From Vermamoeba vermiformis (lineage: Eukaryota), in assembly GCA_045837725.1 (NCBI GenBank), contig JBEWZL010000219.1:124001-188000 (forward strand): a DNA stretch of 64,000 nt, given 5' to 3'. The position numbers and the translations under genes are program-made. Positions 1 through 64,000 of this stretch are shown here, piece after piece. The stretch's first letter is position 1. Every line of letters begins with the position of its first letter. The notes under the pieces are model-generated. The model searched no databases, had not been told where the DNA came from, and saw only the letters and a program-made list of their open reading frames with translations.

Positions 1-34
1 TAAGACCTTAAATAACTAATACTGTGTCTCATAG

Positions 35-697
35 GACGGCGAGTCATGGAACAACTTGGCAGCAGTGTGTCTGAAGCTGAAGAAGTACAAAGAGGCCTAC
101 AGTGCACTGCGCGAGGCCCTCAAGTACAAGAACGACAGCTATCGCATCTGGGAGAACTACATGTTTGTCTCGCTCAAGATCAATCAGCTGCAAGATGCTA
201 TTTACGCTTATCAACGCGTGCTCGATCAGATTGAGAAGCACGTGGACCACGAAGTACTGTCCTATTTAGTCGACAATGTGTGCGATGAAGTGCAGAGCAA
301 TCCCGGCGAGACATCAAAATTCCTCGAAAAACAGCTGGCCGAGCTGTTCGGACGATTGACGAGTCAAGTGTCAACCGATCCAGAGCTCTGGGGCATCTAT
401 CAGTCCTTCCACAAGCGCATGGGACGTGCGCAGAAGGCTCTTGACTTGCGCTGGAAACAACTGCGCAGTGCACAGAGCGCTGGCTGGGAGCAGAACGAGG
501 ACGCATTCACGCGTGTCGTGCGCGTGTGTGAAGAATTGGTGGAAGAACTGATCAGCGCGGGGGACAAATCTGGTGCGTATTCACTGAAACTCAATCTGAG
601 CAGTGCTGTCAAGAAGTGTCGTGCGGCCTTTGAACAACACGCTGACTTCACTACCCTCACTGCGCTATTGGCTCGCATTGAACAGTTTGCGGGCTAG
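35..697 (+). CDS. TTC27: TPR protein, TTC27/Emw1-like, last exon (gene 5'-truncated by window edge)
   Basis: Acceptor 'ctcatag' ends at 34. ORF 56..697 contains TPR-like helices 'YKEAYSALREALKYKNDSYRIWENYMFVSLKINQLQDAIYAYQRVL' resembling the TTC27 C-terminal region. Stop TAG 695-697. Confidence 0.7.
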   Translation, partial: DGESWNNLAAVCLKLKKYKEAYSALREALKYKNDSYRIWENYMFVSLKINQLQDAIYAYQRVLDQIEKHVDHEVLSYLVDNVCDEVQSNPGETSKFLEKQLAELFGRLTSQVSTDPELWGIYQSFHKRMGRAQKALDLRWKQLRSAQSAGWEQNEDAFTRVVRVCEELVEELISAGDKSGAYSLKLNLSSAVKKCRAAFEQHADFTTLTALLARIEQFAG

Positions 698-811
698 TGC
701 AGATCTGCTGTCACATTTTGAATGCTATAAATAGCTGCGAATTCCATGTAATTACACATCATAAGTGCGTTCTTTAAGTCCTATTTACATCGTGTTACAG
801 TCCCTCGGCGC

Positions 812-1832
812 CTAGTTTAACTTCTTGTAGCGCAGCAAGATGTTCTCGCTCACCACTGTGCGCCACAACACGACACCGATCACGAGCACCACGCCCAGAA
901 TGCTGAACAGTGCCGCGTAACAGCTGCCACCTGCCTCATTCAACAGCGTCTGTCACGTGTCAGTAGCTGTCAGTCATCGAATGACACGTGTCACTTACCA
1001 GGTACGAGGCCGTCAAGTGCGCGAGGACCACAAATGCCACGCGCCACCAGACACGACGCGTGTAGGCATCGAATGCGAGCACTGAGAGCGCCATGTGCAG
1101 CAGCGTGAAGAGCAGCGCGGTGAATGCAGACACGTAGAACAGCGACCACGAGGGACAGGCGGGGGCGGGCAAGAATCCTGGGCCTGAGCCGTGCCAGACA
1201 ACACTCGCGAACAAGATGAGTGCGCTCGATGTGCCAATGCCCCAACCAATCGCTGTGCGGGGGTGAGTGGATGTGGCTCGTTGCTGAACAGTAGCACTTA
1301 CCGAGCGAGGCTAAGAAGTTGGAGGGCTTCGAGGGGTCATTGGCGAGTGCACCGCGATTGTAGGCCTTGCTGCATATGAAGGGTGAGTGACTAGTGGCAG
1401 CAGATGTGTTATCAGAACGTACTCGTAAATGAGCCAGAAGAGCCAGCGAAACACTTCTTGGAATAGGACTGAGAAGGGTATAATAAAGGCATAGGTCGTC
1501 TTCAAGGGCGGTATGATGTACCAGAACATGGAGGACAGCAGTATCGAGATGAGCCAGAAAAATGCACTAATATTTAAATACAGCTATTATATTGTTGTAC
1601 ATATCAAATAGTAGTGTATGATTCAGCGGTGTAATCGACGTATTATTGCGCAATTTTAAATATTTTTCGAAATTGAATATTGTTACTATAAATATGTCTG
1701 CATATATAATAGGTGTTACCTGCCGAGAGATAAAATTACGAGCTGAGAGCTGCGCGTGATAATTAATATGAACAGTGCGAGGGCGGGACTGAATGTGATC
1801 AACAATGAACCTGCTAGCAGCACGAGTGTCAT
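812..1832 (-). CDS. APH1: Gamma-secretase subunit APH-1 (multi-exon)
   Basis: Spliced translation MTLVLLAGSLLITFSPALALF...SAFFWLISILLSSMFW...FSVLFQEVFRW...GPGFL..CP...LLH...HLTASYL matches APH-1 motifs (FSP/GP start, AFFWL, QE.FR, two conserved His). ATG at 1832, stop at 812-814. Confidence 0.88.
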
Positions 1833-2076
1833 GGCTGATGTAGCTGTATATAAGGTGCTATATTAATATATTCACTAGAGTCGTATTGTACAATGCAGCT
1901 CTGTCTTGCTCGCTGCAGAATAACAAAATAATCACTGGCAACACCAGTAGCTGTACTACAATAGGACCCTATAATAGTTAGTGCTTGCTATTGTATGGTC
2001 AAACACCGATATAGCTATTGAATATCATCGCTAGTCTTCGAGTACACGTCTATCATTGAAGCAATTGGATCCGATC

Positions 2077-3025
2077 ATGTTAGAGCCTCATTTAAATTAT
2101 TTAGCCGATAAAAAGATTTATTTGGTAATTATCTCATATGATTATATACGACAATACTAGTAACCGAATTTTTCAAATTTTTAATTTATTTTTTAGGCCT
2201 CTGCTTCACCGCGAAGAAAAGACGCGTTACAGAATATGGTAGGTGCATTCATTCTAGAATTAGACTTATAAACACAGCTATTATAGGGCATGAAGTTTGC
2301 TATTAGACCGAGTCAATTCGCTGAAGATCTAGACAAGGCCAAGTTCGCAGATCCCGCTGCTTATGTACTCGAAACTGCGCGACAAAAGGCACTCGATGTG
2401 GAGCGTAGCATGCGCAGTGAGGGGGTGTGTATATATACGATGCCGTATCTCATGAGTGCTAATTACAGCTTCAGACGCCGTTCGATCTGATAATAGCAGC
2501 AGATTCAATCGTGGTGCTGCAAGATCGCATACTAGAGAAGCCAAGTGATATAGAAGATGCACATAATATGCTGCGCACACTTAGCGGCACTTCACACGCA
2601 GTTCTGACCGCGCTAGTGCTCGTTACACCGCGCCATGAACAAGGTGCTGCATCTGGCACCGAAGAGCGCGCAGCAGGTGCAGTACAATACAAAGAATATA
2701 TAGACGCGCACTGCAGACTCGTGATGAATGTTACGCGCACTGAAGTGGACTTCGATCAGCTGACTGAAGACATGATCCACGGCTACGTGCTGACTGGCTT
2801 GCCCATGGACAAGGCTGGCGGGTGAGTAGCGCGATATTGATCCATATATGATATATACATATATATTTCTATATGTACTCATATGATGGCAGGTACGGCA
2901 TTCAAGACGGCAAAGCGAGTACATTTGTGAAGGGGATCCGCGGCTGTTATTGGAATGTGACTGGCTTTCCTATTCACACCTTCTGTATTCTCATGCGCGT
3001 GTTGTTGCAGAACAAACACCTTTAG
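2077..3025 (+). CDS. Maf/YhdE-family nucleoside triphosphate pyrophosphatase (ASMTL N-domain-like), multi-exon
   Basis: Spliced motifs 'IYLASASPRR', 'IIAADSIVV', 'ILEKP', 'LSGTSHAV', 'PMDKAGGYGIQ', 'GCYWNVTGFP' are diagnostic of Maf. Stop TAG 3023-3025. Confidence 0.9.
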
Positions 3026-3302
3026 TAGGAGAATGATTAGACCATTATATATGTAATGTACAGTACGAAATAAATTCATTTATTTTTAGCGGATCTGAAC
3101 ACCACCTGTCGTGCCAATAGATAGTTAGTCCTATTGTGATTACATCAACTATGTTGCGCAGTGCTATTAAGAACACTCTTATTGCCTCGCGTGTAAGTGT
3201 CAACTTCAGATCCATGGATCTGCATTGCATCCGGCTTGAAAAATTCAAAAAAATAATGCAATACCTCAACTGAGTATCATTTACTCTGTACATTTCGTAT
3301 TA

Positions 3303-4771
3303 ATGCACCAAATATTATACAAGCAGTGCGGCATGCAGATCCGCTCATTCCACGCCACAGCACCACGCCTCGACCGCAAGTGTGGTATAGTGGGCATGCC
3401 TAATGTGGGCAAGTCGCTGCTGTTCAACGCACTGCACGGCCGCGCACTGGCCCAGTCAGCGAACTATCCCTTCACGACCATCAAGCCCAACATTGGTGTG
3501 GTCGCGGTGCCTGATCTGCGCGTGCGGGCATTGGGCGAGCTGATTCGACCACAACGCGTCACACCGCCCAGCATGGTGAGTGACAACTCGGTGACACGTG
3601 ACACTGACACCTGTCAACAGGAGGTGTACGACATAGCCGGACTGATCAAAGGAGCCGCGCAGGGCACAGGGCTGGGCAATCAGTTCTTGAATGCCGTGCT
3701 GGCCACTGATCTCGTCGTGCATCTCGTGCGCTGCTTTGAGGCCACTGATGGCACTGTGCCAATAGCGCACGTGGAGGGCGAGGGTGAGTACACGTGATTG
3801 AATGCAGACCTTGCACTGACGCGTGTCAAACAGTGGACCCCAAGCGTGACGTCAACATTATTCACGCTGAATTGATCGCGAAGGACTTGGAGCACATGAC
3901 ACGTGTCAAATCGAACACTCTGCGCGTCAAAACGAATATGGACCAGAAAACGCTGCGTCGATTGCTGGACGAATGCGAATCAGGTGCTAAAAATAGCTTA
4001 TTGATCACGTGCTTTCAGTGCTAACCACTCCACAGAACTGCGCGCAGGACGATTGTTGCGCACCAAACAGCACAAGAGCAGCGAGGAGCGCGCACTGATC
4101 GAGTCACTGGGCCTGTTGACTGCCAAGCCCATGGTGGTGTGCTTGAATGTCGATGTATGACACCTGTCAAACACTGCACCGTACTGATCACGTCATTCAG
4201 GAGCGCGATGTCACAGCCCCGAGTGAGCGAGTGCGCGAGATCATCACGTGGCTCGAGTCAGAACATCACGTGGCAGTTGTTCCGCTGTCAGTGCGGCTTG
4301 GAGTACGAGCTGGCCAGTGTCAAAGAGAATGCTCTGCGCGCTGAGTTGATGGCGCTGTACAACATGACGCAGCTCGGCACTGAACACTTGATCCACACCT
4401 GCTATCAGTAAGTCACACTGCCGTTCAGTGAAATGAATTGACACGTTCGACCAGGGCACTCGACATGATCACGTTCTACACCATGAACAAGAATGAAGTG
4501 CGGGCCTGGCCCGTGCCACGTGGTCTCACCGCCAAACAGTGCGCCAATCACGTGCACAGCGACATGTTCCACGGCTTCATCAAGTGAGTCTCGGTCTTAT
4601 ATATATGCAACTGCGATGTATTAACAGCAGTGCAGGGTGGAGGTGGTGAGTGCTGATGACGTCATCAGATTGGGACTCAAGCGAGCACGTGACGAGGGGA
4701 AATTTCACACTGAAGGCGCGCAGTATCTGCCACGTGACGGTGATGTGCTGCTGTTCAAATTTCGCGAGTGA
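3303..4771 (+). CDS. YchF/OLA1 Obg-family ATPase, probably mitochondrial (Ylf2-like); one apparent +1 frameshift near 4300
   Basis: 'GIVGMPNVGKS', 'ANYPFTTI.PN', 'DIAGLIKGA..G.GLGNQFL', 'LLTAKP', 'NVDE', 'HSDMFHGFIK', 'DGDVLLFKF'. N-terminal 'IRSFHAT' resembles a mitochondrial presequence. Six canonical introns. Start could be 3303 or 3333. Confidence 0.9.
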
Positions 4772-5066
4772 GTCACGTGGTGCTCAGCGGAATAACTTTG
4801 CGACTATTTTTAACCACAGCGGAGGTGATCAGCACGGCGCAGGTACTGCAACGACAGCAATGCCACCAATCAGCTCTGAGTGCAATAAAGGCTGTGACTG
4901 GATAATTGTACAAGTATTTTTCTGCTTTTATTAATTGGCTACTAATGTGATCAATAATAATAATAATTATTTTATAAAACAAATTCGCTGCGCAACAACA
5001 TCACTGTTACCGCGCAGTGAAGGGGATTAAACACGTGTTATTCGAAGTGGTTTGCAATGTCTCTAT

Positions 5067-6318
5067 TTAGCTAATGATACAGTCCTTATCTTTGTCTTTG
5101 CCGCCCTTGCTCGCTGCGTCTTTATCGCCTTTTTTGGAAGATTTTTGTTTGCTGTCACTGGGCGCACTTGTCTCCGCCGGCTGCAATAGTGTTATTATTA
5201 TTATTATGCTGCGATATATTTCGTGTGTATGGAGCGCATATTGTATTCAACACTTACTCTAGCACCAGCAGGATTAATAACGCAGCGCACGGCCTCTTCG
5301 AACACATCTGCCATGCCCACTTGTGTCAACGAAGAGCACTCGAGGTATTTGTAGGCTTTGAGTTCTTTGCTCAGTCGTTCAGCCAGTTCTAATGACACGG
5401 GCTCTTGACCGCTCTTTTTCAAGCCTTCGATCGCATCTTGTTTGTCGCGCAAGTCACTCTTGAGACCAACTAATAGAATTGGTGTGTCGGGACAACTGGC
5501 TCTGATTTCAGGAACCCACTGCAAGTATAGGCATCAGCAAATAATAATAAATGGATTTTGGTTCAAAACCGAAAATGAACTGGAAATCCGCCACGATCTC
5601 AATAGTGAGGATAGAATAACGTACCTTCTTCATAACATTGGCAAAACTCTCAGGAGAAAAAATTGAATAGCAAATTAAGAATACATCGGTGCCGGGATAG
5701 CTCAACGGGCGCAGTTGATTGAATTCATCCGAACCTGCAGCAAGAGAAGTTAGCCAATGTGCATATAATCGTGCCGGCATAATATAATCTTGATATAACA
5801 TCGATGAGATGATGATCGTAAAGTGTTCTATCGACCTTGTAGCACATTACGAACAATTCAAATCCGTCCGAACGCAAAAATAAATTGCATTAAAATTACG
5901 CAAATATAGCTTACCTGCTGTATCCCAAAGACTCAAATTAATAGCTTGGTTATCTACGATAGTGTTGGCGTTGTAATTATCAAATACCTAAATAAAAATG
6001 GAGTTTCAGCTAACGAAATAACCGATGTGAAACCGCAGTGTTTAAACAAAAATAAATAAATACACAAGCTATTAATGTTAATTAATATTAATATTATTGG
6101 ATTACTTACTGTGGGAATATAATCTGATGGAAACGAGTTTGTTGTGTAGGAAATCAGCAGACAAGTCTTTCCAACTCTGTTTAGCGGTTATTAAATTAAT
6201 ACAATGGCCATAATAAAATATTCTACATATGTAATGTGATCACGGAGCTAAATTATCTGCATAAAATTGATACTAACGCTGCATCTCCAACAACCATAAC
6301 TTTTACGTCACGACCCAT
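5067..6318 (-). CDS. Rho/Rac-family small GTPase with C-terminal CaaX (CIIS); atypical catalytic residues
   Basis: Spliced: [41 protein letters not shown]...[29 protein letters not shown]...LVGLKSDLR...YLECSSLTQ...KDKDCIIS*. Confidence 0.92.
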
Positions 6319-6713
6319 CTAGCCTGCGTGCTTAATTACAATAAAATACAAAGGGGTAATAACGCACTACGTGTTAGTAGAGGTTATTGGCTGCTAGTGT
6401 TCTAATTTACAAAAATAAATTATGCCTTCAAGGTCGTAGAAATAAAATTTACCTCGGCAATAAACTTGATAAATACAAAACGACAATTTCTTCCGCCTTC
6501 ACCTATCATTCACTCCCTATAAGTGTTTTAGAGCGTTGACATGCTTCCGATTAGGCATAGAATCCTAATTGTTCCCACGAAGATCTGCCAGTACAGATTT
6601 GGCGTTGTGTTCGAAAAAATTTGCTGTAGTCTTGAGTATTATTTGAATGTTTTATTGCACAAAGAAAAATGTTACATAGTTGTATATATTACAAGCGATA
6701 TACAGAATGTCGC

Positions 6714-9700
6714 TTAGTAGAGGAATTGATTGGCGAGGTTGCGACTGTTTTGATCTTCAGGCGGACGAACATCTGCATCCATGCTGTCTGCATCGGTGTG
6801 GATCGCGAACAACAGCTTTTGTCGCAGTACATTGGCGCTGCTGTACTCAGGCAACATGAGATTGAAGAAGCACGTGTCTGCTTTCGGGAATGCATTGTCT
6901 GGATTCGCGAGGCCAGTGAAGGGTTTGATCAACATGCGTGTTTGCGTGCGCTCAAACTCTTGGTCATCAGCCGGCAGTCGTTCTTGAGCCCACGCAAATC
7001 TCACAAATGCGCGCTTGTCGTCAGCAGAGAATGCGCGCAGCACGGACCAGAAGTAACTCACGTGCGGGGCCTGTGCGCTGACACCGCTGTACTCGGTGTG
7101 TCGCTTCAACAGCTTGACGTCTATCATCGGCTTGCCACACACGCGCCACTCGAGATCTTGCCAGGAGCAGAGTTGCAAGAGTGCTGCGGGCACGACTTCA
7201 CTGAGTCCCTGCTTGATGGCCTTGAGCTGCATGCGACTCTCGCGCAGACGACTCTGTTCCACGAGGCGAATGTACTCCTCTTTGTTGGCCCACGTGACGT
7301 CAATGTCTTGACCGCCGGGCTTGAGGGGCACCACACTCTTGTCGGAGCGGCTGATCGTGAACTTCTCAAAGATCTTGCGATTTTCACCTTCCAGATCTTC
7401 CTTGGCACAGATCTTCATGAAGCGCAAGAAGCCGTAGAGCGAATGATCAATCTCTTTGAGGTCGTCGACAGTCAACTTGCTGCCCACCAACGGCTTCCAG
7501 AAGAACGCGGGCAGATCGACAGTAAGCTTCACTCCAGTGCGGATGGCCATGCCCATCATGTGGCCAATCATGCGGTACATCTTCATGTGCAGACGCGATT
7601 GGCACGAGGGATTGGGGATGAACTTGTCGCGATTCTTGCCGAGCTTGGCCTGCGCATTGGGGCACGGAATGAACAGCGGCAGCACACTGCGCAGCTCGCG
7701 CGAGACATCGGTGAAGTACTGACGATAGGGACCTCCTTCACCTTCCACGTGCTCGCCTTTGAAGTCAATCTTGAGACTGAAGTGTGGCTCAGCACCGCCT
7801 GGCTTCTTCTGTCTGAACAGTGCAGGGTCAATGTGACGCAGTTGCTTGAATGCAATGCCGAATGCAGTGTTGCGCGTAATGTAGTCGTCATCCACCACTT
7901 GCGGCTGGGGCTCTTTCTCTTTGCGCGCTGCGAGTTTGAGACGATCGATCGTGACCACTGGCTGCGGTACTTGCAGCGAGGTCTTGTCGAGCACGTCGTA
8001 GAAGAATTGCATCTTGACGGCGTGGAAGATGAGAGCGCGGCAGTGGTGGAAATACGAGGCAAGACGACCTTCAGCGGTGAAGTTGATCAGGGCAAACAAC
8101 TGCGACAGCTTTTGATTGAATTGTCGCAACATTTCAAAGCGCAGTCGCACCAGTGTGAGATCAGCACGTGCCAGACGCGGGTACTGTTGTGCGAGGTGAG
8201 ACTCGGCATCGAAAGGTCCAATGTGACTGATATTGAGTGCGAGGGGTGTGGACAGTTCGCAGTCAATGTAGAGCTGTTCTGCATGACGCACAATGTCCTC
8301 GTCGAAGAGCGGATGAGGGGTGAATTGTTTGATGGCACTGAGCGCCAACTCTTCAGTGGTGTAGCAGCGCAGATTGAGATGCAGATCATAGCCGAGCTTG
8401 ATCAGTTCAGCCATGGTCTCGCTCGGAGTCTCAATGGACTGTTGTTGATAGTGCGCCAAGAATCCCTTCAATGTGATGCCAGTCACTTGTTGCGCACCCA
8501 CACTGATGCTCTTGGTCTCGTAGTGCTCGAGCAAGAACTTGACAGTCTCCTCGGTGATCTTCTCGCCCACAGAGCTCTGTTGCAGTTGATCGAGTTCTGC
8601 AGCACTCAGCACCGCGACTGTTGGCTCGCTCGAGGATTTGACAGCAAAGCGATTGAAGATCTCCGTGAGTGCAGCGGTGGCTTTGGTGGTCAGACTCGGA
8701 GCATCGCCGCTAGTCACCAACTTGGTGCGGAACAACTGCACGAGCTTGGGATCGGTGCTCTCGAGATCCTTGAAGGCAGTGGCTTTGAGTGTGAGGGCAG
8801 ACTTGATGTCCAGTGCGAGGGTCTTCGAGGGCTTGAACTTGAGCTTGTTGATCTTGGTGACAAAGTCGCGTGTCTTGTCGCTGTTGTGCAGTTCTACCAG
8901 CAACGCGTCGTCCAGCCACTGATCACCCTCGCGACGCAGGGCACTGACATCTTCGAGCCAGTCTTCCACGGCACTCTTGAGCTCTTCGGGCTTGCTCTTG
9001 ATCACCTCTTTGGGCAGGCCTTCAATCACCACCAATCGCTCACGCGTCCAGTCTTTCTGCGTCTCAGGCCAGGCAGCGCGCACTAGATGCAGCACACTCT
9101 CGGGCTTGGTATCGCGGTGTGCAAATCCTTCAAAACTGCGCGCTAGATCGAGGACTGTGCTTAGCCATTGCGGATCCGCTTGATCGAGAGGCTTGTCTTT
9201 GACGGAGTTGGAGCGACTCTTCTTCTTGGCACTCGGTTTGGACTCGGGCGAGGACTGTTTCTTCTCCTCGCTCTTCTTCTCCTCTTTGAGAGGCTCTTTC
9301 TGCTCAGGCACTGCCTCTTTCTTCTCGACGGCAGGCTCTGTCTTCTCCGCGCTCTCGCTCTTCTCCTCGCTCTTGAGTGCTTGCTTGGAGAGTTCGAGGG
9401 CTGCTTGCAAGTCCTCGTCGTCAGAGAGATCGCCCATGTCCACATCTTGCGACTCGCTCGGCTTGTCCTCTTTCTGCTCCGCGCTGGGACTGGGTTCGCT
9501 GGGCTTGTCCTCTTTCTTCTCCTCGGGTTGTGCGAGGGAGGCCTTGATAGCAGCAGCGAGTTCATCGTCCATGTCCTCGTCGAACAAGTCGCCAGTAGAC
9601 TCGCTGGGCTTGGTCTCGACAGGCTTGCTCTCCACTTTGGCCGGTGTGACGGGCTGCGGCACATCAGAGGAGGACTTGAACAGCGCACCGAGCTCTGATT

Positions 9701-12700
9701 CTTGTCCTTCAATGCTTGAGGCTAAAGCAATTGCAACCAGCATTAATTCATCGTCTTTTTTCAATTTAGTGCTTGAGGCAAGAGTACCTGTGCTCTCGGC
9801 TGGAGGCGCCGATTCAATCTCGTACAGACGATAGGCCACGACCAGTTCGAGCAAGCACTGCAAGTACGACGAGAACAGTGTGCCGCGCTTGCGTTCAGTC
9901 TCGTGCTGTGCAGTGAGCTCTTGCTTGAGCTTGTAGAGGCGTGCAAGGGGCAGTTGTTTGAGCACCGCACGGCCTGACTCACCCGTCTCGCGCAGACGAT
10001 GAATCATCTCCGCCACGAGCAAGAAGAGGGCCTCTTTGAACACGGAGGGGGACTTGCTGCGATACATGAAGTCAATGCAGCCGTTGAACAGTGCCGTGAG
10101 ATCTGACTGCAAGGGCACGGTGTGCAGCAGCAAGAACTCAATCAGCCAGCGCGCCAGTGCAAAGTCTGGGCCAATCGGCAGCACGTAGATCTTGTACTTG
10201 CACTGCGCTGCTTGTGATTTGCAGCTCAGCTTGACGTAGAGCCGATTGGCAGTGACAAGCAGAGGATAGAAAGGCCCTTTCTCTGCATAGCTGTGAATCA
10301 ACTGCGTGCACTCCTCGTCGTAGTAGAGCTGCAGCTTGGCTTGACTGCCCGCGGGGAAGAAGGTGCTGCGATCAAACACCAAGTACAGACTGCGTGCGCC
10401 TTCCACGTGCACTTTCTGCGTGGGTTGTTCTTGACTCTCAGCAGCTGCAGCAGCGACTGGTTGCGGGGCAGCGGGCTTGTTGGACTTGGTCAGCGAGGTC
10501 GGGGGCTGCACGGGCACAGCTGCGGGCTGTGGCTCTGCACTCGTCACAGTGATGGCGCTGGCGCAGTGTCAGAAGTGTGCAGTGGGGGGTTGAGATCGGG
10601 TGTTACTTACCGCTTGGTAGTCAAGTGTCGCGCACTCTCTAAGGTGTCTACTGCGAACTTAGTCAAGTAGTGCACAAACTGCTGCACCTTGTCAGCATCG
10701 CCTGTGGATTGCAGCAGCGCGAGCAGATCTTGCAGTTGGTGGTGCAGCTGATTCATGTGCTTGGCGTGCTCGTCGTCCTCATCTTCAGCCTTGTCGTGCA
10801 GGGTCGCAGTGAGTGCACGCGCAGTGCTGGTAATGTCCGTGCTGACGAGGTACTCGTGCGCACTCAACTTGATCAGCTGCGTCAAATCTTCGCTCTCGGC
10901 GGTCACTGCTGTCTTGTTCAACACTTGCAGCACCACACGACGCGCGTAGCAACGAGCCAGTGTCTGTTGAATGCTGATGAGTGTCTTGATGTCAGACTCC
11001 ACGGACTTGCTGGTCTGCAGTGATTGCAGCGGCAGTTCCTTGCTCGGCTTGTTCAGCAGTTGCACTGGGTACCACCACTCTTCCAATCGACCGCGCTCCG
11101 AGTCGTACAACTGCAGCAGCGCGAGATTGTTCTGATGATCGACGGACTTGATCACACCAATGCGACCCATAGTGCGCGTCATTGGTTTGAGCCAGTACTT
11201 GTTCACTGCCGCTGACTGCTCTGTGGGGTCAAATTCAGTGATGAACAGCGTGGTGCCAATGCGCAGCTGATCCATCTTCAGACTCTGCGCACTGCTCGCA
11301 CCTGCAGCACCGGGGGCATTGGCCTTGCTGGGGAATCTGATCGTGTTTGCAGCCTCGCCGAGGATCTGCACGACAATGTTCTTGGCCTCGTCTTCGTTGT
11401 TGACTGCGAGCTGATTGCGCATCTGTTGCAAGTACTCGGAGACTTCAAAGCGACTGAATCCATCGCGCTCCATGAATGCCTTGAGCTCGGGAATGATGCG
11501 GTCCTCCCACTCACTCGACACACTCGGTCCACTCGCAGCCTTGTCCTTGTCGCTCTCGTGCAGGTAGCAGTAGTCGTCGTGCAGCACACACTGCGCGCTG
11601 AGTGCGATCTGATAGCTCTGTTCTGCGTCCTCGTCATCGGGCACATCTGATTTCAGCGCTGCACTGGCCTCTTCGCTGTGCTCCAGCTCCATCTGATCCT
11701 CACCACTGGGCTTGGTGCTCTCATCTTTCGCGGGCTCAGCGTCTTTCTTGTCTTCAGCCTTGTCCTTGCTCTCGTCCTCGTCCTCAAAGTTGAAGTCGGG
11801 GTTCTCCAACAGCCACATCACTGCTGGCTCTGCGCCATTGAAGCCCGTCATCTCGAGGGCCTTGCGCGCCTTCTTCATATCATAGCCCATGCCAATCAAC
11901 AGACCTGCAGCCTCTTGGATGGCACGATCTTCTTCGTCCTTCTGCTTCTTGCGACGCGCTTCCTCTTCCTCTTGAGCCTTGCGACGTCGTTCATCAGCCT
12001 CTTGACGCTTCTTCTCTTTGGTGGCCTCATCGAGGGCTGCAGAGGCCATCAAATTGAACTTGAATGGCTCTTGACCAAAGTTGATGCTCATGCGCACACT
12101 CTTGCCACCTGCCACTGCGGGCACCACGCGCTCGTTGTTGGGGAACACGTTGTGGAATGCAGGACCCAAGTCCTCGCCGTCCATGGTGAAGTAGATGGTC
12201 TGTTCGTCTTGATTCCAGCCACAGCCAATCACCGTCTTGGCCTTGGCGTAGTAGGCACCGTAGGCCTCTTGTTTGCGCTGTCCATTCACGTACCAGGTCT
12301 TGATCTTGTTGGCTTGGAAGCGATACGAGCCATTGCCCCAGGTGCTTTGACCCTCGGGACAGAGGCCAATGCTGATGATGGAGGAGTTGTTCTCAATCGC
12401 CTCGATCGTCACTTCAAAGTAGTACTCGCTCAGATGTGCGGGGATCATCACATTGCCCGGCACAATCGTCTCTGTGTGACCTGCAGCTGGTGCGCGACCA
12501 CCGCGACCGTAGCTGCCAAACAGCGAGCCACGTACACCGCGCGGTGCTGCGACTGGTGCGGCCCCTGAACCAAAGCTCGTGAACTCCACTGTGCGCAGCT
12601 CTTTGCCGATGAAGATCACACCGGGTCGATTGGTGCGATCGAAGCACGTCGGCAAGAAGTCCGCTTTGTGATTGTGCGGGAAGTGCGGCAATATCTTCAC

Positions 12701-15700
12701 CATGGGCTTGGCGAGCTCACTGGACTCGCGGCCAGGCATGGTGATGGTGTTCCACAAGCGCTGTTGCAGGAGCAGCTGTTGTTGTTCGAGTGCAGTCACG
12801 TGTGCTGCAGGATCACAGGCCTTGGCGAGGTCAATCAGCTGCGCGAACTTGTCCGCACGAATCTCCTTCAGCACCAACTGCACGCCATCGGGACAGTGCG
12901 TGAGGTACTGACTCACTGCACTCAATGCGCGCATTTCCAGCTCTGAGAGCAGCCAGCGGAGGTGCGAGTGCGGCTGTGCGCTGTTGTTGGTGTTGACATT
13001 GTTGTCGGACACTGCACCACTGCCCACCAGCGAGAGATGCGTCTGACTGCCGCGCTTCTTGTGCTCGCGCTTGCGAATGAGTGCCATGAGGTGTGGCAGC
13101 GCGTCTCTCATGATGCTGGAGTAGAACTGCGCGTCCATCACTTGCTCCACGAGTGCCACGAGACACTGCACGGAGAGGCGATGTGGACTGGGGTGCGAGG
13201 TCTCTTCATCGTCAAACACCACTTCAGCCTTGGTGCTCATGTGCGGCTGATACTCCACCACCGTACCGCGACGCTTGCCCTCCAAGTTGGACTTGATCTG
13301 CACCCGACCACCGACGCGAATGTCTTCGTCGAATCCACCCAACACGCAGAGTGCAGCGAGGGCAATGTGGTAGTACTCCATGAGGGCGCTGAGATCGGCA
13401 GGTGAAGCGGTGCTGATGCGTTCATAGAGCTCACTCAGCTTGTTCAGTGCGCTGATCACACCACTGCGCAGTGCATTCAACCACGAGGCCTGACGCGAGG
13501 CACTGAGGGTGCGCAACAGATTGATGTACTCTGCAGCCAGGCCCTCCGCACTGTGTCCATTGACCCAGTAGATCGGATTGTCAGCCAGCTTTTGCTTGTT
13601 CTTGTGCTCCTCTTCGCTCGAGGCACGCACTGCTTGATCACCTGCCACGGGAGCGATGGTGACTGCACCGCCCAGCAGTGTGATGGCTTGCGCGAGTTTG
13701 TTGCACTGATCGAGCGTGCCAGTGCGCAGCTGTGCCGAGCCCGTGGCATTCATCTCCGCGATCACTTCTTGGGCCTTGGACTCGGTGTTCTGCTGCGCCA
13801 GTCGACCGAAGAATGCAGCACCCAGCGCGAGTTGTGGCTGTTGCTGCTGGGGCGGTGGTGCGTTGAAGAAGTCTGCACCGAGGGCATTGACACATGTCTC
13901 TACGAGTCGCTTGTGCCCCAACAGCCAGGTGTTGAGCGACACCACGTACTGCATGTCACGCTTCTTGGCTGCCTGTTCCTCTTCATCGTCAGACTCGCTG
14001 CCCGCAGTGTTCGTAGCTGCACTGCTCTCCACTTGCATCGCATCACTGCTGTCAGCGGCGTTGTTGTTGTTGTTGGCAGTCTTGGCGCGATCGTGGCGCA
14101 CAAACTTGCCGTGGAACAGCCACTTGCCAATCTGCGCGAGACACTTGTCAATCAGCTGCTGCTGTCCCTCGTGTTGCAGCGGCAACAAGCGACGACACAA
14201 GCGCAGCACGAGTCTCTGAGTGCGCGGTGAGGACTGGGCGTGCAACAACGAGAGCAGATTGTCAATGTTCTCCTTGCGCGAGAGTGACTTGAGCCGCGAG
14301 GAGGAGGTGCCGAGCAAGTGCAGCAGTGAGAGCAGCTGATAGCACTGCTCTTCAGTGTCTTCTTCGAGGGGATTGTTGCTGCTCGGACGTGCAGTCAAGT
14401 GCTCGGAGATGCGCTTGAGTTCATCGCACATGAGATCAAAGATCTGATCTTGCAGCTTGGAGATGGCCGAGCGATCGATTATGTGGCCACTCGGATCATC
14501 GCCTTGCAGACTCCAATGCACCACTTGCGTGGCGAGCAGTCTGAATGCAGTCCAAGCGGAGAGGCGCAACATGTTCTGTCGCTTCTGCACCTCTGCGAGT
14601 TCCTCCTCTTCCTCCTGCTTCTCTTTGAGTTCAATGCCGCCACTGCCTGCCATGTTCACCTCTTCGTCGCTCAATCGCACGCGCACGGTCGATGAAGTGC
14701 TCAGCACTGGTCTCTCAGCAATGATCTGACGCAGCAGCGGGAACACACGAGCGCGCATCAAGAGCTGCACGTCAAAGTGTTGATAGGACAGGCCACAGAT
14801 GTTCAGGGCCAGCAGTCGCGAGGTCAGATCTAGCGACGCATCACTCAACAGTGCCGTCATGCGCTCAAACAGTCCTACAAAGGCCTCGCTGACTTGATGC
14901 GAGAGCTCTTCACCGCAGGTCTGTATATTGTCGAGGTAGTGACCCCCTTCAGTGGTGGCCAGAGGTTTGCCGAGTGAGCCGAGCACTTGATGGCGCACGG
15001 AGCCGAAGCTGCATGCACTCAACAACTGCTGCAAGTAATGCAGACCTTGGACGCGCGATCGAGCACGAGTGGTGTGCAGTTTGAATGTGCGCTCGAGCTC
15101 CTTGACGCTGAGTGCGGACATGCAGAACGAGATGACGCCCTGCAGCGGTGAGCGCGGTGGCTCGTCTTTGAGCAGTCGCACCAGTCCGTGCTTGTTGGCC
15201 AGCAGCGCACTGTCCTGCCACTCCTTCCAGCTCTTGTACGCCTGCAGCCACTTGCGCAGTGCTTTGACGCGCTGACTGAAGTCTTTGTTCTTCTGCTCCT
15301 CGTGTGCGCGCTGTCGCTCCTTGGCGAGCGTGGCGTCAGTCTGCGGCAACAGCATGGAGCGCGAGAGACTCTGCTGCTGACTCAACTCGTTCTCGTCGCG
15401 CGAGGGCACGCGTTGACTGGCACGCAGCGCATGGGCCTTGTGATCGCGTGGTCCAGCGAATGGATTGGCACTGTCTGCGGAGGGTGATCGCACGCGTCGC
15501 ATGGCAGGCACGACACGCAACAAGAGACGTGCGCGCTCAATGACGGGTGTGGCAATCACTTCGTAGGGGTTCTGAGGGACAGCAGCATTGTCTAGCTGCA
15601 TGGCATTCGCATCAGCAGGGGTGCTAGCACTGATCTCCTCTTGCAACTTGTTCCACAAGCGCTTGACGGTCTCATTCGTGTCCATCAGATCGAACTCCAC

Positions 15701-18700
15701 GGCCTTGAGCTCGCACAGCTCCATCAGACGCTGTTGATCTTGACGGAAGCCATCGAACACGGAGGTATCGTTCGGCTTCTCTTGCACGGCAATCTGCCAC
15801 TCTTTCTGCATCTGACCGCGACGCATCAACCACGACACGACTTGCTGCGACTTCTTGCTGATCAGCTGCAGCTTGCCCTGTGTGTCTGCAGTGGGCTCTT
15901 TGCCCTCCAACAACAGCTGCACGGTTTGTTGTGCCTCAGCCATCAGTCCCATCTGCTTCAAGATGGCGGCAATGATCACGCGCTCAGCACGCTCCAGCGG
16001 TTTCTTCGCGAGGGGCGGCAACATGGCGCGTCCCTTGTTGGTCTTGATCCACTCGTACAGCTTGCTGGCGGGCAGTTGTTCGTCGATGAACTGCTCGATG
16101 AAGGACTGCACAGTGGCCGCACTGCCCTCTTCCAGTCCACCGTTCAGCAGACGTGTCTCCAGCCAGGGCTGCAAGCTCTTCTCGCGCTCACTGAGGGCCT
16201 CGCCTTCAATCAGCGTGGCCGCGCACTTGGCCGCGAGCAGTGTGATGCTGTTCTCGAGCTCCAGCAGCCAGTGCGAGATGATGGCTGGTCCTCCACCCAC
16301 AGCACTGCCCGACACCTCGCTCACAATGCACTTGAAGCCCCAGCGCTGCGGCTGTGCGGCGTTGTTGGGATCAGGACGCGTGCTGGCATTGAACACAAAA
16401 GTGAGGGTGTCGCCCTTGATGACAATGCTCTGCTTGGGGAAGTTGTTGCCGCTGAAGAAGAGTGGTGCCCCGTCCTTGAGCACGGGTCTGTCGAGCTTGG
16501 GCGATGCAAACAACTGCAGCACATCGCTCGTGGGACTCATCGTGCGACTGCGCGGATCAAAGCGAATGCTGAGTGCTGCTGCGCCAGGGATCGCCACCGT
16601 CTCTTTGAACTGATTCTTGCCGTGCGGATAAGGGTGCTTGGTCTCGATGATGATGCGCTTGTCTTTCTTGTTGGACAAGCGACGCAAGTAGCGCTGATCG
16701 GCGGCAGTGGCTGCAGACACATGTCGACACATGTTGTCGAGCTGTTTGATGAGGGGAATCAGCTTGGGCACCACACCGGACACGAGCTGCGTGTCCTTGA
16801 CGTGCACGGGACGACACAGCGCAGTCACCATGCTGGGCAACACCACGCCGAGCAGTGAGCAGCGCAGTGTGGCATCGCTCCACTCACTGGTGCCCGCAGC
16901 GAGCAGTGCAGTGACGAGATGTGTGCACTGATCCAGCACCGCATCGCAGTACTCCAGGGTGACTTGACGGCCCCAGGTGTTGAGCAACACTTCGCGCTGC
17001 AAGGAGAGCAACAGCTTGACTGCAGGGCTGAGCAACAGTTCCGCGCGGTGCGGCTGTGCGAGCTGTTGCTGCACCTGTTTGGCGGTGTGCGCGATCAACT
17101 GCGACAACAACTTGCTGGCCAGTGGGTGTGGCGTGAGTGTGGACTGCGCGAGTTCTTTGGTCTTGGTGCTCTCTTTGAGCGCGGTACTGCTCTCTTTGAC
17201 GGCATCGTCGGTCAACACATCGCCCACACGATACCACTCGGAGAGCGCGAGCACGAGTTGATGGCACAGTTGACGACTGCCCTCGCTGCTGGCACTGAGT
17301 AGTGCGAGACAGCACTCAATCTGCGCGGATGAAGTCGGGTAGAAGAAGATGAAGCCTGTCACCAGCACATTCATCGCTTCCTCGCGCACTTGATGGCGCA
17401 GTGCTGACACCACGACCTGATCGTCATCTACAAATCTTTGCAACAATTCACGCAAGGTGGTGGCAATGGACTTCATGTCTGTGCGATTCAGTCAGCCAGA
17501 TGTGTCGTATCGATACAATAACAGGAGTACTCACCGAGGTGCGCAGTTTCAAAGCACTTGTTCAAGTCGCGCTCGTGTGTAATCAGCTCGTGCATGTTCA
17601 CGCGCAACAGTCGCAAGCAAGCGAGCAGCGTGTAGCTCATCATCTCAGGATTGAGCTTCATGCACTCGAGGCTGTGTTGCACGATGGATTGCAACAGTTT
17701 GATCACGTGGGGCGAAGACTGCACGGTGAAGTAGTACTGCGAATCATCTTCGTCGTCTGAAATTCATTTGACACGTGTCAATCACCGTCATCAATCGCGT
17801 GTCACCAAGTGTCACTTACCGTCCAGCTCCGTGTCTGTGATGCGTGTCACGTGATAAGCAGGGTGTTGACGCGCGAGTCTGTTCATGTGTGACAGCAGCA
17901 CGAGCAATGTATTCAGCGCGGAAAAACTGTCACGTGGCTTGCCAGCGAGTTCAAGCTTGTATTCCTCGCGACTCAAGACCTCTTCAGGCGAGTACTTGAC
18001 GAGGGTGGAGTGCTCCGCGGACTCGTGCACGCAGGGTGGACTGAGATCGATCCAAGACACCACGCGCTTGTTGGAGGGCAAGTAGCTCCACACGCGACGA
18101 TGGAGTGTGTCGTAGTTGAGTGTCAGACCCCAGGGCTCGTTGTTGATCGGCACTTCGGCGATGTACTTGCCGTCTTGCAGCGAGAACAAGCGCGCACGAT
18201 TGAGCACGGCATTGTTCGGGATCACCATGCTGGCAGCACCAGTGCCCTTGCGTTGTGCAGTGAGCTGTGGCCCCAGCAACACGAGCTCTGCACCGTTCGT
18301 GTAGACCAGCGATCGCTCCCACACACTGGACACGCTCTGTGCGGGCTCACTTGTCTTCAGTTCAAAGCGACGCACGAGTGCTGCTGCACCGTCAATCAGC
18401 GCGTGATCTGTCGCACGCCATTGCGCGCAGTCGTATTGTTCGACATGCACCGTGCCGTCACTCGTACTAGCGCGCACGGGCTCAGCGGGCACGGGTGATG
18501 CATCATCTTCAGCCTGTTCATCGACCTCTTGTTGCTCCCACGCTGCTGGCTCTTGATCCTCTGCGGGCTCATTGCCCTCATTGTCCGAGTTGTCATCTTC
18601 GTCGTTCTCGGGCTCATCGTCTTCATCGCTGCCCGATTCAGAGCTCGATTCCTCGTCTTGTCGTGTCATGGCAGCACGTTGTTCTTCGTTGCGCACACTG

Positions 18701-20438
18701 CTCGCACTCGTGGCTGGCTGCAGTGCGGTGCTGGCGTTGACTGCGCGGCTGTCTTTCTTCTTGCCGAGCAGATACAGATAGCGGCCATCGCTGATCAGCA
18801 CGGCATTGGCTGGATCAATCAGCGAGTTGTTGAGCTGCACGCGACACGACTCCTCCAGCGTGTTGCTCGTGAGCTGTGCGAGAGTGGGCCAGAGCGGTGC
18901 CTTGTTCACAGCCTCGCTGACAGCGTTGACACTCTCGTCAGTCTCGTGCGGGGACTCGTCGTTGTTGCTCGCTGCAGGACTGGGCATCAACGTGCTCGAG
19001 AAGTACCACACAGCGTCCTGCACACTGGCGAGGGAGGTGTTGTTGTCGGCAGTGCGATAGTCGTTGCGCGAGTGATAGATGTGACCGCGAATGGTGCCCA
19101 TGAGTCCCGTGCCAATCTTGAACAGACCTTGATTGGTCTCGTGCAGATACAAATAGGCCCCGTCAGTGGCCAGGGCTGCAGTGCGGTGATCGCTCACCAG
19201 GGCAATGCCATTCACTGCTTGTGAGGCCACGAGTTGTTGCGCGGCCTTGTTCAAGTTGAATGTGCTCTGTGACTCGGCAGTGGTGTTGAGCTGCGTGTCA
19301 ATGTACCACGTGCTCTCCAAGCCGCGCTCAGTCATCACGGCGTGCTCTTGATCGCGCTTGTATTCGTCGAGCTGCTTCAAGAATGTGCCGATCTTCAGTC
19401 CCACTTCGACGTCACGCATCGCACTCTCATCGCTGACACCGCGTTAGTGCATTGTTACGACCAGTAGTAGTAGGACTCACCTGAGAGCAGTGCGCTTGAC
19501 AATGTTGAACAAGACGTCAATCACGCGCAACAAGTAGTGTGCCTCACCGCGCGACACGGCGAGACCAATCAGCGCGGTCACAGCTTGTGCCTTGTAGTCT
19601 GCATCCACGCGGTACTCGTAGTCGCGTATGAGGCGATGAATGAACTCGTTGAATGCATCGAGACAGTCCTGCGGCTCGTCTCTGAGTGCGAGGGGCGGCA
19701 GCGCACTGATGACACTGATGATCATGTCCAGCGTCTGCTTGCACAGCTGTTGATATTGCACGCCGGGCACGCGACTCAGCGACTCCAGCAGTGGAAACAA
19801 GGTCAACACACCCAAGCGCACCACGACAGGCACTGTTTGACCCTCGTGTTCGGGCAGTACGCGAGTTCCATGCGCAGGCTTGGCGCGCTTTTTGCGCAGC
19901 TTGTCCCGCATGTAGGCAGCGTGGAGATACTTCTGCACGCGCAATCGCTTCTTGAGGGCATTCTCGAACGAGGACGACGAGTCACTCGATACTGCACAGG
20001 CACTCAACAGCTCTTTGGTCCACTGACTGATGGCCTTCTTGTTGAACTGTTGTCGATCCACATCTACAAGACCAACAAGTTTGTAGGCTAAATCATGATC
20101 CTAAAAATATGTTAATATATTAATACTTAGAATAGCTCGTGCAGCTTCTATTGGTTGATTACAATTCCGAAAAAAATGAATTTCTGTTTGAAAAAATAAA
20201 AAATTACAGAAAATATGGAAAGTCAATTTCCTTCACTGCCGTCATATTATACCTGTTTTTCTTTATCGCGCTTAGACTTTTTAGATGCATCTTGTTGCTT
20301 GTCTTGCTCGTCTTCATTTTTGGATTCATCCAGATCATTATACTTTATATCTACAATTCCTTCATTAAACAATAGGCTCTCTTCTTTAATAACTAGCCAT
20401 TGTTGATCTAATTCCTGTTCTAGACCTGGCTGGCTCAT
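6714..20438 (-). CDS. Giant (~4400 aa) HECT E3 ubiquitin ligase, HECTD4-like, with SPRY, UBA and UIM-like motifs
   Basis: Exons approx. 20438-20253, 20100-19481, 19432-17820, 17756-17535, 17478-10611 and 10557-6714 join in frame at GT-AG sites. C-terminal HECT ('FKGEHVEGEGGPYRQ', 'FPKADTCFFNLMLPEYS'). SPRY ('YYFEVTI...ISIG...VIGCG...IYFTMDGEDLG'). UBA ('LIGMGYDMKKARKAL...AVMWLLEN'). N-terminal 'ATDGAYLY...LFKIGTG..GT..GHIY'. Confidence 0.88.
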
Positions 20439-20850
20439 TTTACTTGAGCTAAGTCAGATGTGAGAACTTCTCTGAAAGTGATTTTGTTTAAAGTAAGACT
20501 CGTACACGTAGAGAAATACTACACGAAGTGATTAAATACAAAGGTTATATATAGAAGAAGTATTTCTCTTTGTGTGGTCTTCCTCAAGTATTTGGTAACA
20601 AAAAAAATAGAACTGTCAGTGTCAGTCTTTGTCTGCGACCAATAAGGAGCTGTTACTTAGGGTCATTTTGCATGGTATTAACATTCGCACGGGAATTTAT
20701 TTCCCCGAACTAGGTATTCGGAGCTATTCACAAAATTGGACAGTTGGTCCGGTGGGTTGATACATCAATAATGATAATTACAGTTGACTGATCGCAGTGC
20801 AATTGTATATAGCGAGAGTTGATTATACACAGTGTGGTTGAGGTCAGTGC

Positions 20851-22052
20851 TCAATTGGTGCTCTTCTTCTTGTCCGCACCCAAGATATGTTTCATGTACT
20901 CGTACGTGGACCAGCAGATGCCAGCAGACATGGAGTGAAACACCATGCGTGGCACTACTCCGCGTGAATAGCCTGCCCAGCCCTCTTCGCGCCATATCGT
21001 CTTGAGCGCATCCACCATGCCGTGGTACATCTTGCCCACGTCACCTTGTGTCTGCAAGCGTGTCTTGGCGACATCGAGCGGATTGGACAGTGCTGCCGCC
21101 GTCACTCCCGCACCACCACCTGCCAGTACGTGCGCGAGGGGGTCGTACGCATCGGGATCTGACTTGAAAAATCGACGCAGTGTCTCGTAAGTGGCAAAGT
21201 AGACAAAGTTGTAGGGCACATTCATGGTGAGGGTGGTGGTGTAGCCAGCGTAGAGTGCACCGACACCTTCGCTCTTGATCACGCGCTGAATGCAGTCAAT
21301 GTTGCCCTTGTACGGTATCAGTGACAGCTGTCGCTTCTGTTTCACTGCATCCATCGGCACCAACACGGCATCACTCATCAGCTAGCGAGAGCAGCAATGT
21401 CAATACGGACTGCATGGTATTCGTGTGCAGCAAGGGACTTACCGTGGCCAATATACCCGCAGAGCCTGTCTGCACGAATTGATAGGGATTTTCTTTGTCA
21501 CCACCAAACTTCTTTTTGAAGAATTCGTAGCCAGTGAAGTATATCGCATGGGCTGGCGCTATTAATAACAACAGTTTGGGTTAGTAAATTGACGTGTAAT
21601 GAGGGAACCAGTCAAACACCGAAAATTGGTAATTCACATGAGTTATCGCTAAATTACAGTACTGAAGGTACTATAATAAATGGGACTAACAAAAATAATT
21701 ATTAAATTATGGTAATTTTTGAGACGAGCTAGATCTAGATCACATATATTTACCTGCACCAATAGCCACAGCTGTAACACCCCTAAATAACCCCAAAAAG
21801 CCGCGCTCTCTGATTACTTGGCGAGTGGTTTCAGTAACGCCCAAGTACGGCTGGTTCGCTCGATGTGCTTGTACGTGAGTCTGTCAAACCGCAAAATTTA
21901 GTAAAAAATGCGAAAAATATTATCTAAGCAAAGGCAAGTACTTTGATAGTGTCCACGGGGTACATGCCACAATGTTCGATAGTACCCGCCGTCGCTCCTG
22001 CGATCAGATGCACCACTGAGGATGAAACTTCACTATCGTCAATCTCAGCCAT
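20851..22052 (-). CDS. Mitochondrial carrier, mitoferrin (Mrs3/4, SLC25A37/28-like)
   Basis: 'HLIAGATAGTIEHCGMYPVDTIKTH', 'APAHAIYFTGYE', 'YAGYTTTLTMNVPY', 'NPLDVAKTRLQT'. The carrier repeats carry the mitoferrin-typical EH and PAHA motifs. Confidence 0.88.
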
Positions 22053-22261
22053 CGTCGTAGTATAACTAGGCACAAAGCAAAATTAACGGATCCCAAACCA
22101 AACCGTACAGCCGCAGAAACCACGCGACATGAAATCTCGTTGTTTTGCCTATTATAGAAGTCTGACCTTTGCACAGGCGAGACTCTCGCCTTTTTCGTTG
22201 ATTGGACGAAAAATTTTTCAGCACTCCAACTCGTAATTCAAATTAAGCACACTGCAACAAT

Positions 22262-23355
22262 ATGCAAGAAACTGGTGGATTCAATTTTGATAACGTTAGA
22301 AGGTTCGTTATTCCCTGATTCTGCACTCAGGTGGATTTGACAAATAATTAATGTTTATTTGTTTTAGAAATACCTTTTTGGAGCAAAGCGGATATAAAGC
22401 TCCCAAAGCAACTAAGACGGGTACTACTATCGTTGGATTAATTTACAAGGTATTTAGGGCGGTGCTAAAATTAAAGAAAAAATTTTCAAATTATTTGTCA
22501 ATTAGGATGGCATTGTCTTAGGAGCTGATACTCGAGCGACAGAAGGATCGATTGTAGCAGATAAAAAATGCGAGAAGATTCACTATATTGCACCTAATAT
22601 TTGGTGTTGCGGTGCTGGTACTGCTGCGGATACAGAGAACGTGACTGGTACGTATGAAGAATGATGCGAGTTATATACTATCGAGCCTATAATCGCGTTA
22701 GAGCTGCAAATAGACCTGCCACACCGAGTCTTATTAACCATCTCTCCCTATTCTAGCGCTGATCAGCTCGCAGTTAGCGCTGCACAGACTGGCAGTGGGC
22801 CGTCAATCGCGCGTGGACACAGCGATGACCATGTTGAAGCAGATGTTGTTCAAGTATCAGGGTCACATCAGTGCCGCACTCATTCTCGGCGGTGTAGACC
22901 ACACAGGCCCCTCGCTGTACACCATCTATCCGCACGGCAGTGTCGACTCCTTGCCCTACGTCACCATGGGCTCGGGCTCACTCGCTGCCATGGCCGTGTT
23001 CGAGGCCGAGTTCAGACCCGACTTGGAGCTCGAGGACGCCAAGCAGCTGGTGTGTCGCGCAGTGGAAGCAGGTATCTACAACGACTTGGGCTCCGGTGGC
23101 AATGTGGACTTGGTGGTGATCACGCGTCAGGGCACGGAACAATTCAAGCCGTTCAAAGCGGACAACTCGCGCTTGTATCGTGCGGGCAATTACTCGTTCA
23201 AGCCTGGCACCACACGTATGTAACGCGTGCTCTAAGCTGTGCGATGTGTATGCGTACTAATGCACTTGTTTGATGTAGCGGTGTTGAAGACAGAAATTGT
23301 GTCGATTGACAAATTAGTGGTCACATCCACTCAAGTGACACCCATGGAGATTTAG
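22262..23355 (+). CDS. PSMB7: 20S proteasome subunit beta-2 (Pup1/PSMB7)
   Basis: Propeptide '[11 protein letters not shown]', cleavage 'KTG|TTIVG', '[19 protein letters not shown]', 'CCGAGTAAD', 'MGSGSLAAM', 'GIYNDLGSG'. Confidence 0.95.
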
Positions 23356-23588
23356 AGAAGCTCTATGCCCAACAACAACCCTTGTATTTACTGTATTAAA
23401 GTAATCACCAACCCCCTCTCGCAGCGTACAATCTTGTTGGACCTCGTTCACTGAAAATCAGGGCCGATTTGTCAAATCAACATTATGCTCAGTCGGTTAG
23501 TTTCATACATGCTGCGTCAAGTGAACACCACAACCACAAATTTATTTACCACAATACTACTGGTGTATGTATCTTCACACAGATATAT

Positions 23589-24393
23589 ATGCAGATTAAT
23601 TTAGAGCCCATTACCGTGCATGACCGCACATTCCTCGTGGTGCGGGACGATCTCGTTCTCGGGGGCTCTAAAAGTCGTGCTCTGCAGCCACTAATACGCA
23701 ATCATCCTGATATTACCGAATATGTATATGCAGGACCTACTACTGGTCACGCTCAAATCGCATTAGCGTTGAACTGCGCGCAACAAGGCAAACGAGCGCG
23801 CATCTTTTGCGTCGGTCCTTTAACACCGATCCAGACCTTCATTCGCGCGCAGCCAGGTGTGACAGTCGTCCACCGCGAATATGCGTCGCTTAAAAAGGTG
23901 CAGCGCATGGCTGAGGAATATTGTCAGAAGCAAGATCAGTCTGTCTTTCTAGTGCCCTTCGGATTTGACTTCCCCGAGTTCCGACAATTGTTAGAAGGTA
24001 ATTATCTAGTGTTAATAATTGGGTACCTGGTGATAACCTCGATTGATAGAGAACATTCAACAGAACATGCCACTAGCACTGCGGATCAGTCCACCGAAGC
24101 GTGTCTGGGTAGTAGCGGGCTCAGGCACATTACTAAGCATATTATACAGAGTATTTCCGACTTCTCAATTTGGTGTAGTGCAAGTCGGCAAAAAGATTTG
24201 GCCTGATCAGCTCGAACTAGATCGCACTCAATTATACGTCGCCGAAGAGAAGTTTTTCGAAGTGAGCAAACAACCACCACCGTACCCCAGTGTTGCAACA
24301 TATGACGCAAAAGTTTGGCAGTTTGTTCTGCAGCACGGCGAGAACGGAGACCTAGTGTGGAATGTCGCAGCTGATTTGCCGGGCCACGGTTAG
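23589..24393 (+). CDS. Small (~250 aa) fold-type-II PLP-dependent enzyme (D-cysteine desulfhydrase/ACC-deaminase-like fold), one intron 23998-24049
   Basis: Exons 23589-23997 and 24050-24393 total 753 nt and join in frame. Motifs 'VVRDDLVLGGSKSRAL' (RDD..GG.K Schiff-base Lys), 'VAGSGTL' (phosphate-binding Gly loop), 'SVATYDAKVW', 'LVWNVA'. Confidence 0.75.
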
Positions 24394-24928
24394 CACTGCA
24401 CTGGCATTATGCTGGTGGACGATGTTGTGGTGCACTTGGACCATTTGGAACGCGAACCATTGTGAGAGAGACGTAATGACAGAAGAAGCGCAGTCAGCTT
24501 TACTTTACCATGAGTTTCATTAATTAATAAAACGAAGTGTAACGGGACACTTTCAAAGGTGCAGTTTATATATATATATTTGGCACGCTACTCCATCTGC
24601 GAGTCTCACTATTACAATACGTGTAGATTGTTTCTGGTTTGCCACAGCAGCGCCTGGAGGCCGCAAAATAGGAACGAAAGCTTGGTATACAGGATGCACA
24701 CCAAATCTTTGTTTGGATTCCCAGAACTACTTCTACCAGGATAGAGGAGCCCCATGCTGGCAGCGTGTAGCTGAGAGGCGCAGTTGCAACACAAAAGCGT
24801 TGTTGATGCTGTTTTTCCCGTTCCGAGATTTTTTCCCGATGTTATCACAGAACTTCTGTTAGGACGCCAGCCTGCCGCACCTCCACCACACATCTATCTA
24901 TGGTTGCTTCGATCCATCCCTGAGGAAG

Positions 24929-25580
24929 TGGCGGACGTCCCGTCCGGCAAAAATTGGACGTCCGCCACGGACATTGCGTCCGCCGACCATACATCATATA
25001 GTATGAAGATTTTAACAAGATTTCTATATGCCATGGATATGATTAAGCATATCCCTTCATTATAACAAGGTCTGCCACCATACTGGACAAAGTTACAACA
25101 TAAAAAAGTATAGATGATTCAAAAAAATTTTCATAGCTAGGTGACTATGTATTGTAGCCAAAGTTCAGGGTTGCATAAAATACGTATAGTTGTGTTGTAC
25201 CAAACATGTGCTGGTGGGTGGGTTCATACTTAATGCTGAAAATTTACAAATTGCTGCCACTACAATATCTTTGATGATTACTTATATTTTCTTGTTAGAA
25301 AGTGATAGATCTAGGTGTTTCCAAAGTTTCAATGGCATTGCAGCATATAGAACAAAGTTCTAGTACTTAAGTTCTTTGCAGAACATTGCCATTTTCAGCC
25401 TCTGGCGTTTAGCCCAAAGCCTCCTGATGCCAATAGTAGTGCTTCTTGGGTCCACTAATGCTAATGGCAAAGTTTGGTATAAGTTGGTAAATTACTAACA
25501 TCAGCGGATGCAGCGTGACCTTGGACGGACGCAATGTCCACGGACGGACGAAAAATTTTTGGTGGACGGGACGTCCGCCA
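24929..25580. mobile_element. Non-autonomous TIR element (MITE-like), ~650 bp
   Basis: Imperfect ~54-bp terminal inverted repeats: 24929-24982 (tggcggacgtcccgtcc...ggacattgcgtccg) versus the reverse complement of 25526-25580. AT-rich non-coding interior. No clear TSD or transposase. Confidence 0.6.
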
Positions 25581-25646
25581 GTGGATAGCTATGTGACACA
25601 TTAAAGCCTATTTTCGTGTAGCATAACTTTTAGTTGTATTCCTCAC

Positions 25647-25711
25647 GCACTGATTGTTGATGATTACCAACATCTGTATACAGTCCCAGGTTCAATTCCT
25701 GCAATCTGCCA
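25647..25711 (+). pseudogene. tRNA-like 3' fragment (T-arm/B-box)
   Basis: 'caggttcaattcctg' forms a T-stem-loop with GGTTCAATTCC, followed by 'caatctgcca'. No convincing D or anticodon arm. Confidence 0.25.
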
Positions 25712-26054
25712 TTTATATATTTTTCGGGTGTCAGTTATTAGTGGTTTGTATCAGCCAATGGTGCAGTAATATGTTACTAATGCCTCATATGTACAGACGC
25801 ACCAGTTGGTGACTTGTACCATACCTACATACCCGGCCACAAAGGGTTGGCTGGCCACGCTGGCCAACTTGGCCTGGCCATCCTCCTTTGTATCGTGCAG
25901 TGCTGTGAATCCAAACTTGGGGGTTTGCAGCACAAAGAACAAAGTTCTGGTGCTTCATTTCTTTGTAGAACATTACATTATTTTTTCCGTCTCCAGTGCT
26001 TAACCCAAAGCTGCTTGGTGCCAAAAGTGCTTCTTGTTCATGCAGTAATCCATG

Positions 26055-26330
26055 GACGCATCATTCAGGGGTGGCTGCATCCTCTGACGCTAGTAATTGA
26101 CCAACTTTACCAAACGTTGCCTGTAGCCCCAACGGACCCAGCTGAGGTTCTTTGCAGAACAATGCAATTTCAGCCTCCAGTGCGCCCAAAGCCTCCTGAT
26201 GGCAATAGCAATAAGTTGGTCAATTAATTCTTCAGCGGATGACCACACCACCCCTGACGGACACAGGACAGTCTCTGTATGGTGGCGGACGTCATTTTTG
26301 CCAGACAGGACGCCTGCTGCTTACAGGATG
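26055..26330. repeat. Diverged copies of the same repeat family forming a fold-back
   Basis: 26147-26240 resembles 25371-25510 (gttctttgcagaaca; gcccaaagcctcctgatg; ataagttggt). Inverted arms tcaggggtgg 26065 / ccacccctga 26248 and aattgaccaactt 26095 / aagttggtcaatt 26213. The reverse complement of 26281-26330 resembles 24915-24968. Confidence 0.65.
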
Positions 26331-26619
26331 TCCTCTTTGTACTGTATGGCGGCACAATGTTTTTGAGACAGGATTCTGATTCAGAATAGATTGGGCGACA
26401 TCCCCTATCCTCTGATTGGGCAACCCTTTGTGAGGTTACTCATGCTGTGGCCAGTTCCCTGGTACAACAGGACAAATTATAGTCCCACCGACTGGCCCCT
26501 CACGTTCAGTCAGGGCCTGCAGTTCCTAGTTGTACTGATGTAAGGGCAGCCAATAACATTTCATGCTGAGAGGACAAAGTTACTCAGAAAATCTTGTCAG
26601 TAGTAATATTGTTGATTTA

Positions 26620-29600
26620 TTAGGTTTTCTTAAATTTCAGAATATCCAACAACTGGAAAATGATACTGCGGTAGCTGTCCAGTACTGGTTCACAAGCATC
26701 CTGTACATATCGTTTGTGATTGTCATTGACCAGATCAGGTATGTCTACAACAGGATTTTGAAGGTCTGATACTGCTGTTATGGAAAGAGTGGAGAGGTGG
26801 TGCTTAGTTGATTCTAATAGGGCAGGCAAGTCGCGTGTCAATTGAGTCTCAACAAGTGCGGAAAGTGTCTTCAAGTCGTCCTTAGTCTCCGTGTACTGTC
26901 CACGTGTTAGTTCATTCAGCCTGCACATTTGTTGGTACTTACAGCAGTCTTGAGTTCATCTGAGCCCTTCTTCAGTCGCGCAGGGTACGTGTGATTGAGC
27001 AGTGCGAAGCTCATGCGCGCCGACTGCAACACGAGAGCGAGATATTTGTTCACCAGTCTCAGCCACACGGAGAACTTGCTCAATTCTTTTTCACCTTGCT
27101 TGATCAGTTCCCACGCATCTGATCAATGAACGCAGTTAGAGACACACGGATATTGACGCCCTTGCAGCAATAGCACATACCGTGGAGCAGAGTCTTGAGT
27201 GCGGTGAGTGCGCTCTTGACCTTGCCAATCAGTGTCTTGCAGTCCACGCCCTCGCCGCCAGTGCTCAGTGCAGCAGTGAACTGATTCAACAACAAATACA
27301 GGTCAAAATTGGCCAGCAATGTGCTCCAAATCAGCTTGTCTTGGGCTGCAAACTCTGCCGTGCCAAGTGTGTATTCTGTCAGGCCGCGCAGTGGGTGTGT
27401 GGCAGCTGTCACTGGTGCGTGCTCGCTGTTGACAGGTGTCACGGCGTGCAAGACAGTGTCAGCGGGGATCAGCTGCGCATCAATCAGGGCACGGTGCAGA
27501 GTGGCGAGTGCAGTGCCGAGTGACTGCACGTGCGACTCATCTAACACGGCGCTCTCATTGCTCGGTGTGGCTTGACGTGCACCGCGAGTGGGAGCTTTGG
27601 CATTGGCAGGGGGTGGTGCGAGTGACTTGATGATGGCTCTGTTGGCGAGGTAGAAGTGCAGCAGCACACGCAAGTACTGGGCTTGCACGTACACGCGCCA
27701 GTCATCGGCGGCATTGCGCACTGTGAGCACGGGGTTCGTGGGGTCTACAGTGCGGTGCACATCGAGGTCCCACTCGAACAGCACTGTCATGTCGTAGTTG
27801 CAGGTGAGGGCGCGAATGTCTGCAAGTTGGTGGGGCAGATCTTTGCAGATGAGTGTCTCGCAGTCAGCAAAGAAGTGCAAACATTCGGAGAGCGAGTTGC
27901 AGCTCTTGACGTAGCTGACCATGAGCTGCGCTTGTTGTGCCTTGACGAGTTGAATGGAATGACTCAAGCGGCGCTCAAAGGCGATCAGTTCCCCAATCTT
28001 GGCGTAGGTGCCGTTCTTGTAGGCCTCCAACACGTACTCCGGAGTCTGATGTGCGTCAGTGCTGCGTCGAGTGGCTGGTAAGTACTCACCGTTTTCTTGT
28101 TGTCGTCGTGAAAGGCGATGATCTTGGCGATCACGTGCTCCGCTTCGTTGTAGGCAGCAAAGTCCATCAATCGATCGAACACGAGATGTGACAGCGTGTC
28201 GTATTGCATGTGCTTGATCTCGAGCTCTTTGAACAGCGTGAATGCAGCAGGCAGTGCCCCGAGTGCTGCGTACAACATGACAGCGAGGTATTTGAACTCA
28301 AAGTTGTGCGGACTGACTGCCAGTGCGCGCTTCAATATCGTCAGCGAGGTGCGCAGTGTGTTGGTGTCATCGCGATGGGAGCCTGCGAGTGCCACCAGCC
28401 AGGCCAGGTACGTGGCTGCGTCGTCACCAGGATGACGCTCTGAGGGCGCTACTTTGATGGGCAACTTGACGGCCTGTTGCCACACCTCGTAGAGTGCAGT
28501 GGGCGAGTAGATGAGCTGTTGCGGACTGTGTTGCGCGCTGTTGAACTGAGCGACGAGTTCCAGCGCGACGAGATTGAGTTGACGTGTCAGCCAGTCAATG
28601 TGACTCGGCAGCGCACTCGTGTCCTCAGCACTCACGCCACTCAGACCTGATTTCACCTCGCTGCAGTACGCCCGACACTGGTCCAGACACCGTGTCACGT
28701 GCTCGGTGTCGATCAGGGCAGCGAGATACATGCGGAGATCACGCCAGCACGAGGGTCGGTGTGAGAATCGTTTGAAGTATTCGGTGACGAGTGCACTGAG
28801 CACGGCCTGTTGAGTGGTGGCAGTGAACTGTGTCAGCACACGTGACTCGAGCTCGAGGTGTGCGAGATACGGCGCACGACTGAGTGAAGGGCATGAGATG
28901 AGGTGCGATAATAAGCAGTGACTTACTAGTGGCTGTGCTTAGCTTGCAGTGCTGCGAGCCAGTCACGTGCTTGTGTCAACAGCGGGTCATTGACATCTTT
29001 GACACGTGTCATCAGTGCATCCAAGTAGCCCGTGTAGTACTGCCACTCATCGGCACTATATTTCACCAGTCAGAGCGTAACAGATATAGTACCTTGGAGT
29101 GGTCTCACCTGTGCGTGTCAATCAGCTGTTGGTAGATCTGCATCGCCTCTTCGTGCTGGTGCAGTTTGATGTGCGCATGAGCCAGGGCCAGGTCTCGTTC
29201 GTGTGCGAGGGGCATCAACTTGGCAGCGTGTTCACCGCGCACTGTGCCGATCACTTCGCTGTGCTTGTGTTGTTGTCGCAATAGCTGCAAATATAGCTCC
29301 ATATCTGCAAACGAATCAACTGGTCAGCGAGGGTCTCGATTGCCCACGGAGTTCAGCACTCACCCTGCGCAGTGGCCTTGTCCTTCTTCATCTGACCCTC
29401 AATGAAGCGCTGCACAATCTCGAGCTGTGTGTTGGCACCCTCGCTCTGAATGGACAGCGCGAGAGCGACGAGCGACCAGAACATGTAGCGCTCTTCTTTG
29501 AACACTTGGAACAGCTTGGAGGCGTGGGTGCGCTGTTGCGTGAGGTCGTTGGTGCGAATGTAGGCACCGAAGAGCTGTTGACCAATGTGCTTCTGATTGG

Positions 29601-30095
29601 CCAGATCTGTCTTGCCGCGCATGGGGTGGTTCCAAGCGAGGGTGAAGAATTCTTGAATTTTGTCTGGACGACGCGTGATGCGATAAGTGAGCAGTACATT
29701 GTGCATAATGAAACCACCCTCTTCTTTGCTGCTGAGTAAATCAATGGGTGTTTGCTTCTTGGGATCCAGCAGACGTGCAGTCACCTCATCTGCAATTTTA
29801 ACAGCTTCTTCAACGTGCAACTGTTGTGCTGACACTACTGCTTGAGCGCTCTATAGTCGTAGGGTGTTACGGAAAGAAACGTTGTAGTGGAATGAACAAG
29901 ATTAATTATAATAGAAAATTTTTAATAATAATGCCAAATGCACGAAAAAATTATTTGTCTAATTACCTTTACAAGGTCAGAGTTTGGAAATTCCTTTTGT
30001 AGATCTGCCATGGATTTGTTGATCTTTTTCCAGGCCGGATTCACCTCTTGCGAGGCTTCAAAAATAGAGCGCAGTTTGTTTCTAATACGTTCCAT
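26620..30095 (-). CDS. NAA25: NatB auxiliary subunit NAA25/Mdm20 (multi-exon)
   Basis: 'YFKRFSHRPSCWRDL', 'SPHNFEFK', 'LEIKHMQYDTLSHL', 'AYKNGTYAKIGELIAFERRLSHS' match NAA25/MDM20 conserved blocks. N-terminal TPR region 'QLFGAYIR...QQ..A.KL...YMFW'. Confidence 0.88.
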
Positions 30096-30222
30096 TGATT
30101 TACACCACCACCCCTTTGTTGGATCTCGTGAAAAAATGACAAACAAAAAAGAGCACAGCTGCGCGCCATTTTTTGAATTAAAGCAACGCAGCAACACCAC
30201 CGAGGTATGATGCAGTAATATT

Positions 30223-33200
30223 ATGCAAGCAGTAGAGAGCTATTTAGACGAGCTCGTGTGGATTGCAGAAAATCCCACGAATACGACAGCAGCAACGGAT
30301 GCAGTCACAGTGGTGCTTGATCTCAAAAATGTAGTATTTAATGAAATATTAGAGCAGGATTTTGGTAAGAAATTGTAGAGATCGCGAATTGTAACAATTG
30401 TAATAATAATTTCTTCAAAATGCTCCTTTGCTAATCTGTTTCAACTTAGCGCTATGTAGTGCGATGCTCTTAAATTCAGACAAAAGCATATTGAATTTCT
30501 TACAACGGACTGCAACACCAAAACACAAAGATCTAGCTCGCGCTCGAGAGCACATGTTTGACTTCCTCGGCGAGTACGTCAAGCTGCTCGGTCAATCAGT
30601 GCAGGAATACGCACTTGCCATCAAGGTATATACATAGGTCCCTATTGTCAGTGCCTTATGTGTCACTTCAATTACAGGAAACTTGTCTGGGGGCCTTTCG
30701 TCGCGAGTTGTCCAATCGCGCTAAAGTCGCTACATTTGCTCCCATATTGAACATGATTGAACTGCGCATGCAATCTCTCGATGCAGAGAAGCTGGGTGTG
30801 CGCGAGATGGCGGAAATATACCTTAAAGATTTCACGTGCGGCAAATCCTCGCAAACAGTCAAGTCCTGGACCCTGCAAATGTTGGGCAGTTTCGCGGAAT
30901 ATTTCCCCGAGCACATGTTTGACAAGTCCAAGCAGCTGCTGACCCTGTTCTCAGACTCGCTGCTGAAACAATTCAAATCGAAGAAGCCAGACTTTCAATT
31001 GATTGCCGGCAGTGTCAAAGGTCTCACCTCGCTGCTCGTGCACTTTAGCGGCGATTTCTTGGCAGATCAGAAGACAGTGGAGTCAATCTACAAGTACATC
31101 TGTTTGGGCTGTTTGAATCCACCTCCTGGCCTCAAGACTTACGACATACCCAAAGGTACTGTTGCAGTAGTTTGATATTATACTTGCGATACTCAATGTG
31201 ACATTGCAATGCAGCGGCTCTGAGTCTCGTCGCCAAGCACGCGCGCCTATTCAAAGAGTACTTGACCGAACAGAGCGAGAAGATCTACAAGTACATCACC
31301 GTGTTCTGCACGCACAAGAATCGTGCCGTGCGCAAACACGCCTTTCCCGCGCTAGATGCATTTCTGACGCAGGTGTCGCACGAGATCATTTCTGATGCGC
31401 GCAGTGCTGAGAGCAATCGCGAGACATTCAAAGTAAGTGCTGACACAGTGTCCATTTGATTACGTGACTCACACGCCTGGCAGTTCTTCATGCGCGAGTT
31501 CTGGAATGGTCTGGACAGTCGCACGAGTGGCATGTACGACATATCGATGTGTATTCGCGGCTTTGGTCTGTTTGCCAAGGCCACCAAGCGCTTCTTGGGC
31601 GTGCAAGAGGTGAAGAAGATGGCGCAGAAGATGATCTCGTTTCAACACCGCTACTTCTCGCAGTACGTATTCGACAGACTGCTGGTGTATATAGGGTGCT
31701 AATTGTGTCATGTCAGGGCATCAATATTGCAAGTAGAAGACACCATTTCACATTTGCCGAGCTTCATCGCCTCATTTGCGAATATTCTGCTCGAGCTGAA
31801 TGAAGTCGATGACACCTACGTCGATCACCTCGAGAATGTGATTGGCACTTTCTTCTTGGTCTATCCGCAGCTCTACGATGTCAAGCGCTGGTCCTATTAC
31901 ATGGCCATCTCTCGCTTGTTCGTCGCGCTCTACTCCAAGGGCTCAGCACTGCAGAATCTCTTGTCGCGCATTGTATTTCAGGGCCTGACATTGACCTGCT
32001 CCAAACCGATCGTGAAACAATCACCTGAGAGCTCTTCGGCCACTCAACCTGCGGAATATTACACGGAGTATCAAGATTTGTGGAGAAATTTGTTGAATCC
32101 ACGCATCTCTGATGACTTGGAATTCAGTGAACATCAGCGCAAAGATTTGTGCAAGATCATCTACAACGAGTTCATGCAGTCCATCATTCGCATGCTGCAG
32201 AAGCTCGTGTTGCAGTACAATGTAGTGAAGGAGAGTGCTCAAGGGGAAGAGAAGGCTGATGACAAAGACAAAGAAGCAGAGCTGCTAGCGACATCGGAGG
32301 TCAATCCGAATCTGTTGAAGCCAGTGGTGCCCAAGGACTTTGAGTTGTTTTTGAATCTCGTCAACTTCTGCAAGATGATACTGCCCCAATTGCACCAAGA
32401 TCTGTTCGAGAAGTGGATATACATCTTTGCCAAGGAGATTATCATCAAGTCCAATCAGTTCCCACTCGTTTCGGGATTTTACAAGCTGTTGGGTGTCACA
32501 CTCAAAGTGTCGGATCAGCTCAAGTATTTTGACCAGATGGATGAAGCAGTGCCTGAGATCGATGCCATGACCGACATTGACGATGAACCAGCTAGCAAAG
32601 CAACTAATATGGACCTGCAGACCAAGCGCGTGTGCTACACACTCATCTCCAAGTTCATTCAAGAGGTCGAGACACGCATGAAGCAGTACAAAGACGAGCT
32701 CTTGGCTTCGTGCTTGAGTCTCGTGCTCAGTGTGCCTAAAGCGTTCGTGACCATCGCTGACAAAGTGGCGAGTCTGCAGTTGTGTCTCAAGCTCGGTGAG
32801 TCGTACTGGCCCCTCGCTTGTGTGGCTCTCGATGCCCTGGAGCAGTGGACCAAGGCCCTCGCTGCACAGCTCAAGCCACATCTCTCGCGCATATTGCCGA
32901 GCTTCAACAGCTATCTCAAAGCCACAGCCAGCAATGCGACTTATGTGCAAGTGCAGCCTGGCCAACAGAGTGCCCTGCAGCGCATTGAAGGTGTGAGCGC
33001 ACTCACCGCCGATGGTGAAGACGACAAGAAGCTCAAGTCGGAGATACAACTGCGCATGTTGCGCTTGTTGGCTCAGCTCGGTGGTGACAATGTCAATCTG
33101 ATTCAAGATGTGGATCTCGCGACATCGAGCAGCGAGACATCGATTGCGTGGGACACTGTGAAGCGAGTCAAGTTTGTCGTGCCCTTTCAAGACGTCAAGC

Positions 33201-36200
33201 CAGACGTGTGGCTCGATGATCTCTTGCCGCGCATTGTAGAGCTCGCTGAAGAGGCCTCTGATCGTCAAACCAAAGTCGCTGCATGCGAGCTGTTGCACTC
33301 AGTGGTGCTCTACATGATAGGCTCCAATGCCAAGCTCGAACCAGTGCCCGTGCACAAGATCTACGCGCGCCTATTCCCAGCGATGATTCGTCTCGCGGTG
33401 GATGTCGAACAAGTGACGCGCCAACTGTTTGAACCGCTGATGATGCAAGTGATTCACTGGTTCACCAAGAATCAGACCGAAGAGAACACGGAGACTATGA
33501 CACTGCTCGACAGCATCATCGAGTGCGTGGCCTCACCGAGTGATGGCGCAGTGCGTGAGTTCAGTGCCAAGTGCTTGACTGAATTCCTCAAGTGGTCCAT
33601 CAAGCAGAGCAGCAAAAAGCAGCAGGAGAAGAATCCGTTCAATGCCAAGTCACTGTTCAAGCGCGTCTACTCGCTCATGCACCATCCCAATCCTTACAAG
33701 CGCATGGGGGCCTATTTGACTGTCAAATCGCTCTACCGCGTGTTCCGTGAAGAGCAAGCCCTGGTAGATCAATTCGTATTGGAACTCTCGCACGCACTCT
33801 TGTTCTCCATGAGACTCGCACAGCACGACGACACCTCGCTGGGCACTGCACGCTTGGCACTGAGCGTGTTGGAGGCCCTCACACGCATCATTGAGCGCCA
33901 CGTCAGCATGCTGTCCAAGCCCAACAGTGCTCGCCGTGCTCACGCAGATTTGAACGCCTTTCTCTCGTGGGTGTTGAGTCAGACGGCACGATCTGAGCGG
34001 GTAGTGCGTCGTGCGGCGCAGGGTCTGATTGCACGCTTGACGGCGCCGAATGCAGCAGCGTGGGTGCAGAAACACGTGCTGCCTCGTCGACCTCTGAACA
34101 CCCTCATAGCACTGTTTGAGGGGGGTGTGGAGTACGAGGAGCAAGAAGAGCAAGATGCACCGCGCGCAGTGGTGGCACATAAAGACGCACTGCCCAGCTT
34201 GCCAGATCTGTCCGGTGTGATGACGTGGCTGAGTCGTGTGCAGGCCAGTCTCGATCTCTGGACCTGGGCATTCTCAACCAATATGCTGACCCCTGGGGAG
34301 GTGCTGGCCGTCAAGAATGGCTCGCGGTTGATGGGTTGGTGCGCGCACTTCTTGGACGCACTATCAACTGCGATCAGTGGTCACCGATGAACACAGCGCG
34401 CACTACTATCTGTTCAGACCCCTCACACCCCTCGAGATCGATCAGTTCTTCACGCAGCAGTGCTCCATCCTGCACCTCTACTTCAAGCTGTTGCACGTCT
34501 TGCTGGACAAGCACAAACAAGCGAGCATGGAGATCTTGTTGCCCTCGTTCAACGAGTCCTTCTTCAAGCTGTTCTTCACCTCCATTCTGGCCCCGGAACA
34601 GCTGGGATTTGTGGCCAACAAGATCTCGCAGCAGAAGAAGATGATGAGCCCTCACCTGCAACATGTGTCGCTTGTTCACTCAAGTGCTGCCCAAGAGTCA
34701 AGCAGAGCTCATGAGGAAGGTGTTGCGCCACATGTTGAATCAGCCAGAGATGAACTTGCTCACCCTCGACTTCAAGCACTCCAATCTCGATGTGGAGCGT
34801 GCGCGATGTCTCGTGCAGGGCTATGCACAACTCCACGCGTGCGAGCTGTTGATGGACTCGCTGCCCAAGAACACCAATCTCACCGAGCACTTGTTGGTGC
34901 AGGCATTCGATCACAGCGACAACTACACGCCCCTCGAGATGTCTGTGGGCGGATTGACGCTGCAACTCACCTTCTCGCTGCATCCGAGTGAGAAGCACTT
35001 GCACGCACTCATCACTGCCCTCATCAAGCTCTTGTTGGACGAGACACTCGTAGAAGATCGTTCACAGCCCAGTCTCGAAGAGTTGCAATCCTCTGTGCGA
35101 GCTTCACAGCGCAACGAAAACGATGAAGGGGACAACGTGCCGAATATCGACAGCACCACTGTGAATGTGAAGAAGTCGACCAAGGGCGAAGTGTTTTACA
35201 AGAACTTTCGCGAGCAAATTGACGACTTTATTGCCAACAATATGCAGTACTTTGTGAAGCCCATTATGACGCACATCCACAAGAACTATCTCATGTTCCG
35301 CGTGCTGCTCAATGTAGTGGATCGTCAAGTGCGTCACCGCAATGCCAACAGCAAGGCAGTGGTGCAGCTGGTGATTGCGCACTTGTCGCAGCTGAATGCG
35401 TGGATCAAGCTCGAGAGCACGCAAGAACAGAAAGAGAGCGCGTTGGAGCTGTTGAAGCGATTGATGCAGGTGAGTGCCAGTGCCGAGTGCGTGTCATTTG
35501 CGCGCGAGGTGTTGTGCACCTTCATGGCCCGTGCCATGCCCTTGCTGTTCAAGACAGACGTGCTCGATCTGTTGCCGGCACTGCTGGCTGCCCAGCACAC
35601 CAGCGAGCAGCACAAGAAACAGATTCGTGAGCGCATTAGAGAGCTGATCACGTACGACTTCCCCGTGCAATCCACCGATCTGCCGCAAGACTCCGCTGTG
35701 TACAACGAGTACATCACCTGCTTGAACAAGTTGATGCAGGTGCTGGTGCAGACAGGGGATCTGATGCTGCTAGAAGAGCTGTACCCGATCTTCAGAGAGC
35801 GCAGACATCGCCACATGCCTCACTTGGAGCAGCAGTTGAGTCAGTTCGTCAAGACGCTCAAGCACCGTGCTGAACACGCCGTGCACTGCTTCAATATGAT
35901 CATGACTGTAGTGGCTGACCCCACCATGACTGCGTGGTTGAAGTACAACTTGACGCGTCACATCTTGTTGCCGCTGTACGAATTGCTGCCCCTCAACCAT
36001 CAGATCCAGGTGATGCAACAACAGATCCACTTGTTGGTGAAGACCATCAACATTGAAGAGCTCGACAACAACAAGTCCTCGCTGAGTGCCAAGCAATCCC
36101 AGAGCTCCACTGACGACACACTCACCGCGGCGGATGTGATTGATCGCATCTGTGCCCTCAATCTGATTCAGGTCTTGTACCAGTGTCTGCCCTCCACGGC

Positions 36201-39200
36201 CATACGCGAGAAGATCAACAAGGCCTACTACACCAAGAGCGATGCCAAGGGCAATGAACTCACCACCACCATCATGCGCGCATCGCACTACATCAAGTCC
36301 CAACAGCTCTCAGTGACCAGCGCTTCGGTGTTCAATGAAGGTGTGACGCGCGAACTGCTGCTCGAGTACCAGGGCACTGCATTCAACACCCTCGCTGCAG
36401 TCGTCATGTGCACGCAGAGCAAGGAGAATTTCTTTACGGTATTCTGCTTCAAAGAGAATGCCGCCAAGCACGAGTACTTGTGGGAGAACATTATCGACAC
36501 GGACAAGCTGTGTCAGTTTGAAGTGGAGACGAACTTCCCTGTGGCGCACAAAGAGGTCACCTCGCTGCTGTCCAAGTACCGCGCCTTGGAGGGTGCCGCA
36601 GACAAGCAGACCAATCTGCGCTACATCTCCTCGCAGTACTTGGCGGACAGCAGTCTGAGTCAGGACATCTCCAACACCTCGTTCTTTGGCAAGGAGAATG
36701 AGGACAATGAGGCCAAGGAGGAGGTTGACAAGCCGCGCGAGGAGGCAGCGAACACCAGCAGCGCCGAAGAGACGGGCGAGCTGATTGAACTGGACCCCAT
36801 CAACTCCAATCCGTGCATGCTGTCACTGCTGCGACTGATCGATCACTTGCAGAAGCAGTTTGGCGCCACGTACAGCAAAGAAGAGATGCCCAAGTGGATG
36901 AAAGAGCTGCACATCAAGTGCGCTGCCCCTGGTATGTGGAACAGAATACGAGTGTGACGTCACTAACAGTATTGTCTGCGCTAGAAACTCACGTGAATAT
37001 TCGTCTGTTCATTGTGAAGCTGATCATCAATCGCGCTGAGGTATTTGCCCCTTATGCGCGTCAGTGGTTGACACCTGTCATGAAGACACTGCTCGATCAC
37101 TGGCTGGCAGTGGTCAGTGCAGCCAAGAGTCAGGGTCCGCCAGCAGATCCCATGGACATTGATCAAGCCGCGAACAGCGAGGCTGAGGGCGACAAAGACG
37201 ACGAGGCTGCCAGCACACCAGACCCGAGTGCCAGCAACAACAACACCGCTGAACAGAGCTACGGACAGGTGCTGAATGGCTTCCACTACTTCACGCGCGA
37301 TGTGTGCATTGTGCTGCTCAAGTGGAGTGACATTGGCGATCTGACCAATCACAAGCCGAGTGAAGAAGACAAGCACGTGGTCACGCAGTTCATTGAGTTC
37401 TTAATGCGACACTGCGCCTATCACGTGCGCGGCATTGTCTATGCCAATCTGCAGCTGATTCGTCTGTTGATCGAGCGGTGGAAAGATGTGTTGCACAGAA
37501 CACTGTCGAAGGTAGGTCCCTTGCACTGAGTGACACTCGATGGCACCTCATTAATCTTTGGCAGAAAATTGTGATGGACTACTTGGGATACGACAAAAAG
37601 CCCAAAGCGATGAAGATCTGTCGTCTGACGGGCCTGCATCTGTTGTCTGCCCTCATTTACAATGGATTCCCCTACTACGACAAGGCTGCAGATCAACTGT
37701 CTGAGGCAGTGTTTTTAGATCGATTGCTCAACAATCTGAGTGGACCGCGCGAAGTGTACAAGAGTGCCAGCGAGGTAAGTGACCGCTCTCACGCCACACC
37801 ATGAGTGCTCACAATAGTGCATTGTCAGACCATTGGTCTCGCCCTCGCCTACGACATCAAACACAACACGCGCCAATCAGCGCTCGAAGATCAGGTGAAA
37901 GATCGCATCACAGTCATGTTCAGCAAAGAGGATCATATTCGCGCCCTCACTAGTCTCGAAGCTATTGGCAAGTACTATCCAGCCTTCATCGATCACTTCT
38001 TTGTGCGCATCTTTGGTCAGTTGAAGCGATTCATCAGCGAGGCCAAAGTGATTGCCCTGCGCTTGATACTGCATCGCTTGGACGACATTGAGGACCCCTT
38101 CGCGAAGATTCAGCCTCGTCTCAGCGAGTTGATTCGACACCGCGATGAAGATGCGCAGCTCGTCACGCTGCAGATCGTATTTCAACTGCTGCCACGCATC
38201 GAAGAGGTGCATATTAGCAAGTTCATTGGGGACTTGATGGAGACATTTGCCACGCACCCCAACGACAGGTGCCGCGTATGTACCACTTGCACTCTGCGCA
38301 CGGTGGAGTCTAACCCTGTACTAGGACCTCTACTACGACATACTGCTGTGGATCTACGGCAATCGCGAGGCACTGCGCAGCACCGAGGAGTTGAAGCGCA
38401 GTCTGTTGCAGGGCATGAGCGACGAGGAGGAAGAGATCAAGCGCAAGGTGTTCAACTTCTGGGACGCCAAGATACTCTCTGAACAGCCGCTGGATCGCGT
38501 GCAGGAGTTGATGGGCGAGCTGTTTCATCCCAAGCTCGAGCACCACTGGCTGCAGTACACCACCTATTTGCTGCTCAATCTCACCAATCGCAGCGTGGAT
38601 TACGATCGCGTCATGTTCGAAGCACTCACGAACTGCGAGTACCGCGAGTACCGCATTGATTCGAGCTGGCAGTTCAAAACAGCGCCGATGACACCTCTCT
38701 TTGCCTCGCAGTCGCTCTCACAGATGGACATGTCGCCCTCGCTCGATGCTGGCTTGTCCTCGCAGTCACCTGACGCCAGCGAGGCATTCACGGGCATCAG
38801 AGCCACACAGGCCACGCAAGGTGCCACTGCATCCATGTTTGGCTTTGGCACTGCCCTGGCCACTGAATTCGAGACGATGAGCACGCAAGATCCGAACAAA
38901 TTCATCACGCTGCCGATCAGCACCAAGTTCAAGGGATCAGCGAGCACGAAAACAACAACAATATGAACGTGGATACACAGCCTGGCTCACCTGACTTCAA
39001 GCGACCCATGGCACGCAAGCGAGCTGCCGAGTCTGATGCACCAGGTGCCCAGCCCACCAAGCGACGTCAAGTGACTTTTGATCTGCCTGCCTCGCAAGAG
39101 AGTCAGGGCAGTCAATCGCAAGATCTGTTCGCCACGCCTTCGCAGAGTCTGAGTGCCATGGAGCAGGAGCGACAGATCAGATTGCAGCGCAGATTTGCCA

Positions 39201-42200
39201 AGACTCCGCTCTCCATGACGCAGCAGGGCGGTGCACTCTATGCTGCACGTGCACTCCGTCAGAAGAAGATGCGCGAGGCTGTCAAGCGCGAGTCCTCACG
39301 TGCTCGTGCGCGTCACGTGACGCTGTGTCGTGCCTATCGTGCTGGAGATCTCCCCGATGTTGGCATTGCACCACGCGACTTGTTGCGTCCCCTTGCCACC
39401 CTCGCCACACGTGATGCACCCCTGGCTCGCTTGGCCTGGTCGCACATGATGATCTCACTGGTGCGCACCCTCGACAACAAGAAGAATACCGTCGCTGCTG
39501 CCCTCGCCCCTCTCGTGCGCACACTGCTCACCAAGGTCAGTGCTGCACCACTCGTCTCTGCGCTGTTGCGACTAGCGAGCTCCATTGCCCTGCGCGTGCC
39601 TGCCAAGTCCGTGTCCGCTGCGTCCCTGCGCTCGCTGACCGCACAAGCAGGAGCAGTGGTGATTGAGACGCAGTTGCTCGATTTGTTGGGCATCAGCTCC
39701 AGTGCTCCGAGCAAGGACGTGGAGGAGACGCGCGAGTCTTGGCTGGCCCTCTCCAAAGTGTACAAGGCACTGCGCGAAGAGGACATTCTGCTGGGACTGT
39801 ACGAGAAGAACATATGCAAGCTGTCCCTCACCAAAGAAGCACTCGAAGCAGAGCTGCAAGGTGACTACACACAAGCGTGCAAGAAGTACACGGAAGCGAT
39901 CAATCACCTGGACCAGCACGGTCGCGACAAGACGCAGTGGGCCAACAATCCCCCCACCGACCAGGAGGTAGATCTGTGGGAGAACGGTCTGCTCGAGTGC
40001 TACGTCAAGCTCACGGACTGGGAGCTGTTGAACAAGAACACGCACGCGGAGATTGAAGGACGCACGGAGATGTTGTGGCAAGACAACTATCGCGAGCCTT
40101 ATTTGGGCTATTACGTGCGCAGTAGCATGAAGATCAAGGACAAGTGGCCTGAGCTGTGGCAGTTCATTGACAAGTCTGACGAGCAGCAGAAGCTCATCTT
40201 GGAGCAGCAGTTCAGTGCAGGTACGTGCTATACAGTATATAGTGTTCTCTCAACCAACGGGTCTGACAACACTGTGCAGAGCTCGCCTTCATCTACATTA
40301 CGCGCGATGATTTGGCACGAGCACGCTACTACGTGAATCGCTTCTACCAGCAGTTCCTCGCACAGTGGGCTGCACTGCCTGAGCTGCAGACAGCTGGTCG
40401 GCGCATTCTCTTGCAATCCGTGCAGCGTGTCTACGAGTTGGAGGAGTACCTCAACTTTGTCGACAAGGAGCACAATCTGCTCAACAGGTACCGCGCCCAG
40501 GGACTCATCAAGCGGTGGCGTGAACGCTATCCCTCGCCGCACCTGGACGATGTGAATGTGTGGGAGAACATTGTCGAACAGCGCGCCACACTGCTGGGCA
40601 AGTTGAGTGAACGATTCAGTGCCTTCTGGAGCAACAAACTCGACGACACCGAGGTACGGTCAGTATAGCAATAGTAGTACTGTATCATTGTATTGACGTG
40701 TGACTAGCTGCCCGAGGCCCTGGTGAATGCACGACGCCGTTCGAATCAAGGACTGGGCTCACCCCTCAAGAAGATCAATCTCAGCGAGGTGAAGCACATG
40801 CTGATCGATGAGCGCGTGGATATATACCGTGCTATGGCCACTGGTGCGCGCAAACAAGGCAATTTCAGCGTGGCAGACAAGTATCTGCGGCTGTCACTCA
40901 AAGCCAAGGACAAGGACAAGAAGAAGGACTTTGACTTCCCGTTCTTCACCTCGCTCGTCAAGCTGCACTGTTTGAAGGCGCAGAACTCGCGGCACAATGT
41001 CGATGCCGTGGACAAGTTCGCCAAGGCCCTCAAGTACTTGGAGGGCAAGAAGCACGAAGAGGTGATTGTGCACCAGCCCGACAACAGACGCAAGTTCCTG
41101 ATGATGGAAGGTGACATCTATCATCACCTCTATCAACTCGCGCGCGACTATCCTGCCGCGGTGGTGGACAGTGCGAACAAGAACCACTTGGACGAGTTGA
41201 TGGACAAGTGCACTGCAAAGACCGTTGAAGATCAGCTCTTGCAGCTCACACTCAACACCTACGACACCGCTGCTAGTATCGTGCAGGGAGTGGACAGGAG
41301 TCGCGATGCCTCGCTCGATCAGAGTCGCGATGAAAGTGCTTTTGCAGCCTCAGTGGTAAGTATTATTAGTACATGCGTACAGCACAGTCACTAATACCGT
41401 GCAGAAATCATCGGCCAAATCATTGCTCAAATTCGGACTGTTCTGCGACGAGGCCATTAAATCGATCGAGGATGGCAAGAAGAGTGCGCAGTCTCTCGAA
41501 GTGCTCAAAGAAAAGATGATTGTCGTGATATTAGAGGCCATGAGACTAGGCAGTCCTGCTGCACGCGACAGATTCCCTCGACTGCTGCAGCTGCTCTACG
41601 GTGAGGCTGAGGCTAAAAATAGCGTGCTGGGCGAGAGCTTTGCCAACACATGCAAGACGATACCGTGCTGGATGTTCATTCGCTGGACCTCGCAGATGAT
41701 GGCAGTGCTCAGCAAGGCTGAAGCTGCCTTTGTACTGCCCATCTTGATCGAGATTGGCGAGCAGTACCCGCAAGCACTCTACTATCAGTTCAAAATCTCC
41801 ACCGAGAACATTGTGGCCTATCAGTACCGCGAAGGCTCTGCGACCATGAATCAACTGCGCAAGCTCAAGCGTGCCATGCAGCACGATCTGCTCGACGTGT
41901 TCGTGTCGCAGCTGGAGAAGATGACGCATCCCGAGCATCGCTTCAAGGACTGGACCGATGCACTCAAGCCACTCATGCACGCAGACGTGGCACAGCGCGA
42001 TGCAGCAGCGATCAAGCAGTTGTGGAGTGAGATATGGACCGACTGCTTTGACAGCAAGCAGCCACATCTCGGCAGCTACAACAAGCAGTTCGCGACTACC
42101 TACGCCAAGCTGGTGGAGGGTGTGTTCGGTGCCGATGGCAGCAAGCTCGTGACGCTCGATGTGACCAAGCTGAACAAGACCATTCAAGAGCTGAGCGAGA

Positions 42201-43658
42201 AGATGCGCAAGAACATGGGCTCCAATCAGACCGTCAAACAACGCCTCACTGAGTTCTCGCTGTGGCTGGCACGCTTCGACCAATCAGAGCACACGCAGTA
42301 CATTGAACTGCCTGGTCAGTACAAGGGCGATGTCAAGCCACAGCCGCACTATCACGTGCACATTGCTTCGTTCGACGAATCACTCCTCGTCATGGGCTCC
42401 ATGCGCAAGCCCAAGCGACTGAAGATGCGCGGCAATGATGAGCGCGACTATCCGTTCTTAGTGAAGGGTGGTGAGGACTTGCGATTGGATCAGCGCATTC
42501 AACAGCTGTTCAGCGTGATGAATCAGATACTGCAACAAGATCCGCACACCTCGAGTCGCAGACTGCACTTGCACACCTATCAAGTGATACCCATGACCAA
42601 TCGTGTGGGTATCATTGAGTGGCTCGAGAACACCAAGCCCGTCAAAGCAATCATCGAAGAAGAGCTGCAGCAACGAGAGGGCAGCGAGCAGTCCATTCTC
42701 AAGATCAAAGCCGCGCAGATGCACGACAACTGGATCAAGAACTACGCCAAGTTCATCAACACCAAGACACCCTCAGTCTCGGACATGTACTACGCCATGT
42801 TCAAGCACGCTACGCGCAAGGACACCACGATCAAGATGAACGCGCAGCACGACACGGTGTCTTGGAATCTGCTGCGCAGTGGCATTGAAGCACTCAGCAC
42901 CTCACCCGAGGCCTATCTCATCTTGCGCGACACATTTGCGCGCTCACTGGCCGTGTTCTCCATTTGCTCGTACATTATTGGCATTGGTGACCGTCACTTG
43001 GACAACTTTTTGATCAATCTCAAGAGCGGTGCTATCGTTGGCATTGACTTTGGACACGCATTCGGCACAGCAACGCAGTTCTTGCCCATTCCAGAACTGA
43101 TTCCGTTCCGTCTCACGCGTCAGTTCACCAACTTCTTGCTGCCTCTGGATCGCGAGGGCCTGCTCAAACACACCATGGTGCACACGCTGCAAGCACTGCA
43201 GAATGGCAAGGATATACTGCTGAACACGATGGATGTGTTCGTGCAAGAGCCGCTGTTGGACTGGCAGAAACTAGCGCGACGATTGGCTGCAGCACAAGGC
43301 GCGGAGAAGGGTAAATGACTTTGACACGTGTCACATAAGTCAGCTAACTAACATTCATGCAACAGATGAGCAACAGATCTGGTTCCCTAAGAAGAAAATT
43401 GAAATTGCCAAGCAGAAGCTCGAATTGTTCAATCCTGCGTACATCACGCTTGGCGAACTAACCGGATCCATTCACCACAACAAAAATTACATGGCAGCGC
43501 TGAAAGACATTGTCCTTGGTGACCCTAAAGTCAACCCTCGCGCACTCGTTAAAGAAAAGTGTCAATCTACTACCCAACAAGTTGAGTGCTTGATCGATCA
43601 GGCAACAGATCCAAACATTCTCGGCAGATCTTGGGGAGGTTGGGCTTCTTGGATTTAG
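30223..43658 (+). CDS. PRKDC: DNA-dependent protein kinase catalytic subunit (about 4100 aa); three apparent frameshifts
   Basis: 'FPLVSGFYKLL', 'DRQTKVAACELLHS', 'EQLFEPL..Q.IHWFT'-like block, 'RAYRAGDLPDV', FAT region, 'YPQALYY', kinase 'SMRKPKR...FLVKGGEDLRLDQRIQQLF', 'GIGDRHLDNFL', 'IDFGHAFG', FATC 'CLIDQATDPNILGRSWGGWASWI*'. Confidence 0.95.
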
Positions 43659-43760
43659 ATTGTAACCTGATGTACCATAAACTATATTGTACAAGTTTTA
43701 ATTAATTTGGTCTTTTTATTGTGCACGTATTTACAATGATATTTCGCGGTTTTTGAGTAT

Positions 43761-46700
43761 TTAATCGTCCGTGTCTTCCATCTTCAACAAGATCTTCTTG
43801 GCGTAATCAACCAGATTCTTGGCGAAGGCAGAGTCAGCAGCATTGATGTGCTGAGCAACGATTTGCAGTGTTTGATGCGCGTCCTTGGGTCGAGGAATCA
43901 GCACGCGGTACAGAGCGCGCTTGGCAGCAGTGACGACAGGCGGTGCATCGCTCTCTTTGGTGGCTTCGAGCATTTGTCGCACGATCTTGGCGAGCACAGC
44001 GATGAGTGCAGTGTCTTGTGCTTGTTTGCTCTTGGTCAGACCAATCAAGCGTGTGGCAGCCAATGTGTCGTTGGTCTTGCATCCACCACCAACAGCGTGC
44101 ATGGCAGCGACTTTGACGTCAGTGCTCGAGTCAGTGACGATCACATTCGAGTCTGCCAGTCGTTCCAATGAGCTCTCGACTAAGTGCGTCACTTCTTCCG
44201 CTTGAGCTGCATCGAGTTTGGCGGACAACACAGCCTCCAACACAAAGCAAGCAGCTTCACGCACTTGCGCGGTCTTGTGGCTGAGTGCTGCAGTGACGTA
44301 GGGCATGAAGCGTTGGTGGAGATAGAGCAGCGATGCGGGCACAGTGGTCAATGTGTAGGCAATCACCCACAGTCCGCTCTGCAGTGTGGGCCAGTCGCTG
44401 TCCGAGAGATCAATCATCACGTCACCGATCAGATCTTTCACGTCGTCTTCACTCGCGAGCTTGCAGTAATAGCCAGTCACTTGTGCTGCATTTCTGCGCG
44501 TGAACTCTTCGTCGTTACTCAACATTTGCTCCAAGTTCTTGCGCAGATCTTGCATGGACTGCGGTGAGGGCTTGGCAGCGGCAGCGTTCTTCACTAGTGC
44601 CGTCAAGAGCAGCTTCAATGCCTGCAAGACGTGCTGCGGCGAGACATCGCTGGCAGTGCTCTCGCTGAGTGCTTTGAAGATGTCTTTCAGCAAGAAGTCA
44701 ATCTTGGCGCCCAATTCGAGCAGGAGTGACACGCCTTGTGCTGCTTCGTGACGCACTTCCATTTCATTCTCCTTGTCGTACAGCTGCTTGATGAGGATCG
44801 ATTGCAACTGCACTGCAAAGGCACGCAGATGAGCAGGCACCAAGCGCATCATAGTCACAATGCAGTCCAACAGTGCCATGCGCACTTTGCTGGTGGAGCC
44901 AGTGCGTTCACTGAGAATACGAATGTGCGGACCCATGAGCACCATGACATATGCCTTGAGTGCATTGACCTCGCACAGCTGCATCATCAACTTGATGCCC
45001 TGACAGGCTTTGATACGCGCACTCGAGGAGTTGATGCGCAGCACTTGCAAGTAGACGTTGATAGGTTGTGTGAGTGCTTTGGGCAGCGAGAGACCTGCCA
45101 AATGTTTCACACCGCTCTTGGCGAGGTCGTCAGCGATGCTGTCCAAGATCTCAGTCATGCTCGTCACGTAGTTCAATTGACTAGCTTCGTCCTTGGCAGC
45201 GGATTGAGTCAGACTCTCCAGGGCTTGCACTGCAGCAGCGCGCACTGGCTCAGCAGCATCGGCGAGCAGCTTGACCGCGATGATCAAGAGACCGTGCAAG
45301 TGCGCGGTCACAGAGGCATTGGACTCGCGCACGTAGCTGGCGAGCAGTGAGGCAGTGGCTTGACGCACTTGCGGGTCAGAGCTCTCCGTGGCGAGGCGTG
45401 TGATGACAGCGAACAGTTGCGAGTGACCGTCTTCGCGCACACTGTTGGCCACACGCACAGCAGCATGCAACACATCTTCAGTGCCTGCTTCAGCGAGCAG
45501 CGTGGACAAGATGGTGTCGAGGTGTGCGTAGAGATCTGAGCCACTGACTTCAGCGACTGAGCCGAGAGCACGGGCATTGAAAGCAGTGATGGGCGGTGTG
45601 AGGAGCTTGGGCACAATGATGGGCAGCAAGACACGACTGCGCACACGCAACATCTGACTGAGACCACTGAGGGCCAAGTGACTCTGTGTCTTGTCCGCAG
45701 AGTCGAGTTGTGTGAGCAGTGGCGGCAAGAGGTCATCAATCGCCTTGTTGCCCACAGCGCGGTACATCAAATCGAAGGTCTGACCTGCAGCATCGCGCAC
45801 TTGTTCGAGGGGATCGCAGAGCACCATGCGCAGACTGGGCATCAACTGGTCCAAGAACTGCGGCAGTTGCAGACTAGCAGCGCTGTTGATCACCTCTGCC
45901 ATGCCGAGACACACTCCTTGACGCGTGTGCATGTTGGAGTCAGTCTGATCTTGCAAGCCTTGCTCCAGGGTCGGAATGATCTGGGGCAGCACTCGCTCAC
46001 CCAGCTTGTCCACTACATCGCCCAATGTCTTGCTGGCCACCATGCGCTTCTCGTCGTTAGAACTGCCCAAGCAGCCAATGATGGTCTGCATCAAGGTGCT
46101 GATGATCTGACGCAGGGTCTTGGGTGTGTTGACCACAATAGTCTTCCAGAAGTAGGTGGCAGTTTGACGCACGACAGCATTGGTGTCAAATCGAGCCATG
46201 TACAGTGCCGCTAAGATGCCACTGCGACTCTCATCCTGCAACATGAGCGAGAGATCTTTGCGTGCGAATGCATCGTCAGTGTTGCCAGCGGTGGAGATCA
46301 GGTAGAGCAAGTCACCCAAGAGCTGCACACTGCTCTGTCTGATGCGCCAGTTGTCGTCGAACACGCCCTTCTCGAGAATGGGCAGCAGTGTGTCGAGGGC
46401 AGTGAAGGCGTACTTGTTCACCACTGCACGGCCTGCTTTGAGTGCTGCATCGCGCACAGGCTCGGTCTCATCAGCGAGGGCTTGAATGACTACGGGCAGC
46501 AGTGTGGGGATGTACGGGATCAAGTGCTGACCGAGCGAGTCGGGCAAGTACTGGAAGATGGACACAAAGCCTTGACGCATGTAGGGCTTGGCGGCACGGC
46601 ACTGCTGCATGATGAGCGGCAACAGTTCCTTCTCAAAGCGGTGTTCGCGCTCCTTGTGCTGCGCTGCGGGCTTGTCTTCGTCCTCATCGCTGTCAGAGGT

Positions 46701-49700
46701 GTGTTCGCGCTGTTGCATCGAGACTTCGAGGTCTTCAATCGAGCCAATCACTTCAGCAATGCCCTGTGCTGCTCCGCTGCGCTCAACTTCACCCAAGTTC
46801 GGGGCCTTGATGGTCTCAATCAAGTGTGCAATCAGTTCGTTGCTCGTCTGGTGCATGGAGATCTCTCCGCCAGTAGACTCCATGTCACGCATGCCACGCA
46901 ACAATGAGCCGAGGGCACGCGCAGCAGTAGAACGCGTGGTGGGATTGGGGTCCATGACGAGTGTCTTCATCTGCTGCACCATGGAGGTGAGGTAGGGACT
47001 CAAGTCCTTGTGTTCAGTCAGCTGACACATGTTGCCCACAATCTGCGCGGCCTTCGTCTTCACTTCAGCACTGCGATCAGTCAGCGCGCGGTCCAGAATA
47101 GGCATCAACAGACTGAGACTGGGTGCGTCAATGTGGTGCACAAAGTTGGTGCGCAAGAGTGCGTCGAGCACTTGCGACATGGTCTCGGGCGTGGCGTCAT
47201 CCACTGCCTTCAACATGAGTGGCACGTGCACTTGAATTTCAGGGTTCTTGATCACAGAACCAATGGCCTTGAGGGCATTCTGCGCGGCACTCTGGACCTT
47301 GGGATGCGTGTCCGTGAGCTGCGCAATCAGCTTGGGCACAATGGTCGGCAGGGCAGTGGAGAGTTGACCAGGCTGCAACCAAGCCATGGAGCCCAAGAGA
47401 TCAATGGCACCTTGCTTCGTACGCCACGTCTTGTCTTCGAGTGCCTTGGTGAGGGCTGGCAACACCAACTTGACACCGTGTGCGCGCAGTTGTGACATGA
47501 TGGCCTTGGCTGCACCTTTAGTCGCATCGCGCACTTCAGCACTGGTGTCACCGAAGCACGAGAGCAGCGAGGGCAAGATGTGGATCACATAGGGCTCAAA
47601 GACACGGCCCAGGATGCGACTCAGTGCCTCAAAGGCGAACATGGCACCTTGACGTGCAGAGTGACTCTTCTTGTTCTCCACACCGTCTTGCAACAGCTTG
47701 TCAGTCACGGCGTACTTCTTGATGGCTGCAACACCGAGACCCTTCACCAGGCCAGCTAGACCATAAGCACCTCCTTTGCGCACACCGTAACTGCCACCGT
47801 TGATGCACATGCCAATGCAGCGCGTGATGAGCTGTTCGGCGCGGTCTTGTTGACCAGCAATCAAGTGCACCAAGCACTCGGAGATGGCGCGTTGTACGGG
47901 CTCAGAAGGTGTTTCGAGCACTTCAATCAGCTTGTCGGTCACCGATTCGCGGCGCGGGTCTTTGGCTCCCAAGTGACGTGCGACAGTGCCCATGAAAATG
48001 ACCACTGACTCGCGCGCTTGATGTTCTTGCGGACTGGTGGGCAGAGGTCCATCGAGATAGGTCTGCAGCACGGGCAAGATGACACCGTTGTGCACGGCAC
48101 CCTGTTGATTGATCAAGTCGATGCCACCCTCCATCAACACTTGGAAGATGTCGGGCTCGTGTTCTTCGAGCAAGGCAGTGTGAATCAAGAAGGTGATCAC
48201 TTGCGGCAAGATCTCAGCTTGTTTGCTGATCGTGGCAGGCAAAGTGGCCAATTGACGCATGGTCTCAGCCACACCCCAGCGCCACATGATCCAGTCGTAG
48301 GGGGTCTGTGGCTCACCAACGTTCTGCTTGGTGGTGACGCGGCCAATGATCTGCGACTGATTGGCTGCTGCGGCACTCAAGGCACGCTCCTTCTCGTGCT
48401 TGGAGGGCGAGTGCTCGTTGAAGATGACGAACAGCTGCTGCATGGTAGACAAGTAGCTCTCGGGATAGAGCTCAATGGCGCCCACAATGCCGCATGCCAC
48501 CATGCGACGTGTGGACTCCTCGCCAGTCATCAAGCCAGCACTGAGCATGGCAAAGTAGTTCTGCGGCAAGTTGCGACTGAAGTTGGTGGTGAATGCAGCC
48601 CAGTTCTGATCGGCCACGCGCTTGATGTCTGCTTCAGCATCGAAGCGTGACAGCCAGAGATCAGCCACGAACTGATCGTCAAACACCTCCGATGCGAGCT
48701 TGGACACCCCTGATGCGAGTGCTTGCGCTGCTGATTGGCGCGTGTACGAGCTCGGGTGCAAGAGAGAGCGGTGCAAGAGCTGCAAGTGATAGGCAGTGAG
48801 TGCCTTGTGTCCGTGATTGACAAAGTTGAGCAGCAGTGTCTGGGCCTTGCGCTCGTTGGGTGTGAGGGTCTGTTGCAGATCTGCGAGTGAACCCTCAGCG
48901 AGTGCGGTGATGTAGCACAAGAGCTTGATGGTCTGCGCAGAGGTGGTGTGGTGCAAGTGCAGTTCAATGGCATTGAGTGCTTGACTCTGCGGCTGCACTT
49001 GAGCGGTGAAGCCCTCTTGTTGCGAGACATCCACACTGCCCTCCAACAGCGCTGCAATCACTGGCTGCAGCAGTGCGTAGCCTGAAGGGGACTGTGCGGC
49101 ACTCGATTGATTCACTGTGCGCAACACGTCCACGTCCTCCAGCGTGTAGTACACGGCATGTTCGCGCTTGTCGTAGAAGGAGAAGATCGGAGTGTGCGAC
49201 AGCGAGGTGAGCCACTCGTCCTTCAACAAGACTCGTGTGCGACGACTGAGGGAGAGCAGCGAGCGGCTGAGTTGACGTGCCAGACCCTGATTGGGCACTG
49301 AGGTGTGCACAAAGGCAGCGAGGGTCTGACCAGCCAAGTCAGCGTAGGTCGCGACACTGGACAGCGCGAAGACACGCGGCACCAGCGAGAACATTTGTGT
49401 GTGCAGCCACTTGTTGGCCACGGCCTTGCTGCCTGCAGCAATGTAGCGCAGAGCCAAGAGACCTGCCTGCAAGCGCACGAAGAGCGCGAAGACCTGTTGA
49501 CGCGTGGTGTGCTCGACACGACGTTGTTCTTCGACCAGCACAGCGAGGGCCTTCTCTTCCTCTTCTTGCTGCTGCTTCTTCTCGCGTTCTAAGCGCTTTT
49601 GCACCTCCCAGTCCTCTTCTTTCTTGCCCTTGGCTTGCGTGGCCTTCTCACGCTTGGCACCAGGACGCTTGTTGGGATCATTCTTGTAAATATCTGCGAC

Positions 49701-52477
49701 GGTGATCTGTTTGTACAATTGACCTTCAGGAGTGTTGAACACGCTGATGTCTTCAGATTTGAGCGCGAACCAGGCCTCAGGATCAATCAGTGCAGTGCTC
49801 GCTTGCACCACGCTGTCAATCAAACGTTGTTTGTCTGCATCGGCCTTGTCATCGTCACCTGTGGGCCGTGACGCTGTGCTGGCGAGCAAGTGCAGCACGG
49901 AGACTGCCGCGAGACGCATGTGCACGTGCGGACTGACGAGCCCTTGTTCACTGAACAGCGCAGTCTTCAATGCATCCACGTGCTCCAAATAGAGCTTGTA
50001 CTCGTGCGGGTATTGTTGTTGATACAGCTTGTGATAGATCGAGGTCCACAGCGTGTGTTGTGCGACGTGGACGATTGCAGGGTGATGCGCGAGCAGGAGT
50101 GCATTGACGAGCACGCGTGCAGTGAGTGCCGCGTCCTCTTGCGCGACAGTGATGCTCTGCACCATGCGACCCAAGATCTTGAAGGGCACTTTGGTCACAA
50201 TGAAGTGCGGCACTTCAGTGAGGGTGGAGAGGGACTTCTTGAGTGGCTGATCGACTTGTTTGCACAGCTTGATCACCTGTTGCGTGGCACTCTCGAGCAG
50301 CACGGGTGAGATGTGACGCGATTGAGCCACTGCACCTTCAATCGTCTTCAACAGCTCTACTCTGCTCTTCTTGCTCAACTTTTGTTGCTTCAACAGCGTG
50401 ACAATCACCAAGTCGCAGACGTGACGGTGCGCACTGACACGTGTCAAGTGTCGGATGATCAGCACACTCAACAGGTCCATCAGGGACAACATGGATCGTT
50501 CATCGAGTTTGTCCACCAGTTCGTATTCATTGGCCACTAAGAAGCTGTCGGTGTTGCCGAGACTGAACTCCCACACCTTGTCTTGTTGCAATTTGCCACT
50601 CACGTCCTCGCTCACCGCGGCCAAATTAGTCAATACGACCAGGGCGAGCAATCCTTCCACAGCCAGTGCTGGCTTCTGCTTGACAATCAACACTTTGTCT
50701 GTCAGTGCCTTGGACAGAGCTGCAAAGTCCTTGGCCTTGGTGAGTGCCGCAGTGATGGGTGCATCCGTGGCACGTGATTGACGCGTCACAGTGCTCAGTG
50801 CGTGCAAGTACAATTTGCGCTTCTCTTCAGTGGCTGCACAATGAATAGAACAACAATGAGTAACCACATTCAGCGTTATCGGTCGCAGCACTTACCAGCA
50901 GTGTCACTCACGCCGTCCTTGAAGAACTGCACCACCTCATTCACGTAGCTGTCAGCGGTGTAGAGACTCAACCAAGTGCCGAGTGCATTCAAATAGCGGG
51001 CCAGGACATCCATGTTGGCTTCAGTCTTGGCTGCTTTCATCAACAGCGCCACGTGTTGCTCGATCACGCTGCTGGCCAATTTGACACCGTGTGATTCGCA
51101 CGGAATAGCCGCAGTGCGCATGGCGTGCACGAGACCAGAGCGCTGATACCACGCTGCGAGGTACTTGACAGTCTTGTTGGCCAGCACGGGATTGGTGCTG
51201 AGCGTGGTCTTGTTGAGTGCGAGGTCTGCAGTGCTGGTGAGCACGGACCAGATCTTGCTGAGCAGTTCAGTGACGAGCAGTGCCACTTGATCACGTGATT
51301 CAGCAGTGTCACCGACCACAATCAGCTGCATCAAACGTTCAAAGATGTGTTCCGCCTGTTGACGCTGTGCATCGTCCTTGTTCTGAATCTGATCGAGCAG
51401 CACGGACTGCAAGTGTTCTTTGAAGTACGGTGCGACATTGACCTGCACGTGCGTGAAGAAGTGATCGCACACCACCAGCGCCAGCTCAGCATTGCGCTTG
51501 ATGAGGCGACTGATGTTGGGCAAGTAGAGGGTCTTGAACAGCTCGTCGTCGCGAGGTTTGAGTTGTTTGAGTAGCGGCACAAAGTCATTCAATTGACTGC
51601 TCTGTGGCTTGGCGCGCAGACCTGTCAACACGACTTTGACGTAGGTCTGACTGAGCGCGGATTTGACGCTGTCGTCCATGGGCTGAAGCAGCGACAACAA
51701 GCGCACCAGCAACAGGCCCTTGGTCTGCGTGAGTTCACTGACGGCCTCTTGTTGTGTCAGGGCTTGTTGGCGCAGCACGGGCACATGACGCAACACTTTG
51801 ACGACGCGGCGCACAATGCCGCTGGTCCACTTGACGAGGTGCGCGGAGTTGTCGACGAGTGTCACCAAGTCCTCCACGACACGCTTGAGCACTGCTGGGG
51901 GCAACACTTCGAGACGCGCGTTCAGTGCACGCAACGAGTACACGACCAGATCAGTCAGATGTGACAACTGATAGGCCAGCAAATGATGGCTGCTCGCTAC
52001 ACTGCTCTGTAGTTTGGTCTGCCACTTGGCAGCGAGTGTTGGGGCCTGCCAGCCGAGCAAGAGTGCTTTAATCACTGACGAGTCTTGGCGCCAGATCCAC
52101 GACTGGGTCAGGGTTGGTCCCCACATAAGATCGACTCCTTGAGTTACATCTACAGTCATTATTTGTTAGCAATCATGTCATTCGAGGACACGAGGTGGCG
52201 TACGAGCAAAATAAAATACAAAAAAAAACAAAAAAACAATATTAAAAATTCAGTAAAATGCCAATAAATAATTGAAGGTACATCTAACAATACATGCACT
52301 GATACCGTAAATTTAATCGCTTTAATCTGCGAAAGCGTCATAAAATGTTCGATCAAATAAATCTGATCTGTTACCTTGTTCGCTTGAAACCTGGGACAAG
52401 ATGGATTTTAATTCTTCTATGTTTATAATTTCAGCCTTCAAGGCCTCTTTTAATAACGGCAGCGGTTCACTGCTCAT
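43761..52477 (-). CDS. GCN1: GCN1 (eIF2alpha kinase GCN2 activator), HEAT-repeat protein
   Basis: Exons approx. 52477-52375, 52150-50897 and 50833-43761. Motifs 'RKGGAYGLAGLVKGLG', 'FEPYVIHILP', 'HGVKLVLP', 'WRTKQGAIDLLGSMA', 'IDAPSLSL', 'NWRIRQSSVQLLGDLL', 'WKTIVVNTPKTL'. Confidence 0.95.
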
Positions 52478-52957
52478 TTTCAAGTTGTATGATAAGTAGA
52501 TTGGAGATGTCCAAACAAAATAAGACCGATTTTAAATAAATAAGATTGGTCTTGCTTGACTCTTCCAATATGGGCTACTACCAATAATGAGTCCAAAAGA
52601 GAAACGGGTGAGAATAAAAAGACGCGAAGAAAATAATATCTTCCTTTTTAGGCAAAGTCACGTGGTGCGAGTCAGGTCTCGGTACATTAGCGAAACTTAA
52701 CTCTTCGCGTATTGGGTGTACGCAGTGAAGTGCTACCACACTCAATTGCATCACGCTCAACCAATTATAATCTAACTAACTAGCATCGTGATTGATGTTT
52801 GCCCGGCAGAAGAAAAAGATTCTCCGGTGCCTAAAAATCTTTCTCGCCGCAAGCTGGTCAAACTCAACGTTCAGCGCACTATTGCAACACATTGCTTGAA
52901 TTCTAGTGAATACTGTATAGTACTCACGAACTTGTATATATATAGTTCATTGCGCGA
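52478..52957. promoter_or_regulatory. Divergent promoter region (GCN1 / CH-coiled-coil gene) with clustered CCAAT boxes and a GTCACGTG E-box
   Basis: ATTGG/CCAAT near 52500, 52545, 52565, 52581 and 52761; 'gtcacgtg' near 52657. Function is inferred only. Confidence 0.35.
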
Positions 52958-55900
52958 ATGAGTGACAGGCCAACAGACACTCGATCGAGCTTGGAAATCA
53001 GCAGACCCAAGCTCAATCGAATTCCCAGCAATTCAGATCTGAAGTCACATCGACACTCTATGACCTTCCACGTTATTTCAGACGATGAAAAGAAAGGTAT
53101 TTCCATGCGACACGATCTGGCAAAATCTTCTCGGGTTAATAAATAATTAATTAGGTATCGTGCAGTTTATCAACGAAGTAGTGCCTGATGCGAATATCGA
53201 CCCGAGTGGCGATGCACTGTTCGAGCGCGTCAAGGACGGTATCTTGCTGAAGTAAGTTTGTGAGTGCGATTATGGCAACTTACTGACGCTACGTTACTAT
53301 TTGCTAGCCGTATATTATTCTCGATTGCACCTTCCTCGTACCCTGCAGGCGCTGCAAGTTTTAAAAAGTCGTTTTCGAACTTGGCGAGCAAGGCTGAATT
53401 TGAAAAGAAAGAGAATTACAATGTAATAGTGGTGTCGCTTAAATCGTGCTGTACAGTTAACTCACCAGCTATATTTAGACCTTTTTGGAGGCTGCTAAGC
53501 GATTCGGTGTCAATCTTGTCAATATCGGAGCTGAAGATCTGTTGTCAGGCACTGTAAGTTCAATCGCGTGCTTAAGCGACGCTATTTAACGACAATACTA
53601 GGACTACCTCGTATCAGGAGTGCTATGGCAAATGGTTAAGGTACAGTACTTAGTTAGCTGACATTCTCAACTAACCACATCCCCCCAGACGGGTCTGTTG
53701 CGCAAGGTCCAAGAGCTGGCACACACCAATCGCGTGCAAGCTGAAGAACTGCTCGTCAAGTGGGTCAATCTCAATCTGCAAGAGGCACTCGCCAACAAGT
53801 CTATCAACAATCTGGGCTCAGATCTCTCAGTACGTGCACGACACTGCCGACATCAATACTGACTGTACTGACTATACATGTGCATAGGACAGTGTGGCAC
53901 TCACACATCTGCTGCATCAATTAGCCCCCGAGGTGTGTGACCTCGCACCACTCAACATTGCAGATCTGCTTGAACGTGCTGAAGCAATGCTCGCCAATGC
54001 CGACAAGATTGGCTGCCGTCGCTTTGTGTCGCGCGAAGACATTGCCAAGGGCAATCAGCAGCTCATCGTTGCTTTCATGGCCACGCTGTTCTCCAAGTAC
54101 CCGCGCGACATGGCCAATGCGACACCGACAGCCTCCCCGCTGCAGTCCGTGCCCTCATCACCGCGCAATGTCACACCTGTGTCCATCACTACACTGCCAG
54201 TACGTATTGCTCACACGCGCTGTACACTCTACTAACTGTGCGCAGTCACCGCGCAAAGATACCCCAGACAACGAAGTCAAAGCGCTGCGTGAGCGAGTAG
54301 CTGCATTGGAAGGCGAGTCGAACGAGAAGAGCGAACAGTTGAGTGCCGCACAACTGCGCATCAAACAGCTTGAAGAGAGTGCTGCACAGTCCACTGGGGC
54401 TGAAGAGATCAAACAGCTGCAGACTCAACTCGAGCAATTAAAGTCCGAGAACGGTGCTAAGAACGATCAGCTGCGTGACGTGGATGCGCAATTGACAGGT
54501 GTCAAAACTGAACTCGAAACAGTCAAGTCTGCGCGCGATGGACTGCAAAGTGAAGTGCAAAGTGCGCAGAACAGAGCTGCAGCGCTCGAACACGAGAAGA
54601 GCGAGCTGACCAATCAGCTCTCAGCCCTGCAACAGCGCGCAGAGAAATTGAGCAGCGTGGAACAAGAGCTCGCTGCACTCAAGGACACTGTGGTAGGACT
54701 GCAACAAGAGAACTCGCAGCTCAAAGCACAACACGCGAGTGCGAGTGAAGAGCAAGACAAACTGCAGCAAGTGAGTGCTGAGAATGCACAGCTGAAAGAG
54801 TCGAGCGACAAGCTGAAAGAAGAGCTCGCGGCATTGAGTGCACAGCTCGAGAGTGCGCGCAGTGAAGTAAAGAGCAAAGACGAGGCACTGCAAGAGAAGA
54901 GCGAGGCACTGAGTGAGAAAGAGCGGGCTTTGGAAGAGAAGAACAAAGCTCTGGAAGAGGTGACTCGCGACTTGGCCACGCAGAAGAGTGCACTCGAAGA
55001 GAAAGAGAAGCGCATGCAAGAACAGAACGAGACACTGGCGAACAAAGAGCGCGAAGTGGACGAGAAGAACCGTGCCCTGGCAGAGCGCGAGCGTGAATTG
55101 AATGAACAGAACGAGACTGTCACCGCACTCAACGCACAACTCGCTGACAAGACCAAGGCCTTGGAAGAGCAAGCGAGCAGTGCCCACCAAGCAGCTGATG
55201 CGCGTGTGCAGGAGTTAACTGAGAAAGTGGGTGCACTAGTAGGCACAACTGAACGACAAGACACAAGCCGTAGAACAGAGTGCCGTGCAATTCAACGACA
55301 AGGTGAAAGAGTTGGACACGCAGATCTCAGCGAAGACCACTCAGATTGAAGAGTTGACACATCAACTGAACGAGAAGAACAGTGCTGTTGAAGACCTCAC
55401 GCGTCAAGTCAAAGAAAAGAGCGAGCACGCTGATGACCTCACGCGTCAACTGAACGAGAAGAGTGCTGCACTGAGCGACAAAGAAAAAGAGTTGCAGTCT
55501 GTGCAAGCTGCGCTCACTGAGGCCGAACACCGCGCCAAAGATGCTGCATCCAACAACGATGCAGTCGCTGCTCTTCAGCGCGAACTCGATGAGAAAAAGA
55601 CTGCATTGGAAACACGTGACAAAGAGCTGCAAGAAGCGAATGCACGAGTGTCCACCCTGACTGCAGAACTCGAGTCGAGTCAAGGGCCTGCAAGAAGAGT
55701 TGACTGAAGCAACAGCGGCGATGGAAGAGAAGGACAAAGAGCTGCAAGAGAAAGAAGAAGAGCTCGATGCCGTGCAGGCTGAGAATGACAAGAAACGTGA
55801 GGAATTAGCGCAGTTACAGGCCAAATTCGAACAACTGAGCGAGTCTCACAATGTCTTGACTCAAACCTCCACCGAGAACTACGACAACATCAAACAGCTG

Positions 55901-58196
55901 AAGGCACAGCACGAGACCCTGAGCAGTCAGATCAGCACACTCGAACAAGCACGCAGTCAGTGGGAGAGTGACAAACAGCGACTGGAAGACGAGTTGAAGG
56001 CCGCAAAAGAGCAGAGCGGCAACTCCACCCAGCTCGAGGAGTCTATTCGCACCTTGGAAAGCGACAAACAAAATCTGCGAACTGAGCTGCAACAAGCACG
56101 TGATATCGCAAGTGCACATGAACAAGAGATCTCCACACTCAAAACAGAGTTGCAAGAGATTGTACAGCGCGAGACTGACAAGTGCAGCAAGAACATCGAT
56201 GAAATTAAGCACGCCAATGAAGCACAAGTGAACACACTGCAGTCAGAGCTGAACACTGCACGCGATGAAATCAGTGCACTGAAACAACAAGTTGAAACTG
56301 TGAAACAATCGGCCATCAAGGAGCGCGAAGAGGCCGTGCAACACGCCACTGAAAAGAGCACCGAACTTCAACAAGAGTTGGAGGCATTGCGTGGTGACAA
56401 GCGCCGCTACGAAGAAAAGATCAGTGAGCTCGAATCCCTCGTGCAAGACTTCAAGACTAACGACAAGAGTGGTGTCGCCGAGAAAATTGAACAAGAATTG
56501 CATCAAGAGCGAAGTGACAAGGCCAAGCTCAAAGAAGAACTTGAGAGAGCGTTGGAACGTATTAAAGAGACAGAAAGCCTGGCTGAAAGTCGCGAAAAAG
56601 AAGTGCAAGAAAAGCGCAAAGAAATTGAAGAACAAGAAGAAAAACAAACTGCAACGCGCAACAAGTACGAAGAGACCATCCAAGCGGTAACAAAAGAACT
56701 CGAACAGTTGAAGAATGCGCAATCAGCTCTTGAGGCTCGCGAACTGCAGGCGAACAAGCAAGTTGAAGAATTGCAAATGCAACTTGACAACGCAAACAAG
56801 AAGAATCAAGAGGAAATCACGCGCCTGCAAGAGGAGTTGAAGAGCAAAGAAGAGCAGCTGAAAGCACTCGGCGATAAAGAAGGTGCTGCCACGCCAGTCA
56901 TCGAACAACTGCACCACGATTTAGCTGCTGCTCGTGCGACCATTGATCAGCTCAACAAAGATCATGCAAGGGCTGACCAACTCGCTCAAGAGATTAGCGA
57001 ACTCAAAGCCAATTGCACTGGCTGCGAGGACAAGTTAAGCGCAATCACACAAGAACGCGACATGTTGAAGAACACAACTAGTGAGTTAGAAGCCAAACAC
57101 AGCAGTGCGACAGAACAGCTCGAGCAACACAAACTACAATTAGAACAGCTCAGAGCTGAAGTAGCGCAGTTGAAGGCTGATCAGAACTCTGGCGAGACGA
57201 AGCTGGAAGAAGAGCATGAAAAACTCAAAACCGATCTCACAGCACAGTTGGCTCGTGTTAACGAGTTGAGTGCGTCACTCGAAACCGAACAAAAGACTCG
57301 CGCAGAGCTAGAAAAAGAAAAGCAAACCTTGACAGAGCAACTGCAACAAGAGAGAAGCAAAGCGAGTGAACTAGAACATAACTCAAGCAGTGCTAACAAG
57401 GCATTGCAAGAGAAGTACGATCAGTTGGTGCAATCAAACAGCGCAGTGCAAGATACCATCAGTGATTTGAAGGCGAAGATCCAAGAAAAAGATGATGAAA
57501 TGAAGCGACTAACGTTGAGCAAAGATGATTACAAAAAACGAATTGACAGCTTGACAGCTATGATTGACAAACATCGGTTAGAGAGTGATCAACTCAAATC
57601 CGATCTTGACGAATTGAAGAAAACATCCTCTTCGACTGCCAACAAAGAAAAGAAAGAGCTGAGCATGGCTAAAGATGAGTTAGAGAGCAAGAAGAACGAG
57701 CTGAAAGAGAGCAAGAACAAACTCAAAGAACAGACCGCACGCATCGAGGAACTCGACCTTAAATTGCAAGAGGTTCAAAAACAACTCGATGCCGAGTCAG
57801 ATCAACACGCTAAACTCGTCAAACAGCTCGAGAGTGATAAGCAGAGCTTGAGCTCGACAGTCAAAGATTTGAAAGAAGAGACTTCATCGCTGCAAAATAA
57901 GCTCAAGCTATTAGAAGACGTTGCAGCAAGTGCTCCTAAAACGCCTGTCAAAGCCGCTAGTGAGGCCAATAAGAAGTCACCGTTTAGTGTATGGCTCAAC
58001 TTCGATCCGCTAATGTTCTCTGAATAATCATTAATTGATCTTCAGACTACTTCAATCATCACCATATCGGCATTGCTATTAGCATTGGCCTTCGCCTTGG
58101 CGTGGCGCCGCGAGTCAGGTAAGACTATTTTTATTCAATTACTTTGTACGAACGTTCTAACAGATTGACGCAGAGGTCATCCTCAAAACTACTTAA
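52958..58196 (+). CDS. Fimbrin/plastin-type actin-binding domain (2 CH) + ~1250-aa coiled coil + C-terminal transmembrane tail anchor
   Basis: CH1 'SDDEKKGIVQFINE...LFERVKDGILL', 'AKRFGVNLVNIGAEDLLSG...GVLWQMVK'. CH2 'EELLVKWVN', 'RAEAMLANADKIGCRRFV...GNQQLIVAFMATLFSKYP'. Heptad-rich E/K/Q/L region. Terminal exons 58046-58118 and 58174-58196 encode TTSIITISALLLALAFALAWRRESEVILKTT*. One apparent frameshift at about 55678. Confidence 0.8.
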
Positions 58197-58345
58197 TGTG
58201 AATAAGCAAGTGCACCTGTAGTATAATTTTAGACTCGTTATGAAGTCAAATAAAATGTCTTACTTGTAAAATCAATCCCTCGATGAAGTTCATTTTTGAA
58301 ATGAAACTGTTTTTTGCGCGCAATTTATTTCATTTACGGATCCAA

Positions 58346-59915
58346 ATGACACAACCACCACCCAAGCCTGTTATTTCTTTTGTGCATCCTGAAGCAGCAA
58401 ACTTGCACAAGGCTTTTTCGGCCGGAAGTCTGCTTGAGGTCGACAAGAGCGAAGAGGAGGTATCCGACTCAGAATTGAACGATCTATTCAGTAGCAAACC
58501 AAAACGCAAAAAACGAGGACCGCCCGCGAGAAAAGAATTGAAAAGCAGTAAAAAGATAAAACTCGATGACGCAATAAAGAGCGACGATAGCACATCCGAG
58601 AAATTAACTTCCAAAAAAGAAGATAAAACAAATCCATTGCGAAAAAGTGGAGACAAAAAAAGTGGCTATATTGCAAAGGCAATCAAAAAGCCGGAAGAGT
58701 TGTTAATAATTTCAGATTCGGATTCAGAGGACAATGTACCCGATGTAAATCAAATATTAGACGAGAATAGCAACAGCAGAAGTACAGAGCAACCTGCAGT
58801 AAGAAACAAAATTAAAGTGAAGCCAGTTTATGTCGATGAAAATACTTTGCGGCAAGATCCAAGCATTGCTTCGAGTTTTAATGCACTAAAGTACGTACTA
58901 AAATTAAATCAATGAATTATAAGCGTTATTGAATATTAACAATTAGTAGATCCACCCGGATCTTTCGATCCACCGAAACTAACAGTTTATTTTAGTACAC
59001 TGCGGGCGCTTAAAAGCAAAAGTCAACAATTGGCTACATCGACACCAGAGTTAGACACCAATTTTGATATGACTTCGAATTACAGCCGCGGCAATGACGT
59101 CAATCCGCGCGATATCCTGCTACTCATCAAATCAACCATTCCTGACACTGAAGCTCGTGGTCTGCTGAAAGTGCGCTATTTAAGAGTACGTGTCTGCTTG
59201 CTAGTACAAACGTCATATTAATTTAACATTAGGACGATAATTTCCGCAAGCTGACGGAGGTGCTGAGCAAAGTCTTCAGCATTGATCAGTACATGATCGT
59301 CGTGAAATTTGATGGCATTGCATTGAATATCAACGATACACCGCGCAAGTACGGCATGGAAGACAATGACGTGCTCGTTGCGTCACTGATGGACCAAAAG
59401 CCAATCAAAACTAGCCGCGAACTGACCAAATCAAAGAGTGGCTTGGCGAGCTCTTCCAAGACAGTGATGCCGAGTCTCGAGTTCAAAGAGAGCTTTGATG
59501 ATTTCGACGAAGATGCATTTGACTTGAATGGCAGCATAGACGAGAAGATGAAAGCGGTGGAAGCACAAATTGAAAAAGAGATCGAAGCCAAGTTCAATGC
59601 AACACAACAAGACGATGAGGCGAGTGCACACGAAGACAAGATTATGCTCAAAGTAGTGCTGCCTGCTGGACGTGAGCCCATGCAGTTTAGACTCGCCAAG
59701 GTAAGTGTCAAAGGACAACACGGCTGAGGTTAACGTTTGTTAAATAGGACGCACCACTGTCTAAAATTATTGCTGCAGTCAGCAAGAGCTTGAAAGTGCC
59801 CGAGAATAAAGTGAAATTGAGTTTTGATGGTCAAGTGCTGAACCCTGCTAGCACACCACTGGATCACGACATGGAAGACGAGGACATGTTAGATGCAGTA
59901 ATTAAGAAGAATTAA
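58346..59915 (+). CDS. Rad60/Esc2/NIP45 (RENi)-like protein with two SUMO-like domains
   Basis: Low-complexity charged N-terminus with NLS-like 'KPKRKKR' and SIM-like 'LLIISDSDSED'. Two C-terminal domains ending 'VKFDGIALNINDTPRKYGMEDNDVL' and 'LSFDGQVLNPASTPLDHDMEDEDMLD' (SUMO-like FDG..TP..MED.D signature), with no terminal GG. Confidence 0.75.
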
Positions 59916-60242
59916 TCTTTACAATAAGGATTATGTTGTTGATGTACATAGCGAAAGAATACTTGTAAAATAAACAGAACGTTCTCCCCGAAGCGAATCC
60001 AACCAAAAGACTAACCAGTGGCAACTGTCGAAACTGCACGTTGTTGATCCTCGGGATGGTATGGTTAGATTTCAACCAGATACAAACGGCCATTCCTCAA
60101 AAATTGCGAAAAACTCCATTTTTTGCTTGCGTGTTGATTTATCCAGCTTGTAAATAGAGAAGAGCACACCTCACGCATATTGTACCATATCTTCATTGTC
60201 CATATTTTTGTATATAATTTCCTATAGATATAGTGCTCATAA

Positions 60243-63200
60243 ATGTCAAAAAGACCAATTCTGATCGGGAATCAGTACTACCTCGACTGGTCCATCCGTC
60301 TTGGTGCTGGTTCTTTTGCTACCGTATATCGTGGAGTAGATAAGAATAACAATACACCAGTCGCTATTAAGGTTATTGACCTTAGCAAAGCCTCACAAAG
60401 AGAAAGAAGTTACTTGCAGCGTGAGATCAACACGATGAAAAAGCTTAATCACCCAAACTTGGTTCGTTTGCACCATGTATCGGTATGTAATAATACTGTA
60501 ATATATGCAGTTATACTACGTTAATAGAAGACGGTCAATTTCGTATTCTTTATTTATTTTTTAGAGATCTTCTGACCAAAAATTATAATTATTAGGAAGA
60601 CCCTTCGCAAATGTATTTCGTGATGGAATATTGTGGCGGAGGTGAATTAAGAGCATTCATTACAAAGCATGGCCGCCTTTCTGAAGCCATAGCTCGTCAT
60701 TTCCTTTGTCAGATTGGTAAGTTTTCCTTGGATTCAACTTGCGTATTTGCGTATTTTCTCTTATTCCTTGCCTTGCTCTAAATGCTGATACCTTGTAATT
60801 GCTAATTTTCCAAACGATTTATCCCTTTCTCCACATTTTCTTTTCTCTGATTCGTATTTTTCTGATCTCAGCTGCTGGCCTTCGTCACCTTCATGAAAAG
60901 AAGATTGTTCACAGAGATCTCAAACCTCACAATATTCTTTTGTCTGAGGACTCTGACGATGCAGAAGTCAAGATTGCGGACTTTGGTTTTGCAAGAGAGA
61001 TCGATCCGTCCCAAATGATGGATTCGTACCTCGGTAGTCCACTTTACATGGTATGTTGTATTATTGCAAAGATTAGCCACAAAAATCTCATTAATAACTT
61101 GTTGTCAGGCCCCTGAAATTCTTTTGAAGAAACGCTACTCCAACAAGACCGACTTGTGGAGCATTGGTGTCATCTTTTACGAGATGTTGACTGGCAAGCC
61201 GATCTTTTATGACGAAGTGAAGACCAAAGAAGAATTGATTGCTAAGGTTACGGGAAGCGATATTTACTATCCTCCCTACATTTCTCAAGTAAGATCAATT
61301 CATTATGACTATCTATCGTGGCCGCTGACCTGACTCTGTTCAATTAGGGAGCTGTCAAATTGCTGAAAGGATTGCTCACTCGCGACTCCCACACGCGCTT
61401 GACCTGGGACGGATTCTTCGACCACGAGTACTTGAGACCTCAACCCACACTGCTCGTTCCTCTCAAGGCAGCGCTCTCAAGCTCATTGCGCGCAGAGGCT
61501 CCCGTTGTGCCCGTAGCTCCTACTGTCATCGCGCCACAACAACCACGAGCTCAACAGCCGCAGCCTCAGCAACCTGTCTCGCCAGTTGCTCCTCAAACAC
61601 GTTTGGCTCCTCCGCAGCCACAAAACGAAGCGTTAGTTGGCAGTACGACGTGGATGCAACCGATTCTATTCTTCTACCCTCACGGCCAAGAAATTGTACT
61701 TTATATCTACCCGGACAAACTGTAAGTGAAGTAGTATATTTGCTGTGCCTTACTAACCTTATTTTAAGTGTTGGTGAACTGAAGAACGACTTGTCTCGCA
61801 TTTTGTCGATTAACCGCGAAGAGCTTATTCTATTGAAGAACAGCGGCAAAGAATTGCAAGACTACTTACCAATCAAGGAGTACAAGTTCGACCAAAAGCG
61901 CAAGCCGATGTACCTCATCCTAAAGTCAATGCTCGAGCCAATCCCTCATCCAATCGAACAATACAAGTTCGACATTGACCAAGTTGACGAGCCTAACTAC
62001 ACCAATTCTAACAACTTGATTACTCACGCTCTCAATCCAATGGAGAAATTGAAGGCCACCATGGGTCTCTATGACCAAAAGTTGCAGTTCTTGAAGGTTC
62101 TCTATCAATCGACTAAGCAACGCGCCTTGCAGATTAATAACTGCCGCAAGCAACAAGACATTCAAAGCAAGATCTACAAGGTGATCCGTACTTTTGGTAT
62201 TCTGCAGTCAGGCATCTTATCTGAAGTCGCACAACCCATCGATAAGTTCTTTGCCGAAGAGGAACCAGAGGTGAAAAAGACCCTGTCTATGGTAGCTGAA
62301 GTCAAAAAGAAGCTCAGTGCGATCACACTCGACCCTGCGATGACAAAGAACCACCCCGAATGGAGAACTTTGTTGGACGTGATTGGTGAAGCGCATTTCA
62401 ACAACTTGGTCTCTCAATGCAATCAAATGTACGACACGGCCAAAGCTCGCTTGAAAATTTTGACTCGCGTCAAAGAGTTGTCCGACAAAGTCGAAGAAAT
62501 CATGCGAGCGCGATTGGACGGCAACTCTGTACGTGTTATCATCCAAGCCAAAGAAGGCAGTTTGACTTCTGCATTAGAAGTCAGAGAGAACTTGCGCAGC
62601 ATGACTCAAGTGTTTAAAGAGCTTGTGGACAAGTATCGCAAGAGTCAGCTCAACCTCGACGATCCATCCGTTCAACAAAAGCTGCAGAAGATTGACGAAG
62701 TGTACCAACAATCCTTGAAGAAGTTCAATGAGGTCAACAACAGCATGGCTCCTTGCGCTCTGGCCAAGTTGAATGACGCTCAATCGATGTCAGATGTCAT
62801 TGCCAAGTTGGGCGGTGCGTTGAAGGAGATTCGCGATTTGACAAATGAAATTCGGGCTACGCAAGATCTTTTGGTTGGTTTGGACGTTCAATTGCGACAA
62901 GTGCAGGAGTACCAATCTCTGCCCGACCGATTCTTAGAATTCTCTTCGGAAGCTGCTCGCAGAAAAGCTTTTGCAACCAAATGGGCTGAACAGACTAACA
63001 ACATCTCTACGCAATTGAGCAAGGCTTTGGAGAATGAAACCGTCAAGCGCAAGGGTTTCAGACAATCTCACGCTCACATGAGCCCCACATTTATGGCAGT
63101 ACTCGCGAACTTGCTGCCGCCACTCGCTGACAATCAAACTGACGACTTGGCGAATTTGAATGTGGCTTGGCCTGTTTTTGATGCAGATCTGCCTTTGATT

Positions 63201-63707
63201 GCTGACTCGCGTGAAGGATTTGACGATGAGTTTTCCATCATTGTGGACACGTCAGACGTGACAAAGAAAGTCACTGACTTGGAACGAGAGAACACCAAGC
63301 TGATTGGAGACTTGAAGCGCATCACAGAAGAGCTTATGCGTCGCGAGTTCCCTTCCGAAGTTGTGCCCAACAACAATGCACGTGATGCCTTGAAAAGAGT
63401 GAATGAACTCGAAGAGCAATTGAAACGAACTCAAACTAGCTTTGAAGTCCTTGGCCAAGAAATGGAATTGGCGAGAATGCAAGTGCGCGACTTGAACAAC
63501 GAAAAAGCATTCAAGGACAGACAATTGCAAGACCTGTTGACTGAGCGCCGAACTTTGTTAGACCAAGTAGCAAGAGTGGTTGGACCAAACCAAAGCGACT
63601 TGATTGAGCAGCTATTGGTGGAGCAGATGCGCGCTCAAAAAGAAAAAGAAGATCTGGAAAATCGAGTGAAGCTCCTCCAAGCTCAGCTGGCGAATGTTCG
63701 CTTGTAA
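60243..63707 (+). CDS. Atg1/ULK-like Ser/Thr kinase fused to a FIP200/Atg11-like N-terminal region (ULD + Atg17-like helical scaffold) and coiled coil, about 1010 aa
   Basis: Exons 60243-60482, 60596-60716, 60872-61050, 61109-61288, 61348-61721 and 61769-63707 total 3033 nt. Kinase: 'LGAGSFATVYRG', 'VAIK', 'MEYCGGGEL', 'HRDLKPHNILL', 'KIADFGFAR', 'GSPLYMAPE', 'DLWSIG', 'RLTWDGFFDHEYL'. The C-terminal part has 'EAARRKAF...E..KRKGF...FDADLPLI'. Confidence 0.8.
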
Positions 63708-64000
63708 ATAACACTGCTGAACAGAATCTATCCCTTTGTACCATACGTTGTTTCCTTTTGCTTTTTTTTGTTTGAAGTAAATTTACTGTAGTATTTGTTT
63801 ATACTTGCATGAGGAGCCTTTCTTATCGCCACCACTACTGGTCTATAGAATGATACGTACTTGTGTGTCTTTTTTAGATTTTGTTTTTTTTCAGAGAAAG
63901 AAAACAGCGGCCAAAAATAAATTTGATAAAACTTTTTTTTTCCTTTGTTGCTTTTTTTATGTTCCACCTCACCTTACCGCTTCAAACACCACACGGGCAC

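Follow-up and report, generated by a model that had tools for sequence, protein, structure and literature searches.

A spliced nuclear gene for a predicted minimal PLP enzyme of phage and giant-virus affinity in Vermamoeba vermiformis

The PLP gene and its neighbourhood

The window, the whole 64-kb stretch of Vermamoeba vermiformis DNA analysed here, contains a short PLP enzyme gene on its forward strand, which starts with an ATG at 23589, ends with a stop at 24393 and comprises 250 codons plus the stop. Exon 1 (23589..23997, + strand) encodes residues 1-136 and carries the Schiff-base lysine K28 within GGSKSR, a YAGP..GxAQ loop and PFG. Exon 2 (24050..24393, + strand) supplies the phosphate-binding loop GSGT, PPYP, the family motif YDAKxW, WNV and the stop. 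The two are separated by a phase 1 GT-AG intron of 52 nt (GTAATT...GATAG; 23998..24049, + strand). The original prediction had described a two-exon PLP gene of about 250 amino acids; its coordinates and reading frame were reproduced in the window, and all six motifs quoted for the protein were found in its two exons.

Use of the 52-nt intron, which had likewise been predicted, is borne out by two sequences from which the intron is missing, an RNA-type contig and a spliced EukProt protein. In the contig from run X11, which was taken as RNA by guess and also skips the introns of a neighbouring gene, positions 23639-23995 are joined directly to 24048-24307; this 23995/24048 junction is a 52-nt skip, offset by an AG common to both sides of the intron. 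The EukProt entry P0003 from V. vermiformis is the spliced 250-aa protein, with 98% identity in exon 1. Raw RNA reads of run X21, which comes from a strain 90-95% alike to the window, covered the PLP gene at a depth of about 3-8; the proteasome gene reached about 70, and the downstream spacer had a depth of 0; the PLP intron joint was not seen among the joints listed for this run. The PLP gene is a genuine, spliced and expressed nuclear gene.

Pfam searches bore out the housekeeping neighbours named in the prediction. Upstream lies a spliced and expressed gene for a proteasome beta subunit, which we take to be PSMB7 (main exon 22738..23223, + strand; Pfam Proteasome, 3e-27; blastn match to positions 1-379 of the metagenome contig L085). 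Downstream, on the minus strand, are the exons of the NAA25/MDM20 gene (26620..29850; Pfam NatB_MDM20; 77% blastn identity to L085 over 1888 nt). Further genes of the window are ordinary large eukaryotic ones, encoding a SPRY/UBA/HECT ligase (6717-19443), DNA-PKcs (31703-43315), GCN1 (43764-52165) and an ATG17-like protein (61329-63704).

Contig L085 carries an orthologue of the PLP gene between the same two genes, with 89% amino-acid identity and a 59-nt intron at the same position. Comparison of the two genes gave a pN of 0.057 and a pS of 0.743. Given this synteny, the shared intron and the pN and pS values, we consider the PLP gene to be old within the amoeba lineage and under strong purifying selection.

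The repeat island predicted beside the PLP gene proved to be a MITE-like, high-copy, non-coding element (24929..25580, without assigned strand) with 36-nt terminal inverted repeats, and is not part of the PLP gene. Read depth was examined over 22300-26700; the summed depth of the element was 19,000-35,000 versus about 80 in run X1, several hundred-fold above single-copy level. A second, partial copy at 25750-26310 is 75-83% similar to the first. The element has no match at the orthologous locus in L085, where the spacer between the PLP gene and NAA25 (L085:1360-3990) consists of 2.6 kb of unrelated sequence whose broken ORFs look, by eye, transposon-derived. The lineages of the window and of L085 thus acquired separate insertions between the PLP gene and NAA25. 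Because the element is absent from L085, the repeat island has no link to the origin of the PLP gene, and the transposon-like island is ruled out as a vehicle of gene transfer.

Fold, family and origin of the encoded protein

On its structural model and its alignments, the amoeba protein is a fold-type-II PLP enzyme with an intact PLP site. The AF2 model of P0003 (pLDDT 94.5) has a TrpB-like two-domain fold, and every PDB match listed for it is of fold II, with TM scores up to 0.80. Among solved structures, an ACCD homologue, CJ0600 and DCyD come closest in fold, at 13-18% identity. By sequence, a PDB search with exon 1 gave no match, and one with the family profile gave weak dehydratase and TrpB matches only. 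Across 314 family rows K28 is 99-100% conserved; it aligns to K51 of E. coli DcyD and to K36 of phage M6 gp52, whose sequence we checked by the agreement of K36 with PMC8989533. The G160-S161-G162 phosphate loop is also conserved in the amoeba protein. Of the earlier description of the protein as shorter than DCyD/ACCD and lacking their N-terminal arm, the first half stands and the second needs revision: in the alignment to E. coli DcyD (R19/R39, 20 residues fewer; S161/S195; Y221/Y287; N241/H314) the offsets grow along the chain, so the loss is only partly N-terminal and mostly internal.

Profile searches and phylogeny placed the amoeba protein near the gp52 family. PHROG 7093, the family of M6 gp52, was matched by both exons and by the whole protein (E 6.7e-25). 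The amoeba protein is 22% identical to gp52, with an HH probability of 97-98% over about 230 columns; the corresponding probabilities were 72% for E. coli DcyD and 12.6% for phage ViI gp226. The minimal PLP family to which it belongs comprises 1366 50%-clusters at E<=1e-10. In an IQ-TREE phylogeny (LG+G4) of 81 rows chosen from 324, this family formed one clade (support 99/96), whose sister (100/94) was a separate clade (100/100) made up of the M6 gp52 group, the root of the family/gp52 tree being a point at which long branches meet. ViI gp226 and four DCyD/ACCD sequences fell outside the gp52-plus-family group, DCyD/ACCD with support of 100/99; the DCyD/ACCD-type sequences in our trees were five, all of them bacterial and none eukaryotic.

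Within the minimal PLP family, the tree separates a group of phage sequences (86/85) from a clade of giant-virus plus protist sequences (100/93, 57 rows), within which the amoeba gene is nested. Its nearest located relatives are on the giant-virus MAG contigs L003 (46%), L145, L004 and L006, in all of which the PLP domain is fused to or beside a methyltransferase-like domain. The proposed membership in a phage and giant-virus clade therefore holds as far as PHROG 7093, the sister relationship to the gp52 group and the giant-virus relatives are concerned; the amoeba protein lies outside the gp52/gp226 clade proper. ESM Atlas matches to the family were viral clusters without function names, and a tblastn search of annotated phages with P0003 matched three records, with M6 and ViI not among them. 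In phage EKU1 (L143), M6-type hypermodification genes match as many frameshifted pieces, which suggests sequencing errors or decay.

The PLP gene is not unique to Vermamoeba, since at least four further named protists have homologues, namely Protostelium nocturnum, Planoprotostelium fungivorum, Choanoeca perplexa and Amorphochlora; another EukProt entry adds to these. The amoeba gene stands apart from its protist homologues: it falls in a group of 41 rows, many of them giant-virus sequences (89/83; inner node 87/91), with two environmental proteins, P0257 and P0252, as its tree neighbours (98/96). Viral contigs scanned with P0257 gave no match. When the three amoebozoans were forced together, the AU test did not reject a single amoebozoan clade (p=0.356). 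The GC3 of the PLP gene is 0.49, versus 0.63-0.77 in five neighbouring exons; three other ORFs in the window have values of 0.52-0.57. We lean towards an origin in which the amoeba acquired the PLP gene from a giant virus and retained it, the intron being gained afterwards; as a possible alternative, the gene is an old protist one that viruses later picked up.

'Cys/Met metabolism' is the name of a fold-I PLP family. A V. vermiformis protein of 203 aa, g16896, has as its best match an Orpheovirus PLP enzyme with this label (PMC7125106, supplementary file 5); because the label names a fold-I family, we do not count g16896 as this PLP gene or as a prior description of it. The term was not found in the supplements to the Orpheovirus paper (PMC5786535). 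V. vermiformis is reported to have 185 genes that best match giant viruses and that contain fewer introns than average (PMC7125106).

A methyltransferase-like partner and fusions to cap enzymes

The recurrent partner of the PLP family is an amino-methyltransferase-like domain with the motifs D-x-S-x-GWGDRL and SPP[YF]. Among 101 ORFs picked by hand as fusions or neighbours, Pfam recognised N6_N4_Mtase in 41. Of 80 IMG/VR loci, 10 had the partner fused, 63 had it no more than 1 kb away and two no more than 3 kb away; one had it at a greater distance and four lacked it, so that 75/80 had it fused or within 3 kb; these counts are partly circular, as the partner profiles were seeded from the same loci. 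After removal of redundancy, which reduced 199 loci to 51 clusters, the partner was fused or within 3 kb in 36 clusters and far in two, while 13 had none within the fetched DNA, on contigs that are partly short. In the giant-virus/protist clade, 9/23 locus clusters had no partner, as did 4/13 of the well-flanked ones, and 31 of 50 metagenome loci, many of them short, were without it. The partner was fused in 73 of 87 long relatives, a set found by the profile of the giant-virus/protist clade and hence uninformative on phages. A single-protein scan of prokaryotic genomes yielded eight loci, seven with a methyltransferase-like gene nearby. No GWGDRL/SPPY partner was found within the 64-kb amoeba window.

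The best sequence matches of the partner are DNA methylases. Its structure model resembles class I methyltransferases only generically (TrmR, Trm11, MnmM and TGS1, with TM about 0.4). In phages, family members are found next to ParB and terminase genes, in ParB-methylase-terminase loci, and the PLP domain of phage R6L interrupts a ParB-methylase; the phage context of ParB and terminase suggests DNA as the substrate. T4-like phages (L016, L047, L058 and relatives) carry the PLP gene and a methyltransferase between gp46/47 and replication genes; L047 bears a GVMAG label, yet is T4-like. In a phage subgroup (P0070, P0077, P0079, P0091, P0118 and P0143) the PLP domain is fused to a YunG-like domain, not to a methyltransferase.

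None of five database proteins of named protists (P0003, P0129, P0123, P0235 and P0251) is fused to the partner. Two metagenomic loci have a different layout. In L111-113 (L111:6330-10492), at 63% GC and with neighbours that look intron-split, the PLP domain is fused to a decayed methyltransferase, and the fusion gene lies tail to tail with an intact GWGDRL/SPPY methyltransferase. In L093-094 (L094:8642-10819), a single intronless ORF with the order WW-like repeat, MTase, PLP lies among genes for argininosuccinate lyase and PPR proteins. The WW-plus-MTase layout of this ORF resembles that of PCIF1. Gene context suggests that both are eukaryotic nuclear loci.

Precomputed Pfam annotation placed mRNA-cap enzyme domains in 16 of the 87 long relatives: PCIF1 in 11, a VP39-type 2'-O-MTase in three (one also with FtsJ), a capping enzyme in one and a TGS1-type domain in one. 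WW domains occur in two more of the 87, and one relative has a CCCH finger. The 13 cap or WW fusions that were placed in the tree occupy several positions in the giant-virus/protist clade. These fusions point to mRNA caps at least as much as to DNA; they may overstate the linkage to RNA, because giant viruses also fuse unrelated enzymes, as in the helicase-glycosyltransferase-PLP proteins of L101/L102.

Several giant-virus-like polyproteins combine these domains. P0356 has an N-terminus that by eye resembles an RNA-polymerase subunit, followed by PLP and PCIF1; P0382 joins a full capping enzyme to PLP; and P0386 contains FtsJ, PLP, methyltransferase and VP39-type domains. The usual motif IV of PCIF1-type domains is NPPF. 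In P0165, P0328 and P0356, a PCIF1-type domain is fused to PLP without a GWGDRL partner and its motif IV reads EPPR or SPPA; with motif IV so altered, these domains may serve as a transferase or as a cap-binding scaffold.

Proposed reaction, competing explanations and known systems

We propose that the amoeba gene encodes an active minimal PLP enzyme whose role is to tailor a side chain, similar to an amino acid, carried by a base, most likely in RNA at or near the mRNA cap, a reading that rests on sequence and analogy and to which we give a probability of roughly 0.4. The partner would first transfer the 3-amino-3-carboxypropyl (ACP) arm of SAM to an exocyclic amine, which the SPP[YF] motif of the partner suggests to be A-N6 or C-N4. 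The PLP enzyme would then bind the free alpha-amine and remove CO2, leaving an aminopropyl base. The substrate would be DNA in phages, whereas in the giant-virus/protist clade it would most likely be RNA, at the mRNA cap or close to it. For the amoeba, the partner would come from a gene outside the window or from a virus during infection.

Two precedents underlie this proposal. The substrate of M6 gp52 is an amino acid linked to a base in DNA, which the enzyme decarboxylates only when a primary alpha-amine is free (PMC8989533). By inference from sequence, the amoeba enzyme would work like gp52, yet outside the gp52 pathway. In MccD/MccE, ACP transfer from SAM by a methyltransferase fold is followed by PLP decarboxylation, with the reverse order also allowed (PMC10491745). 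By this analogy, the partner is most likely an ACP transferase rather than a methylase, because a methyl group would give the PLP enzyme nothing to act on; its structure model matches generic methyltransferases and its sequence matches DNA methylases. More tentatively, and with the odds against it, protists and giant viruses may share a two-enzyme system that writes aminopropyl, via aminocarboxypropyl, at the mRNA 5' end, with a decarboxylase derived from phage DNA-hypermodification enzymes and the amoeba gene as its host-side component. If true, this would be a new eukaryotic RNA mark, probably tied to a host-virus contest over cap recognition.

The same two-step chemistry could instead act on DNA, producing a hypermodified adenine or cytosine in the amoeba's own or in invading viral DNA. 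The only characterised relatives act on DNA (PMC8989533), the partner's best annotations are N6/N4 DNA methylases, and the phage members lie beside ParB and terminase genes. Against this, the clade of the amoeba gene adds cap-enzyme, WW and CCCH domains, and the modelled partner is as close to the tRNA and cap methyltransferases Trm11 and TGS1 as to any other match. We regard action on DNA as unlikely in the amoeba.

We give similarly low odds to a free small molecule as the substrate, for example through decarboxylation of SAM to an aminopropyl donor, or to a partner-less orphan that acts on, for example, modified viral nucleic acid. 'Route b' of MccE is still allowed for even in MccD/MccE (PMC10491745), the amoeba and other named protist proteins stand alone, with no partner in the window, and the partner is missing from the 9/23 locus clusters of the amoeba gene's clade noted above. 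However, M6 gp52 acts on a polymer (PMC8989533), the strong selection argues for a steady cellular substrate, and some missing partners are explained by short contigs.

A conventional, vertically inherited metabolic enzyme of the DCyD, ACC deaminase or dehydratase type is very improbable. It would fit the nearest solved folds, the presence of the gene in several protist lineages and its housekeeping neighbours. However, identity to those structures is only 13-18%, the NCBIfam models for DCyD, ACC deaminase and dehydratases matched neither exon, DCyD/ACCD lie outside with 100/99, and the H-x-G C-terminal region is replaced by WNV. Homology and phylogeny, proposed at the outset as the check on such a placement, did not put the amoeba protein within DCyD/ACCD or threonine dehydratases. 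Identity as a D-cysteine desulfhydrase or ACC deaminase is contradicted by the separate clade, the missing NCBIfam match and the HH probability of 72%.

The partners that the original prediction had named for a search, the amino-acid:DNA transferase (aGPT-Pplase) and the 5hmU kinase, were absent from all 210 family loci and from the window. Seven M6/ViI pathway queries run against 221 loci matched their source loci, three of four M6-group controls and one of 210 family loci, the last through a dUMP hydroxymethylase alone, and no M6/ViI pathway gene was found in the 64-kb window; because no flank exceeded 10 kb and the queries were single sequences, distant or dispersed 5hmU-pathway partners could be missed. 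Thymidine hypermodification through these two enzymes, as in M6 and ViI, is therefore the least credible explanation, despite PHROG 7093 and the YD.K.W and WN motifs common with gp52.

The amoeba gene shows that a sister family of gp52 includes a nuclear gene that is spliced and under selection, in an amoeba which is easy to culture and is host to many giant viruses. The 'methyltransferase' partner found across phages, giant viruses and protists probably does more than methylate, and the pair points to an undescribed chemical mark on DNA or on the ends of RNA, which eukaryotic cells may make as well. The reading predicts a base, A or C within caps or DNA, that is first +101 Da and then +57 Da heavier, in eukaryotes and in giant-virus mRNA. 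It also suggests that the annotation of many genes as DNA methylase or threonine dehydratase is a misreading. Should the amoeba have no partner, its PLP gene would be a candidate host factor with viral nucleic acid as its target.

PLP decarboxylases that act on polymeric nucleic acid are characterised only in phage thymidine hypermodification (PMC8989533). We found no paper on the PLP-methyltransferase pair or on eukaryotic members, subscription papers being outside our scope; Iyer et al. 2013 (NAR 41:7635) may mention PLP genes in methylase loci. The phage N6/N4 methylases of ParB-terminase loci (Iyer et al., PMC4738411) resemble our family in context, since its phage members lie in such ParB-methylase-terminase loci, and the PCIF1 cap m6A methylases (PMC7824862) do so through giant-virus family members fused to PCIF1 domains; 'PLP' or 'pyridoxal' appears in the text of neither paper, so that both leave the PLP partner undiscussed.

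Microcin C aminopropylation by MccD/MccE (PMC10491745) is alike in logic only, and we claim no homology; its acceptor is a small-molecule phosphate. DCyD and ACC deaminase (E. coli DcyD; PDB 1j0a, 4d8t and 9jqf) share the nearest solved fold, the R-D-D...GG.K.R region and the GSG loop with the amoeba protein, which differs in being about 78 residues shorter, in forming part of its own clade and in its C-terminal motif. ViI gp226, the O-seryl-thymidine decarboxylase, likewise has a PLP fold of type II and works on an amino acid linked to a base (PMC8989533), whereas its length of 424 aa, its HH probability of 12.6% and its branching outside the gp52-plus-family group set it apart. The closest known system is M6 gp52 (PHROG 7093), which decarboxylates C-alpha-glycinylthymidine in DNA (PMC8989533) and has the same minimal fold-II architecture, with K28 and K36 in register and YD.K.W and WN in common. 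The two differ in company and setting: gp52 is a phage gene product that sits with aGPT-Pplase, radical SAM and 5hmU kinase, whereas the amoeba protein, 22% identical to it, comes from an intron-bearing eukaryotic nuclear gene whose family sits with an amino-methyltransferase-like partner.
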